Below the pieces are notes generated by a model. The model was not told the origin of the DNA. It saw only the letters and a list, made by a program, of their open reading frames with translations, and searched no databases. Shown in pieces: positions 1 through 64,000 of a stretch of 64,000 nt of DNA. A program made the translations under genes and the position numbers. This DNA comes from an uncultured delta proteobacterium (lineage in GTDB: Bacteria; Desulfobacterota; RBG-13-43-22): positions 64,001 to 128,000 of the forward strand of contig CAWJJC010000017.1 of assembly GCA_963843145.1 (NCBI GenBank), in the 5' to 3' direction. The first letter of the stretch is position 1, and each line of letters opens with the position of its first letter.

Positions 1-711
1 GCCGGTTAGATCCATCAACTCAAAGGGACCCATAGGGTAGTTCAAACCCAGCTTGACCGCCTTGTCCACGTCCTCCTTGGTGGCCACACCCTCCTGGACG
101 ATGTTGATGGCTTCCAACATGTGGGGAATCATGATCCGGTTGACGATGAAACCCGGGGAATCGATCTTGACCTCCACCGTCTCCTTACCCATTTTCTTAG
201 CCAGGTCCGTGGTCACCTGAACCGCTTCGTCATTGGTATGAAAACCCCGGATGACCTCTACCAAACGCATCAAAGGGACCGGGTTAAAGAAATGCATCCC
301 CACCACCTTCTCGGGACGCTGGGTGGCCACGGCGATCTCGGTGATGGACATGGATGAGGTGTTGGTTGCCAGAATCACGTCGGCCCGGCAGATCCCATCC
401 AGATCCTTAAAAACCGATCGCTTCAGGTCCATGTCCTCGATCACCGCTTCGATGACGAAATCCACTTCGGCCAAATCGGCCATGTTGGTGGTCCCCTTAA
501 TGCGTCCCAGCACACCCTGTTTTTGGTCTTCGGTCATTTTTCCTTTTTCCACGCTTTTGCTTAAGAAGCGATCAATATTCTTGAGCCCGTTCTGGACAAA
601 ACGCTCTTCCACATCCCGCATGATGACCTCACACCCGATGAGGGCGGCAACCTGAGCAATCCCGTTGCCCATCGTACCGGCTCCCACTACACCAATTTTC
701 TTGATCTCCAT
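1..711 (-). CDS. hbd: 3-hydroxybutyryl-CoA (3-hydroxyacyl-CoA) dehydrogenase, 3' end runs off window
   Basis: Manual translation from ATG at 711: MEIKKIGVVGAGTMGNGIAQVAA...EAVIED...LATNTSS...GMHFFNPVPLMRLVEV...PGFIVNR...LGLNYPMGPFELMDLTG. Rossmann GxGxxG and family motifs present; RBS AGGAGG upstream. Confidence 0.93.
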   Translation of the reverse strand, partial: MEIKKIGVVGAGTMGNGIAQVAALIGCEVIMRDVEERFVQNGLKNIDRFLSKSVEKGKMTEDQKQGVLGRIKGTTNMADLAEVDFVIEAVIEDMDLKRSVFKDLDGICRADVILATNTSSMSITEIAVATQRPEKVVGMHFFNPVPLMRLVEVIRGFHTNDEAVQVTTDLAKKMGKETVEVKIDSPGFIVNRIMIPHMLEAINIVQEGVATKEDVDKAVKLGLNYPMGPFELMDLTG

Positions 712-891
712 AGAGTTCCTCCTTTACGAAATTTAGTAGACCATACACTAACCCCGGATTTGTTGTCAATTCCCTTTAACGATTCGGCCGGGTGAACTCC
801 CCAACCCGAAAGATTCGAACGGCAATTTCCTTGACAGGAAACCTGCTTACCGGTATCTAATGAAGGAAACCAAATCGTTAAGGCCTCGACC

Positions 892-1569
892 ATGGATTTC
901 TACCCGGAAAATATCCTTTTAGAGATTATTTCCCTGCTGAACGCCTTATCTCCGCCCGGGGGATCCCTGACCGTTCAGGCGGAGACCGAATTCTCCCTCC
1001 GGGATATGAATTTCATCTGGTGGCTGGAATATTTCCTCCGGGTGGAACCGGCTGTCTTTCAAGAAAAATTTGATTTCCTGCCCCAGTTGGAACAAAGCCC
1101 TTTGGCCGCTCAAATCTGGCGCTGCTTCCTCTACCAGCCCATCCTGCGGCGTCTTTTCCTTTCAAAATCCAGACCGCAAACGACCCATCCTTGGATGGTT
1201 ATTCGGGATGGCTCATTGCTTCAACTAACCCGCGAAGATGACCAGGCCGTTACGATGGGTCTTTTTTATATTATTCCCCACCGCCGACTCTGGCCGGGAT
1301 TGGCAACCACCCTCCGGGGCAAAATTTCTCTTGCACCTGAGGATCTGAAAAGCATTCAGACCGCCATCGAATTTACCCTGCAATCCCGCCTGGTTGACAT
1401 CCGCAGCCGGGCTGAGAGTCTGCGCTCCTTCCTGGTTCAACCGGACCCGAACCCCCTGCAGATTAAGGAATCTCCACCGGCAGACCCGGGACCGGCCATT
1501 GAAGTGTTCAAACCAAAGACGGCCAGGAAGAAGAAGAAACCCAGCGGACAATTAAATATTTTTAAGTGA
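892..1569 (+). CDS. hypothetical protein (225 aa)
   Basis: Long ORF with ATG and a TTGACA element at 831; no recognisable motif; Lys-rich C-terminus. Confidence 0.7.
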   Translation: MDFYPENILLEIISLLNALSPPGGSLTVQAETEFSLRDMNFIWWLEYFLRVEPAVFQEKFDFLPQLEQSPLAAQIWRCFLYQPILRRLFLSKSRPQTTHPWMVIRDGSLLQLTREDDQAVTMGLFYIIPHRRLWPGLATTLRGKISLAPEDLKSIQTAIEFTLQSRLVDIRSRAESLRSFLVQPDPNPLQIKESPPADPGPAIEVFKPKTARKKKKPSGQLNIFK

Positions 1570-1703
1570 AATTAAGTATCCGCAGGCTGGCCGCCCTGGA
1601 GGTAGAGATTCTGCTCCCCGGGCACGGGGAGGTGGTAGTGGGGAAAGAGGCGGTAGAAGCCAATTTTAGGGCGGTGGAGGAGTACTGGTTTAATTATATC
1701 TGA
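1566..1703 (+). pseudogene. C-terminal fragment of a metallo-beta-lactamase-fold hydrolase
   Basis: GTG...TGA frame translates VKLSIRRLAALEVEILLPGHGEVVVGKEAVEANFRAVEEYWFNYI; SxxRL...L.PGHG is the MBL C-terminal motif; no HxHxDH part upstream. Confidence 0.6.
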
Positions 1704-1764
1704 CGGATGCGCGCCAAGCTATTTTTAGACTTTTGGCAAGGGTTTCATTTCTGCTCAACCGACT

Positions 1765-2271
1765 TTAAGGGATAAGGCTCAGTTCCCGGCGGCATTTCTC
1801 AATCCGCAACCGGCGGAAAACGGCCCACTCCGGGTCGCCATTCAGGTTCGGGACCAACGCCGTGCCTGAAATATTCCTTTCGGCCAGTCGATCCAGGGCC
1901 AAGCGGACCTTCTCGCTTCGGGCTCGCTCCAATTCATCTTGAAAAAGTCTCACTATCTCTTTATAGCGTTTAAGGTTGGAAGACCAGAGGCTTTCCAGCA
2001 GGTCCCAGCGTTTCCCGTTGTCGGCGCCCGGTTCGATGGCGCCGATTATTTCCTGTTTCAGCAAAAGGTCCCCACCCTCGGATTCCCCTAATTTCTGCAG
2101 CGCCGCCAAAACGCCGTTCACCTCGATCAAATCGTCCAGATACTTTTGGACCCAACCCCGGGCTTTCCCCAGCCATTCCTGCCCCTTCAGCCTTCTTTTT
2201 TCCTCGGGGGAAAGGGACAGATTCCTGGTTTTCTCCATAATAAGGTCTATGGTGCTGCGAATTTCGCCCAT
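1765..2271 (-). CDS. conserved hypothetical helical protein
   Basis: MGEIRSTIDLIMEKTRNLSLSPEEK... with GAGGA RBS before ATG 2271; the ORF-track extension to 2301 lies in a repeat. Confidence 0.75.
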   Translation of the reverse strand: MGEIRSTIDLIMEKTRNLSLSPEEKRRLKGQEWLGKARGWVQKYLDDLIEVNGVLAALQKLGESEGGDLLLKQEIIGAIEPGADNGKRWDLLESLWSSNLKRYKEIVRLFQDELERARSEKVRLALDRLAERNISGTALVPNLNGDPEWAVFRRLRIEKCRRELSLIP

Positions 2272-2280
2272 ACTTTTCCT

Positions 2281-2400
2281 CAAATCCGAAATTCGAAACA
2301 CGAAATCGACTCGGCTGAGCGGCTCGACCTGAGCTCGCCGACAGGTCTAGTCGTAGGCCGAAAGAACAACGAATTCTTGAAATTCAAAAATATCAAAACA
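2281..2400. repeat. heptamer (AAATCCG/AAATTCG-type) intergenic repeat with nested CTGAGC-core palindromic insert
   Basis: aaatccgaaattcgaaacacgaaatcgactcggctgagc... matches copies at 3845, 28323, 29766, 31133. Confidence 0.8.
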
Positions 2401-2436
2401 AAAAACCTCGACCTCGTATAGCGGGTCTTCCAGAAA

Positions 2437-3009
2437 TTAAGCGTGTCCAACCGTGTCCGTCAATAAGGCAAGATCGACACCCAATAATTTGGCAGCCATT
2501 TCCCAGCGCTGGGCAACGGGCGCCTCAAAGATAATCTGTTCATCCGCCGGGCAGGTCAGCCAGGCATTGGCCATAATCTCCGCTTCCAGTTGACCCGGCC
2601 CCCAGCCGGCGCACCCCATGGCAATGATAAAGGCCGCCGGCCCTTGTCCCCGGGCCAGGGCCTCTAAGATATCCTTGGAGTTGCTGAGCGCCAGAGAAGT
2701 CGTTATCGAATGGTTGCCCTCCCAATCAAAAGGGGGCCCGTGCAGGATAAAGAGTTGCCCTTTGTGAACCGGCCCCCCCACATGAATGGGTATTTCTTCC
2801 CGCCCCGGGATGAAAGGTAATCCCAGTTCCTCGAAAATCGCCAAGCCGGTCAAATCCGGGTAGACCCGGTTTATCACCAACCCCAAGGCTCCTTCCACGG
2901 AATGCTCGCAGATACAGGTTACGGTTTGATGGAAATTAGGATCCAGCAAACTCGGCATGGCGATGAGAAACTGCCCTTTTAGAGAATGAGAATCTGTTCT
3001 AAACGTCAT
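2437..3009 (-). CDS. YqgE/AlgH family protein (UPF0301)
   Basis: FLIAMPSLLDPNF, GALGLVINR, GGPV, GCAGWGPGQLEAEI..NAWL, GHA C-terminus. Confidence 0.93.
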   Translation of the reverse strand: MTFRTDSHSLKGQFLIAMPSLLDPNFHQTVTCICEHSVEGALGLVINRVYPDLTGLAIFEELGLPFIPGREEIPIHVGGPVHKGQLFILHGPPFDWEGNHSITTSLALSNSKDILEALARGQGPAAFIIAMGCAGWGPGQLEAEIMANAWLTCPADEQIIFEAPVAQRWEMAAKLLGVDLALLTDTVGHA

Positions 3010-3073
3010 AGCATTAATCTAAGAAAACCCTCGAAAGGAGTCAAGCTTAATCACCAGACCCGGAACCCTGGGC

Positions 3074-3802
3074 TTAAAGGGGTACGATTTCTAAATCTCC
3101 CCAGAGACCCAACTGATCTCCCAGGACTACTAAAACGCCATCGACCCCCGGGATGGTTTGAGCGAAGGCCAAGGCCTCGGGCAGGTCCTTCCGGGTCCGG
3201 ACGCGATTTCCCACTGCCGTGGCCGCCGCATCGGCCAGGATCGCCGAAGAGGAGCGTACGGCCACTGCATCCGCTAGGCCGAAACTCAAGGAATGCCCGA
3301 CCGTTCCGGAAGAGGTGCAAAGGCCCACCGACTCCTCGGCAGGCGGCAAGGAAATCCCGATCCTCCGACTGAGCGGGGAAGTCCCGGCGAAAAGACCCAC
3401 GGTCAGGGATTCCCGACAGGAAATAAAACAGTCTCCCCCATTTTCAATAATGATTTCCGGGGAGAGGTCCAGCAGATCATTTCCCACATATTGAGCGACA
3501 GCCCCGGCCACGGCGGCCATCGGTCCCACTCCGACCGCCCTCCCGGCCGCCAGCATCTCTTTAATAATTCCCGGCGCCAGAGGATCGGGAGGCAGCGGCG
3601 TCAGCGCCTCTCCAAACTCCGGATGTTGGCGGAGATACTCTTCGATGGTCTGACGATGGCGGTAAAGCCGCTCATATCCTTCCTCAGCCAAATTTCGACG
3701 GGCCCTAATCCAGAGGTCGCTTTCCTTGACCTGGATGGTAAAGGATACCCAGTCGGGAGAAGCGGTTTGGGTGCGGTAAAAACGTTCCTGGTAGGAGACC
3801 AT
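3074..3802 (-). CDS. UPF0280 / ApbE-like family protein
   Basis: GVGPMAAVAGAVA, IIENGGD, GLCTSSGTVGHSLSFGLADAV, ADAAATAVGN motifs. Confidence 0.88.
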   Translation of the reverse strand: MVSYQERFYRTQTASPDWVSFTIQVKESDLWIRARRNLAEEGYERLYRHRQTIEEYLRQHPEFGEALTPLPPDPLAPGIIKEMLAAGRAVGVGPMAAVAGAVAQYVGNDLLDLSPEIIIENGGDCFISCRESLTVGLFAGTSPLSRRIGISLPPAEESVGLCTSSGTVGHSLSFGLADAVAVRSSSAILADAAATAVGNRVRTRKDLPEALAFAQTIPGVDGVLVVLGDQLGLWGDLEIVPL

Positions 3803-3844
3803 CGGCCGTTCGGTCGCTAACTAGAAATATTTGATTTATTGGTT

Positions 3845-3973
3845 CAAATTCGAAATCCGAATATCGAAATCCGAAACGTTTTTGTTTGGGTCATTTGAAT
3901 TTTGGACCTTCGTGCTTGTTTCGGCCTGCGACGAGCTCAGCCGAGTCGATTTCGTGCTTCGGATTTCGAGTTT
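3845..3973. repeat. heptamer intergenic repeat (hairpin-type) with single REP-like insert
   Basis: Reverse complement aligns with the copy at 29766-29895 apart from the extra insert there. Confidence 0.8.
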
Positions 3974-4018
3974 AATTGATATCTTCCTGAATTTGGTCTC
4001 TACCCTGGCAGCGGTTGT

Positions 4019-7000
4019 CTATTGAAACTGTACCTCCATAATCGGGGTCCCGAAAAGATCTCGCAGTTCCCGCTTTAACCGCGTCGAGGGCTTGATCTTA
4101 TAGACATCGGGCAGGCTGAACAAAACCTGGGTCTGATTAGGACAATGAACCAAAAATTGTACCGGGCAGGTCCCGGGATGGTGACGCAATAAGACGGATA
4201 GATTGGCCAGTTGGTCCCGGCTCAAACCGGTGGCCGAAATGGAGAGGGTGGCCTTAACGGCTGAAGTTTCCTCAGCCTGTTCCAGGGTCATGACCTCCTG
4301 GGCGATGACCTTAACCCCTTTCTCGTCCTTGCTCAGATTACCGGTGATCCATAAGGGGAGCTCATCCTTCAGCAAGGGAGAACACTTGCGGAAGATATCG
4401 GCGAAGACGATCACTTCACAGGAGCCGGTCAGATCCTCGATCGTGGCAAAGGCCATACGATCCCCTTTTTTACTGTTGATTTCCTTGAGACCGGCCACTG
4501 TACCGGCCAGGTGAACCGTTTCTTTGTCGGCCAATTCGGAGAGGTCCTGGATAGCCGTCGCTTTCAAAGCCTGCATGGTCTCCAGAAAGCGGGTCAGGGG
4601 ATGCCCGGTGATGTAAAAACCCAAAATTTCTTTTTCAAAGGCCAGTTTCTGACTTTCCCGCCATTCCTCCAGCGCCGGAGGTTCCGACTCGGGCATATCA
4701 AATCCAGGCTGATCCCCCAAATCAAAGAGGCTGAACTGATTGCCGGTCCTGTCCCGCTGCAATTGTTGACCGATTTCCGTGGCCTCGGGCAAAAAAGCCA
4801 TCAGGCGGGAACGGGCCACTCCCAAAGAATCCATGGCCCCGCACTTGATCAGGCTTTCCAGGACCTTGCGATTGGCCCGAAATAAATCGACCCGTTTACA
4901 TAAATCCACCAGAGAATGGAAAGGGCCTCCCTGCTCCCGCGCCTCGAGGATGGATTCGATGGCCCCCTCCCCCACATTTTTCACTGCCGCTAAACCAAAC
5001 CGGATCTTATCCTCAAAAATGGAAAAATCCATCCGGCTCTGGTTGATATCCGGAGGCAAAACGACAATCCCCTTCTCCCGGCATTCGGTGATATATTTGA
5101 TAATATCGGGAGCGTTGCCCATCTTGCTGGTTAACAAGGCCGCCATAAACTCTAGAGGATAATGGGCCTTGAGAAAAGCGGTCTGGTAGGCAATCAGGGC
5201 ATAGGCCGCGCTATGGGATTTATTGAACCCATAGCCCCCGAACTTTTCCATCAGGTTAAAAACCGTTTCCGCTTTTTTGAGGTCGATCTTCTTCTTTTTG
5301 GCTCCCTGCAGAAAACGTTCCCTTTGCTGGGCCATTACTTCGGTTATTTTTTTGCCCATGGCCCGGCGCAGGATATCAGCCTCACCCATGGAGTAATCGG
5401 CCAGGACGCTGCCCAACTCCATCACCTGTTCCTGGTAAACGATGACCCCATAGGTTTCTTTGAGGATCGGCTCCATCTGGGGCAGCAGATATTCGACCGG
5501 AATCAAGCCGTGCTTACACTTGACAAAGTCATCCACCATGCCGCTTTCCAGCGGTCCGGGACGATACAAGGCCACCAGGGCAATGAGGTCCTCGAAGTTT
5601 TCCGGCTTCATCTTGATCACCAGGTCCTTCATGCCCGAACTTTCCAATTGAAAGACCCCGGTGGTATCCCCTCGTCCCAACAATTCGTAGACGGCCGGGT
5701 CATCTAAGGGGATCTGGGATAGATTCAAAGGCCGGCCCTGAGACCGCTCGATCATCTTTAAGGCGTACTGGATGATGGTCAAATTATTGAGGCCCAGGAG
5801 ATCGAACTTGATCAGACCCGCCTCCTGAACCGATTTCATATCATACTGGGTCAGCGTTTCGCCCTTGGGCCCTTTGTACAGAGGCGTACACTCGACCAGC
5901 GGCTGGGGAGAAATCACTACGCCGGCGGCATGGGTGGAGGCGTGGCGCGGGAGGCCTTCCAGTACCTCGGCAATGGTCAAAAGTTCCCGCACCATCGGGT
6001 CGTTTTCTTTGAGTTCCCGGAGGCGGGGCTCCTTTTCCAGGGCCTCTTTCAGGGTAATCTTCAGAATATTCGGTACCAGTTTGGCGATCCGGTCCACTTC
6101 GCCGTAGGGCATATTCAAGGCCCGCCCCACATCGCGGATCACGGCCCGAGGGAGCATTTTCCCAAAAGTGATGATCTGGGCCACGTGGTCCTGGCCGTAT
6201 TTTCCGACAATATATTTCAGGATTTCATCCCGCCGTTCCACGCAGAAATCCACATCGATATCCGGCAGTTCCTTGCGTTCCACGTTCAAAAACCGTTCAA
6301 AGAACAACCCGTAGACCAACGGGTCGATATCGGTAATCTCCAGGGCGTAGGCCACCAGGCTGCCGGCAGCCGAACCCCGGCCCGGGCCCACGGGAATGCC
6401 TTTTTCCTTGGCATGGCCGACGTAATCGGATACCACTAAAAAATATCCGGAAAATCCCATTGGGTGATGACCGCCAACTCCCTTTCCAACCGCGCCCGGT
6501 AGTCTTTGAACCGCGAGGGCGGGAAGCCGGGATCGGTTTTCTTTGGCTTTCAGCCTTTTTTCCAAACCGGCCCGGGCCTCCCCCTTCAAACGATGATCCA
6601 TGGTCTCTTCGGGAGGCAAAGGGAAACGGGGCAGAAGGGAGTGCCCCAGCGGCAGATCCAAATTGCAGCGTTCGGCGATGCGCACCGTATTTTCGATGGC
6701 TTGGGGATAGTCGAGAAGAGGGCCTGCATTTCTTCCGGTGATTTGAAATAGAGCTGATTGGTGGAAAAACGAAGCCGGTTGTGATCTTGGATCGTTTTAC
6801 CCGTCTGGATACAGAGCAGGACATCATGGGCCCGGGCATGTTCCTGGGCCAGATAATGGCAATCGTTGGTGGCCACTAAGGGGAGATCCAAACGGCGGCT
6901 GAGTTCCACTAGTCCGGAGTTGACGATTTCCTGTTCAGGAATGTCGTTCTTCTGGATTTCCAGGTAAAAACGATCTCTGATCAAAGATCTCCCCCAGTTC

Positions 7001-7489
7001 ACGGGTGTTTCCAACGCCCGTTCGGGGTCACCCCGCAGGAGGGCATGGGGCATCTCTCCGTGCAGGCAGGCGGAAAGGGCGATCAGGCCTTGGTTGTGTT
7101 TTTTCAACAACTCCCGGTCGACCCGGGGCTTGTAATAAAAGCCTTCCAAATGGCCCAGCGTGACCAATTGGAGCAGATTACGATAACCTTTTTCGTTTTT
7201 GCAGAGCAAGACCAGGTGGTAGGCGTTCTCGCTGATTTGCGCTGCTTTCTTTGTGAAAACGGCTTTGAGGGGCCACATACACTTCACAGCCGATAATCGG
7301 TTTCAGGCCATATTTAGGGGCTTGTTTATAAAAATCCACCACCCCGAAAAGGTTGCCATGGTCGGTCATGGTAATGGCCGGCAGTTTAAAGGCCTGGGCC
7401 TTTTCGAAAAGCTCCTTGAGGCGGATACCTCCATCCAGAAGGCTGTATTGGGTATGCACGTGAAGATGAACAAAAGGAGCGTGTTGCAT
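4019..7489 (-). CDS. dnaE: DNA polymerase III alpha subunit (split by several indels in ~6450-7250)
   Basis: FVHLHVHTQYSLLDG PHP start; GPGRGSAAGSLVAYAL, PDIDVDF, KFDLLGL, GYGFNKSHSAAY; OB fold. Three ORF-track pieces join into one ~1150-aa gene. Confidence 0.95.
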
Positions 7490-7501
7490 CGAATTTTCTT
7501 T

Positions 7502-9058
7502 TTATTCCCACTCAATAGTACTGGGGGGCTTGGAAGAAATATCGTAGACCACCCGGTTGACGCCCTTGACCTCGTTAATGATGCGGTTGGAGATAAGCCC
7601 CAGCAGGGTATAAGGAACGCGGGACCAGTCGGCGGTCATGGCATCCTGGCTGTCTACGATTCGCAGGGCGATCACGTGCTCATAGGTTCGTTCATCCCCC
7701 ATGACTCCCACGGTTTTAACCGGCAGCAGGACGGCGAAGGACTGCCAGACCCGGCTGTAGAGTCCGGCCCGACGCATCTCCTCCCAGACGATGGTATCGG
7801 CCCGGCGGAGGATGGCCAGCCGGTCCTCGGTCACCTCGCCCACGATCCGGATGGCCAGGCCCGGCCCGGGAAAAGGCTGACGAATGATCATCTCTTCCGG
7901 CAGGCCCAAGCTTCGCCCCACCTGCCGGCCTTCATCCTTGAACAACTCCCGCAGCGGCTCGATGAGGGTCAGTTTCATCCGAGCCGGCAGGCCGCCCACG
8001 TTGTGATGAGTCTTGATAGTGGCGGAAGGGCCCCGGAAGGAAACGGACTCGATGACATCCGGGTACAAGGTCCCCTGGGCTAAAAAACGGACCGGCCCGA
8101 TCTTCTTGGCTTCCTGTTCGAAGATCCGGATGAATTCATGGCCGATGATCCGGCGTTTCTTTTCCGGATCGGTTACCTTTTTCAATTTTCTCAAAAAGTC
8201 GGCCCCGGCGTCTACATAGACTAAGGGGATACGGTAATGGCCGCGGAACACCTGAACCACTTTTTCCGCCTCCCCGCTCCGCAGCAGTCCGTTGTTGACG
8301 AAGATACAGGTTAACTGGTCACCGATGGCCTGGTGGAGCAGCACCGCCACTACCGATGAATCCACCCCTCCGGAGAGGCCGCAGATCACCTTTCTCGTTC
8401 CCACCTGTTCCCGAATATCGACCACCGCCTGTTTGATAAAAGAACGAGTGGTCCAAAGCGGTTTTAGCCGGCAGATCTTAAACAGGAAATTTCTAATTAT
8501 CTTATAGCCGTTAGGGGTATGGACCACTTCCGGGTGGAACTGAACGCCCCAAATCGTCCGGGACCGATTCCTCATGGCCGCTACCGGGGCATTGCCGCTG
8601 CCGGCAATGGCTCTGAAGCCCGGGGGCATCTTCTCGATCCGGTCGCCGTGGCTCATCCAGACGGTCTGCCCTTTTCGGCCGCCCCGGTCCAGGCCCTGGA
8701 ACAACCCTTCGAAATCCCTGATGGTCATCTCCACCCGGCCGTATTCCCGTTTGGAGGAATGTTCCACCCGTCCGCCCAGTTGGTGGGTCAGCAACTGTAA
8801 GCCGTAGCAGATGCCCAACAGGGGAATCCCCAGCTCGAAAATCCTCGGATCAGGCAGGGGAGCCTTGGCATCATAGACGCTGGCCGGACTCCCGGAAAGG
8901 ATGATCCCCTGGGGGTTGAAGGCTTTGATTTTGGACCAGGACCAGTCAAAGGGATGAAGCTCGCAGTAAACCTTGGCCTCCCGCACCCGTCTGGCGATCA
9001 ACTGGCTGGTCTGGCCCCCGAAATCCAAGATAAGAACTTTTTGACTGTGCAGGTCCAT
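7502..9058 (-). CDS. guaA: GMP synthase (glutamine-hydrolysing)
   Basis: [39 protein letters not shown]. Confidence 0.98.
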
Positions 9059-9084
9059 GGGGTGTTTCCCTCTTTAGGGTAATA

Positions 9085-9403
9085 ATTCGTTCGGCGTTTA
9101 GCGTTCGGCGTTCGGCGATAAAGATCTCAATAAGCCGGCTATCATTTTTGACCTATCGATACACAATCAGGGGCACTTTCGATAAACATTCAACCTTTGA
9201 TGGTTTCGCAAAAAGATACCGAAAGACCGTTTTCGTCATTCCGACGAAATTGTTCGGAATCCAGTAGATTTAACTAGTTATCAAATCACTGGAACCGGTT
9301 TTCACCGGGGTGACGACTTTTTGCGAGTTATCAGCCTTTCAAGCTCAAAAAATTCCATCTTTTATTTCTTATCGCCGAACGACGAACGCTCAACGCCGAA
9401 CGG
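9085..9403. repeat. inverted CGGCGTT-heptamer arms enclosing a MITE
   Basis: gttcggcgtttagcgttcggcgttcggcgata (~9089-9120) is complementary to tatcgccgaacgacgaacgctcaacgccgaac (~9370-9401). Confidence 0.75.
9199..9332. mobile_element. MITE-like element containing a REP-like doublet
   Basis: Ends GATGGTTTCGCAAAAAG / CTTTTTGCGAGTTATC; flanks AACCTTT / AGCCTTT; internal GTCATTCCG...GGAATCCAG and CTGGAACCGG...CCGGGGTGAC. Confidence 0.7.
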
Positions 9404-9412
9404 TTTTAAGGG

Positions 9413-10882
9413 TTAATCCAGCCAGTAATTGGGCGCCTCTTTGGTGATGATCACGTCATGGACGTGGGACTCGCGCAACCCGGCCGGGGTGATGCGTACA
9501 AACCGGGCCTTGGCCCTCAGTTCCTGCAGGGTGCGGCACCCCGCATAGCCCATGCCGGACTTAAGCCCGCCCACTAATTGGTAGACCATGGCCGATAGAG
9601 GGCCGCGGTAGGGAACTCGGCCCACAATCCCCTCTGGAACCAGCTTGGATTCGTTCTCAAATCCCTCCTGGTAGTACCGGTCGCTGCTGCCCTGTTTCAT
9701 GGCCTCGATGGAACCCATGCCGCGGTAGACCTTGTATGTCCGGCCCTGAAACAGAATCGTTTCACCGGGGCTTTCCTCGGTCCCGGCAAAAAGGCTGCCG
9801 ATCATCACCGTGTTTGCTCCGGCAGCCAGGGCCTTAGTCACATCTCCGGAGAACTTGATGCCGCCGTCGGCGATAACCGGAATTTTGTATTTTTTTGCCA
9901 CCCCGGCGCAGGCCATGATGGCTGTAATCTGCGGTACGCCCACCCCGGCCACAATCCGGGTGGTGCAGATGGACCCCGGCCCGATCCCCACCTTGACCCC
10001 GTCGGCTCCGGCTTTGATCAAGGCCTCGGCCCCTTCGGCCGTCCCCACGTTCCCGGCAATAACCTGCAAATCCGCAAAGCGCTTCTTGATATTTTTCACC
10101 GCTTCGACCACATTCTGGGAATGGCCATGGGCTACATCCACCACGACCACATCCACCTCCGCCCGGCGTAGCGCCTCGACCCGATCCAGTTCCCCGGGGG
10201 ACACTCCGACCGCGGCCCCTACCCGAAGACGGCCCAGCTTATCCTTGCAGGACAAAGGGTACTTTTTAAGTTTTTCAATATCTTTAATGGTAATCAAACC
10301 CTTGAGGTTGCCTTTGTCGTCGATGACCAGTAATTTCTCGATCCGGTTCTTATGGAGCAGGGCCTTGGAGTCCGCCAGGTTGATTCCCACCTTGGCGGTC
10401 ACCAGATTGTCCTTGGTCATGACCTCTTCCACGCTCTTGTTCATGTCCGTCTCGAAACGCAAGTCGCGGTTGGTAATGATCCCCACCAATTTTTTACCTT
10501 TAACGATCGGCACCCCGGAAATGCCAAATTTTTCCATGACGGCCAAGACGTCATGGACCTTGCGGTCCGGTTCGATGGTCACCGGATCGACGATCATCCC
10601 GCTTTCCGATTTCTTGACTTTTTCCACCTCGGTAGCCTGTAGGGCGATACTCATATTCTTGTGGATAATCCCGATTCCGCCTTGGCGCGCCATGCTGATG
10701 GCCGTCTGGTACTCGGTCACCGTATCCATGGCGGCGCTGACGATGGGTATGTTTAGTTGAATCCCTTTGGTCAGGCGAGTGGACACCTCGACCTCCGAGG
10801 GTACGATCTGGGCATAAGCTGGCTGGATTAACAGATCGTCAAAAGTCAATCCGTCGGGAATAGCATTCGGTTGGTTGGCCAT
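9413..10882 (-). CDS. guaB: IMP dehydrogenase
   Basis: [17 protein letters not shown] pair, [27 protein letters not shown]. Confidence 0.98.
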
Positions 10883-10913
10883 GGGTTACTCCTTTCAATT
10901 AACTTCGGTTGCC

Positions 10914-11846
10914 TTATGGCCGGCGCCCGATATAGGTCGCCGCTTCGTCCAGCAGCAACCCCTCCAGCAACCCGGCATCGCTTACCCGGAGCGAGTCGGC
11001 ATCAAAAACGTCCAAAATCGACAACACGACCACCAGGCCGGCTGTGATTATATCCGCCCGGTCCGGTTCCAGCCCGGGAAGTTCTTTGCGGGTGGTCAGG
11101 GGGATAGAGGTCAACGTAGATAATAACCGATCCAGGGTATCTTGATCAAGCACAGAACCATTGATCCGGGACGGCACGTACTCCGCCAACTTCTGGACCA
11201 TGGCGGCTAAAGTCGTCACCGTTCCGGCCGTTCCGATCAGGCAACTAACGGATTCAGTTATATTTATTCTTTTCCGCAGCGTCTGCAGACAATGCCCGCG
11301 AAGGCGGTCTAGCTCATGTTTCAGCGGAGGATCGGAAAAAAGAAATTGCTCGGTCAACCCTAAAGCGCCCAGAGGCAGGCTGAGAGTTTCCCTAATTTTT
11401 CCCGATTGCACCCAGGTGAATTCCACGGACCCGCCCCCGAGATCAAAAATACAGGAGGGCCCGGTGATATCCTGAAAAACCGACAGGACCCCCAGGGCGC
11501 TTAAACGAGCCTCTTCCTCACCAGAAAGTACCTGGATCGTTATTCCGGTAGTTTTTCGAACGGCCTCTAAGAATTGATGGGTATTCGAGGATTCCCGCAG
11601 GATTCCGGTGCCTACGGCCCGGAACCGGGCCACCCCCTCCTGGACGCCCGTCCTTTGGAACCGTTCCAGTACCTGGAGGGCCGACCCCAGGGCTTGACGG
11701 CCGATGACCCGTCCTGGAAAAAAATTTCGCCCCAACCGGACCATTTCGCGATCGCGGCAGACCGGGAGAACTCGATTTCCTTCGATTTGGGCGATTAACA
11801 ACCGTAAGGTGTTGGAACCAACGTCTATGGCACCGGCTTTTTTCAA
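10914..11846 (-). CDS. ppx: Ppx/GppA family exopolyphosphatase
   Basis: AIDVGSNTLRL, LSGEEEARL, DLGGGSVE, RADII.AG, GLLEG; TTG start. Confidence 0.9.
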   Translation of the reverse strand: MKKAGAIDVGSNTLRLLIAQIEGNRVLPVCRDREMVRLGRNFFPGRVIGRQALGSALQVLERFQRTGVQEGVARFRAVGTGILRESSNTHQFLEAVRKTTGITIQVLSGEEEARLSALGVLSVFQDITGPSCIFDLGGGSVEFTWVQSGKIRETLSLPLGALGLTEQFLFSDPPLKHELDRLRGHCLQTLRKRINITESVSCLIGTAGTVTTLAAMVQKLAEYVPSRINGSVLDQDTLDRLLSTLTSIPLTTRKELPGLEPDRADIITAGLVVVLSILDVFDADSLRVSDAGLLEGLLLDEAATYIGRRP

Positions 11847-12077
11847 AACGCCTGCGGGTTATGCTTTTAGAATTGAAAATTGATTCATATAGATAACAAA
11901 CAACCCGCCGTTTTTCAAGAATCATTTTTTTATTTAGATATTTTGATATGGAACGGTGAATTTATAGTCAATCATAAATCGCCAACAGGCTGCTTAGGAT
12001 CGGCTCTTCCCTCCTTTTCAATCCCGCCGTTTTGATGTACATTAATGACGACTGCAATCAGCCAGAGGAGGCTTGAA

Positions 12078-13790
12078 ATGAAACCAGCCGATGATTTAAA
12101 GCGGACACTCTTTCGAATTCACGAAAAAGGCTACAAGGCCTATCAGGATATTGAGGGGGAATACCTCTTCTCACAGTATCAATTGAACATTGACCGGGTC
12201 CAGGCCGATCCCTTTGCCCCGCCTTCCCGGTTCCGGATCCTCTATTCCCTGAAAAAGTGGAAGATCATGGCCGACTTCTGGGAAAACCCCGTCCGTCGGG
12301 TAGCCTTTTGCGATTATGTGGGACGGCAGGTGCAGCAGGCCATTCGCACCCGATTGAAAAGACAGGGGGGAGGCGGAAAGAGCGGACTGCTGCAGATCGA
12401 GGCCTGCGGGCCGGAAATTCTGGAGCGGACTTCGGTGGTGATCGAAGGGGAAACCCTGGAGCTTCGTCTGACCGTGGGCTTGCCAGCGGCGGGACGGACC
12501 ATCCAGGGCCTGGAGGCGGTGGCCATTTTTTTTGAGGAAATCCCCCTGCTCGTGCAGCATGGTATCCAGCAGATCCCGAACAAAATACTGGAAGTCAAAC
12601 GCTTCGTCGATGCCTATGAGGACCAGGAATGGCTGCGAGACCAGCTCCGAGGGAAACAACTGATCGCCTTTATCCCCGAGGGGGCGATCCTCCCCCGGGA
12701 AAGCGGGGTCAGCTCCAGGCCCTTGGCCATGGGTGCGGTACCCTTTTGGCCTCCTCAAGATCTAACCGTCACATTTCAACTCCCCCACAAGGGCCCTCTG
12801 GCCGGCCTGGGCCTCCCCGAAGGGGTGACCCTGATCGTGGGGGGCGGGTTTCATGGGAAATCGACCCTTCTGCGGGCACTGGAACTGGGCATTTACAGCC
12901 ACATCCCCGGGGACGGTCGGGAATATGTGGTGACCGATCCCCAGGCCGTAAAAATTCGGGCCGAGGACGGCCGGAACGTGGAAAAAGTGAATATCAGCCC
13001 CTTTATTCGAGCCCTTCCACTGTTGGAAGACACCACCCGTTTTCGCACGGAAAACGCCAGCGGCAGCACCTCCCAGGCCGCCAATATTATGGAGGCCTTG
13101 GAAATGGGTGCCCGGGTCCTGCTCCTGGATGAGGACACCTCGGCCACCAACTTTATGATCCGGGATCGGCGGATGCAGGAACTGATACCCAAGGCCCATG
13201 AACCCATTAGACCTTTTGTCGATAAAGTGCGCCCACTGTACCAGGATTATGGAGTCTCCACCGTTTTAGTCATGGGCGGCTCCGGGGATTACTTCGAAGC
13301 GGCCGACCAGGTGATTTGGATGAACAATTATCGGCCCACCCTGGTAACCGCAGAAGCCCGGGAAATCGCCCATAGATTTCCGGTCGAGCGGTTGCAGGAA
13401 GGCGGGAGCGGCTTTGGTGAAATTACCGCGCGCCAACCCCAGGCCGAGGCCTTCGATCCCAGCCTGGGGCGCCGGGAGGTGCGGATCGACGCCAAAGGGA
13501 TGCAAACCATCCTTTACGGCGACCAGGCCATCGACCTCTGCTGCCTGGAGCAATTGGTGGAACCCGGCCAGCTCAGGGCCATTGGACGATTAATCCACCT
13601 CTACGAGTCCAAGTTTATAGAGAAAAGCGACAATCTGAGGGAAGGCTTGGAGAAGGTCTTTCAAGAATTGGAGGCCAAGGGCCTGGACAGCTTAATGCCC
13701 TATAAAGTTGGGAACCTGGTCAGGCCTCGCCTCCTGGAAACCGCCGCTGCTGTCAATCGACTGAGGAGCCTGAAAATAAAATTCGGCTAA
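12078..13790 (+). CDS. ABC-class P-loop ATPase-domain protein (ABC_ATPase family)
   Basis: VQADPFAPPS, Walker A GGGFHGKST, KIRAEDGR, ASGSTSQAANI, LLLDEDTSATNFMIRD; GAGGAGG RBS before ATG 12078. Confidence 0.88.
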   Translation: MKPADDLKRTLFRIHEKGYKAYQDIEGEYLFSQYQLNIDRVQADPFAPPSRFRILYSLKKWKIMADFWENPVRRVAFCDYVGRQVQQAIRTRLKRQGGGGKSGLLQIEACGPEILERTSVVIEGETLELRLTVGLPAAGRTIQGLEAVAIFFEEIPLLVQHGIQQIPNKILEVKRFVDAYEDQEWLRDQLRGKQLIAFIPEGAILPRESGVSSRPLAMGAVPFWPPQDLTVTFQLPHKGPLAGLGLPEGVTLIVGGGFHGKSTLLRALELGIYSHIPGDGREYVVTDPQAVKIRAEDGRNVEKVNISPFIRALPLLEDTTRFRTENASGSTSQAANIMEALEMGARVLLLDEDTSATNFMIRDRRMQELIPKAHEPIRPFVDKVRPLYQDYGVSTVLVMGGSGDYFEAADQVIWMNNYRPTLVTAEAREIAHRFPVERLQEGGSGFGEITARQPQAEAFDPSLGRREVRIDAKGMQTILYGDQAIDLCCLEQLVEPGQLRAIGRLIHLYESKFIEKSDNLREGLEKVFQELEAKGLDSLMPYKVGNLVRPRLLETAAAVNRLRSLKIKFG

Positions 13791-13806
13791 GGACCGGCGT
13801 TCTAAA

Positions 13807-14207
13807 TCACTTAAGCCAAAGAATTTCCAAGAGCTTAGAAACGGAGTGGTATTCCGGATCGGCGGTGACTACTACGGCCTCCAGTCTGATGGCCGTTGCT
13901 ATGGCGAAGGCATCCGCATAGGAAACTGGATATTGCCCCTTAATTTTGGCCGCTTCCAGCACTGAAGCCTCGGAGGCTGGGATAAAAGAAAAGGGAAGTA
14001 GTCGGATATCCGTCAGAATTTTTTCCGCTTTCTTCAGCCCTGCCAGCCGGCAGGATCGGTAATACACCTCTCCCACGTTGATGATGTGGATCGATATCCA
14101 GCCTCCTTTTCTTCCGCCTCCCTTAGCGGACGGTCAACCATCTCCCAGCCCGGTTCTTCTTGAAGCCAACACAACAGGGGAAAGGCATCAAAAAGGTAGG
14201 CCTTCAT
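13807..14207 (-). CDS. vapC: VapC PIN-domain toxin (1-nt frameshift at A-run ~14107-14110)
   Basis: MKAYLFDAFPLLCWLQEEPG... joins INVGEVYY...SYADAFAIATA...VVTADPEY after adding one A; ATGA overlap with antitoxin. Confidence 0.85.
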
Positions 14208-14434
14208 CCCTTTTGCACCTCTTCCCGGTGTTCAGCGATAAGGGCCTCCCCCATGGAGGGCTTTCCCTTCAACAAGCCTTGAAGAGATTTCCGGACATCG
14301 GGTGCCGCTCGGATAACCGCCCGGTCTTTTTCAACTTCTAGGAGTACGAATTTATTGGGTCGAATGCCTAACTGCTCACGAACGGCCTTAGGGATAACCA
14401 ATTGACCTTTGCTGGATAGTTTTACCAGTTCCAT
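14204..14434 (-). CDS. AbrB/MazE/SpoVT family antitoxin
   Basis: VKLSSKGQLVIPKAVREQLGI motif, directly upstream of the PIN gene. Confidence 0.9.
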   Translation of the reverse strand: MELVKLSSKGQLVIPKAVREQLGIRPNKFVLLEVEKDRAVIRAAPDVRKSLQGLLKGKPSMGEALIAEHREEVQKG

Positions 14435-14524
14435 ATATCCTACCTTATGGTTAAGTTGGACATAATAATATTCTGATCTAGAAGAAAGTAAAAATCAATC
14501 TCTTTTTCTACTGGCTGCTCTTTT

Positions 14525-15700
14525 CTATTCTACCTTTACAATCAATCCCTTCAAATAATAACTTTCCGGGAAGGACAGCAAAATCGGATGATCCGGAGAC
14601 TGGAGGGCTTTCTCCAGCAGAAACACTTTTCGTCCGGCTTTTCTGGCAGCTTCCCGAATCATGTCCAAAAACAACGTCTCCGAGAAATTGTGGGAACAGG
14701 AATAGGTGGCTAAGATGCCGCCGGGGGTCAGGCACCCCAGGGCGCGGCGGTTCAATTCCAGATAACCCCGCGACCCGCCGGCTACCTCCGATTTTTTCCG
14801 GGCAAAGGGGGGCGGGTCGAGAATAATCAGGTCAAATCGGTCGGGTTGTTTTTCCGCCGCCTTCAAAAAATCAAAAATATTGCCTTTTATGAAACGAATC
14901 CGATCGATGCCGTTCAACCGGGCATTTTCCCTTCCCTCTTCGACGGCCCGGGCCGAGTCGTCCACGGCGATAACCTCGCCGGCCTCCCGGGCCTGGTGGA
15001 GGGCGAAGACCCCGGTATAGGAGAAACAATCCAGGACCCTTCCGCCCGGGAGGGTATGGTCGACCGACCGTTTTCTATTTTCCTGCTGGTCCAGATAGGC
15101 CCCGGTCTTCTGCCCGCCAAGCAAATCAACCCGGTAGCGGATCTCCCCTTCCCGGATAATGACCCGCTCCGGGATTTCACCGGTCAGCACCTTGACCTCC
15201 CGGGGCAATTGCTCGATGGTCCGGGTCTCCAGGTCGTTGCGCAGGAGAATGGATCGGGGGTGAAGAAGATCCTGAAAAAGGCCGGTCAGCAGTGGCAGGA
15301 GACGTTCGGTCCCGGGGATCAGGGTTTGCAGAACCAAATAGCCGGCATACCAGTCGGCGATCAACCCAGGAAAGCCGTCGGCCTCGGCAAAAACCAGACG
15401 ACAGGCCTGATCAGCCTGGTCCAGACAGTTTCTTCGAGCGGCCAGGGCTTTCTCGATAATCAGCCGCCACCTGTCATCATCTATCGGTGTTTCCCGGGAA
15501 GAAATTCTTCGGAGGGCAATCCGGGAATGGGCGCTGAAGAACCCCCAACCCAGAAACTCGCCCTGGAGGGTAAAAAATGGGGTGACGGCCCCGTTTTCAG
15601 GTTCCTCCAATCGGGCGATATCGTCCCGGAACACCCAGGGGTGCCCGCTGCGGACCCATCGTTCGCCCTTAGTCGTTAAAAATGCCTTCTGACTCTTCAT
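14525..15700 (-). CDS. rlmI: RlmI-like 23S rRNA m5C SAM methyltransferase
   Basis: GHPWVF PUA domain, EADGFPGL, GQKTGAYLDQQENR, VLDCFSYTG, DLIILDPPPF, DHP...YLKG. Confidence 0.85.
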   Translation of the reverse strand: MKSQKAFLTTKGERWVRSGHPWVFRDDIARLEEPENGAVTPFFTLQGEFLGWGFFSAHSRIALRRISSRETPIDDDRWRLIIEKALAARRNCLDQADQACRLVFAEADGFPGLIADWYAGYLVLQTLIPGTERLLPLLTGLFQDLLHPRSILLRNDLETRTIEQLPREVKVLTGEIPERVIIREGEIRYRVDLLGGQKTGAYLDQQENRKRSVDHTLPGGRVLDCFSYTGVFALHQAREAGEVIAVDDSARAVEEGRENARLNGIDRIRFIKGNIFDFLKAAEKQPDRFDLIILDPPPFARKKSEVAGGSRGYLELNRRALGCLTPGGILATYSCSHNFSETLFLDMIREAARKAGRKVFLLEKALQSPDHPILLSFPESYYLKGLIVKVE

Positions 15701-15723
15701 GCCCCTTCCTTTCCTCGATGGAG

Positions 15724-15870
15724 GTTGCCAAAATAGAAACTAACCGGTTAATAATTAACAATTAATTATTGATTATTAATAATTTGTCTTCAAAAGGGTA
15801 GGATTGAACCTACCATTTTGAAAGTCCTCGCCAGGTCAATTATGTTCATGCTTCGCGGTTGCCCCCTCCC
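15724..15870. repeat. AT-rich 7-nt-periodic intergenic element, copy 1
   Basis: TAATAAT-TAACAAT-TAATTAT-TGATTAT-TAATAAT at 15749-15783; homologous to 19636-19762 (reverse) and 43801-43870. Confidence 0.65.
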
Positions 15871-15964
15871 GGTCTTTCAAAAGGTCGAGGTTTATCAGCT
15901 CAACGCTTCCCTCTTCCATCTTCCTTCTCCTTCAGGCACCGCCCACCCCCACTATAAAATAATC

Positions 15965-15994
15965 TTGACAGGATACGCCAGGAATTTGTATTAT
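15965..15994 (+). promoter_or_regulatory. sigma70 promoter of tRNA operon
   Basis: TTGACA (15965-70), 18-nt spacer, TATTAT (15989-94), 12 nt before tRNA-Val. Confidence 0.7.
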
Positions 15995-16006
15995 GTTTGC
16001 TTTACC

Positions 16007-16081
16007 GGGCGGGTAGCTCAGCGGGAGAGCATCGGCCTTACAAGCCGAGGGTCACAGGTTCAAATCCTGTTCCGCCTACCA
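16007..16081 (+). tRNA. tRNA-Val (TAC)
   Basis: Cloverleaf GGGCGGG/TCCGCCT, anticodon arm TCGGC-CTTACAA-GCCGA, TTCAAAT T-loop, encoded CCA. Confidence 0.96.
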
Positions 16082-16092
16082 ACATGAGTTGC

Positions 16093-16169
<77 letters not shown>

Positions 16170-16177
16170 GAATATCC

Positions 16178-16212
16178 AAGGGCTTAGAAGCAATTCTAAG
16201 CCCTTTTTTTTC
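16178..16212 (+). terminator. intrinsic terminator after tRNAs
   Basis: AAGGGCTTAGAA-GCAA-TTCTAAGCCCTT followed by a T run. Confidence 0.9.
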
Positions 16213-16455
16213 AGCAGTTTTAACGCGAGTCTCAATTCTTATTTGGTTAAGGATGGGAGGATATCGCTATAACGTTGCATTTAATTTCGGAAAAAGTTGC
16301 ACGTAATTTTGGATTTCCAACTTCTTTTCTATGATAAAATCCTTGAACAGAATTTCGGGATTTCCTCTATTTTCTTCTTGATCCCTTTTTTTCTTATTTT
16401 ATACTCTACCGTTTGAGATTGTCATACGTCCGAACAAAGAAAAAGCGGAAAGCGA

Positions 16456-17670
16456 ATGAACTTCAATACAGAAATTCGAATCGCCTTGCGAGCCTTGGTG
16501 CGCTACAAGCTGCGCAGCGGGCTGGCCATGCTGAGCATCATTTTCGGCGTGGGGGCCTTTATCTGCAGTGTGGCGATCGGGCAAGGCGCGTCGTACCAAA
16601 TCGAGGAACAAATTTACAACCTGGGGGAGAACATGATCTGGATCGAAGCCGGGGGCCGCAACGTTAAAGGGGTGCGGACGGGCACGCACGGCACCAAGAG
16701 CCTCACCCTGCAGGACGCGCGCGCGATTCAGGAGCAAATCTCCCTTGTCGATAATGTATCGCCGCATGTCAACACGAGAGTTCAAGTCGTAAACCGAAAC
16801 CAGAATTGGGCCACCATGGTGCGCGGAGTGTCCCCAGGATATCTGGACATTCGGCGCTGGGACCTGGAAAGCGGGAGATCCTTCTTACAAGACGACGTGG
16901 CTTTTGCCGCGAAGGTCTGTGTTCTCGGCCAGACAGTTGTGGCCAACCTGTTTGATCGAGAGTATCCGGTCGGTCAGACTATCAGCGTGCAGAAGATCCC
17001 ATGCCGGGTCATTGGCGTGCTGAAGCGCAAAGGGCAATCGGCGATTGGTCGGGACCAAGATGACGTACTTCTCATGCCCTACACCACAGTGCAGAAGAAA
17101 ATCAAAGGGATCTCTTGGCTCGACGACATCATGTGTTCGGCGGTCTCGTCAGGGGCCATCGAGACGGCCGAGGCGGAGATCACGACTCTGCTGCGGCAGC
17201 GGCATCACATTTTAGTGGGTCAAGCGGACGATTTCAACCTGCGGCACCCCGCCGATGTCGCAAAAGCCAATGCCGAGGCCCAGCATACTATGACGCTGCT
17301 CCTAGCCAGCATCTCTGCGGTCGCCCTGTTGGTGGCCGGGGTAGGAATCATGAACATCATGCTGATGTCCGTTACAGAGCGCACAAGGGAGATCGGCATT
17401 CGAATGGCTGTGGGTGCCCGGGCCCGGGACATCCTCTGGCAGTTTCTGGCCGAAGCCCTGGTCCTGAACCTGATCGGGGGATTATTCGGCATCGCCCTGG
17501 GCGTTGAGGCTTCTCACTTCATCTCCCAGATCTTCAAGTGGCCAACCCTCATCTCCCCGCAAGCGATATTCCTCTCCTTTTCCTTCGCTGGCCTGGTAGG
17601 CATCTTCTTCGGCTTCTACCCGGCGCGAAAGGCCTCGCGACTCGACCCCATCGAGGCCCTCCGCAGGTAG
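16456..17670 (+). CDS. MacB/FtsX family ABC transporter permease
   Basis: KLRSGLAMLSIIFGV, GVGIMNIMLMSVTERTREIGIRMAVGA, GFYPARKASRLDPIEALR. Confidence 0.93.
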   Translation: MNFNTEIRIALRALVRYKLRSGLAMLSIIFGVGAFICSVAIGQGASYQIEEQIYNLGENMIWIEAGGRNVKGVRTGTHGTKSLTLQDARAIQEQISLVDNVSPHVNTRVQVVNRNQNWATMVRGVSPGYLDIRRWDLESGRSFLQDDVAFAAKVCVLGQTVVANLFDREYPVGQTISVQKIPCRVIGVLKRKGQSAIGRDQDDVLLMPYTTVQKKIKGISWLDDIMCSAVSSGAIETAEAEITTLLRQRHHILVGQADDFNLRHPADVAKANAEAQHTMTLLLASISAVALLVAGVGIMNIMLMSVTERTREIGIRMAVGARARDILWQFLAEALVLNLIGGLFGIALGVEASHFISQIFKWPTLISPQAIFLSFSFAGLVGIFFGFYPARKASRLDPIEALRR

Positions 17671-17862
17671 AGTCCGAAGACCTGTCCTGAGATTCCGATT
17701 GGTCCCAATTCATTTTCATTAATTTCTTCAAAACTCTCAATACGTCCCATTGATCTTTTTTCGACAAAAGGAAATCATCCTTCAAGTTCACCATTTCCTT
17801 GATCTTTTCAAAAAAAAAGAAGAAAATCACGATAAACCAAAATCCAATGAAGGAGTGAAACC

Positions 17863-18426
17863 ATGGCTACAAAGAAAATGGATTACTTTACGGCCTTGTA
17901 CGACGTGGCGAAAGTGATCAACGCCTCCCTCGAACTCCCCGAGGTGCTGGACAAAGTCGTTCGCCAGGTTACCGAATCTATGAACGTGAAAGCCAGCTCC
18001 CTGCGCCTACTGGAACCCAAGCGTAAACGGTTGATCATGGCCGCCGCCTACGGACTGACCACCGGTTACGTGCGCAAAGGACCGGTACTGGTGGAAAAAA
18101 GCGGACTGGACCGCAAGGCCCTCAAAGGGGAAACCATTTGGATTGCGGATGCCCAATCAGATAAAAATTTTCAGTACGGGCAGCGGGCCAAGGAGGAAGG
18201 GATTAAATCCGTTTTGGTGGTTCCCCTGGGGGTCGGGAAAAAAGTGATCGGCGTCCTGAGGGTCTACACGGAAAAACCCAGGGAATTCAGCGGCCAGGAA
18301 ATTCAGTTTTTGGATGCCGTGGCCAACCTCAGCGCGCTGGCCATTGAAAACGCCCGTTTGCACCAGCATCTGAAAACGGAATGCGCCCTGCTAAGCGAAT
18401 ACAAGTTTCGGCTGGATGATAATTGA
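17863..18426 (+). CDS. stand-alone GAF domain protein
   Basis: ASSLRLL, EGIKSVLVVPL...VIGVLRVYT...FS.QEIQFL.AVANLSALAIENARL; AAGGAG RBS. Confidence 0.88.
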   Translation: MATKKMDYFTALYDVAKVINASLELPEVLDKVVRQVTESMNVKASSLRLLEPKRKRLIMAAAYGLTTGYVRKGPVLVEKSGLDRKALKGETIWIADAQSDKNFQYGQRAKEEGIKSVLVVPLGVGKKVIGVLRVYTEKPREFSGQEIQFLDAVANLSALAIENARLHQHLKTECALLSEYKFRLDDN

Positions 18427-18579
18427 TGGACTCCCCAAAAGTCCATCATCAGCCCGAGGGCGATTAAGCCCCGGGCTGAGGTAGGGGTGGAACCATTTGA
18501 ATTCACTTCAAATGGCGGGGGAGGGGAATCCCTCTCCCGCCGAGCAGAAAGTCGTCTTTTGACTTTTTGCGAGGTTATC
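18425..18579. mobile_element. MITE-like element with 6-bp target-site duplication
   Basis: Ends GATGGACTCCCCAAAAGTC / GACTTTTTGCGAGGTTATC; ATAATT directly on both sides. Confidence 0.75.
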
Positions 18580-18607
18580 ATAATTTGGTAACTAAAAGGA
18601 GGCTCGT

Positions 18608-19618
18608 ATGATTCGCATCGGGATTAACGGCTTCGGCCGGATCGGACGCCAGGTATTGAAAGCCGTCATGGAACGGCATCCCCAAACCCTCCAGGTGGTG
18701 GCTATTAACGATCTGTTTGACACGGAGACCAACGCCCATCTCTTTAAATATGACACCAATTACGGCCGCTTCGATGGGAAAGTGGTTGTCGAAAAAGATC
18801 GCTTTCTGATCAACGGGCAGCCGGTGATCAGTTACGCCTGCAAGGACCCCTCCACCATTCCCTGGGACGATATCGGCGTGGAACTGGTGGTCGAGAGTAC
18901 CGGCCTGTTTACCACCGGTCCCAAGGCCCAGGCCCACCTGGAGGCCGGGGCCAAAAAGGTGATCATTTCCGCCCCGGCCAAGGAAGTCGATCTGACCGTG
19001 GTGATGGGGGTAAACCAGGATCAATACCAGCCTAAAACCCATCAGATCGTTTCCAACGCCTCCTGCACCACCAATTGTCTGGCCCCGCCCACCCTGGTCC
19101 TCCATCAGGCCTTCGGGATTGAACGGGGCATGATGGTTACCGTCCACTCTTATACCAACGACCAGCGTATCCTAGACCTCCCACACAAGGACCTGCGCCG
19201 AGCCCGGGCCGCGGGCCAAAATATCATCCCCACCACCACCGGGGCCGCCCGGGCCTTGGCCCTGGTCATACCCGAGCTGGCCGGCCGGTTTGACGGCTAT
19301 TCCCTCCGGGTTCCCACGCCGACGGTTTCGGTGGTGGATTTGACCATCCAGTTGCAGAAAGCCACCACTACCGAGGAATTACGGGAGGTCTTGAAGAAAG
19401 CCGCCGGGGGTCGTCTGAAGGGCATCATGGCCTGCGAAGAAGAGCGGCTGGTTTCCATGGATTTCAAAGGGAATGACCATTCTTCCATTGTCGATCTGGA
19501 GTTTACCCAGGTGCTTCTGGAGACTATGGCCAAAGTGGTCACCTGGTATGACAACGAGTGGGGCTATTCCTGCCGGGTAGCGGACCTGGCCGATTTTATG
19601 GCCAAACAGGGATTCTAA
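18608..19618 (+). CDS. gap: type I glyceraldehyde-3-phosphate dehydrogenase
   Basis: [49 protein letters not shown]. Confidence 0.98.
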
Positions 19619-19635
19619 CGGGGGAGAATTGACGG

Positions 19636-19762
19636 CGGGCACATCGAAGCATGAAAATAAGGGGCCAACATAAGCCTAACTTGTTGACATTAATAATTAA
19701 TAATCAATTGTTCATTATTAACTGTTAATAAAGGCTTTGTGGTGCCAAGTTCTATTTTCGTA
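19636..19762. repeat. AT-rich 7-nt-periodic intergenic element, copy 2 (reverse orientation)
   Basis: Reverse complement: aatagaacttggcaccacaaagcctttattaacagttaataatgaacaattgattattaattattaatgtc...ttttcatgcttcg. Confidence 0.65.
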
Positions 19763-20575
19763 CTAATGCCAAGTTCCCGAAAGTGTCTTGTCTATCGGCC
19801 CGGATAAAAGGTTGGAACGCAGCAACTGAAAAAGTTCGGCCAGCAAGGCGGGAAAGGGGTGCGCCTCTTTTTCCAAGGGAACCAGGGCCATCTCTTCCAG
19901 CAGGGCCTGGTCTTCCCGCAGGAGTTGGGCGTGCCGACTCCACCATTGGATCTTCAATTCCCGGGCAGCGGATAAATCCTGTTCGTCCAGACAGGTGATG
20001 GCCAGAAAGTGCGGAAGAAAAGCGGACAAGCAGGCCGCCCGAATCCAGGGATGGGGGATAGCCAGTTGATAAGGCTCCATTTCTTCCGCCAGGACTTTAA
20101 GGCGGTACGAAAAAAGGGAAACCTGCCCCTCCCCCAGACCGATGGTAGCTATCCAGCGGATGGTAAAAAAGGCTTCCAAGCCGTTCTTCAGCCTTTCAAC
20201 AATCTGGCGGACCAGATTGACCGCCGATCCGGTAACCGGGAAAAGGGGCAGGATTTGCCGGCTAAAATTGAAGGGGGAAAAGGCTCTTTGTTTATGAAGC
20301 CGATAATGGCCCAGCACATGATGCAACCAGCCTTTAATGGCCCGCTCGGGTGCCGGCCGGAGGAGTTCCCGGCAGAGATGCAGGACTAATTCATCCCCCT
20401 TTTCTTCCAGGACAATCGGGTCGTCCGAGTTGACCGGCCGGAACTCCCTAAAACCGGTTATAGTGGGATAAAAGGTCAGGGCCACGGTCCCTGGAAATGG
20501 AGACTCCGATTTCAGTCGGTATTCATCGATCCCTTCCCGAATGGTCGATTCCAAATTGAAGGCGGCGGGTCCCAA
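19763..20575 (-). CDS. hypothetical protein (~270 aa; start uncertain)
   Basis: Long ORF downstream of glnS; contains WLHHVLGH (degenerate HExxH-like). Confidence 0.65.
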   Translation of the reverse strand: MGPAAFNLESTIREGIDEYRLKSESPFPGTVALTFYPTITGFREFRPVNSDDPIVLEEKGDELVLHLCRELLRPAPERAIKGWLHHVLGHYRLHKQRAFSPFNFSRQILPLFPVTGSAVNLVRQIVERLKNGLEAFFTIRWIATIGLGEGQVSLFSYRLKVLAEEMEPYQLAIPHPWIRAACLSAFLPHFLAITCLDEQDLSAARELKIQWWSRHAQLLREDQALLEEMALVPLEKEAHPFPALLAELFQLLRSNLLSGPIDKTLSGTWH

Positions 20576-20600
20576 AATTATATTCCGGCTTCCTTCCTTT

Positions 20601-20709
20601 GTTGCCCTTACAAAAAGTCCAAAAACGACTTTTTACTCGGTGCGAGAGGGATTTCCCACTCTCATCCCAGCCCGGCGCTTAGGCGCGACGGACTTTTTGC
20701 GAGTCCGTC
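20601..20709. mobile_element. MITE-like element overlapping the glnS 3' end
   Basis: Reverse complement aligns with the 18425 copy (gacggactcgcaaaaagtcc...taagcgccgggctg...aatccctctc...aaagtcgtttttggactttttg). Confidence 0.7.
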
Positions 20710-22400
20710 TTCAGTTTCTCCTCAATCCTGGCCCAGGTATCCCTCAGGGTGGCCGTGCGGTTAAACACCGGTTTCCCCGGAGTGGAATCCCGTCCGTCCA
20801 GGCAGAAGTACCCCAGCCTTTCAAACTGGTAGTGATTTCCTGTCTGGGCTCCTTGTAACTCGGGCTCAACCCAGCAGGAGTCTAAAACCTCCAGCGATTG
20901 CGGGTTCAGGGAAGCCTTGAAATCGCCCCCATCTTTCGCTTCTCCAGGGTTCGGCTTGAGGAAGAGGCGATCATAGAGCCGCACTTCCGCCTGGAATGCC
21001 TGGGAGGCCGAAACCCAATGCAGGGTGGCCTTCACCTTGCGGCCATCGGGCGCGTCCCCGCCCCGGGTGGCTGGATCGTAGGTGCAACGCAACTCGATTA
21101 CCTCTCCTGTTTTCTCATCACGCACCACCTCTTGGCAGGTGATAAAATAGGCGTAACGAAGACGGACTTCCCGGCCTGGGGCCAGGCGGTAAAACTGCTT
21201 GGGAGGGTCTTCCCGGAAGTCGTCCCGTTCGATATAGATTTCCTTAGAGAAAGGCACTTTGCGGTTCCCCATGGACGGGTCTTCGGGGTTATTGACGGCT
21301 TCCAATTCCTCCACCCGGTTTTCCGGATAATTGGTCAGCACCACCTTGAGGGGCCGCAGCACGGCCATGACCCGGGGGGCCCTTTTATTCAGATCTTCCC
21401 GCAAACAGTGTTCCAGTAGGGCCACGTCCACCAGGCTGTCTCGCCGGGCCACCCCGATGCGGTTGCAAAAATCTCGAATCGCCTCCGGGGTGTACCCCCG
21501 ACGGCGCAGGCCGGAAAGGGTAGGCATCCGGGGGTCATCCCAGCCGCTGACCAAACCCTCCTCCACCAGTTGCAGGAGCTTTCGCTTGCTCATCACCGTG
21601 TAGCTGAGGTTCAGCCGGGCGAATTCGATCTGCTGGGGATGATAAATCTCCAGTTCATCCAGAAACCAGTCGTAAAGCGGCCGATGGTCTTCAAACTCCA
21701 GGGTGCAAATGGAATGGGTGATCTTTTCCAGGGAATCGCAGAGGCCGTGGGTGAAATCGTACATGGGATAGAGGCACCACCTTGGGCCGGTGCGATGGTG
21801 CTCGGCGTGCATGATCCGGTACATTACCGGGTCGCGCAGATTCAAATTGGGAGAGGCCATGTCAATTTTCGCCCGCAGGGTCCGGGACCCGTCGGGGAAT
21901 TCCCCGGCCCGCATCCGGGTGAAGAGGTCCAGGTTTTCCTCGACCGAACGGTCTCGAAAAGGGCTGTCCTTTCCGGGTTCGGTCAGGGTCCCCCGGTATC
22001 GCCTAACCTCTTCCGCGGTCAGGTCGCAAACGTAGGCCTTGCCCTTTTTTATAAGTTGGACGGCGAAATCGTAGAGTTGTTCAAAATAATCAGAGGCGTA
22101 ATAGAGGCGGTCGTCCCAGCCGAAACCCAGCCAGCGCACATCTTCCTGAATGGATTCCACATATTCCACCTCCTCCTTACTCGGATTGGTGTCGTCGAAG
22201 CGAAGGTTGCAGAGGCCCCGATAGTCGGCCGCGATGCCGAAATTGATGCAAATCGACTTGGCGTGGCCGATGTGGAGGTAGCCGTTGGGTTCAGGCGGGA
22301 AACGGGTATGAACCCGGCCGCCGTATTTGTTGGTTTCCAAATCATCGTTAATGATGGAACGGATGAAATCCGTTCCCAGTTCTGCAGGGTTCTCTTTCAT
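20679..22400 (-). CDS. glnS: glutamine--tRNA ligase
   Basis: [54 protein letters not shown]. Confidence 0.98.
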
Positions 22401-22583
22401 AGGGTCTGGTCCTTAAACGGCAATTAGTATTTGAATAGTTTTCTTAATCAGTCCTAATCATATTTTCTTTTGGCCGAGATTCCAAGTTGATTTTTTTCCG
22501 GAGGTGGGTTAAATTCACCTTAACCGGATTCTCGCCGAAGGCCAAATAAATAATATATAAGATCGGAATAGAAAAATAAACCT

Positions 22584-23726
22584 ATGAAACGCGCTTTAAT
22601 TACCGGGGTTACCGGGCAGGACGGATCCTATTTAACCGAGCTATTGCTGGAAAAAGGCTACGAAGTTCATGGCATCCTGCGCCGCAGCAGTTCCTTCAAC
22701 ACCGCTCGCATCGACCATCTGTACAGTGATGCCGGTATCTTCGACAAAACCTTTATCACCCATTACGGGGACCTGACCGATTCCAGCAACCTGAACCGGA
22801 TACTGGAACGGGTCCAACCCGATGAGATTTATAACCTGGCCGCCCAAAGCCATGTCCGGGTTTCTTTTGAGGTCCCGGAGTACACGGCCGAGGTGGACGC
22901 CATCGGAACACTGCGTTTTCTGGATGCCATCAAGAACACGGGCATCAAGACCCGATTTTACCAGGCCTCCACCAGCGAACTGTACGGGAAGGTGCGGGAA
23001 ATCCCCCAGAACGAATCCACTCCTTTCTACCCCCGCTCCCCTTATGGAGTCGCCAAGATTTATGGCTTCTGGATTGTGGTCAACTATCGGGAGGCTTATA
23101 ACCTTTATGCCTGCAATGGCATCCTCTTCAACCACGAATCCCCTCGCCGGGGGGAAACCTTCGTGACCCGTAAGATCACCCGAGCCGCAGCCCGGATCCG
23201 GTTGGGTGTCCAGCAGGAGATGACCTTAGGCAACCTGGAAGCCAAGCGGGACTGGGGGTACGCCCCGGAATATGTGGAAGCCATGTGGAGGATGCTTCAG
23301 CAGGACCAGCCCGATGACTTTGTCATTGCCACCGGAGAAACCCATTCGGTCCGGGAGTTCGTCGAGGCGGCCTTCCGGACCGTCGGCCTGGAGATTGAAT
23401 GGCGGGGCTCAGGGGTCGACGAAGTGGGGATCCTGGCGGGAATTAGTTCGGTACCCCTGGAGGCCGAACGGGACAGCCGGTCAAACGGTCCCAACGGACA
23501 TCGGGAACCGGCGATCCCCTTGGAACGGGCCCAACCGCCGGAGGTTGGTTCGGTCCTGCTGCGGATTGATCCGGTCTATTATCGCCCCACTGAAGTGGAT
23601 ATTCTGATTGGCGATCCGGCCAAAGCCAAGAACAAACTGGACTGGGAGGCCAAGGTAAAATTCGATCAGTTGGCTCGGATGATGGCCCGGGCCGATCTGG
23701 AAAAGGTCAGCCAGCGGGGATATTAG
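22584..23726 (+). CDS. gmd: GDP-mannose 4,6-dehydratase
   Basis: [58 protein letters not shown]. Confidence 0.96.
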
Positions 23727-23729
23727 ACA

Positions 23730-23803
23730 AGAGGGGAGAAGGAAGATGGAAGCGGGAAGATGGGAGAAAAAGCGCAAGGCCTCATTATTCGCTGGGTGGG
23801 GAC
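23730..23803 (+). repeat. GGAAGAT-heptamer direct repeat, copy 1
   Basis: ggaagatggaagcgggaagatgggagaaaa...tcgctgggtgg; related copy at 25824-25894. Confidence 0.6.
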
Positions 23804-23891
23804 TTTTCGTATGGGTATCCGGCCGGCCGTCCTTTGAAAACCCTGTCGAAAGGCTCAAGCAAACCAGTCACCAGTACCGAGGCGTTTTATC

Positions 23892-24581
23892 ATGAAAATT
23901 CAGAAGAAATGGCTTGCCGGGTGGCCCCTGATCCTGCTCTGGGTTTGGGCCGGGATTGTTTGGGCCGGCAACGTTCAAATGCAGGTTCCCGAACCCCGTT
24001 TCGATTTTGGGGAATTGGGTGAAGGCGAAACCGTCAGTCATGATTTTAAAATATTGAATATCGGCGCCGAGGCCCTGCAAATTAAAGATGTCCGCCCCGG
24101 CTGAGGCTGCGCCGTGACCCGGTTTGACCGGGTCATCCCGCCGGGTGGCGAGGGAAAAGTTACCTTAAACGTCAATCTCAGGGGGTTTCAAGGGAAGGTC
24201 TGGAAGGAGGCCACCATTATCAGCAATGACCTCCAGCAGCCTTCTTTCCAGATCGTGCTTCAAGGCAAAGTCCGACCGTATATCGAGCTGCGCCCGGGTC
24301 CCTCCGTTCAATTCTCTCCGGCCGCCCCAGACGCTGATGAAAAAACCATCGACCTGCTGGCGACCGGTCAGGATTTTAAGGTGTTAAAAGTTGAAAATAA
24401 TTTAAAAGAAAAAATCGGCGCCCAATTGGAAACCATCGTCCCGGGCAGTCATTACCGACTCAAGATCACCAATCTTCAGCGGGAGGGGTCTTATTCCGGC
24501 GTCATCAAGTGTTTGACCGATCACCCCCAAAAACCGGAAGTCCTGATACGGATCAGCGCCCGATTCCCTCCAGCAAAATAA
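23892..24581 (+). CDS. exported DUF1573-domain protein, putative selenoprotein (UGA at 24102-24104, PG-U-GC)
   Basis: Two in-frame ORFs joined by one TGA: DVRPG*GCAVTRFDRVIPPGGEGKV; signal peptide; FDFG...HDFKILNIG...LQI DUF1573 pattern; hairpin right after UGA. Confidence 0.85.
24115..24135 (+). promoter_or_regulatory. putative bacterial SECIS hairpin
   Basis: TGACCCGGT-TTG-ACCGGGTCA perfect 9-bp stem; G-containing loop 19 nt after the UGA. Confidence 0.65.
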
Positions 24582-25808
24582 ATGCACATCCTTAACTTGA
24601 CCCATCTCTTCCATCCGGCCCATGGCGGGACAGAGATGGCCCTGCTCGAACTTTCGCGGGAGCTGGTGAAAAGGGATCATCGGGTCACTGTGCTCACTTC
24701 CAATCAACTGGGCTTGGAAGATTTTCAGCGTCCCCAAATTCATCCCTCCCTCCCGGAAGAAGAAACCTGGGAAGGGATTCGGATCATCCGGGTTCGTCTC
24801 CCCCCTCTTCAGCGCCTCCTTTTAGCCAAACTGGGAGCCCTCTCCTTGCGTAGTCGATTGCCGGGCGGGGATAGGCTCTGGTACAGGACCCAGGTGCCCC
24901 ACCTTCCCCAAATGATCCCGCAGGCGAGAAAGCTGAACCCGGATATCCTCTATGCCGTGCCCTTCCCCACCGCCACCCCCTACTATGCCTGGCAGGTGGC
25001 CAGCTATTTAGGCTGCCCCTGGGTAATACAGCCCCATATTCACGAATCCCAGATGAACGAATCCCTGCTGAAGATTCTGAAATGGATCTTTCCCAAGGCC
25101 TCGGCCGTTCTGACCAATACGGAGCCGGAAAAAAAATTCCTGATTTCCCAGGGGATCAAGCCCTCAAGAATCCAAGTTTTTGGACAGGGTCTCTCCGCAG
25201 AGGCTTTGATCCCCGGTGACGGCCAGGCCTTCCGCCGCCGCCAGGGCTGGACCGACGAACCATTGATCGTTTTTCTAGGACGGAAGGTGGAGGGGAAGGG
25301 GATCGACACCCTGCTTTCGGTTATGCCGCGGGTCTGGGACGAAACCCCGCAGGCGGTTCTCCTTTTAGCCGGTCAAACGAGTCCCTATTTTAGGGACCTG
25401 ATGGACCGGCTGCCGGCGGGACGCGATGCCCGCCTTCGGTCTCTGGATAATTTCCCGGAGAAAGAAAAGATCGACCTCCTGGCAGCCGCCGACCTTCTGG
25501 CCCTGCCTTCAGCGGTGGAGAGCTTCGGGGTGGTTTTTCTGGAGGCCTGGGCCCAAAAAAAGCCGGTGATCGGAGCGAATATTCCGGCCGTGGCAGCCCT
25601 GGTGGAAGATGGGAAAGATGGGTATCTGGTGCCCTTCGACGATCCGTCGGCCCTGGCCCAGGCCATGCTCAAGCTATTGAAAGATCCCGATCAACGCCGG
25701 CAAATGGGCGAGGCCGGCGGAGCCAAAGTCCGGGAACGTTTTGAGGTCGGAAAAGTGGCGGAAAAGATGGAGACCCTTTTTCTGGAACTGATAGAAGATG
25801 CCAAGTAA
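24582..25808 (+). CDS. glycosyltransferase family 4
   Basis: HGGTE, FLGRKVEGKG, LPSAVESFGVVFLEAWA. Confidence 0.9.
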   Translation: MHILNLTHLFHPAHGGTEMALLELSRELVKRDHRVTVLTSNQLGLEDFQRPQIHPSLPEEETWEGIRIIRVRLPPLQRLLLAKLGALSLRSRLPGGDRLWYRTQVPHLPQMIPQARKLNPDILYAVPFPTATPYYAWQVASYLGCPWVIQPHIHESQMNESLLKILKWIFPKASAVLTNTEPEKKFLISQGIKPSRIQVFGQGLSAEALIPGDGQAFRRRQGWTDEPLIVFLGRKVEGKGIDTLLSVMPRVWDETPQAVLLLAGQTSPYFRDLMDRLPAGRDARLRSLDNFPEKEKIDLLAAADLLALPSAVESFGVVFLEAWAQKKPVIGANIPAVAALVEDGKDGYLVPFDDPSALAQAMLKLLKDPDQRRQMGEAGGAKVRERFEVGKVAEKMETLFLELIEDAK

Positions 25809-25823
25809 CAAATGCTTGGACCT

Positions 25824-25894
25824 GGGGTGAGAGATGGAAGAGGGAAGATAGAAGATGGAAGAAAAGAGAAAGCTCCTGATCGCTGGGTGGACAG
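25824..25894 (+). repeat. GGAAGAT-heptamer direct repeat, copy 2
   Basis: gagatggaagagggaagatagaagatggaagaaaa...tcgctgggtgg. Confidence 0.6.
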
Positions 25895-25946
25895 TAGCTT
25901 ATTGAACGTTCCCTAGGTCGGCAAGCCAAAGGGAAGAACTATATTA

Positions 25947-26101
25947 CCGAATATCCAATGTCCAACAAGGAATGTCCAATCATGAAGGAAAACGCCTTCG
26001 ATTTGCAGGACCGCAGCGATTGCGGGAAGCCAGGCCGGCAAACCTAGCTTCTCGCAATGATTGAGCGAACCTGAATCCCTTCTTGGATATTGGATATTCA
26101 A
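25947..26101. repeat. AATATCC/AATGTCC heptamer inverted repeat with inner REP-like piece
   Basis: gaatatccaatgtccaacaaggaatgtccaat ... ttggatattggatattc; inner gattgc...ctcgcaatga; related to 42897-42978. Confidence 0.6.
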
Positions 26102-26177
26102 ATGAAACGGGACCGGACGGAAAGTACTTTCAATACGAACAAGTTATACCTGCGCATGCCCAAAGGTTAATCAAACC

Positions 26178-27050
26178 ATGAGCAACCAAGGCCCACATTC
26201 CGTTTCCGTCGTTATCTGCACCCTCAACCGGGAGGAGTCCCTGCTCCATGTCCTTCGTCTGTTGAAGGACCAGACGGTCCGGCCCTTGGAAATTCTGGTG
26301 GTGGACCAAAGCACGCGATCCTTCCCCAAAGTAATGGCCTATCTCCAAGGAGAGGGTCAGGACATTCGGCATCTGACCCTATCGCCTCCTTCCACTACGG
26401 CCGCTCGTAATCTGGCCATCCGGGAGACCCAAGGCGAAATCGTGCTTTTCCTCGATGACGACGTCCTTTTTCAGCCCGACCTGATCCGGCATCATCTGGA
26501 AAATTATGAAGATCCTTCCATCGGAGCCGTGAATGGCCGGATCATGTACGAAGGGGCCGAGGAAAACAACGAACCCTGGGCGGCCTGCCTGACCCGCACC
26601 GGGGCTTACCTCCGGAACTTCACCACCAACCAGCGCTGTGAGCTGCCCACCCTGTACGGTTGCAATATGTCCATCCGCCAAAAGGTCTTGCAAGAGGTCG
26701 GGGATTTCGATTTGAACTATTGGGGAAATTTCTTGTGGGAGGAAGTGGATTACGCCCTGCAAATCCGCCGTAAAGGCTACCGGATTCAATACGAACCCCG
26801 GGCCTCGGTCTTTCATGTGATGGTCAAGCAGGGAGGCAGCCGAAACCCCTTGCCTAACACGTACCAGGAAAGCACCATCTTCAATGACTGGTATTTCTTC
26901 TTTAAATATATCTCTTGGGGCTACTGGCCCTTCCTCTTCTACCGGCAGAAAAGGGTCTGGTGGAATTACGGACGACGTAACCGGATGAATATCCTGCCTC
27001 TATTCAAACAAATCCAAAAAGCTTGGCGAAAATCACCTGCCCCCCAATGA
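26178..27050 (+). CDS. glycosyltransferase family 2
   Basis: VSVVICTLNR, ILVVDQS, ARNLAI, LFLDDD, GCNMSIR. Confidence 0.9.
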   Translation: MSNQGPHSVSVVICTLNREESLLHVLRLLKDQTVRPLEILVVDQSTRSFPKVMAYLQGEGQDIRHLTLSPPSTTAARNLAIRETQGEIVLFLDDDVLFQPDLIRHHLENYEDPSIGAVNGRIMYEGAEENNEPWAACLTRTGAYLRNFTTNQRCELPTLYGCNMSIRQKVLQEVGDFDLNYWGNFLWEEVDYALQIRRKGYRIQYEPRASVFHVMVKQGGSRNPLPNTYQESTIFNDWYFFFKYISWGYWPFLFYRQKRVWWNYGRRNRMNILPLFKQIQKAWRKSPAPQ

Positions 27051-27095
27051 TACGCACGCAAAAAGTCTGAAAATAATTATCGGCGGGGGCGGGGC

Positions 27096-28310
27096 TTATT
27101 CATCCGCGCCCTGTGGATGGCCTTTTGGCGAACCCCTCAGTAACTCCTCAAATAATATCAGATGGGCCTTAGCGGCTGATCGGTAAGAAAATTGAGATAC
27201 CTGCCCCTGACCGGCCAGTCCTAACTGTCTCCTCCGTTCGGGAGAAACCAAAAGTCGATCGACGGCTCGAGTCAAATCTTCCACAGTATTTCTTTCCAGC
27301 ACGATCCCCTGGTCCCCAACCAATTCCGGCATGGCCCCCAAAGGGGTGCAGACCACCGGCTTACCGGAAAGCATTCCCTCCAGCAGGAAAATGCCCCAGC
27401 CTTCTTCCTCTTGGGAGGCCAGGACCGTGATATCCGCCGCGTAGTGATACCAGGGTACCTCATCCCGGGGTACCACGCCGTCATATCGAAAAAAATCCTT
27501 TAACCGGTTTTCGGACAAAAAAAGGCGGACCTGTTCCTGAGTCTGTCGGTCGGTTACCCCGGTGGACATGACCAAAAGCTGCGGGAAACGGTCCTTTAGG
27601 TTTTTGACGGCCTGGAGGACCTGGAGGATGCCTTTGTTGAGCCGCAGAGGGCTGGTGTAGACCACCAGCCGGCCGGCAAGGCCCAGCTTCTGCTTGGCCT
27701 CCTCCGGGTCGAGGCGAGGCCAGTCCGCGGTTTCCGCGCCTACGGGGATGACCCGGACCCGATCCGGCTGAAAACCGCGGCGGAGGAGACGATCCCGCCA
27801 GTATTGGGAAACGGTGACCACGGTGAACTTTTTGGCCAAGTGGTCTCCCCAGGAATGATATATGGTCTGAAAAGGCTTGCGGTAGGTATCGGCGGTAAAG
27901 AGAAACCGGGACCAAGGAGCTTGCCGGAAGAGGTGAAAGACGGCGGCCACCGATGCCCGGGGAGGGAAAGGGCCGGAATGACAGAGATGGTTGACGATAT
28001 TTGAGGGGCCCCCGACGGAGTAGAGGATATCGTAGGGTTCCCGCACCAGTTTACGTAATTCCCCGACGGCAGCCCACTTGGCCTGGAGAAAGGAGAGCCG
28101 CCTCCCCTTATCGGGTGAACGGCCAAAGGTGAAGTCGACCGAACGGGAAATCTCCCGTAACCCCGAATCCCAGACGACATCCCGGGGCGGCACCAGCGTG
28201 ATAAGGGATACCTCCACCCCCAGACGCACCAATTCCTGAGCCACCCGGGCGACATATAGATTGCCGCCGGTGGCCAGACCCAAACGGTCTCCGAGGAAAG
28301 CGACTTTCAA
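27096..28310 (-). CDS. glycosyltransferase family 4
   Basis: LATGG, NKGI, EEGWGIFLLEGMLSGKPVV; TTG start. Confidence 0.85.
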   Translation of the reverse strand: MKVAFLGDRLGLATGGNLYVARVAQELVRLGVEVSLITLVPPRDVVWDSGLREISRSVDFTFGRSPDKGRRLSFLQAKWAAVGELRKLVREPYDILYSVGGPSNIVNHLCHSGPFPPRASVAAVFHLFRQAPWSRFLFTADTYRKPFQTIYHSWGDHLAKKFTVVTVSQYWRDRLLRRGFQPDRVRVIPVGAETADWPRLDPEEAKQKLGLAGRLVVYTSPLRLNKGILQVLQAVKNLKDRFPQLLVMSTGVTDRQTQEQVRLFLSENRLKDFFRYDGVVPRDEVPWYHYAADITVLASQEEEGWGIFLLEGMLSGKPVVCTPLGAMPELVGDQGIVLERNTVEDLTRAVDRLLVSPERRRQLGLAGQGQVSQFSYRSAAKAHLILFEELLRGSPKGHPQGADE

Positions 28311-28322
28311 GGTCCACCCACT

Positions 28323-28524
28323 TAAATCCGAAATCCGAAACCCGAAACCCGAAACAAATCCAAATCATCAAAATTCAAAACATTACCTCCTCAGGGACGC
28401 GAGATTCGAAGTATCCGAATTAACCCACCGCCCCTCCCAGCGAGGGAGGGGAAATCGTTTTGGTCATTTGCATTTTGGAATTTTGAATTTGTTTCGAATT
28501 TCGGATTTCGAGCTTCGAGTTTAA
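28323..28524. repeat. heptamer inverted repeat with inner CCCCTCCC/GGGAGGGG hairpin
   Basis: aaatccgaaatccgaaacccgaaacccgaaacaaat... paired with ...atttgtttcgaatttcggatttcgagcttcgagttt. Confidence 0.8.
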
Positions 28525-28556
28525 CCTGTGAAAATTTAACAGGATCATTGGCTATT

Positions 28557-29693
28557 TTATTCAATACCGGCGACTGCTTCAAAGACCGCCAGCGTCTTTC
28601 GGGCGCTATCCTCCCAGGAAAATTGCCTCGCTCGCTCCAGTCCGGCCTCTCGGAGTCGTTCTTTGAGTCCCGCCTCCTCGACCAGGCGGAGAATGGCCTG
28701 GGATATTTCTTCCGGGCTGGAGGGATCGACCAGCAACCCGGCTTGGCCCACTACTTCGGGCAGAGCACTGACCCGGGAGGCGATCACCGGGCAGCCGGAC
28801 TGCAACGCTTCCAGCAGGGGCATTCCGAAGCCCTCGTACCAACTGGGATAGACGAAAAAATCGGCGGCATTGTAAAAAAGGACCCGTTCTTCATCGGATA
28901 CATAGCCGGTCCAGCGGACCCGTTCTTCCAGACCGAGGGTCTTAATAGCCTCAAAGATTCCCTCCCATTTCCAGCCTTTCTGGCCCACCAGGACCAGGGA
29001 ATGAGGAACCCGCTCTTTCAACGGGGCAAAGGCCCGCAATAAGGTCATCAGGTTTTTACGGGGTTCCAGGGTTCCCAGGAAGAGGATGAAAGGCTGGTCC
29101 AACCCATACTTCCGGAGAAGACCGGCAAAAGCCGAAGGGTCGCTGATCGGCCGAAATTGAGGGTCAGCCCCGTGATGGGTGACGGTGATTCTTTCAACCG
29201 GGACCTTGAATAAGCGGATCAGGTCGTCGCGGGTGGATTCGGAAACGGTGATCAAATGATGGTAGTTGCGGAGCATGGCCGGGTAGGCCCAACGATCCAG
29301 CAGCTTCTGTACCGGGTTAAAGACGAAGAAGCCTGGAAAGAGATAGCGGACCAGATCATGAACCACCATGACCCCTTTGACGCCCGAAGGAATCCGCGCC
29401 GGACCGTAAAGGCCGGGAGAAAAAACCAGGTCAAATTGGGGCAAGACTTTTGGGACTTCCAGCAGATTCCAGCGGCTGACGGAAAGGGGTCCGGCAGGGA
29501 GAGGGAGGTTCACCTGTCCGAACTGCTCCCGAAAGGCGTTGGACTGCAGCCGATGATCGATCAGGGTATAGCGATGGTGCGGGGCCAGCCTTTTCATGGT
29601 CAGCAAGACCTGGTGCAGGTAATGGTCCATGCCGACTTTTTGCTCGCTGATTCCGCCGTAGATGACGCCGATATTCAAGGACCTGTGTTTCAT
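28557..29693 (-). CDS. glycosyltransferase family 4 (mannosyl/rhamnosyltransferase-like)
   Basis: VHDL, TVSEST, FLGTLEPRKN, YPSWYEGFGMPLLEA, FSWE. Confidence 0.92.
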   Translation of the reverse strand: MKHRSLNIGVIYGGISEQKVGMDHYLHQVLLTMKRLAPHHRYTLIDHRLQSNAFREQFGQVNLPLPAGPLSVSRWNLLEVPKVLPQFDLVFSPGLYGPARIPSGVKGVMVVHDLVRYLFPGFFVFNPVQKLLDRWAYPAMLRNYHHLITVSESTRDDLIRLFKVPVERITVTHHGADPQFRPISDPSAFAGLLRKYGLDQPFILFLGTLEPRKNLMTLLRAFAPLKERVPHSLVLVGQKGWKWEGIFEAIKTLGLEERVRWTGYVSDEERVLFYNAADFFVYPSWYEGFGMPLLEALQSGCPVIASRVSALPEVVGQAGLLVDPSSPEEISQAILRLVEEAGLKERLREAGLERARQFSWEDSARKTLAVFEAVAGIE

Positions 29694-29765
29694 TTTTTTT
29701 TAGCCGCAGACCCACACAGGCATAAACATACTATTTGTTTCTACCATTGGAGCCGAAGTGATCCT

Positions 29766-29895
29766 TAAATCCGAAATTCGAAGCACGAAATCGACTCGGC
29801 TGAGCCTTTCGGTAAACTCAAGGCCCTGAGCTTGTCGAAGGGCTCGTCGCAGGCCGAAACAAGCACGAAGGTCCAAAATCCAAATGTTCAAAACA
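29766..29895. repeat. heptamer repeat arm with doubly nested CTGAGC-core inserts
   Basis: ...gactcggctgagc[ctttcggtaaactcaaggccctgagcttgtcgaagggc]tcgtcgcaggccgaaacaagcacgaagg... Confidence 0.8.
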
Positions 29896-30075
29896 ACATC
29901 TCCTGGTGGTGGAAAGCTAATTTATTGCCCGAAGGGCCTGACGGTTAGGGGGGCGGCAAGTCGCCGCCCCCCTGTCCTGCCTTTGTCTGCGGCAAAAAAA
30001 CTTTTCCGATCAGCCAGATTAGAAGGAAGCATAGTCAGGCCGGGGCTAAAAGTCAAACCGCTTTTCCGGACAAGG

Positions 30076-30104
30076 TTGACAAGCCGGGAGGAGGTTGCTA
30101 ATCT
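30076..30104 (+). promoter_or_regulatory. sigma70 promoter of second gmd
   Basis: TTGACA, 17-nt spacer, TAATCT with an extended -10 TG. Confidence 0.55.
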
Positions 30105-30153
30105 AAGCGGGTCCTTGGCCGATTACTGCAGGGGAAAGAAAGGGATTTCATCT

Positions 30154-31116
30154 ATGCCCAAGGCTTTGATTACCGGCATATCCGGACAGGATGGCTCGTA
30201 CCTCACGGAGCTCCTTTTGGATAAAGGCTATGCCGTACACGGCATCGTCCGTCCGGCCACCCTGGAAAATCCAGAGATGCGCCTGGCCCATCTCCAGGCC
30301 CACCTGGGCCGGATCCAGCTCCACGCCGTAGAATTGAATTCCCTGACCAGCACCCTTCGCGTCCTCAGGGAAATACAACCCCAGGAGTGCTATCACCTGG
30401 CCTCGGAAAGCTATGTCAGCCCCGGCTTTGATAACCTGCGAGAAATGATGCATGCCAACCTCTATACTACCCACAACCTGCTGGAGGGCCTCCGACAAAT
30501 CAACAACGACTGCCGGATCTATTTTGCCGCCAGCAGCGAAATGTTCGGCGATGCGCCCCATTCCCCTCAGGATGAAGAGACTCCGTTTCACCCGCATTCG
30601 GCTTACGGCTTGTCCAAATTAGCGGGCTTCCACCTTGGCCGCTTTTACCGCCGCCATCATGGGCTGCACCTCTCCAATGGCATCCTCTACAATCACGAAT
30701 CGCCGCGACGAGGTCCGCAGTTTGTTACCCGCAAGGTTTCCTCTTTCGTCGCCGGGCTAAAAAAAGGCCGATCCGGTAAGCTCCATATGGGCAACCTCGA
30801 AGCCTGCCGGGATTGGGGCCATGCCCGGGACTACACCCAGGCCATGTGGCGTATGGTGCAGCAGGAGCGTCCGGATGACTACGTGATTGCCACCGGGGTC
30901 CCCCATACGGTTCGGGACCTGCTCTCGGCTGCCTTTGCTTGCATTGGAAAGGATTACCAGGACTATGTGCAGGTAGACCCGGTTTTTTTCCGGGAAAAGG
31001 AACCGGTGGATCTAATCGGCAACGCTCAAAAGGCCCATCGTCTTTTAGCCTGGCAGCCCCGGATATCCTTTGAGGAAATGATCCGCGAAATGGTCGAAGC
31101 GGACCTGGGAAGGTGA
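30154..31116 (+). CDS. gmd: GDP-mannose 4,6-dehydratase, second divergent copy
   Basis: [57 protein letters not shown]. Confidence 0.85.
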   Translation: MPKALITGISGQDGSYLTELLLDKGYAVHGIVRPATLENPEMRLAHLQAHLGRIQLHAVELNSLTSTLRVLREIQPQECYHLASESYVSPGFDNLREMMHANLYTTHNLLEGLRQINNDCRIYFAASSEMFGDAPHSPQDEETPFHPHSAYGLSKLAGFHLGRFYRRHHGLHLSNGILYNHESPRRGPQFVTRKVSSFVAGLKKGRSGKLHMGNLEACRDWGHARDYTQAMWRMVQQERPDDYVIATGVPHTVRDLLSAAFACIGKDYQDYVQVDPVFFREKEPVDLIGNAQKAHRLLAWQPRISFEEMIREMVEADLGR

Positions 31117-31132
31117 AGACCTTCTGGACTAT

Positions 31133-31224
31133 TAACTTCGAAGCACGAAACGATTTTGTTTTGATCTTTTGGATTTTGGACCTTCGTGCTTGTTTCGAAT
31201 TTCGTGCTTCGAATTTCGAATTTG
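31133..31224. repeat. heptamer repeat, 'empty' copy without insert
   Basis: Reverse complement aaattcgaaattcgaagcacgaaattcgaaacaagcacgaaggtccaaaatcc matches the 29766 copy minus its inserts. Confidence 0.8.
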
Positions 31225-31225
31225 C

Positions 31226-31886
31226 TTAATCAAGTCCTTCAATCAAGCGGTTAAACAGATCGACGGCGGCCTGATCCATTCCGGCCAGGGCATCCGATTC
31301 CCAGCCCCGCGCCCTGGACCACCCGGTCCCGCTGCTCCAGGGAAACGATATCCCCGGGAGCGTGGGTGTCCGAGTTCAACACCAGTTGGGCCTTATACTC
31401 CTGTGCTAGCCGCACCACATGCCCGTTGGTCAACGAGTGCCCTTTTCGGGAAGTCACTTCCAAGTAGACCCCTTTTTCAGCCGCCAGACGCGCTTCCTCG
31501 GCTGTAATCAGGCCCGGATGGGCCAGGAGATGAACACCGGCCAGGATGGCCGCCCGATTCGTTCCGGGAGGGACCGGTTCTGCGATGGTTTCGCCGTGGA
31601 CTACGATCAGCCTGGCGCCTAAATGCTTGGCGACCGCCGCTAATTCCCCGATCGTTTCCGGAGGCACATGGGTTAATTCGATGCCCGGCAGGACCTGGAT
31701 GATTCGGTAGCGGTTCAGTTCCCGAGCGACCTGGACCAGCCGGGGGACCACGTGGTCCAAATTCGACCGATCGGCGTGGTCGGTGATCGCCCAGTAGCGG
31801 TAACCGCGGACTTCGGCCCGACGCACCAGTTCCGAGGGCAAAAGTGCCCCGTCGCTCATCAGGGAATGGCTGTGTAAATCAATCAT
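31226..31886 (-). CDS. PHP-domain protein (histidinol-phosphatase-like); probable 1-nt indel near 31300
   Basis: DLHSHS, AITDH, GIELTH, VHGET, LAHPG, NSDTH; removing one G gives the tail LESDALAGMDQAAVDLFNRLIEGLD*. Confidence 0.85.
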
Positions 31887-31923
31887 GACATCCTCGCCTT
31901 CTTAAGATGCGGCAATACTGAAA

Positions 31924-32346
31924 TTAATTATTAATATCATGCAGTTTGAATAAAAAATTCAAATAGAGCCTACCCCCGGCCCAGCCTCCGACAGTATCGG
32001 CCAGGACATCGCCCACCGTGGCCCAGCGACCCGGGACAAACCATTGGTGAAATTCATCTCCGACGCCATAAAGCAGACAAAAAAAGGTGACCACCGTCAC
32101 CGAAGATAGACCCCGAAAATCAAAGGCATAGGCCCTGATCACCCGACCGGCCAGGATCCCCAGGACGGTGTACTCCAAAAAGTGATATTGCTTATCCGAG
32201 GGAAAAAACTCCGGGGGCTGGAAAATAAAGCGCGTTTGGGAGGACAAATAGAAGATTACCAGGCAGTAAAGGAATAAAGGAAGAACCGTGGACCACCAGC
32301 GGGGTTTCGGAAGGGTTAAGGGGTTTAAAGGTCCGGCGAAGCGCAT
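31924..32346 (-). CDS. VanZ family membrane protein
   Basis: IFYLSS, DKQYHFLEY, YGVGDEFHQWFVPGR...DVLAD. Confidence 0.88.
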   Translation of the reverse strand: MRFAGPLNPLTLPKPRWWSTVLPLFLYCLVIFYLSSQTRFIFQPPEFFPSDKQYHFLEYTVLGILAGRVIRAYAFDFRGLSSVTVVTFFCLLYGVGDEFHQWFVPGRWATVGDVLADTVGGWAGGRLYLNFLFKLHDINN

Positions 32347-32355
32347 TCACTGAGG

Positions 32356-32853
32356 CTACATTTTATATTTTCCGAAGTCATCCGGATCCAAACCCTCCAG
32401 GACTTCGGTCCATTTTTTCCCATCATCGGAGTGGATTTCCTCTTTCGCCCCCAGATCAACGGCCTTGGATTTTTGAATGACTTCTTCATCGACAAATATA
32501 GGGGCTTGCATACGGAGGGCCAGGGCTATGGCATCACTGGGCCGGGCATCCATGGTGAGCTCTTTGTCCTGGGCTACCAGGTAAAGCAAGGCGTAAAAGG
32601 TATTTTCTCGCAAATCGCAAATTTCGATACGGGCCACCCGGATGTTCAATTGGTCTAAAAGATTTTTCATCAAATCGTGAGTCATGGGCCGGGAGAATTT
32701 TACATTTTCCATCTCGCTGGCAATCGCCGTAGCCTCCAGCAAACCGATCCAGATCGGCAGGGTTTTGTCCCCTTCCAAGTCTTTGAGTATGATGATGGGA
32801 CTATTGGTCATGGGATCGATCGTCAAACCGTACACTTTCATGCGAAGTAACAT
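32356..32853 (-). CDS. bifunctional nuclease family protein (DUF151)
   Basis: LPIWIG..EATAI, RPMTHDL, DARPSDAIALALR. Confidence 0.93.
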   Translation of the reverse strand: MLLRMKVYGLTIDPMTNSPIIILKDLEGDKTLPIWIGLLEATAIASEMENVKFSRPMTHDLMKNLLDQLNIRVARIEICDLRENTFYALLYLVAQDKELTMDARPSDAIALALRMQAPIFVDEEVIQKSKAVDLGAKEEIHSDDGKKWTEVLEGLDPDDFGKYKM

Positions 32854-32872
32854 GGGGCCTCCCCGTAATTCC

Positions 32873-34198
32873 TTATTGAAGCGGAGGGATCATCGTCCCT
32901 TTGAAAGAGTGCGCGTACACCTTATCGATTTTGACCGACAGGGTGGTCCCTATTTTTATTCCAGATAACACCACGTTAACAATTTTATTGGTTCGGGTCC
33001 TCCCCATCCACTGTCCGTCGGACTTCTTACTCGGCCCTTCCATCAGCAGGGTTTGGATCGAGCCCACCAGGGCTTGGTTCCGGTCCAGGGTGATCTTTTT
33101 TTGAATTCCCTGCAATTCCGATAATCTTCGGCTTTTTTCGGCTTCCGGAATTTTGTCCGGAAAATGGCTGGCCCGGGCCGGCGGACGATCCGAATATTTA
33201 AAGGAAAACAAGTCGTCAAACTGTACGGACTGGATTAACTCCAGGGTTTGCTCAAAGTCGGCGGAAGTCTCCCCGGGAAAACCGACCAGGGCATCGGCCG
33301 TAATGGCGATCTCCGGGCACTGGTCCCGGAGAGACGCGATCCGTTCCAGGTAAAGATCCCGGGTGTAACGCCGGTTCATCCTTTTCAGCACCTGGTCGGA
33401 TCCGGACTGAAAGGGAAGATGAATGTGTTCACACAATTTGGATAGACGTCCGAAACAGCGAGTCAAGGCCGGAGATAAGTCCTTGGGATGAGACGTAGTG
33501 AAACGAATACGTTCCAAGCCCTGCACCTCTTCCATCTGTTCTAAAAGCTTTACGAAACCCAGACCTTCTTCCTCGGGCCGGTCGAAGGAGTTTACATTTT
33601 GTCCCAAAAGCAGGACCTCTTTCACTCCCTGCGCTGCCAGGGTGTGTACCTCATGCAGAATCTCCCGGCTGGGTCGACTGACCTCCGGTCCCCGGACATA
33701 GGGGACTACGCAATAAGCGCAATAATTGTTGCACCCCTGCATGATAGTAACCGAAGCCTTGGCCGGTGAGGATCGAAACGTCGAAGAGGACGGCCGGTAA
33801 GCAACCGCCGGATCCATTTCGGTTTGGGAAAGGCGGCAACCTTCTTTTTCCACGGCCTGAACCAACCCGGGCAGCCGGCTGATCCAGCGGGTGCCAAAAA
33901 CCAGATCCAGGTGGGGGATCCTTTCCAGAAGTCTCTCTCCTTCCTGTTGGGCCACACAGCCCCCCATACCGATAATCAGGTCCGGCCGCCTGGTTTTCAG
34001 GCTTTTCAGTCGCCCCAACAGGCTATAGGCTTTTTCCTCGGCTTTTTGCCGAATACTGCAGGTATTGATCAGAATCAAATCGGCATCTTCCGGAAGTTCG
34101 GTGCGCTGGTAATCATGTTCCGCCAAAATTTGGGCCATGAGTTCCGAATCCCGGTCATTCATCTGGCAGCCGAAAGTGGATATGTGAACTTGCTTCAT
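32873..34198 (-). CDS. miaB: tRNA methylthiotransferase MiaB
   Basis: TFGCQMN, NTCSIR..AE, GCVAQ, radical SAM CNNYCAYC, LLGQNVN, TRAM domain. Confidence 0.96.
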   Translation of the reverse strand: MKQVHISTFGCQMNDRDSELMAQILAEHDYQRTELPEDADLILINTCSIRQKAEEKAYSLLGRLKSLKTRRPDLIIGMGGCVAQQEGERLLERIPHLDLVFGTRWISRLPGLVQAVEKEGCRLSQTEMDPAVAYRPSSSTFRSSPAKASVTIMQGCNNYCAYCVVPYVRGPEVSRPSREILHEVHTLAAQGVKEVLLLGQNVNSFDRPEEEGLGFVKLLEQMEEVQGLERIRFTTSHPKDLSPALTRCFGRLSKLCEHIHLPFQSGSDQVLKRMNRRYTRDLYLERIASLRDQCPEIAITADALVGFPGETSADFEQTLELIQSVQFDDLFSFKYSDRPPARASHFPDKIPEAEKSRRLSELQGIQKKITLDRNQALVGSIQTLLMEGPSKKSDGQWMGRTRTNKIVNVVLSGIKIGTTLSVKIDKVYAHSFKGTMIPPLQ

Positions 34199-34363
34199 GA
34201 TTTTTATTCTACCCCGATTGGGGGGAAGAATTCAAGGGACAAAAAAAAGAGTAAAAAAACCTTGACTTGGCAACTTGAAAGGATAGAAGAATAATTGACC
34301 GAATTATTCAACGGGTAAAGTCGGAGAGAAATGCTATTCTCCTAAAGAATAAGAAGAAGGCTG

Positions 34364-35047
34364 ATGATTCCACTTAAAGACGACAGTCCGATTGAGCGTT
34401 TTCCGTTTATCACCTTAGGGATTATTGCCATCAATACCTTGGTCTATGTCTATCAACTCACCTTACCCTCCCTCCATCTGGAATCTTTTATCTTTCGTTA
34501 CGGGGCCATCCCCTATAACCTGACCCACCCCCTGGCCAAGGACCTCCTCTACGTAACCGCCTTGCCGCCCGTCTTCACCATTTTTTCTTCCATGTTTTTG
34601 CATGGCGGGTTCATCCATTTGGCCAGCAATATGCTCTTCCTCTGGATTTTCGGGGATAATATCGAAAACGCTCTCGGCCATCTCCGCTTTGTCTTGTTTT
34701 ATTTAATCTCCGGTTTCTTCGCCGCCCTGTCCCATATCCTTTCGGCCCCTAATGCCACCATCCCCATGATTGGGGCCAGCGGGGCCATTGCCGGCATCCT
34801 GGGGGCTTACCTGATCTTATTCCCCCGGGCGAATGTCTCCACCCTGTTTATTTTCGTGATCATTATTCGAATTATTAAGGTGCCGGCCGTCCTGGTCCTC
34901 GGTTTCTGGTTCCTCATTCAACTTCTGAATGCCGGAACCGAAGGGGGATCGGTGGCCTGGTATGCTCATATCGGGGGGTTTATCACCGGGATTTTTCTGA
35001 TAAAAATCCTTAAACCGGCTCCCGTCCGCCACTATCGACTCCCCTGA
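34364..35047 (+). CDS. rhomboid family intramembrane serine protease
   Basis: MFLHGG..HL..NM, IGASGAIAG, AWYAHIGG. Confidence 0.94.
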   Translation: MIPLKDDSPIERFPFITLGIIAINTLVYVYQLTLPSLHLESFIFRYGAIPYNLTHPLAKDLLYVTALPPVFTIFSSMFLHGGFIHLASNMLFLWIFGDNIENALGHLRFVLFYLISGFFAALSHILSAPNATIPMIGASGAIAGILGAYLILFPRANVSTLFIFVIIIRIIKVPAVLVLGFWFLIQLLNAGTEGGSVAWYAHIGGFITGIFLIKILKPAPVRHYRLP

Positions 35048-35133
35048 TCGATCGCCTATATCTTCTTTTCCGAATCCGATCCGATCTTCACTTTTTTGAA
35101 GTTGCCGCGTCCGTGTCCTCGGCCGATTTCAAT

Positions 35134-35976
35134 TTATCCCCATTTAAGTTTGGTGCGCAGAATTTCAAAATAATTTTTTAGGGGTGATTTTATAAGCGTA
35201 ATTTGCCCTGTTGCCCTTTGGACCTGGACCAGGTCTCCGGGCATCAGAGGATAGCCGATTTGCCCGTCGATCGTCAACCAGACATCCCGGGCCTTGGCCC
35301 CGAGGCGAATGTCGATCACCGAGTTGTCTTGTAGAATAATCGGCCGGTTGGTCAAGGTAAAGGGACAGATGGGCGTAAGGATGATGGTCCGGAGAGCCGG
35401 GTGGAGGATAGGCCCACCGGCCGCCAGGTTATAGGCGGTCGAACCGGTAGGGGTGGCAACGATTAACCCGTCTCCGCGGTAGATGGTTAGAAACTGGTTA
35501 TCAATACTGGTTTCCAGATCGATAATTCGGGCCAACGCACCCTTATTGATGACCATGTCGTTGAGAAAAACGGTGGGTTCCAAAACCTGGTCTTGACGGA
35601 CGATTTGCGCCTTCAACATCATTCGGGTTTCCGTTTGAAAATCGCCCTGGAATATTTTTTCCAGGATGGTGTAGAATTCCTCCAAGGCAATTTCCGTCAA
35701 AAAACCCAGCCCCCCCAGATTGACCCCCAGGATGGGTGTTCCCTGGCCGCCGTAAAGACGGGCGGCCTTCAACAACGTTCCATCCCCCCCCAGGACTAAG
35801 ATGAGGTCTGCCGGTCCATTCGTTGGGTTCCACTCGCTGCCGGGATCTTGCTCCTCTTCCCAAAAAACAGAAAGACCCATTTCCCGGGTCAAGCGATCTT
35901 TGATGATCCGGGCCTCCCGATGGGCCATTAAATTATTCTTAACTACCAACTGAATTAATCGAGGTTTAGTCTCCAT
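35134..35976 (-). CDS. nadK: NAD kinase
   Basis: LGGDGT, GVNLGGLGFL, LND, GDGLIVATPTGSTAY. Confidence 0.95.
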   Translation of the reverse strand: METKPRLIQLVVKNNLMAHREARIIKDRLTREMGLSVFWEEEQDPGSEWNPTNGPADLILVLGGDGTLLKAARLYGGQGTPILGVNLGGLGFLTEIALEEFYTILEKIFQGDFQTETRMMLKAQIVRQDQVLEPTVFLNDMVINKGALARIIDLETSIDNQFLTIYRGDGLIVATPTGSTAYNLAAGGPILHPALRTIILTPICPFTLTNRPIILQDNSVIDIRLGAKARDVWLTIDGQIGYPLMPGDLVQVQRATGQITLIKSPLKNYFEILRTKLKWG

Positions 35977-37345
35977 TATCCAACTTTATGCCGTAGGCCT
36001 TAATTTTTTTGTGCAGGTGGCTACGTTCTATCCCCAAGGCCTCGGCGGTTTGGGTGATATTTCCCTGGTGTTCCTGCAGTTTCCGGACAATAAATTCTTT
36101 TTCAAAGCGGATCTTGGCTTCCTTGAAATCCTTTTCCTGCAAGAAGGCCGGACCGGCGGCGCCCGGGGTATCCGTCTCGAGCTTCTTGGTTAGATGGCCC
36201 GGCAGGTCATCGGCCGCGATGATCGCTCCGGGGGTCATTATGACCAACCGTTCGATCAGGTTTTTCAACTCCCGCACATTACCGGGCCATTCGTACTCCC
36301 TCAATAAATCATAAGAACGCGGATCCAGGTTTTTCTTATCCGTTCCGGTCTTAAGGGCGTATTCTTTCAGAAATTCTTCGATCAAATCGGGCAAGTCCTC
36401 TTTTCGCTCTCGCAGCGGCGGCACTTCCAAAGGGATGACATTGAGGCGGTAATAGAGGTCCTCCCGAAAATTCCCCAGGCTGATTTCCTGCTCCAGGTCT
36501 TTGTTGGTGGCGGCAATCACGCGGACATCCACGACGATTGTTTTCCCGCCGCCGACTCTTTCAAATTTTTGCTCTTGAAGGATACGAAGAATTTTGGCCT
36601 GGGTTTTCAGACTCATATCTCCGATTTCATCCAAAAACAAGGTGCCTTCGTGAGAAAGATCAAATTTACCTTTTTTTTGGTTGGTGGCGCCGGTAAAGGC
36701 CCCCCGCTCGTGACCGAACAATTCGCTTTCAATCAACTCCTCAGGAATAGCGGCGCAGTTGACCTCCACAAAGGGTTTGTTCTTCCGTTTGCTCAATCGG
36801 TGAATGGTATGGGCCACGATCTCTTTCCCGGTGCCGTTTTCTCCCCGGATGAGGATCCAGGCGCTGGTGGGGGCCACGATGTCAATCTGTTGTTTCAGCT
36901 TTTGGACGGGTTCGCTGTGACCGGTCAGTTGATGACGCGCCTCCTCTTTCTGCCGGAAGAAAAGGGTTTCCTCCTCCAGGAGGCGGTAGTCCAGGGCCTT
37001 ACGGATGGCGACCGTGATCCGCTCCAGGGAGAGCGGTTTTTCAATAAAATCATGGGCACCTAGTTTCGTGGCCTTGACCGCCGTTTCAATGGTGCCGTGA
37101 GCGGACATCATGATGACCGGCAACTGGGGATGGGTCGTCTTGATCCACTGAAGCACCTCGATTCCATCGAGTCCGGGCATTTTGATGTCCAGCAACACCA
37201 GGTCCGGATTCTCCTCCTCTGCTTTTTTAAGGGCCTCGTGCCCGTCACGAGCGCAGATCACCTCATAGCCTTCGTCCAGCAGGATCTGCTGGACCGACTT
37301 CAGGATTTCCGGTTCGTCGTCTACTACTAAAACCAGTTTGGGCAA
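35966..37345 (-). CDS. sigma54-dependent response regulator, NtrX-like
   Basis: REC domain, GENGTGKE, ESELFGHERGAFTGA, LFLDEIGDM, WPGNVREL, Fis HTH; TTG start at 37345 after GGGGAG (ORF track extends to 37384). Confidence 0.93.
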   Translation of the reverse strand: MPKLVLVVDDEPEILKSVQQILLDEGYEVICARDGHEALKKAEEENPDLVLLDIKMPGLDGIEVLQWIKTTHPQLPVIMMSAHGTIETAVKATKLGAHDFIEKPLSLERITVAIRKALDYRLLEEETLFFRQKEEARHQLTGHSEPVQKLKQQIDIVAPTSAWILIRGENGTGKEIVAHTIHRLSKRKNKPFVEVNCAAIPEELIESELFGHERGAFTGATNQKKGKFDLSHEGTLFLDEIGDMSLKTQAKILRILQEQKFERVGGGKTIVVDVRVIAATNKDLEQEISLGNFREDLYYRLNVIPLEVPPLRERKEDLPDLIEEFLKEYALKTGTDKKNLDPRSYDLLREYEWPGNVRELKNLIERLVIMTPGAIIAADDLPGHLTKKLETDTPGAAGPAFLQEKDFKEAKIRFEKEFIVRKLQEHQGNITQTAEALGIERSHLHKKIKAYGIKLDNGD

Positions 37346-37435
37346 GGAGCTCCCCGATAAAACAGAATCCCGGCTGACCGGCAAAGATCTGCAGTCTTTT
37401 TTATCACGGATATAACCGGGTGAAAAGAGATTTTC

Positions 37436-39682
37436 TTAAACCTCCAAAGGCAGTTCAATAGTAAAAATCGTCCCCTGGGGTTCGTTGTTTCTGACCCGGA
37501 TATGGCCCCGGTGATCGGAGATGATGGAACTGGCTATGGTCAACCCCAACCCGGTGCCTTCTTTCTTGGTGGAGAAATAGGGCTCAAACAGCCGGTCCTT
37601 ATCTTGTGGAGGGATGCCCTTTCCGGTATCCGACACTTCGATAAGGGCCATTTTAAGCAGGGGATCATAGCCGGTTTTTATCGCGATCTCTCCCTGGCCC
37701 TCAATGGCCGCCACGGCGTTATCGAAGAGGTTAATCATCACCCGTTTGATTTGTTCTCGATCCAACATAAAAGAAGGCACCTGGGTATCGGGGTCAAAGG
37801 AAAACCGGATGTGCTTGTGGCTTTCCTGGTAAAGAACCAGGACTTCCGGAATCAGGGTGTTCAGGTCATTTTGGCTTAAGGTAACCGCCGGCAGTCGGGC
37901 AAAGACAAAAAATTCATTGACCAGTCGGGTCAGTTCGTCCACCTGGTTGATAATGGTCTGGGTGCAATCATCAAAAATATCACGGCCACTCGGCAATTGG
38001 TCCAAATATTTTTTCCGCAACCGTTGGGCCGACAGCTTGATAGGCGTCAAGGGGTTTTTGATCTCGTGGGCCAGTCGCCGGGCCACTTCTCGCCAAGCCG
38101 AAACCTTTTGGATCTTTTCGATCTCGGTGAGATCATCGAAGACGATAACCAGCCCCAGGTATTTCCCCTCTTCGTCCCGTAACATGGTTATTTTTACCAG
38201 CAGGGTTAAGGTCCGATCCCGCAAAGGGACTTGTAGTGATCGCTCCAGCGTTCCTTTCTTGAGCCCGTCCAGATTGGCGACTACGTCCTGCACCAGGGCG
38301 AAATGTTCCGGCCGGAGCACCTCTCGATAAGGCCGTCCCAGGACTTTTTCGGTTTTGATATTGAGCATTTCCTTGGCGGAGGTATTGATGATGCTGATCC
38401 GGCCCACAACGTCCACCGAAATGACTCCGGCCCCGATATTGGCCAAAATGGTTTCCATGTACCTCCGCCGCTGGTTGATTTCCTCATAGCTTTTTCGGAG
38501 TTCCTCATTGATTCTTTCCAGTTCGGTCTGACCCTCCTTCAGGTCGGCCGTCATTTGATTAAAAGATCGGACTAACAGCCCGAATTCATCCTTGGCGTCC
38601 AGGTCGATAGTAAAATTATAGTCCCCCTGAGCGACTCGGAAGGTGCCCTCGGCCAGCCGTTGAATGGGAATAGTAATCCCCTTGGCCAAATAAAAACCAA
38701 ACCAGGTGGCCGAAAAAATAATCAGCAGGGTGACAATCGAGAGAATGATTAAATAGGTAAATTTGATGGGATTCTTCAATAACTGCATCTGGCGGTAGCC
38801 TTCCAGACCGCTCGAGATGGCGTCCATTTTTCGCATCAGGGTTTTGGGAAAATAGGATACCGCCACCAGGGTGGCTGCCGCTGCTTTGGTTTGCGATTTG
38901 TCCCAAACCGGGACTCCGGCAATAAAGAAGTCCCCTTCCGATGTTGATTGGATGTCGGTAATTCCGGAGGGCTGGAAACCCTTTTGGATAAAGGAGAGGG
39001 ACGGGGCGTTGAAAAATTCAAGAAAGGCTTCCGGTCGGGCAACCTGGAAACGTCGCTCCATGTTCGGCAGGTAAAGGGCCACCCAGGACAACCCATATTC
39101 CTGGAGCTTGTCCTGCAGTAATTTCTGAACCTCCAGGGAGTTGGCGGGGCTTAAGGCGCCCGGCTGCGCCAAGTCCTGGGAAATCTGTTGAGCATAAGTC
39201 CGGGTTCCCCTCTGGGAGGATTGGTAATAGGCCTTGCCCACGTCCAAAGAATCTTCGAGAGACCTTTCCAGATGAATAGTGAACCAGTAATCCATTCCGG
39301 TGGTCATAAATTCGTAGGCGATAACAAAAAGCACTATGGTGGGAATCAGGGAAAGGGTGACAAAACCCAAGACCAGTTTGGTACGTATTTTGGAACCCAG
39401 TATTTTACGCTTTCGTTCCAGGAACAGTTTGGAAAGATTCCGGACGACTAAGAAGATCAACAACAGCAGGAGGATGATATTAATATTGATGAGGGCGAAG
39501 AGAATCACCCGCTGGGTCGTGGAAAAGGGAATTTCGGTGCGGAGGATCTTGGTTTCCCAGAAAGTTATGGCAATGACCACCACCGAGGTAATGACGATGA
39601 TGATCCGTTCTCTTTTTCGGCGGCGGTGTTCCTTTTCCTCCTCCGGGAAAACCGTTTTCAATCCTTTGGGGTGCTGAGCCAT
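37436..39682 (-). CDS. NtrY-like sensor histidine kinase (TM-HAMP-PAS-HisKA-HATPase)
   Basis: AWREVARRLAHEIKNPLTPIKLSAQRL, NLFDNA, DTGKGI, FEPYFSTK..GTGLGL. Confidence 0.93.
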   Translation of the reverse strand: MAQHPKGLKTVFPEEEKEHRRRKRERIIIVITSVVVIAITFWETKILRTEIPFSTTQRVILFALININIILLLLLIFLVVRNLSKLFLERKRKILGSKIRTKLVLGFVTLSLIPTIVLFVIAYEFMTTGMDYWFTIHLERSLEDSLDVGKAYYQSSQRGTRTYAQQISQDLAQPGALSPANSLEVQKLLQDKLQEYGLSWVALYLPNMERRFQVARPEAFLEFFNAPSLSFIQKGFQPSGITDIQSTSEGDFFIAGVPVWDKSQTKAAAATLVAVSYFPKTLMRKMDAISSGLEGYRQMQLLKNPIKFTYLIILSIVTLLIIFSATWFGFYLAKGITIPIQRLAEGTFRVAQGDYNFTIDLDAKDEFGLLVRSFNQMTADLKEGQTELERINEELRKSYEEINQRRRYMETILANIGAGVISVDVVGRISIINTSAKEMLNIKTEKVLGRPYREVLRPEHFALVQDVVANLDGLKKGTLERSLQVPLRDRTLTLLVKITMLRDEEGKYLGLVIVFDDLTEIEKIQKVSAWREVARRLAHEIKNPLTPIKLSAQRLRKKYLDQLPSGRDIFDDCTQTIINQVDELTRLVNEFFVFARLPAVTLSQNDLNTLIPEVLVLYQESHKHIRFSFDPDTQVPSFMLDREQIKRVMINLFDNAVAAIEGQGEIAIKTGYDPLLKMALIEVSDTGKGIPPQDKDRLFEPYFSTKKEGTGLGLTIASSIISDHRGHIRVRNNEPQGTIFTIELPLEV

Positions 39683-39710
39683 AGGCGGGCAGCAATAATA
39701 AAAGCCGGGG

Positions 39711-39816
39711 GCAATTGCTTAGTCCCTCGATTCATAAATCCGATAACGTATCTATTCACTCGGGACTAAGTGTTTCCCTCGGCCATGAGCTCGGGCCGAA
39801 TGGAGTGAGCAATTGC
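39711..39816. repeat. structured intergenic palindromic element with CTCGGCC..GAGCTC..GGCCGAA module
   Basis: gcaattgct...agcaattgc outer ends; cttagtccc/gggactaag stem; module related to the heptamer-repeat inserts. Confidence 0.5.
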
Positions 39817-39866
39817 GCTGGTTAGACTCATAAAACATAGGTTATCCTATTTGCGAATCGAAACAC

Positions 39867-40454
39867 TTAGTAGTTGAATTCCACCACATACCAATCGGTT
39901 TCAAAATCCCACAAGGAGACAAAAAAGAGGATGTAGTGCAGATAAAGAGGCAGGGTGACCTTATTCAATTCCGCTTTTATCCGCAGTTGGTATTTATTGT
40001 TTCTTTCCAACTGCTTCAGGGGAATCAGTTGGATATTACTGACATCGGCCATTATCTCCTGGGCCTTGGAGAATTCCTTGACAATAAAGGTCTGGTTTCC
40101 CCGTTCACTCAGCGTGAGGTTAAATTCCTCCCTCAGGGAATCGTATTTGATGGTGTGATGAAGTTTAACGGCGGATAATTTCTTGTTGGGCCAAAAATTA
40201 CGCGGTTGGTAGATCTCTATAAAAAAGGTAAAGGTGGTGGGAATGCCGCTCATGATTGCCTTGTTCATTTCCGGCGTAAAACACCCCTTCGTATTAAAGT
40301 AGACCAGCAACTCATCTCGGTTATTGGTTACAATAATATCGGCAATCTGGGCCTGTTTACCCCAGAGCATCGAGGTCAGGGAGAAAACCAGGACCAGACT
40401 GATCACCCCTAAGAAACAGGAATATTTTGATATTTTTAAAAAAATCCCACTCAT
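39867..40454 (-). CDS. DUF4390-like periplasmic protein
   Basis: Signal peptide; SGIPTTFTF, IKYDSL, WDFETDWY; typical position upstream of ntrY-like kinase. Confidence 0.75.
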   Translation of the reverse strand: MSGIFLKISKYSCFLGVISLVLVFSLTSMLWGKQAQIADIIVTNNRDELLVYFNTKGCFTPEMNKAIMSGIPTTFTFFIEIYQPRNFWPNKKLSAVKLHHTIKYDSLREEFNLTLSERGNQTFIVKEFSKAQEIMADVSNIQLIPLKQLERNNKYQLRIKAELNKVTLPLYLHYILFFVSLWDFETDWYVVEFNY

Positions 40455-40576
40455 AGCCGCATCTTATCAGAATATCGAAAAAAAGCAAGAAGACAGCGGG
40501 AATTTTATTGACTGAATTTAAATTTTAGCGGGGGATAAGGAAATAAAGGAAATAGGGGAGTAGGCTAAGGGATCGG

Positions 40577-41464
40577 TTACCACTGCTTAGGCGGGTTCGT
40601 TCCGTTGACAGGGGTGACAATTTGGTAATTTGCGGGGTCGGAAAGCAGCGTCTGGACCAGATTTCGATGAAGAGTATGCCCGGATTTATGGGCGACGACA
40701 TGGCCCCTGATCGGCATACCGATCAGAGATAAATCACCGATCAGGTCCAAGATCTTATGACGAACAAATTCATCTCGGAACCGCAGCCCTTTCTCGTTCA
40801 GGACTCCGGAACGATCGATCACGATGGCATTTTCCAAAGAACCGCCCTGAGCAAAACCACTCCTTTTGAGGCTTTCCACTTCTTCCAGAAACCCAAAAGT
40901 GCGGGCCCAACCGATCTCCTGAACAAACGATTTATCCTCGACCGCGACCGTAAGCGATTGGTTCTGCAGGAGAGGGTGATCGTAGTCGATGGTACATGAT
41001 ATCCTGAATTCATCCGCCGGGAGCAAAGTGACTTTACTCCCGTTTTCCCGGACCTCTATCGGTCGTTTAACTACCAGATATTTTTTTGTTTCCTCTTGTT
41101 TTTTCAGGCCGGCTTCATGAAGCAAACGGATGAAAGGACCGGAACTCCCGTCCATAATCGGCACCTCCGATGAATCCAGTTCAATGGAGGCATTGTCGAT
41201 GCCTAATCCGGATAAGGCCGCTAACAGGTGTTCCACGGTGGAAATTCGATACCCGTTGTAACCGATGGAAGTAGCCAATTGGGTGGCCACCACCTGGGTA
41301 TTTTTGGCTTCAATAACCGGGGAATTGGGAAGATCCACCCGGACAAAGCGGATGCCTGAATCCGGTTCAGCCGGCTTTAAGGTGAGGTTGACATTCTTCC
41401 CGTTATGAAGACCTATTCCGGCGCACCCGGCTTCTCGATTAATCGTACGTTGATGGATTACCAT
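40577..41464 (-). CDS. lpxC: UDP-3-O-acyl-GlcNAc deacetylase
   Basis: QRTI, GIGLH.G, TVEHLLAAL, EVPIMDGSS, ARTFGF, HKILDLIGDL, SGH. Confidence 0.97.
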   Translation of the reverse strand: MVIHQRTINREAGCAGIGLHNGKNVNLTLKPAEPDSGIRFVRVDLPNSPVIEAKNTQVVATQLATSIGYNGYRISTVEHLLAALSGLGIDNASIELDSSEVPIMDGSSGPFIRLLHEAGLKKQEETKKYLVVKRPIEVRENGSKVTLLPADEFRISCTIDYDHPLLQNQSLTVAVEDKSFVQEIGWARTFGFLEEVESLKRSGFAQGGSLENAIVIDRSGVLNEKGLRFRDEFVRHKILDLIGDLSLIGMPIRGHVVAHKSGHTLHRNLVQTLLSDPANYQIVTPVNGTNPPKQW

Positions 41465-41479
41465 GACGGAAGATACATA

Positions 41480-41496
41480 TGCAATCGAGGTGCCAA
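41480..41496 (-). promoter_or_regulatory. sigma54 (-24/-12) promoter of lpxC
   Basis: TTGGCAC-CTCGA-TTGCA on the minus strand, a consensus match. Confidence 0.8.
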
Positions 41497-41589
41497 TAAA
41501 TCCATTTGGGCCTCATCTAAATAACTTAATGATTTAACTAAATTTTATCATCAAGAGCCTGGATGCCTGCGGTAGAACTTTCTGTGGAC

Positions 41590-41607
41590 TGTGTTAAATA
41601 AAACACA
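41590..41607. promoter_or_regulatory. candidate enhancer (bEBP) site
   Basis: Palindrome TGTGTT-N6-AACACA ~100 bp upstream of the sigma54 promoter, with an IHF-like AATCATTAAGTTA (41522-41534) between. Confidence 0.5.
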
Positions 41608-41697
41608 CCTTAATGGATAATAAACGAAAAGACAAGGAGAATGTTGGGCGCATTTACCGTTTGACTATTGGCCCTGACTTGGATAAAAGAAACCCTT

Positions 41698-42900
41698 ATG
41701 ATCCGGGTTTTCAAAGGGTTACTTTTAATTCTGCTTGCCTTTCAACTGTCTTCCTGTTTTTATCGACCCGTTGGTCCTCCGCTAACCTCTCCTGAGCCCT
41801 GTATCCTGGAACTGATTTCCGAGAGGGATTGGCCCCTTCTGGATGACGACGCCGACCGGGAAAGCCTTCGGCAAGCCCTGACCCAAAGTTTGATCTACCT
41901 CCAGAAGAGCTCCCCTCAAAAGACCTATCCTCTGGGAACTCGGGAAATTTCCAACGAAGAAATCCGATCCACCTTATCTCTTCTTCAGGAACTTCTGAAT
42001 ACCGATATGGATGTTCCTTCCCTGGAGCGGGAATTGAAGGCCCGTTTCAATTTGTACCAACTGGTATTCCCAAACCGATCAGCCGCTCTTTTAACAACTG
42101 GATATTATGAGCCTACTCTGGCCGGCAGTCGGGTCCCCTCCGATAAGTTTCCTTTTCCTTTTTATCGAAAACCGGATGACCTCCTGACCATCGACCTCGA
42201 GAATTTCTCAAGCAAATACAAGGGGGAACGGCTGATCGGACGATTATTGGGCCGAAAGGTCCTCCCTTATTTTTCCCGGCGGGAGATCGATCAGGAAGGG
42301 AAATTGGCCGGCCGGGGCCTGGAGTTGTATTGGACCGATGACCGTTTGAAGCTTTTTTTCATGCAGATCCAGGGTTCGGGCCGCCTGGTGCTCGAAGACG
42401 GCGCCTTCGTTCAACTCCAATACCGGGCGACCAACGGTCATCCCTATTTCCCGATCGGCCGGGAGCTGATTCGCCGGGGCATTTTAAGACCCGAAGAAGT
42501 CTCCCTGCAACGAATCTACGCCTACTTAAAGGATCATCCCCTTGAGCAGGATGAGATCTTGAACCTGAACCCCAGTTACGTCTTTTTCCAGGAGGCCCAG
42601 GGAGGGCCTTATGGAAGCCTGAACGTCCCCTTGACCCCCGGTCGGTCGGTGGCCATGGACCCGAAAATTTTCCCCCCTGGCGGATTGGCCTGGCTCACCG
42701 GGGTCAAGCCGGTATTCTCCCCCGACAATCAGATTCTTTACTGGGTCCCCATGAACCGCTGGGTGCTGGTCCAGGACAGCGGCGGGGCCATCAAGGGGCC
42801 GGGACGCCTCGATTTTTTCTGGGGTCCTGGGGCTCAGGCAGAAATGGCCGCCGGGCACCTGCGCCATGAGGGGAGGATCTATTTTATTCTTAAAAAATGA
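41698..42900 (+). CDS. mltA: MltA lytic murein transglycosylase lipoprotein
   Basis: Lipobox LSSC, TGYYEP, FFMQIQGSG, NGHPY, NPSYVFF, QDSGGAIKG..RLDFFWG. Confidence 0.92.
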   Translation: MIRVFKGLLLILLAFQLSSCFYRPVGPPLTSPEPCILELISERDWPLLDDDADRESLRQALTQSLIYLQKSSPQKTYPLGTREISNEEIRSTLSLLQELLNTDMDVPSLERELKARFNLYQLVFPNRSAALLTTGYYEPTLAGSRVPSDKFPFPFYRKPDDLLTIDLENFSSKYKGERLIGRLLGRKVLPYFSRREIDQEGKLAGRGLELYWTDDRLKLFFMQIQGSGRLVLEDGAFVQLQYRATNGHPYFPIGRELIRRGILRPEEVSLQRIYAYLKDHPLEQDEILNLNPSYVFFQEAQGGPYGSLNVPLTPGRSVAMDPKIFPPGGLAWLTGVKPVFSPDNQILYWVPMNRWVLVQDSGGAIKGPGRLDFFWGPGAQAEMAAGHLRHEGRIYFILKK

Positions 42901-42978
42901 ACATCGAATGTCCAACATCGACTATTAATTGAATGTTTGTTTTCATTCGATCTTGGACGTTCGATATTCGCTGTTCAT
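42897..42978. repeat. AACATCG/AATGTCC heptamer inverted repeat between convergent genes
   Basis: atgaacatcgaatgtccaacatcga ... tcgatcttggacgttcgatattcgctgttcat. Confidence 0.65.
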
Positions 42979-43751
42979 CCTTTTTTCGCGATGATGGCAT
43001 AATCCCGGGCCAGTATGTTGAATGGAAACCAGTGGGAGAGATGGTCGTCTCCCTCGAGCAATCGGACGGGCTCGATCCTCTTCCCCAGCCACTCCATAAC
43101 CGACCCGGGCAGGAATTTGTGTTTGTCCCAATACAAAATTTGAAAACCAGCACCGCTCAAGAGGTCCCGGATCTCCTTCTGGCGGAAACAATACGCATGG
43201 TGCCACTTATTGAACACCCTGGCCAATAATTCCGAAGTCCCCCAGCGGGCCGGCAGGTTCCAGATAAACAACAAGCCCCCTGCTTTTAAGACCCGGTGAA
43301 TTTCTCCCAGGATCATCCGCTCGTCCCCGATCCCGTCCTCCCGGACATGTTCGAGAACCCCGGAGGAAATAAAACCCTCGATGGACCCGTCCTCCAATTC
43401 CAGACGATTGGGGTCCTGGCCCCATAATGTCGGCAGGTTGAAGGCCTCCTGAAAAAGAGGATAGTGCGTGGTTTCGTGCAGGAGATAGTTGAAAACGTTT
43501 CGGTAACCCAGGCCGAGTAAGATTTTGGTGACTTGACCGTACAGCCCTCCCCAATCAATGATCCGGGCTTTTTTTTCGGGCAAAAATTCCTCGATCAGCC
43601 GGCCATAATACACATAAATCAGCCAGTCGGATAAGGCTTTAATGTTCTCGGCGTAAGGAACCTGGTGGGTATCGATGATCCGGACATATTGCTGACGAAG
43701 ATCTTCAAATGGTCCTGTTCGGTCTAATTCTTTGATCAGCTCCCCCCGCAT
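42975..43751 (-). CDS. class I SAM-dependent methyltransferase
   Basis: IIDWGGLYG, SSGVLEHV, EIHRVLKAGGLL. Confidence 0.8.
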   Translation of the reverse strand: MRGELIKELDRTGPFEDLRQQYVRIIDTHQVPYAENIKALSDWLIYVYYGRLIEEFLPEKKARIIDWGGLYGQVTKILLGLGYRNVFNYLLHETTHYPLFQEAFNLPTLWGQDPNRLELEDGSIEGFISSGVLEHVREDGIGDERMILGEIHRVLKAGGLLFIWNLPARWGTSELLARVFNKWHHAYCFRQKEIRDLLSGAGFQILYWDKHKFLPGSVMEWLGKRIEPVRLLEGDDHLSHWFPFNILARDYAIIAKKG

Positions 43752-43800
43752 CCCCGATGCCTTCCTCCATTCATCCTTGTTGCCGGCTGAGGAGTGTTAA

Positions 43801-43870
43801 TGCAAGAATAGAACCAGGCACCCCAAAGCATTTACTAACAATGGATAATTGATTAATAATTATGGTTGTC
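43801..43870. repeat. AT-rich intergenic element, copy 3
   Basis: aatagaaccaggcaccccaaagcatttactaacaatggataattgattaataattatggttgtc aligns with copy 2. Confidence 0.6.
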
Positions 43871-43926
43871 CGTCCTTTGGAGTGGGTGGCCACAACCTAA
43901 ATATAACCGGGGAATTGGGCCTCCGA

Positions 43927-44126
43927 GGCCGTCGGGTCTCGGCGAAAGGGTTTTGCATAATACTATTTTGTCTCTGCCCGGCCCCCGTGTTATTAAGTCT
44001 GCCCGGGCAGGGCCAGCCTGAGAGGAACAAAGCTCTGAGTTGGCCGCTTTAGATAAAATTGTAGTTCGCCCCGGATTCAAAGTCCGGAGAACCATTGGAA
44101 AACCCTTTCGCCGAGACCCGACGGCC
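43927..44126. mobile_element. 200-bp element bounded by perfect 28-bp inverted repeats (MITE or invertible segment)
   Basis: GGCCGTCGGGTCTCGGCGAAAGGGTTTT (43927-43954) and its exact reverse complement (44099-44126). Confidence 0.75.
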
Positions 44127-44186
44127 ATACCAGATCTGGGGGGTGCCCGCCCCAGGCCCTGCGGGTTGAGATAGAATCGGCTGGCC

Positions 44187-44807
44187 TTAGGCCGGCGCAC
44201 TCAGCGGAGTCGGAACACTGACCGGGACCCCTTCGTGGGGGGTCCTTTTTCTGGATTTTAGGGTCTTGGGATCCCTCAGCGTCCTTAATATTTCGATGCT
44301 GTCCTTCATCCCCTTGTAGAGCCTGGCCATATCGATGGCCATCCCGGCCATGGCGGCCATCGCCTGAACGAAATTTATATCGTCCATGGCAAATTCCCAG
44401 GGCTCGGCCGTATAAACCCGCAAAGCCCCAATGATATGACCGCCGGCCAATACCGGTACGGAAAGGATGGACGAAATCCCCTCCTGACGGGCTTCGTCCG
44501 GATATTGGATCCGGGGATCGTCCGTGACATCGTAAACAGCCACCGGCCCATCCGCCAAAGTCTGGGATAGGGAACGAAAGGCGCTGACCGGCCCTTTGTT
44601 CAGATACTCTTCACTCAGTCCAAAGGAGGCGGCCACCTCCAGGTCATTGGTCTGGCGATTCATCAGGAACAGGGTACACCCTTTGGCCTGCAAAGCGGTC
44701 TTAATACTCTCCACCGTCATCAGGATGACTTCTTCCGGGTCCTTGGAATGGGAGATGGCCTTGGAAACCTTGAGCATCGTTTCATAGTTTAGAAGTTGTT
44801 TTTTCAT
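44187..44807 (-). CDS. stand-alone GAF domain protein (paralog of 17863-18426)
   Basis: GCTLFL, FGLSEEYLNKGPV, EGISSILSVPV...IIGALRVYT...F..DDINFVQA. Confidence 0.88.
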   Translation of the reverse strand: MKKQLLNYETMLKVSKAISHSKDPEEVILMTVESIKTALQAKGCTLFLMNRQTNDLEVAASFGLSEEYLNKGPVSAFRSLSQTLADGPVAVYDVTDDPRIQYPDEARQEGISSILSVPVLAGGHIIGALRVYTAEPWEFAMDDINFVQAMAAMAGMAIDMARLYKGMKDSIEILRTLRDPKTLKSRKRTPHEGVPVSVPTPLSAPA

Positions 44808-44933
44808 GGCTTCTCCTTTCCGGCTCAGGATGCAAATAAGCCGCTGGGCTAAGGGTTGATTGATTATTCACCATCCTTTTGATTCTCTTTCAATAATCGT
44901 TCCCAAAAACCCTTTTGGAAGCCTGGGGCCCCC

Positions 44934-45023
44934 AAAATACAAAACCCCATCTCGCTAATGGAAATGGGGTCGATCTCTCTGCCTTAAACCTCCCTGATAA
45001 GGGTTGCCAAACAGAACGCCTTT
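44934..45023 (-). promoter_or_regulatory. structured 5' leader with intrinsic terminator (attenuator/riboswitch candidate)
   Basis: Minus strand: stem TCTGTTT...AGGCAGA enclosing CCCT-TATC-AGGG, then ACCCCATTTC-7-GAGATGGGGT-TTTGTATTTT, upstream of the GAF gene. Confidence 0.55.
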
Positions 45024-45037
45024 ACTACTTAAATTTA

Positions 45038-45066
45038 ATTAGATTGCAAAGACGCTCTCCTGTCAA
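45038..45066 (-). promoter_or_regulatory. sigma70 promoter
   Basis: TTGACA (45066-61), 17-nt spacer, TCTAAT (45043-38). Confidence 0.6.
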
Positions 45067-45204
45067 TAAAAAAATGATTTCCCGGGTTCGACTCAACGGG
45101 CCTCCTCCATCTCCTGCTCATCTTTTCCTTGCCTCCAGCCGACTTTATGAGTTAAGTTGAAAAATTAAAAATGTCAAGCGAGATCATTACCGGCAAGGAA
45201 TAAA

Positions 45205-46057
45205 GTGGATTTCACTTCTAAACGCAGGCTTCGGGTAACCGCCGATGATTTTGGGTTTACCCCGGGAGTTACCGACGGGATCCTCGAAGCGCATGACGAA
45301 GGAATTGTGACCCACACCTCCATCATGGCCGGGGGATTGGACTTTGACCGGGCCGTGGCCTTATCTCGCCAAAGGCCCGGTCTGGGAGTGGGCGTCCATT
45401 TAACCTTAACCTGGGGGCACCCCCTTTCATCTCCTTCCAGCGTCCCCAGCCTGGTGGGAGCGGATGGGAAATTAGTATCCTTGGGCGAGATCCTAAAAAG
45501 ATTTCTGATGGGCCGACTGGACCGGGGGGAGGTGGCCAGGGAATGGGAGGCCCAAATTCAAAGGGTTTCCCATTCCGGGATTAGCCCTACCCATCTGGAT
45601 AGCCACCATCACCTGCATCTCCTGCCGGGGCTCCTGCCGCTGGCGGCCCAATGTGCTCACAAATACCACGTACCCTGGCTGAGAAGGCCGGCTGAGGCCA
45701 TTTGGCAAGGGAGTCCCTTCCCATTCCGCACTGGTCAAACGCGTCATCTTCCGCCTCCTGACTCTCAGGTCCTGGCCGCTTCCCGCGAGTGACGCCTTCC
45801 GGGGGCTGTCCATTCAGGGCCGGCGGGATTACGCTGCCCGGCTCACCAGGACCATCCGCGGATTACCCCTGGGAACCACGGAATTCATGGTCCACCCCGG
45901 GAAACCGGATGCCCTCCTGGAAAAAGAGGACACCTTTGTCTGGGAAAGAGCGATCGAATTGAAAGGGCTCTGCGATCCCGTGGTCAAACGACTTCTCAAG
46001 GAGTTAGAAATTATCTTGGACCGGCCGGTCCCCGGGTCCGCTGAAGCGTCATTATGA
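45205..46057 (+). CDS. YdjC/ChbG/HpnK family carbohydrate deacetylase (+1 indel near 45710)
   Basis: TADDFG, GVHLTL, THLDSHHHLH; the shifted frame continues EFMVHPG...RAIEL..LCD and ends in an ATGA overlap with the next gene. Confidence 0.88.
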
Positions 46058-46791
46058 AGCTATCGGTCATCGTTCCCGTTTACAATGGCGCCGTCTTTAT
46101 TTCTGAAACTTTCCAGGAATTAGTGGATTATCTGGAAAAGCTGGAGGAAGAATACGAGCTCCTTTTTGTAGATGACGGCAGTCGGGATCATACGGCATCG
46201 ATTTTGGAGGAACTTGTCGGGAACCACCCCCGGGTCCTTCTGCTCCGGAACGAGACCAATCGAGGGAAAGGGTACTCCGTACGGGTTGGGATGAACCGGG
46301 CCCAAGGAGATTTGTTGGTTTTTACCGACGCCGATCTGGCTTACCCGCCCCCGGAGATTGGCAAGATCGTCCAAACCTTGCGAGAAGGGGTGGATCTGGC
46401 CATCGCCACCCGGGTGGCGCCGGGCTCCCGTTTCATTATGAGCCCCGAGTTTTTCGGCTATATCTATACCCGCCATATTGGCAGCCGCTTCTTTAATGGA
46501 CTGGTCAGAAAGGTGCTGGGCCTTTCCATTTTTGACACCCAGGCCGGACTGAAAGGGTTCAGCCGAAAGGCCAAAGAGATCATTTTCCCGCGGCAGACGC
46601 TGGAAGGCTTTACTTTTGATGTGGAACTGATTTATATCGCCGAAAAATTCGGATTGACGGTTCGAGAAGTTCCGGTCATCTTCCGCTATTTCTCGGAACC
46701 CACCACTGTTTCCTTTTTGAGGCAGTCTCTGGCCAGCCTAAAGGACCTTTTTACCATTCGTTCGCAGGACCATAAAGGCAACTATCAATGA
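46054..46791 (+). CDS. GT2 polyprenyl-phosphate glycosyltransferase (dolichyl-P glucosyltransferase-like)
   Basis: LSVIVPVYN, VDDGSRD, NRGKGYSV, FTDADL, DTQAGLK, FTFDVEL. Confidence 0.9.
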   Translation: MKLSVIVPVYNGAVFISETFQELVDYLEKLEEEYELLFVDDGSRDHTASILEELVGNHPRVLLLRNETNRGKGYSVRVGMNRAQGDLLVFTDADLAYPPPEIGKIVQTLREGVDLAIATRVAPGSRFIMSPEFFGYIYTRHIGSRFFNGLVRKVLGLSIFDTQAGLKGFSRKAKEIIFPRQTLEGFTFDVELIYIAEKFGLTVREVPVIFRYFSEPTTVSFLRQSLASLKDLFTIRSQDHKGNYQ

Positions 46792-46850
46792 AGACGACCC
46801 CACAAAAAGTCCATCCGCAATAGCCCTTCATAAAAACGGAAGAAGGCGAC

Positions 46851-49531
46851 ATGAAAATCATTGCCCAAGCGAAAAACCGACTTTCCGAATTACTCGGCAG
46901 AACTTTTCTCGGAGGAGCCCTGGTCGTGCTCCTGCCTTTCCTGCAGCGACTGCTCTACCTGAATGGTTTGTTTTACGGCCGGGACTTCACTGAACTCATC
47001 GGAGCCCGGGGCTACTTCTATCACCAGTTACGCCAGGGAAAACTGGTCCTCTGGGATGCCGTTCAGGCCACCGGAATACCCTTCCCTACTTATTTTTTCG
47101 ACCTTTTTAACCCTCTTTCTTTGGTCTATACCTTTCTGTTGCAGGATGGCTACCTGAGGAGTAATCCAGCCCAATGGATGCTCACCATCCATTGTTCCCT
47201 GGGGGCGCTGGGGGCCTACCTTTTAGGGTTATCGCTGAACCTGGGCCGGACCGCCGCCGTGGTCATGGGGGTGATCATGGGCTGCTGCGGCGTGGTAGTG
47301 ATCAAAAGCGTAGAGCCGATGATGGTTCATACCTTTGTTTGGGCCCCCTTCGTCTTTTTATTTCTGCAACGTGCCCGCCGGCGAGGATTGAAACGGGAAG
47401 GATTATGGGCCGGGGTTTTTATGGGCCTTTGTTTTATGGGCGGACATCCTCAAATTTTTTATTATATCGGAGTGGCGGTCCTGCTCTATGCCCTCTATGG
47501 GCTGGTTGTGGACACCGAAGAGTCGGGGGTCCGGGCGGCCTGGGCCACGGCCTTCCGTATTTACCTGCCGCTGTCCCTTTCTTTTGTACTGACCAGCGCC
47601 CCCCAGTTGGCCCAGCAACTGGTCACCCTCGTTTGGGGTCCTGCGGAAGTGATAGAAGCCAGTACCCGCACCCTTCTAATTCACAGTCAAAGCGGTTCAG
47701 CCGACTTCAGCATGCTCTATACTTTCCTTTTCCCGCAATTAGAAGGGCGGTCACGGGGAAACTTTTTTTTACGTAGGCATCCTGCCCCTGGTTCTGGCCT
47801 GGGTGGCGGTCCTCCAGTTCAAGCCTCGTTCCGAGGCCGGTTTTTGGAAGGTGCTGGTTATCGCCTTTTTTACTTTTGATGATGGGAGGCAACCTGGGGA
47901 TCCACAAGATCCTGGTCTATGTGTTGCCCGGTTTCAAGTACTTTCCGCCTTCCCAGCCGTTATGTCTTTATAGTTTCCTTGGGATTGCTGGTCCTGGCCG
48001 GGTTTGGGGTTGCCCGACTACTCTCGGTTAAACGGGCTGAGGAGTTCGCCGGATTCACCCGGGGTCTGGCTATTATCATTGGCGGCTTTCTCCTGGTGAT
48101 GATCTCCCTGGTCGTCGTCAGCCACCTCGAGTTGATTAAAGACCAGGGGCCAATCATCCTGGTCCTGCATTCCGTGACCGGCGTCATTCTTTTTCTGGGG
48201 GCTACCTGGTTCGTATTCCGGAGGGTCCAGGAGGGCGAGACAGGCATCCGGCTTCAGTTTTTGATCGTGGCCATAGTGATTCTGGATTTGGCCTTTTACT
48301 ATCCCACAGCGGGGCTCAATTTCAATACGGTGAAGAGCGAAAGGGCCTACGGACCGGATCCCAGTGAGGTCACCGCGGCCATGGATGACCTCGCCAGGGA
48401 TCTGGGCCGTCTTTCCGCGGAAGGGCCTTCCCGCATCCTGATCGGCCTTCAAGGGGTTCGGGAACCCTGGGTAAGGAATGTCTCCCAGTCCGCTTTTTAC
48501 CGCTATCGGGTGCGGACTTTTAATTCCATTGACGGCTACCCGGAACGCCTTCACCCTCTGGGATACTGGCAATTGGTCTGGGAGGAGAGACTGATCGAGA
48601 TGCCCAGGGCGATCAGCCTCTTGGGGGTAAAATACTTGGAAAAAGGGCGCCCGGAAATTGCCGCCCGGCGGTCGCGGTGGGATCTGCTCGGTTTCTCCCA
48701 GGCCGCCATCCGCCTGAACCCGGGAGAAAAGGTCACTCAACTGACCCTGGACGCCCGGGTTGATGGCCTCGAAGGCAAAAGCCCGGGGCTGATTGTGGCG
48801 GAGATCGGACTGGTGGAGGGCACTCAACTGATGGGTAGTTGGCCGATATCGCTCGAACAACTTTCGAAAGGGGCGCCTCTGGAAATCCCCCTGGCCGGAC
48901 CCGTATCTGCTACAGAAATCCTGATGGCCTCCACCCAGCCCGAAGGAAAAGTCAGGATCGAAAAGGTCTCGGTCAACGGGAGTCCGGTTTCCGACACCCT
49001 GGAGACCACACCGGTCCGCAGTTGGCTGGTCCGTAACGAGCATCCCCAGTCCTTGGCCTTTTTCGTCTCCCGGGCGGCGGTCTTTAAGGACCAATCGGCT
49101 TACCTGGAGGCCCTTTATTCTGAGGACCCCACCCGTTGCGTGCTCTTTCGAGAGACCCCTCCCGGGTACCAGACCCCGGCCGCAATGACGGCGAATCCGG
49201 GGGGGAGGTCAAAATCCTTCACTGGGGAGACGAAAAGGTAGACCTTCAGGTGAAGGCCCGACGCCCCGGATATCTGGTCATGACCCAGGCGGCTTATCCC
49301 GGATGGACCGCCTGGGTGGACGGTCGAAAAACTTCGATCCTCAAGGCCTATGGATTTCTGACCGCGCTCCCGATTGGGCCGGGATCCCATCAGGTCCGCT
49401 TTGCCTATGGCGCCCCCTGGCTGGTGGCCGGGCTGTTTATCGCACCGCTCTGGCTCTTGGGGCTTCTCTTCTGGACGTTCCGGCGGAAAAAAGGCAGGCC
49501 ATCTGAGGGGATTTCCGAGAGACCCCGATAA
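46851..49531 (+). CDS. YfhO family GT-C membrane protein (split by several indels at ~47750-47950 and ~49200)
   Basis: LVLWD...TGIP, GGHPQ, YVGILPL, FRLPSRY, YLVMTQAAYPGWTAWVDG, GSHQVRFAY; many TM segments. Confidence 0.85.
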
Positions 49532-49546
49532 CCTCCGGTGGTTGTT

Positions 49547-50230
49547 TCAACCGTTCAGGGTACAATGGAGCGTATACCGGTACTTGGAGTAGGAAAAATT
49601 ATTCTCCAGCTTGCGGGCGGCATACCCCAGCCCTGAAAGGGTTTGTCGCAATTGCTTCTCGTCATAGAGATAAAGGGAAGACGTTCTCAGGCTCAGCTTC
49701 GGATCGTCCCGGATATTGGTAATGATGAAGGAGAGCAGTTTCCTGAAAAATTTTTTTCTCATGCCGGTCAGCAATTGGGAGATGGCGTCGACCGCTTTCG
49801 AATAACCGGGGGGGACAATGTCGGAAATAATGATTCGGGTTTTTGAGTCACAGAGTCTTTTCAGCTCCCCCAGCATGTTCTTAACTTCGTCTTCCTTCAT
49901 GTAGTGGATGACACCGTTGATAATAATTAAAGAAACCGGTTCCTTTATGTTCTCTAGCGAGTGAACTACCTGGAGGTTGGGAAAGACGCCAAACCTATTC
50001 CTCAATTGGTCTAAAAAAAATTCCGATTTATCATACAAATAAATTCTTTCGACCTTATCCTTGATCAAATGGGAAACATCCCCCAATCCGGCCCCAAAAT
50101 CCAGCACTACATCGCGTTTTGAAAAACCGAAATATTTCTGGTAGGAGTCCACAAAATAGCCGGCCCAGATCTCCATGATGCCGTGATCGATTTTTGTTGA
50201 ACTGAAATGTTGATCCCACTCGGAAGGCAT
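49547..50230 (-). CDS. class I SAM-dependent methyltransferase
   Basis: VLDFGAGLG, IINGVIHY, IIISDI; visibly AT-richer than neighbours. Confidence 0.8.
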   Translation of the reverse strand: MPSEWDQHFSSTKIDHGIMEIWAGYFVDSYQKYFGFSKRDVVLDFGAGLGDVSHLIKDKVERIYLYDKSEFFLDQLRNRFGVFPNLQVVHSLENIKEPVSLIIINGVIHYMKEDEVKNMLGELKRLCDSKTRIIISDIVPPGYSKAVDAISQLLTGMRKKFFRKLLSFIITNIRDDPKLSLRTSSLYLYDEKQLRQTLSGLGYAARKLENNFSYSKYRYTLHCTLNG

Positions 50231-50410
50231 CGGGTTTTTCTCCGTTGGTTCTGTCAGCGCCGTTTAATTCCAGAGTCGGGCCAGGGACTGGCCCGGGCTA
50301 AGCTCGTACTGACTAGTTAGTTCTTTCCTACCAAAAACCCTCCCCCGCCGTCAAGGCCGTATTACCGTGTAAATAGAATTGACCACCGTTTTCGAGTAGT
50401 TGTTTTTGAT

Positions 50411-50439
50411 TGTCATCCCGGACTCGATCCGGGATCCAG
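50411..50439. repeat. REP-like palindrome
   Basis: TGTCATCCCGGA-CTCGA-TCCGGGATCCAG, same family as the REP inside the MITE at ~9235. Confidence 0.6.
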
Positions 50440-50490
50440 GCAGCTCGAACATTCCTTCGGGACGATCCGAAATCTTTTTTAACCCCCCGG

Positions 50491-53256
50491 CTATTCACCC
50501 GGTTCAGGTTTTCCACGCCTCCGGGCCTTCCAACCCCAAACGAGCAGGGCGGAAAGAGTGACCAAGGTGACGGCCAAGCCCAGGTAGAAAGGATAGAAAC
50601 GGAAAATAAATTCAACCCGGTGCTCCCCCTTGGGTACATAAAGGCCCCGGAGGCCGTAATTGACTTTCAGGACGGGGGCGGGATGGGTATCGATCTCGGC
50701 CTTCCAAAAGGGGGAATAGGTATCGCTGAGGACCAGGAATTTATTTTGGTCCGACCTGGTTATGACTTTTATATAACGAGGAGAATACTGAAGCAGCGAG
50801 GCCTCCCGGGTGGAAAAGGAGGACTCCGGGGGCTCCCGGTAGCCCGGGGGGAACTGAGTTATCAGGAGGGTCTTCCGGGGGTCTAGATTTTCCAGGTGTT
50901 CCAGCAACTCGAGCTCATCTGAAATGGCTCTCGCCTTGCCGATCATAAAGGCGCGGGGGAGATAGGCGCGGTTGTAATACACCCCTGGTCCCTGCGGTTG
51001 AAAACGACGGAAGAGCAGGGTCTGGAGGTCCTGATGATTGATCAGGAGTTTTCCAATCACTAAGCCCTCCAGGCCGGAAACAGCCTGCAGTGATATCTTG
51101 GCGGTTTCAACGGAGGGTTTTAACTGGGCGGCAAATTCGTAGGCATGTCCCTGGTATCCTTCTCCGGGAATATCCCAAGAATCGACCACCCGGGCTTTCT
51201 GGTGGGCACCGTTCAAGCCCGGGCGGTCAATAGCCCATTCGGCGGTTTCGAGGCCGGCCCGCACCGGGATCCGGAGGGAGGAACCGTCCGGCTTATCCAG
51301 AATAATCCAAGCCACGGTCCGGCCCTGGGGCACGGCGGAGGAATGGGTTAAAAAGGATTGAACCGTTAGTTGCGAAACGGAGGTCGGCTGGGGCAGGTCA
51401 AACTCCCGATCACCGAACTTTCCTCCGATTTTAATGATTATCGCTTCTGGTGGAGGGTGCGGAGAGGCACCAATAAAATATTTGACATTCAACAAATCCA
51501 AGAGCAGGGGGTTTTGATCAACTCGTTTAAAAACCTCCAGATATTCCCTGGGGATGACTGTGTGAACATATCCCAGGAGGTCGGACAGGTCGTAGGGGCA
51601 GATGCCATTCTGATAGCAGATGAGGGAGGACAACCAATCATCCGTATTGTCTATCCGGTACGGGGAATGATCCTGCCTGAGTTGGGCGACGATAGTTTTT
51701 GCCAGGGGCACTTCCGACCGACTGGGATCCTTCCCTGAATAACCGCCCTCCACCCAGGCCAGCAGCAGTAAATCCACGCTGACCAGCAAGATCAGGACCC
51801 CTTTGATCCCGGTAAGGGAATGGGACCGATTTCTGAACCATACCAGGGAATAGAAAGCCGCCCAAAAAAATAAAAACCAAAGAAAATCTTTTTTGAGTAT
51901 CTTCCACCATCCCCAAAAATCCCGCCCGGCTTCCTGGCCGGGCAGGGCAAATCCCACCAGGACCAGACTGGTTACGCCCCCCGCAAGGGCCAGCCAGAGC
52001 AGCCCGTAAAGTGACCTGAACCGCGTCGGCTGTGAGCTAGGGTCGTCGGGTTCGTCCAAGAAACGTTGCGTACCAAATCCAGCCAATACAGCCAGGGGAA
52101 AGGTAGTAAGGATGATAAATTTAGCCGGGATCCGAAATTGATTGAGCCCGGGCAGGTAATCGTAAAGGAGCTTATAAAGGGGAGTGGCGTTGCCTAAGGC
52201 GGCGATAAAAGAAAAAAAGGCTAACAGGCCCAGAAAAGTAATCCGCTTATCCTTGGATTGAATAAGCGCCCAAAGGGCCAGGAGTAAAGGGATCAGACCG
52301 ACATAGCCGAATTCCTCATCGACGGCCTCGGCGGTCCAAATCGTGTAGCCCGGGATCAAGAAATGCACCAGGTTCAAAATATGAAAGGGGAAAAGGGTAT
52401 TCCATTCATAAGAACGGGTCCCATGATAGGTGGCCAGACTGGTGGATAATAAGGGCCACAACTGTATGGCTGAAAATCCCAGGCAGAATATACCCAGGAC
52501 CCCGAAATAGCCGGCCTCCCGGGCCAGGTCTTTCCAGGCCCGCACCCACAACCTTAGGAAAAGGGTAAAGAGAAAATAGGCGGCCAGATACAACAGCAGA
52601 AAATAAAAAATATTGGGATGACCGGCGAGAAAGGAGAAGGATAGGAAAAGGCCGGCCAGGGCCGCCCAAAGGGCTCGTCTTTGAAGAAGGGCCTTGTCTA
52701 AGAAGTAGAGGACCAACGGGAACCAGGTCACCGTTTCAACGATATTTCTTATACTGGCCCGGCCTACCAGGAAACCTCCGGAAATAAAACAGAGGGAGCC
52801 GACCAGGGATGCTACCCGAGACAAGCCTAACTGTCGGATATAGAGATAGGCAAAGACCCCGCCCAGCCAGAAATGCAAGGCGTGGATCCAGGAAAGCAGA
52901 TAAGGGTTAAAAAAATGGGGGGTTAAAATCCCGGTCAACAGATCCAGCGGATAAAAGACCCCAAAGTCCTCGGCCAGGTACGGCATCCCGGTCCCGATAA
53001 AGGCATCCCAAAGGACCAGGATCCCCTGGCGCAGGTGTTGATAAAAAAAGGCCCGCTGGGGAGCGAGCTCGACAAAGTCCCCGGCCCAATAAAGTGTTTC
53101 TCCCGGAAGGAGAAAGGCCCGGAATTTAAAAAGAACAAAGACCGCCAGGAAACACAGTACCCAGACATCATTTCGGTAGGCGGAGGATCTGTTTTTCGGC
53201 GATGAATTTACCCCTCCCGTGGTCTGGATCTTGTCGCTCCCTGATTTATATTTCAA
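50491..53256 (-). CDS. YfhO family GT-C membrane protein
   Basis: LWD.FIGTGMP, FYPL, LAGHPN, YVGLIPL, FRIPAKF, LDLLNVKY, LPRAF, LVLSDTYSPFWKA, GEHRVEF. Confidence 0.88.
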   Translation of the reverse strand: MKYKSGSDKIQTTGGVNSSPKNRSSAYRNDVWVLCFLAVFVLFKFRAFLLPGETLYWAGDFVELAPQRAFFYQHLRQGILVLWDAFIGTGMPYLAEDFGVFYPLDLLTGILTPHFFNPYLLSWIHALHFWLGGVFAYLYIRQLGLSRVASLVGSLCFISGGFLVGRASIRNIVETVTWFPLVLYFLDKALLQRRALWAALAGLFLSFSFLAGHPNIFYFLLLYLAAYFLFTLFLRLWVRAWKDLAREAGYFGVLGIFCLGFSAIQLWPLLSTSLATYHGTRSYEWNTLFPFHILNLVHFLIPGYTIWTAEAVDEEFGYVGLIPLLLALWALIQSKDKRITFLGLLAFFSFIAALGNATPLYKLLYDYLPGLNQFRIPAKFIILTTFPLAVLAGFGTQRFLDEPDDPSSQPTRFRSLYGLLWLALAGGVTSLVLVGFALPGQEAGRDFWGWWKILKKDFLWFLFFWAAFYSLVWFRNRSHSLTGIKGVLILLVSVDLLLLAWVEGGYSGKDPSRSEVPLAKTIVAQLRQDHSPYRIDNTDDWLSSLICYQNGICPYDLSDLLGYVHTVIPREYLEVFKRVDQNPLLLDLLNVKYFIGASPHPPPEAIIIKIGGKFGDREFDLPQPTSVSQLTVQSFLTHSSAVPQGRTVAWIILDKPDGSSLRIPVRAGLETAEWAIDRPGLNGAHQKARVVDSWDIPGEGYQGHAYEFAAQLKPSVETAKISLQAVSGLEGLVIGKLLINHQDLQTLLFRRFQPQGPGVYYNRAYLPRAFMIGKARAISDELELLEHLENLDPRKTLLITQFPPGYREPPESSFSTREASLLQYSPRYIKVITRSDQNKFLVLSDTYSPFWKAEIDTHPAPVLKVNYGLRGLYVPKGEHRVEFIFRFYPFYLGLAVTLVTLSALLVWGWKARRRGKPEPGE

Positions 53257-53268
53257 CTTTTTAGGCCT

Positions 53269-53985
53269 CTAAAGCTGAAATCCGGCCTTGACGGCATCGT
53301 TCCGAAACATCTTTACGGTTTCCAGTGAATATTCGGTTAGATCTTTCCCGGTTAAATTTAATTTCTTAAGTATATCTACCGTACTGGTAATAATGTGGCA
53401 GCCGATCGAGTTAGCCTGGAAGACATTGAGGAGCTCGCGAGGGCTGGCCCAAATCAATTCTTGCTGGGGATGAGGGCGCAAAATTTCAACCGCGGCGGCC
53501 ATCAGGGGCAGGGGATCACGCCCGGTATCGGCAATTCTCCCGGCGAAAACGGAAATGAACGAAGGGGCCCCACCGGCCAAGGCCCGGCTGACGTCGATCA
53601 CCTGGGACAAGGTCAAAAGGGCCGTTACATTCAGCTTGACCCCCTGAGTAGATAATTCCGTGATGAGGGGTACGGAGGATTGACCAAGCGTGTTGGTGAC
53701 TGGTATCTTGACATAGACATTCTCACCCCAACCGCGTATGAGCAGCGCCTGGCGTTTCATTTCCTCGAACTCGTCTGAAAATACCTCGAAGGAGATCGGC
53801 CGGTCCGGGATACTCCTCAGGATGTCCAAGGCGAAGGCCGGGTAATCACTGATCCCGGCTTTACGCATCAGAGTCGGATTGGTAGTAAAACCCTGGATGA
53901 GGGGGTTGCGGTACATTTCGATCATCTCGGATTTAACCGCTCCGTCAGCGAAGATCTTGACTGTTAGTTCGGAAAAGCTGCTCAT
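53269..53985 (-). CDS. transaldolase (short type, sugar-cluster associated)
   Basis: KIFADGA, GFTTNPTL, ISFEV, YVKIP, NVTA, SVFAGRIAD, WASPRE. Confidence 0.9.
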   Translation of the reverse strand: MSSFSELTVKIFADGAVKSEMIEMYRNPLIQGFTTNPTLMRKAGISDYPAFALDILRSIPDRPISFEVFSDEFEEMKRQALLIRGWGENVYVKIPVTNTLGQSSVPLITELSTQGVKLNVTALLTLSQVIDVSRALAGGAPSFISVFAGRIADTGRDPLPLMAAAVEILRPHPQQELIWASPRELLNVFQANSIGCHIITSTVDILKKLNLTGKDLTEYSLETVKMFRNDAVKAGFQL

Positions 53986-54524
53986 AGGTTTGTCTCCTCA
54001 CATTGATTTAGAATGATCGACAGCGCTTCCGTCAAGGTATTGACTCTATAATTCGGTTGATCGGGCTGTTTTTCATTGTATTCGTAATTAACAAAGATCG
54101 TCCGGCAGCCGGCCCGCCGTCCGGCTTCAATATCCTTCCAGCGGTCACCGATCAGGAAGCTGGCCGCCAGGTCAATATGGTAGCGCTGAGCGCCTTGAAG
54201 GATCAGGCCCGGTTCCGGTTTGCGGCACCGGCAATGATCCTCCGTGTCGTGGTAACAGGTGAGGATATCATCCAAAGGCAGCTCCCGGAGGAGAAAGCGA
54301 TGTATCGCTTCAACCCCTTCTCGGGTCTGCACCCCTCGAGCCACGTCAGGTTGATTAGTGACCACGACCAACAGGTAGCCGGCTTCCTTGAGTGTCGGTA
54401 ACACCGACCGGACTTCATCCGGTATAACCAATTCGCTCAGGTTGGAAGGGGGGTACGGTTTGGCCTCTCTGACAATAGCCTGATTGATGACGCCATCCCG
54501 ATCCAGAAAAACGGCTTTAGGCAT
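53982..54524 (-). CDS. gmhB: GmhB-like HAD sugar-bisphosphate phosphatase
   Basis: FLDRDGVIN, VTNQ, CYH....C.CRKP.PG, IGDRWKDIEAG. Confidence 0.85.
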   Translation of the reverse strand: MPKAVFLDRDGVINQAIVREAKPYPPSNLSELVIPDEVRSVLPTLKEAGYLLVVVTNQPDVARGVQTREGVEAIHRFLLRELPLDDILTCYHDTEDHCRCRKPEPGLILQGAQRYHIDLAASFLIGDRWKDIEAGRRAGCRTIFVNYEYNEKQPDQPNYRVNTLTEALSIILNQCEETNL

Positions 54525-54558
54525 ACGGATTATTTTTCAATGAAACCCATTAAACCTA

Positions 54559-55167
54559 CTAGATTTTGTCGGACGTTTCACTTTCCCATTTGGTTTGAGC
54601 CGCCTTAAGCCGGGGATGGGAAACCAGAAGGTGCCAGAGTACCGCTTGAAAGGCCTCGGTATGGGGAGTGCTATGATTGGAGTTGACGGTTGGGATAATA
54701 ACACAGGCATCCGCCGTCCGGGCGGTGAATCCGCCGTCCCTGCCCACCACCCCACAAATTCTTGCCCCCACGGCTTGGGCGTACTGTAGAGCGGAAATCA
54801 GGTTGGGGCTGATATTTCTCTCCGCGTCTCCCCCGCCGACGGAGAAAACCAGAATCAAGTCCTGTTTCCTTAACCGGCTGGTCCGCAGCCATTCCACAAA
54901 AACACTCGACCATCCGTCGTCGTTGGTCCTGGCCGTCAGTTCGGAAACGTTATCCGTCGGGGCGTAGGCTTCCATTCCGGTAATTTTCCGGAAATCATTG
55001 ACGGCATGGGAGGCATTGGCGGCGCTTCCACCCACTCCCAGGATAAATAGACGCCCATCCTGGTCCCGGGTGTCGACCATCAGTCGAACTACCTTTTCGA
55101 TCGAATCCGGATCCAGTTGTTCTACAACCTTTTTAGCCTCAGCCAGATATTCCGCTACGAACCCCAT
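54559..55167 (-). CDS. gmhA: GmhA-like SIS phosphosugar isomerase
   Basis: LGVGGSAANASH, TARTND, FSVGGG, S.NL, GRDGG, HTEAFQ. Confidence 0.8.
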   Translation of the reverse strand: MGFVAEYLAEAKKVVEQLDPDSIEKVVRLMVDTRDQDGRLFILGVGGSAANASHAVNDFRKITGMEAYAPTDNVSELTARTNDDGWSSVFVEWLRTSRLRKQDLILVFSVGGGDAERNISPNLISALQYAQAVGARICGVVGRDGGFTARTADACVIIPTVNSNHSTPHTEAFQAVLWHLLVSHPRLKAAQTKWESETSDKI

Positions 55168-55169
55168 GG

Positions 55170-55889
55170 TTAGCCATTCCCCTTCCTTAATTTTTGCTCA
55201 GCGACGAATCGCTTCAGGTCCTCCAATCCCTGCCAGGAACCGATTTCGTAAAACCTCTGCCCCACCTCGAAGGCGCCTAGTTCCCCCTCTTTCAGGAGGG
55301 ATTGGTACAAGTCGGCGAGGTCCGAGGGTTGCCCCGCCGGAAGTCGGTCAAAGGCCTTTCCCTGGAAAGCCCCCAGTCCGTAATCGATATGTTCCATGGC
55401 CGGGGTTCGGGTTTGTTTATCATAAGCGATAATTTTTCCCTTCCGGAACTCAACATTACTTCTGTCCCAGAGGCCCTGGTTGTGCAAAACAGTCATCAAG
55501 GCCAGCTTTTCGCTGTCAATGAAGGCCTGGTGGACGGCTCGAAAGTCGCAAGGAAGATAGGAATCCCCGTAGAGAACAAAGAAAGTCTGACCCAAGAGGG
55601 GCAAGGCCATTTTGACGGCCCCCCCCGTCCCCAGAAGCGGCCCCCGTTCAAAGGAATAATCCGCCTGCAGTCCGAACTGATTCCCGTTACGCACATAGTC
55701 TTTGATCAGCTCACCCAGATACCCGGCACAGATCACTACCTGCTGAACCCCCTGGGATTGTAACAAGCGCAATTGATGCGCGATAAAGGGTTCCCCCTCG
55801 ATAGGGATCAGGGCCTTGGGGATCTTTTCCGTCATAGGCCGGAGCCGGGTAGCCAACCCCCCGGCCAGAATGGCAACCGGAAGCAGCAT
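55170..55889 (-). CDS. sugar-1-phosphate nucleotidyltransferase (HddC-like)
   Basis: ILAGGLATRLRP....PKAL, LGTGGA, LYGDSY, FYEIGS. Confidence 0.88.
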   Translation of the reverse strand: MLLPVAILAGGLATRLRPMTEKIPKALIPIEGEPFIAHQLRLLQSQGVQQVVICAGYLGELIKDYVRNGNQFGLQADYSFERGPLLGTGGAVKMALPLLGQTFFVLYGDSYLPCDFRAVHQAFIDSEKLALMTVLHNQGLWDRSNVEFRKGKIIAYDKQTRTPAMEHIDYGLGAFQGKAFDRLPAGQPSDLADLYQSLLKEGELGAFEVGQRFYEIGSWQGLEDLKRFVAEQKLRKGNG

Positions 55890-56866
55890 TAGAGCAGGAT
55901 CTTGGTCCCTTCGAAATCGAACCGGAAGCGGACCTCTTCCAGGCCGGCCTTGGCCAAGGCCTGTCGCAACTTTCTTCGTTCCCGGGTATAGAATAAAAGA
56001 AACCCGCCGCCCCCGGCCCCGACCAGCTTTCCCCCCAGGGCTCCCTGAGCCCGGGCCAGGTCATACCACTCGTTTATCTGGGGATTGCTCATGCCACCCG
56101 AACGCTTCTTTTTATGCTCCCAGTGCTCATGGAGAATCTCTCCGAATTCATCCGTCTTGCCTTGTTCCAAGACCTTTTGGCTGCGAAAACCCAACTCTTT
56201 GACATAGTGCAGGTTGTTCAGCATCTCTTGATCCGATTCCTGGGTTCGGGTGTTCTGGTCCTGGAGGATGGCCCCGGCGCTGCGGGAAAACCCGGTAAAG
56301 AACAGCAATAAATTGTCCTCCAGGTCAAATAGTGTTTCCATGCCGATTTGAAGGGGAACGGCCTCTACCCGGTCATCGGAATGATAGCGAAAGGCCGTAA
56401 TCCCTCCGAAAGCCGCGATATACTGATCCTGTTTACCGATCGGTTCCCCCAGTTTATTAATTTCAATGTCGCAGGCCAACTCTGCCAGCTCACCGGGATG
56501 AATAAGTCGACGGCGATGGGCATAGAGGGCCTTGAGCAGGGCGGTGGTAAAACTTCCGGAAGATCCCAAGCCGGTTCCCGCCGGGATGTCGGCCAGGGTG
56601 GTAATTTCAATCTGCGGCGTATTCAGTTTCATCATCCGCAGGGCCTCCCGGATAATGGGATGATGGACCTCGTCCACTTGGTCCACCTGCTCCAGCTTGG
56701 AATATTTAAGGAAAATTCCGGGCGTAAAGGGACGCAAGACGGTGACATAGACATAGCGGTCAATAGCGGCGGCCATCAAAAAACCGCCGTACTGGCGATA
56801 ATAGGAAGGCAGGTCGGTCCCCCCCCCACCGAGGGTAATGCGCAAGGGACTACGCGTGATAATCAT
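55889..56866 (-). CDS. GHMP sugar-phosphate kinase (HddA-like)
   Basis: SPLRITLGGGGTD, DIPAGTGLGSS, GKQDQY, GGKLVGAGGGGF. Confidence 0.9.
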   Translation of the reverse strand: MIITRSPLRITLGGGGTDLPSYYRQYGGFLMAAAIDRYVYVTVLRPFTPGIFLKYSKLEQVDQVDEVHHPIIREALRMMKLNTPQIEITTLADIPAGTGLGSSGSFTTALLKALYAHRRRLIHPGELAELACDIEINKLGEPIGKQDQYIAAFGGITAFRYHSDDRVEAVPLQIGMETLFDLEDNLLLFFTGFSRSAGAILQDQNTRTQESDQEMLNNLHYVKELGFRSQKVLEQGKTDEFGEILHEHWEHKKKRSGGMSNPQINEWYDLARAQGALGGKLVGAGGGGFLLFYTRERRKLRQALAKAGLEEVRFRFDFEGTKILL

Positions 56867-57860
56867 AGCCGGACTCGGAGTAAATTTTTTTCACGATGGC
56901 CAGGGCCGCCAGGGCCTCCTGCAGGCCGGCCGCCGGCGTTCGATTCAGTCGGATGTCGTCCAAAAATTCTTCAAACTCCAAACGCCAGGAATGATCACCG
57001 CGGGGGTATTCCCAGATGGTCGTTTCCGGCGGTCCCATCTCGGGAAGCATCCGGTAATAGGCCAGTCGCTCCACCCCGTAGCTTCCCCCCAAACCCTCGA
57101 TCTGGACTTTGGCGTTTTTTCCGTACATTTCAAAGGAAAACATATTCTTCCATTCGGTACAACTGACATGCAGAAAGGCGATTTGCCGGCGGGGAGTTTT
57201 CAGCAGCATAAACCCGTTGTCCTCCACCGGCATCTGCCAGTAATACGTATGGGCAAAACCGGATACTTCCTCAAAATCACCTAAAAACCAGCGGGCCAGA
57301 TCGATCAGATGAACCCCCTGGTCTATCAACTCTCCCCCGCCGGACCGGGCCGGATCGGCGCGCCATTCCTGATCATACCCCGGGCGCCCGCCATGCCCGT
57401 ATCGTCCCCGGACGAACATCATCTCTCCCAACACCCCGGCCTCAAACAGCTCCCGGGCTTTTTGCAGGGCGGGGTGGTAACGATGATTAAAACCGACTCG
57501 AACCTGCACCCCGGTCCGGCGGGCGGCTTTTTCCAGGGCTTCCAATTCTCCCATGGTCCGGGCCGCCGGTTTTTCTACCAGAACATGTTTGCCCGCCAGA
57601 ACAGCGGTTTGGGTGACCGGGGCCAAGGCGTCATTGGTGGTCGCCACGATGACGATATTGACATCTTTCAGCGCGACGGCTTCCTGCCAGTCGGGAACGG
57701 CTCTTGCTCCGGGAAAAATCCGGGCCAACCCCTCGGCTCTATCCGAAATCAAGTCGGAGCAGGCCAGCAACCGGGCCCCGGTTAAGGCCGCGGCCCGCTT
57801 TTGTCCAATCGACCCGCAACCGATGATCGCCACTCCTAAGGGGGGTTGGGGATCCATCAT
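56850..57860 (-). CDS. Gfo/Idh/MocA family oxidoreductase
   Basis: IIGCGSIG, KHVLVEKP, GFNHRYHP, GGGELIDQGVHLID. Confidence 0.92.
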   Translation of the reverse strand: MMDPQPPLGVAIIGCGSIGQKRAAALTGARLLACSDLISDRAEGLARIFPGARAVPDWQEAVALKDVNIVIVATTNDALAPVTQTAVLAGKHVLVEKPAARTMGELEALEKAARRTGVQVRVGFNHRYHPALQKARELFEAGVLGEMMFVRGRYGHGGRPGYDQEWRADPARSGGGELIDQGVHLIDLARWFLGDFEEVSGFAHTYYWQMPVEDNGFMLLKTPRRQIAFLHVSCTEWKNMFSFEMYGKNAKVQIEGLGGSYGVERLAYYRMLPEMGPPETTIWEYPRGDHSWRLEFEEFLDDIRLNRTPAAGLQEALAALAIVKKIYSESGYDYHA

Positions 57861-58720
57861 TCTTCCCATCCCAGCCCACGGTCCTGGGGCAGGATCCGGC
57901 GTAAGGTATAAAGATCCGTTCCTTGCAATTCGGCTAAATGGCCCGGCAGTGCCTCCCAGGGATCCCAGACCGCGCTAATCAGTTTCCCGGTAATTCCATC
58001 GCCGGCCGGGGAAGCTAAAAACAGACAGAGGGCCACGGCCCGTTCCCGATGGTCCTCCTTGCTCTGGAGAACCCTTTGGGCTTGTTCATATTCCCTGAAC
58101 CCGGCCAAATCCGGACCGGCCTCCAGAATGGCGGTTATTAAGGAGGTGCCCATCGCCCCGGGCGCCACACAGGTGATATCAATACCCAACGACCTGTTTT
58201 CCTCGGCCAGGATTTCGCTGAATCGCACCAAAGCAGTCTTAGCGGTGGCATAGGCCGAAAAATGGGGGCGGGGACCGGCACCCCCTCCTCCGGAAAGATT
58301 GATAATTTTCCCCCGCCCGCGGCTGGCCATCCTGGGAATAAACAGACGGCAAAGGAGAGCCGGGGCCAGCAGATCGATCTGCAGGGTTTCCTTCCAGGCC
58401 GCCCAATCATTTTCCCCCAAAGGCCCGATAGGTCCTTGAACCGCCGCGTTGTTAATGAGGACATCCAGCCCTTCAAAGTGCTTGGTTGTTTCCGCTAAAA
58501 TTTGAATGGGAGATTCCGGATCTTTCAGATCAACGCTTAGGGTAAGGATTTTTTGATTCGGTCGAAGGGGGAAAGTCGCTACCAGGCCTTGCATTTTTTC
58601 GGCCGATCGGGCAACCAGGATCAGATGGGCCCCCTCCATCCAGAAGGCCTTGGCCAAGCCGGCCCCCAAACCTTGAGACGCCCCGGTGATTAAGACCGTC
58701 TGTCCTTCGAAACGATTCAT
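57857..58720 (-). CDS. short-chain dehydrogenase/reductase
   Basis: ITGASQGLG, LINNAA, NLSGGG, YATAK; start at MNRFEG with an ATGA overlap. Confidence 0.9.
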   Translation of the reverse strand: MNRFEGQTVLITGASQGLGAGLAKAFWMEGAHLILVARSAEKMQGLVATFPLRPNQKILTLSVDLKDPESPIQILAETTKHFEGLDVLINNAAVQGPIGPLGENDWAAWKETLQIDLLAPALLCRLFIPRMASRGRGKIINLSGGGGAGPRPHFSAYATAKTALVRFSEILAEENRSLGIDITCVAPGAMGTSLITAILEAGPDLAGFREYEQAQRVLQSKEDHRERAVALCLFLASPAGDGITGKLISAVWDPWEALPGHLAELQGTDLYTLRRILPQDRGLGWEE

Positions 58721-59691
58721 GGCCGGGCCTCCAGAAGCCAGGGATTGGCTTGCAGATAGGCTAATGTCTTTTCGATCCCCTTGCGAATCGAGACCTGTGG
58801 GACCCAGCCCAGCGCCCGAATTTTGCTGCAATCAAGAAAAATTAAGGGGCTGTCACCTACCCAGCCGCGTGTCCCGCCGGTGTAGGACAACCGGGGTTTT
58901 AACCCCAGCTTTCCGGTGATCCAGGCAATCGAGTCGTTGACTTCACAATACTCGTTCGTGCCCAGGTTAAAAATATTGACCCGGTCGGATGATTTTTGGA
59001 TGGCCTGAAATATGGCGTCCAGGCAGTCTTGCACATAGAGGTAGGACTTGCGCTGGTGACCATCCCCCAAGACTTTCAAATGGTCGGGCTTGGACCGCAG
59101 CGATTGGTAAAAATCAAAAATGTGCCCGTGAGAGTATCGTTCGCCCAATATGGAGACAAACCGAAAAATAAAGCCTTGAAAGCCAAAGCCCTCGCAGTAG
59201 GCCTCGATCAGCCCTTCACCCGCCAGTTTGGAGGCGCCGTAAAGAGAGGTCTGGGTCGGAAAGGGGGCGTCTTCCGGCGTGGGAAAGATTTTCGGTTCCC
59301 CGTACACCGAACCGGTGGAGGAGAAGACGATCCGCTTTATTCCATTGACCCTCATCGCCTCCAGGACGTTGAAAGTGGCCAGCGTGTTTTGTTCGAGGTC
59401 TTTCCGGGGGTGCCGGGTGCCGAAACGGACATCCGCGTTGGCGGCCAGATGAAAGACCAGATCACATCCCGACATGGCCCGCGTCAAGGCCGGCAGATCC
59501 AAGACATCGTCTCGGAAGAGGGTAAAATTAGAATTTTGCCGGGCGGATTGCAGGTAAGGGTCAAGTCCGGTGGAAAAATTATCATAGCCAACCACCCGGA
59601 TCCCCCTTTGAAGCCAACGATCCACCAAATGACTTCCGATGAATCCGGCGGCCCCGGTTATAAATATCTTCTCAAAGCCTGGAATGTTCAT
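58717..59691 (-). CDS. NAD-dependent nucleotide-sugar epimerase/dehydratase
   Basis: ITGAAGFIGSH, HLAANADV, SSTGSVYG, YGASK. Confidence 0.92.
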   Translation of the reverse strand: MNIPGFEKIFITGAAGFIGSHLVDRWLQRGIRVVGYDNFSTGLDPYLQSARQNSNFTLFRDDVLDLPALTRAMSGCDLVFHLAANADVRFGTRHPRKDLEQNTLATFNVLEAMRVNGIKRIVFSSTGSVYGEPKIFPTPEDAPFPTQTSLYGASKLAGEGLIEAYCEGFGFQGFIFRFVSILGERYSHGHIFDFYQSLRSKPDHLKVLGDGHQRKSYLYVQDCLDAIFQAIQKSSDRVNIFNLGTNEYCEVNDSIAWITGKLGLKPRLSYTGGTRGWVGDSPLIFLDCSKIRALGWVPQVSIRKGIEKTLAYLQANPWLLEARP

Positions 59692-60700
59692 GTTCAGGCA
59701 GGATTGGGTTAGCGGATTCCCAGGGTTTGGGCCCAGGCGGTTGATCAAAACCATAAGCCGACTCAACAATGTACATGGGCCGCTGTCGGACTTCATCATA
59801 AACCCGGCCCAGATATTGGCCAAGAATGCCCATACTTAAAAGCTGCATTCCGGCCAGGAAAGTGATCAGGATCACCAGGGTAGGATTCCCCCAGGGAATT
59901 TCCAGATGCATCAAGCGCAGAATCAAATACAACAACCCGGTCAAAAAGGATATCCCGGAAGTCATAAAGCCTAAAAAGGAAATGACGGTTAGAGGAAATC
60001 TGGAGAACCCGAACAGTCCATTCATCCCGATTAAAAAAGATCCGGTCCAGCGATTATAGTGGCCACTCCCGGCTAGCCGTTGGTCACGATCGTAGAGGAC
60101 AGCACTTTGTTTAAATCCGATCAAGGCCACCAAGCCGCGTAGGAAGCCATGAGATTCCTTTAATTTTAACAAATGAGTTACCGCCCGCCGACTTAACAGT
60201 CTGAAATCGCCAGTATTCCTGGGAATATGCACATTGGCAATCCGGTTGATCACCCAATAGCCCAAATAGGAAATAATTCTTTTGGGGAGGGTTTCCCCTT
60301 GGCGGGTCCTCCTTTGGGCATAGACGACCTCGGCCCCGTCGGTTTGCCATTTCTCGATGAGTTTAGGAATCAACTCCGGGGGATCCTGCAAATCGGCATC
60401 AATCACGACACACACCTCCCCGCCGGCGTGCCTTAATCCACCCAGGGTGGCCGCGGGTTGCCCAAATCGTCGGGAAAACCGAAGCAGTTTGATCCGCGGG
60501 TTACCGCCCCTCCAAGACAAAATGATGTTCTCCGTGCGGTCGGTTGATGGATCCAGGGCGAAGATGATCTCATAGTCGCACCCCGGGATGGATTGAAGCG
60601 CCGGGATTAACCTTTCCAGGAGAGGCGTTACGTTGTTTTCCTCGTTGTAGACGGGGACGATAACGGAACACTGAAAGTCTTTTCCTTGATCAATCGCCAT
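59672..60700 (-). CDS. GtrB/ArnC-like undecaprenyl-phosphate glycosyltransferase (GT2 plus 2 TM)
   Basis: VPVYNEE, SRRFGQ, IDADLQDPP, TGDFRL, two C-terminal TM helices, GQYLGRVY.EV..RP.YIV. Confidence 0.9.
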   Translation of the reverse strand: MAIDQGKDFQCSVIVPVYNEENNVTPLLERLIPALQSIPGCDYEIIFALDPSTDRTENIILSWRGGNPRIKLLRFSRRFGQPAATLGGLRHAGGEVCVVIDADLQDPPELIPKLIEKWQTDGAEVVYAQRRTRQGETLPKRIISYLGYWVINRIANVHIPRNTGDFRLLSRRAVTHLLKLKESHGFLRGLVALIGFKQSAVLYDRDQRLAGSGHYNRWTGSFLIGMNGLFGFSRFPLTVISFLGFMTSGISFLTGLLYLILRLMHLEIPWGNPTLVILITFLAGMQLLSMGILGQYLGRVYDEVRQRPMYIVESAYGFDQPPGPKPWESANPILPEHEHSRL

Positions 60701-60871
60701 GGTCCAAATCTTTCAACAGTGAGTTTGAAAGGTCGGCCGGAGTGCAGTTTCCTGGAAACCCCTTCTAACCCCCCCGCCAAACGGTTCCTAAGTCTTACTC
60801 TCGAATCCCCTTCTTTTCAAGGACTTTATGGATTAGACACCGGCCTTTTTCCTCCTCGAACCGGCATCCCC

Positions 60872-61303
60872 TTATCGGGTTAATTTGGTAAAGTGTGAAT
60901 AAACTTGTTGATTGAACGTGACAAACTTGTGGGCTAGAAAATTAAGAACCAGCATAATTCCGGTAGTAATGATGCGGGCCGGCATAGGCCACAGCTTTCC
61001 CCACTCAACCAGGACAGCCATCAACACGACGGAACACAATAGAGCGAGCGCGCAAATGAGAGAATATACGCCGATCTGAGCGATGATTTGCTGGGTTTGG
61101 TCCTTAAAGGTAATGAATTTGTTCAGCAGATAATTAATCATCGCCCCCAAAGAGAAAGAGAGCATGACCGCGAGCAGATAAGGAAAGCCTCCCAACACAT
61201 TCAAAGAATAAAAAGAGAGCCAGTCGATCCCGGTGGCTGTTCCTCCCATGACCACGTAGATTGCAAATTGTCGAGATGTCGATTTCTTAAGAAGTAACTT
61301 CAT
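60872..61303 (-). CDS. GtrA family flippase
   Basis: 143 aa, four TM; NYLLNKFITF and NFLAHKFVTF motifs. Confidence 0.88.
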   Translation of the reverse strand: MKLLLKKSTSRQFAIYVVMGGTATGIDWLSFYSLNVLGGFPYLLAVMLSFSLGAMINYLLNKFITFKDQTQQIIAQIGVYSLICALALLCSVVLMAVLVEWGKLWPMPARIITTGIMLVLNFLAHKFVTFNQQVYSHFTKLTR

Positions 61304-61307
61304 ACCG

Positions 61308-61568
61308 TTAGGACAAAAGTCTCCAATAAACCATCTGGGAATTTTTGATCCCTCTCTTAAGATAGTTCCACCCGGCGGGATCCCCCAGGATCTTCCTTTT
61401 GACTCTCCCCTTGCACCGGTCCCAGTAAAAAGAGATCAGCGGAAGGACAAACCAACCCCAAGTACCCATAAAAGCCCGATGGCCAAAAGAGGTCCCATAA
61501 TACCACAAAGGCCAACCGGCCGCGACATATAAATAGAGCAACCGGCCGATCACGATCGGCCGGCTCAA
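61308..61568 (-). pseudogene. fragment of a membrane glycosyltransferase-like gene
   Basis: LYLYVAAGWPLWYYGTSFGHRAFM..W.WFVLPL resembles W..WwgG.sfG.R loops of GT-C-like proteins; no full-length frame. Confidence 0.4.
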
Positions 61569-61612
61569 AGACCAGAGCGGCTGGGATAATGATAAGGATT
61601 AGCTGCCGGCGG

Positions 61613-63725
61613 TCAGGGGGTCGTCTTCCTAATCAACGGAAACCAAAATCCATAGGCCCGAATCACCTCGGCTGAACGGCTGAAGGGCCCCAGGACGCTT
61701 CCGGAAATTTGGACGGTGTTGGTCTGAGGGGTCAGCCAGGGGAAGCCCGGATTGGGAGCGGCGGCATAGGTTACCCGCACTTCTCCCGAGACCGGGACCG
61801 CACCCGACCAGGATATCTTCCCCCCCGCAAAGGTCGGCGGCAACCCCGAGGTAGCCGCCAGAGTTCCAGGGAAAACGGTCAGAGTCGAAGGAGGGGTATC
61901 TTCCAGCAAAGCCAGGGCGTCTTTGTTTCCGGTGTTTTGAAGCCGGATGGTATAGAAAAGCGTTTGATCTCCTTGAAAAAGCCGAGGAGAGGCGTATTTG
62001 TAGGAGGAGACCAGGACCGGGGCCGGTGAGGTCAGGACCGTGGTAAAAGTCTGTCCCCATTCTTCGTACCCGTAGGGTTCCTGGTTACCGATTCGATCCC
62101 GGGCCCGGACCCGAAAAAAATAGGTCTGTCCATGACCGCCGCTAAAAGAAGCGGAAGTCTGAGTGGTATTCAGAAGAAAATCCCTCCAGCCCCCTTCATA
62201 GCCCTCGCGGACCTGGACATCATAAGAGCCAATGCCGCTCACGTCATCCGTCCCCGACCAGGATAGGGAAAACGGGCTAGCGGACACTGTGGGCAGAGCG
62301 GTCATTTGGGATTGGGGAGCGTTATGATCAAGCGCCTTGAGGGCCTTATCCACCTGGATTCGGGATTTGGTCAAACCGTTACGGGGATCTTTAATCGGGA
62401 CCCCAGAGTCCTGAAGGGCCGCCAGGATCTGATCGACGGTGGCCTGGGGGGCCGCCTGTTTAAGGATGGCCCAGGTTCCGGAAACATGCGGGGCGGCCAG
62501 AGAGGTCCCGCTGTAGCCCAGGACCCAGCCGCCTCCAATCGTGGTCGAAAAAACATCCGCCCCGGGGGCCAGGAGGGAGAGGTATTCGGCGCTGTTGGAA
62601 AAATCGGCTATCTGATCGCCCTTGGTGGTGCCCCCCACACTAATAGCCGAAGAAATACAGGCGGGATAGGATAGTTGTTGAGAGTCCCCATTGTTCCCGG
62701 AAGGGACAACCGAAGCAATATCGATCGACCTCAGCAGATCAAACATAAATTTCGTAGAGGGATTGTCCGCATCACAGAAGGCCTGGTTAGGGTAAAGGCC
62801 ACCGCGAACGCTGATATTGACAGCGGCAATATTGTAGGCCCCCCTTAATCCATATACATAGTCGAGTGCTGCGATCTGATCGGATTTATAAGATTCGATC
62901 CCATTGGCCGTCTGGGAGAATATCTGGACCGGCAGGAGGCTGGCTCCTTTGGCCACCCCGTTATTGGAAGGATCCGCCGCTGTTGGCCGCGACGATGCCG
63001 GCAATATAGGTCCCGTGATCGCAGAGAGCCGTGGAAGAACAATTGACGCCGGCCGGTGAGTTACAGGAATTGGAAAAGCAGGCCCCGCCCACGAGCCTCC
63101 CGGAGAAGTAGGGATTGCTAAAATCTACCCCGGTGTCCAGCACGGCTACGGTCCAGCCGCGGCCGTCCAACCCCAGCGACCAGGCCGGAGGGACCCCGAT
63201 CAAGGGGATCGTTTCATTCAAGGCTGGTTGGCTTAAACTGTCCTCCTCGATATCGGCGATCAGGGGATGGTTTTCCAGTAAGGCCAGGGCCCGGTGGTCC
63301 AGTTCCAGGGCCAGGAAGGGGATATAGTTAAATCTTCTTAACTCCCGAACAAGTTGTCCCCCCAGGTCATTCAAGATCTGATCCTGCCGGCGGGCGATGT
63401 CCGCCCGCTGTTCCGCAACCTCTTTTTCCCCGGACAAACGGCCTTCCGCCACGGAGTTGCTCTTGAGCCGGACAATAGCCCTGACCGTCCCTTTATTTTG
63501 CGCCTGATCGAGAAGTTTCGAAAAGCGGTGGGCCTTGGGTGGGATCGCCGTCGGGGCCGAGGAAATTGTCCCGGACAAATCCAACGCGTATCCGGGGGTT
63601 GAAACCCAGAAGGCAAAACCCGCCAATAAGACAATCCAGAGGAAGATCTCCGGACACCAGCGGAAATTCCGATTCCGGCTTTTTAACCCGGAATCCGATA
63701 ATTCTTTTTTGTTCTTTTTCTCCAT
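61613..63725 (-). CDS. secreted S8 (subtilisin-like) serine protease with prodomain, Fn3-like and DUF11-like domains (indel near 62970)
   Basis: Triad VAVLDTG / HGTYIAG / SGTSLAAPHV, oxyanion SGN; signal peptide; two ORF pieces. Confidence 0.88.
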
Positions 63726-63847
63726 TGCCCCCCTCGTTAAACAGAATATCTAAGTCCCCATTTGATGATTCCCTACCCCTAACGACTTGAGTATCGGGGA
63801 TATGGGTAATGAAACCGGCGTCTAGTGCTTTCAACCGGCAAACCAAA

Positions 63848-64000
63848 TCAATCACCTGTTTTAGCCCCCAGCACTTCCAATTCATAGATCGACCACCAGT
63901 AAACCGAGTCTGTCCCGGTTTGAACCAACTTGAGATGCCGGATCGCCTGTGGAGGAAAGCGATAATTGTTCCTTTTAATTACCCGGCCTTGACACCAGGC
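63848..64000 (-). CDS. C-terminus of a discoidin/F5-8 type C (CBM32-like) domain protein, runs off window
   Basis: Translates AWCQGRVIKRNNYRFPPQAIRHLKLVQTGTDSVYWWSIYELEVLGAKTGD*. Confidence 0.65.
   Translation of the reverse strand, partial: AWCQGRVIKRNNYRFPPQAIRHLKLVQTGTDSVYWWSIYELEVLGAKTGD

Follow-up and report, generated by a model that had tools for sequence, protein, structure and literature searches.

A TGA-split gene ahead of glycosyltransferase genes in an uncultured delta proteobacterium as a predicted member of the OS_HP2/DUF1573 selenoprotein family

Two open reading frames (ORFs) that share one frame and are separated by a single TGA lie among glycan genes in a 64,000-nt stretch of contig CAWJJC010000017.1 (the window) from an uncultured delta proteobacterium. 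The arrangement raises the question whether the locus holds two genes, a damaged gene or one selenoprotein gene, and what its product might do. The explanation we favor, at a probability of roughly 0.58, is an OS_HP2/DUF1573 selenoprotein with an exported two-Ig fold that would act in envelope thiol-redox chemistry. Coordinates are window positions on the plus strand unless a minus strand or a related locus is named.

Reading of the frame agrees with the first-pass annotation, which had described two same-frame ORFs split by one TGA. From the ATG at 23892 to the TAA at 24579-24581 there is a single frame of 229 codons, whose sole internal TGA is codon 71 (24102-24104) in the context R-P-G-stop-G-C-A-V; read as selenocysteine (Sec), it gives U71-G72-C73. 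The second ORF opens in the same frame as the ATG with a GTG at 24114, and a GAGG formed by the UGA and the next Gly codon stands 7 nt ahead of this GTG (span 24102-24116). Based on the frame, profile scores and alignment of related loci, positions 23892-24581 are assigned to an OS_HP2/DUF1573 family selenoprotein gene encoding 229 aa with one TGA read through.

With C standing for U, the read-through protein scored 103.1 bits against the NCBIfam model NF041425, "OS_HP2 family (seleno)protein" (cut-off 100), and 67.7 bits against Pfam DUF1573, PF07610 (cut-off 26.1), over residues 32-127. Either half of the split gene, scored alone, fell under both cut-offs. The NF041425 cut-off was also passed by 5/5 related read-through genes tested. 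Genomes were scanned with a peptide pattern located 3' of the TGA, which identified 182 related stretches; the analysis was carried out on the best 80 of these, and the other 102 may hold Cys forms. All of the best 80 were titled deltaproteobacteria or Thermodesulfobacteriota, and the closest among them was syntenic with the window and shared 93% protein identity (L001), which points to a related deltaproteobacterial (Desulfobacterota-type) host. Column 71 is TGA in 79 of the best 80 loci, with no stop at any other aligned column. Cultured relatives that share this TGA include Desulfoferrobacter suflitae (L017), Desulfacinum hydrothermale (L034) and Desulforhabdus sp. TSK (L020). The codon of Cys73 (24108-24110), the partner residue in the UxC motif, starts with TG in all 81 rows (window plus the best 80). 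In a more distant set, 190 retrieved proteins supplied 280 domain rows, and 212 of these rows cover the motif site. Among these 212 domains, Cys was found at column 71 in 162 and at the partner position in 172, CxC was found in 160, and the first Cys was absent in 50. The earlier proposal of a DUF1573 protein with U-G-C in place of a conserved C-G-C, and the expectation that an alignment would show Cys or TGA at this column, are therefore both borne out. One locus, L040, retains the hairpin and has ACA (Thr, 4537-4539) in the Sec column; Sec appears to have been lost there with no switch to Cys.

Explanations by a sequencing error, by a pseudogene, by a genuinely split gene or by reassignment of TGA throughout the genome are largely refuted, and we regard them as extremely improbable. 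The window does contain frameshifts, in dnaE and in a subtilase gene, and the GAGG ahead of the GTG would suit a split gene. Against these points, the TGA occupies the same column in 79/80 independent assemblies (best 80 of 182) with no further stop, and a split would sever one Ig domain. A second independent gene starting from GTG 24114 was rejected, as the GTG is present in just 31/81 rows (window plus the best 80). Genome-wide reassignment (tables 4 and 25) was rejected as well: TGA is an ordinary stop in the window and ends 12 of 40 long ORFs examined, which were hand-picked from 151 listed. Among the 190 retrieved proteins, 41 begin just past the TGA site and one ends at it, a sign that gene callers cut such genes in two, as the first-pass annotation had said of standard callers. 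The gene is real, its product is probably exported, and its internal "stop" very probably codes for selenocysteine. The result is mainly of value for annotation: the two ORFs should be merged and named OS_HP2 family selenoprotein, and many database entries of the OS_HP2/DUF1573 family are truncated halves.

The claim that the selenoprotein was hidden or new did not hold, since the family is already curated as OS_HP2/DUF1573 (NF041425; PMC13188914 Table 1). Zhang and Gladyshev described OS_HP2 in 2007 from Olavius symbionts as a new family of selenoproteins (PMC1976440), and a published table lists it under pfam07610 and gives it a UxC motif (PMC2398784). Reviews list a "DUF1573 domain-containing protein, UGC" (PMC9312934, PMC13188914), and one of them ranks the DUF1573 selenoprotein as "predicted with high confidence", that is, predicted rather than verified (PMC13188914). 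The family names OS_HP2 and DUF1573 had no match in the available parts of the BSepDB text and supplement (PMC13326102). We found no functional study of DUF1573 in the openly accessible literature that was searched. Because the read-through protein passes the model of a curated family described in the literature, it is a member of that known family: an ordinary member of a selenoprotein family reported in 2007, with a putative function. It shares with the known OS_HP2/DUF1573 selenoproteins the curated model passed, the UGC/UxC motif, the deltaproteobacterial range and a stem-loop after the TGA. There is no difference of kind between them; this gene has a GT4-GT2 neighborhood, and its product is the short two-Ig form of about 230 aa, compared with about 350 aa in most Syntrophobacteraceae loci.

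We examined two hairpins 3' of the UGA. Hairpin 1 (24114-24136) is the best SECIS candidate based on folding, covariation, recoding and tree simulations. All nine Watson-Crick pairs of the perfect 9-bp stem noted in the first-pass annotation are present (24115-24123 with 24127-24135); counting a basal G-U, the stem has 10 pairs, and its loop is UUG. The fold of the first 59 nt gave a z of -2.4, with 3/200 shuffles equally stable; for the 100-nt fold versus shuffles z was -1.0, which is not significant. Recoding the same peptide synonymously 200 times never gave a fold as stable as hairpin 1. Across 82 fourfold sites, the lowest entropies were those of the third bases of codons 80 (0.00 bits) and 76 (0.10 bits), followed by 1.24 at the next site and a median of 1.76. 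These two bases pair with each other as C-G, which makes 24119:24131 a near-invariant wobble pair. Of 24,310 wobble pairs, the one that covaries most strongly joins codons 75 and 81 at their third bases (24116:24134; z 10.4); these bases are paired in 82%, with G-C, C-G and U-A all common. In pair counts, 45 cells were changed on both sides versus 22.8 in shuffled data, and slid registers gave lower values. When sites evolved independently along the gene tree in 6,000 simulations, none reached the observed covariation. For the 15:33 pair, contrasts between sister rows were scarce and did not all point one way (7/24 differed, 2 of the 7 being fully compensatory). Because its wobble pair tops the covariation among 24,310, hairpin 1 is under RNA-level selection. 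The SECIS-like hairpin placed 3' of the UGA by the first-pass annotation is thus a selected stem-loop as judged by covariation, wobble constraint and recoding.

Hairpin 1 itself begins 9 nt after the UGA and its covarying pair begins 11 nt after it; in the E. coli fdhF element the spacing from the UGA is 11 nt. The consensus bSECIS has a G in the first two loop positions and a loop located 16-37 nt from the UGA (PMC13188914). The UUG loop of hairpin 1, at 19 nt, lacks the consensus G, and the same failure of the G rule was seen in 69 of the best 80 rows; all bSECIS consensus rules were satisfied in 8 of the 80. With the top three pairs of hairpin 1 opened, the loop in the window begins with GG at 16 nt. 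Hairpin 2 (24137-24153), with a GG-type loop 38 nt past the UGA, was assessed by folding, covariation and recoding. It carries the consensus G in 78 of the best 80 rows, at a distance of 38-39 nt in 76. The case for it is weaker: slid controls were equal in covariation, and 38/200 recodings folded as well. No Rfam match was found at the locus with E up to 1. Non-consensus SECIS elements exist according to both reviews (PMC9312934, PMC13188914). For specialists, the covariation is useful in that it supports a real recoding hairpin even though the consensus loop rule is broken.

In the mechanism that we propose, the hairpin 9 nt past the UGA would recruit SelB with Sec-tRNA, and with little doubt codon 71 would be read as Sec in this manner. 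The UGA could instead be read mainly as Cys by a selC* tRNA-Cys(UCA) with SelB*, yielding a C-G-C protein. Deltaproteobacteria do have selC* tRNAs, and an opal codon was suppressed by such tRNAs in E. coli (PMC5389517); the non-consensus loop of hairpin 1 also speaks for such decoding. In that study, however, all selC* genomes had a full Sec apparatus, and the UCA form with cysS* was confined to a Desulfobacterales subgroup (PMC5389517), whereas the TGA described here spans far more lineages; we consider Cys decoding very unlikely. No selA, selB, selD or tRNA-Sec genes were found within the 64-kb window, where Rfam detected two tRNAs, both ordinary, and no tRNA-Sec was found in the best 80 related loci. 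A scan of the window gave no second convincing in-frame-TGA gene. A scan of the same kind on the best 80 loci yielded 260 motif matches, nearly all of them noise. Bearing indirectly on Sec machinery, two genes followed up from these loci matched (seleno)protein models below the cut-offs: a DedA-rhodanese fusion with CxU and an in-frame TGA in L013 (15236-16186, plus strand), a locus that belongs to the clade of the window, and an AhpD/CMD-like gene with CxxU and an in-frame TGA in L044 (20197-20571, minus strand).

The protein probably starts with a signal peptide or membrane anchor (codons 1-25, 23892-23966), judged from hydropathy and a model helix at residues 11-22; the cleavage site is putative. 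The N-terminus has a basic start followed by a hydrophobic stretch, which is found in 76/81 family rows (window plus the best 80), and a lipobox-like motif occurs in 2/81. The hydrophobic stretch makes export probable, in line with the signal peptide suggested in the first-pass annotation. A structure model built with Cys in place of Sec from 86 sequences (mean pLDDT 92) placed two beta-sandwich domains after the helix. Ig-like domain 1 (DUF1573/NF041425, residues 32-127, 23985-24272) is delimited by the profiles, the model and fold matches. Ig-like domain 2 (residues 130-225, 24279-24566), delimited by the model, fold matches and hydropathy, has no Pfam family and contains a third Cys (207). 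In the model, U71-G72-C73 sits in the loop joining strands 62-69 and 74-78 of domain 1. The best fold match was the VesB Ig domain (Z 12.1, rmsd 1.9 over 96 residues), and matches with Z 9-11 were found to HYDIN, CEP192, pilus chaperones and P. gingivalis 2qsv. The Ig-like fold that had been proposed is supported by the model, and two PapD/ASH-like Ig domains are predicted with high confidence. A profile match to 2qsv had an E of 8.7e-08; a single-sequence PDB search returned nothing at E below 0.1. The fold is shared with the ASH/PapD-like/HYDIN-VesB-CFA65 Ig domains (PF22544; PDB 4lk4, 2qsv, 2ys4), from which the protein differs in sequence (8-16% identity), and 2qsv has no cysteines at the aligned motif. 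We know of no redox role for ASH/PapD-like Ig domains.

For the U-G-C loop we favor, with somewhat better than even odds, thiol-disulfide exchange in the envelope similar to that of the redox-active Ig folds CsgC and nDsbD. The loop would cycle between a selenenyl-sulfide and a reduced form and would swap disulfides with envelope proteins docking on the Ig surfaces; an exported thioredoxin fed from CcdA/DsbD would reduce it again. This function seems likeliest in view of the thioredoxin fusions and thioredoxin/CcdA neighbors, of Sec having been kept, and of the example that CsgC offers. Among 98 proteins of 300-1100 residues scanned for fusions, out of 148 further homologues, 15 carried a thioredoxin fold, and CGC was kept in 15/15; 14 of the 15 fusions form one family, and 8 of the 15 have no CxxC in the thioredoxin domain. 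An exported CIPC thioredoxin and a CcdA-type gene lie beside 7 of the best 80 loci (L023 and L038 have such a thioredoxin neighbor), a context that arose or was lost 2 to 5 separate times on the tree. CsgC has an Ig fold with a CxC that is redox-active at -139 mV and resembles nDsbD (PMC3173608), a CXC active site has been reported for MauE (bioRxiv 10.64898/2026.03.05.709764), and most uncharacterized selenoproteins are probably redox proteins (PMC13188914 section 7).

The fusion family is of interest in its own right. It combines an exported DUF1573 domain with a TlpA-like thioredoxin (P0062, P0067, P0073, P0086, P0100, P0116, P0123, P0127, P0132, P0138, P0143, P0171, P0179, and P0186); its CGC is invariant, and the CxxC of the thioredoxin has often turned into CxxS or disappeared.

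The protein has in common with CsgC (curli) a periplasmic Ig-like beta-sandwich with a CxC-type pair; redox activity was measured in CsgC and is proposed by analogy here. CsgC, a single-domain protein without Sec, carries its CxC at the BC loop/strand C (PMC3173608), whereas the motif here follows the third and precedes the fourth of the listed strands in domain 1 of a two-domain protein. nDsbD, DsbD's N-terminal domain, is an Ig fold whose cysteine pair is reduced by a thioredoxin-fold domain, and this reduction is echoed in the thioredoxin fusions and thioredoxin/CcdA neighbors of DUF1573 homologues. It differs in having Cx5C in the FG loop and in being part of a membrane protein (PMC3173608). 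By description, the position of the pair in the loop appears different from both. Neither CsgC nor nDsbD was among the matches listed in three fold searches, though a relation may exist.

Several observations count against the favored explanation. The window holds no Sec machinery, the loop of hairpin 1 is non-consensus, 14 of the 15 fusions are a single family and 8 of the 15 lack CxxC, L040 has Thr at the Sec column, and 50/212 distant domains lack the first Cys. In addition, the gene in the window has no thioredoxin or CcdA neighbor, and the structures that it resembles most are Ig domains without catalysis. In a different role, U-G-C would form a selenenyl-sulfide, structural or switch-like, and so stiffen an envelope Ig scaffold, adhesin or chaperone without catalytic turnover, for example in a setting beside a CtpA protease and a divergent polysaccharide deacetylase. 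The top fold matches to non-catalytic PapD/ASH/VesB domains have Z of 10-12, the domain is repeated up to 7 times in distant homologues, and a divergent polysaccharide deacetylase gene is found near 41 of the best 80 loci, mostly after an S41 peptidase gene. Such a bond would nevertheless be costly, with Sec and a selected hairpin kept in 79 of the best 80 loci, and Sec/Cys pairs usually mark reactive residues. The probable redox nature of most uncharacterized selenoproteins (PMC13188914) also speaks against it, and we consider it unlikely, at about one chance in five in plain terms. Alternatively, the loop might be a periplasmic binding site for a soft metal or metalloid (Cu, Hg, As), given that genes of the ArsP-type permease, ArsR and arsenate-reductase-like kinds are found close to several of the thioredoxin/CcdA-linked copies. 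These are a minority (7 of the best 80 loci, partly second copies) and there are no metal-handling genes near the window copy, so that metal binding is quite unlikely. Envelope thiol exchange remains our preferred function. For the DUF1573 family it offers a functional lead, through the thioredoxin fusions, the thioredoxin/CcdA neighbors and the CsgC-like design, of modest value to specialists.

We also considered the adjacent genes. A GT4 glycosyltransferase gene (24582-25808; profile, gap, tree) begins on the base after the stop codon and is a neighbor conserved in one clade. A GT2 glycosyltransferase gene (26178-27050; profile, neighborhood counts) is the second conserved neighbor in this GT4 clade. 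Upstream, gmd, encoding GDP-mannose 4,6-dehydratase (22584-23726; TIGR01472, 572 bits, cut-off 415), ends 165 nt before the ATG at 23892 and is present in the closest relatives only (4 of the best 80 loci). The first-pass annotation had correctly placed the gene directly before GT4 and after gmd. Rex lies immediately upstream in 5 of the best 80 loci. The order selenoprotein gene, GT4, GT2 is found in the window and in 11 of the best 80 loci, and these 12 rows form one clade (99/99) with one change on the tree. We looked for repeated glycan linkage across independent lineages and did not find it (one clade, 12/81 rows, window plus the best 80). The glycan context is thus inherited synteny: the position ahead of GT4-GT2, though tight, is the inherited arrangement of one clade, and the suggestion that the glycan cluster tells much about the protein is not supported.

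A role in the adjacent glycan pathway, by redox control or scaffolding of glycosylation and with Sec read-through coupled to translation of GT4, would gain from the short gap to GT4 (0-12 nt in 11 of the 12 GT-linked rows) despite a varying upstream gene. It is set against the single clade and its one change, 69 of the best 80 loci that are unlinked, and the scarcity of gmd. In addition, no export signal was noticed in the glycosyltransferases, whereas the selenoprotein appears exported; glycosyltransferases of the GT4/GT2 sort are normally cytoplasmic. We regard this role as improbable. GTG 24114 after the GAGG is a possible re-initiation site. The GTG was found in 12/12 rows of the GT-linked clade with 0 changes versus 3.7 expected; a control site showed 1 change versus 3.5 expected, and the fixed GTG is therefore weak evidence. 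Scans for promoters and terminators gave results no better than chance. As a long shot, DUF1573/OS_HP2 may be a third, Sec-using class of redox-active Ig fold, fed by a CcdA-thioredoxin relay and decoded with a non-consensus tandem-hairpin SECIS, in which, in the GT4 clade, read-through or re-initiation would tie glycosyltransferase expression to selenium supply.

Several other features of the window were recorded. The dnaE gene (4019-7460, minus strand) contains at least two frameshifts and the subtilase gene (61613-63725, minus strand) is spread over two frames, both probably resulting from assembly indels. A second gmd-like gene is located at about 30150-31116. Intergenic degenerate heptamer-like repeats, direct and inverted, occur at 28321-28524, 29764-29921 and 31131-31223 between glycosyltransferase and gmd genes. 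A second glycan block (45205-61303) contains GT2 genes, a YfhO-like membrane protein, GtrA, heptose-type nucleotide-sugar genes and a transaldolase. A purine-rich short repeat is present three times (15904-15921, 23729-23766 and 25824-25861; 0 expected in shuffles), and two of the three copies directly follow a stop codon in the glycan cluster.
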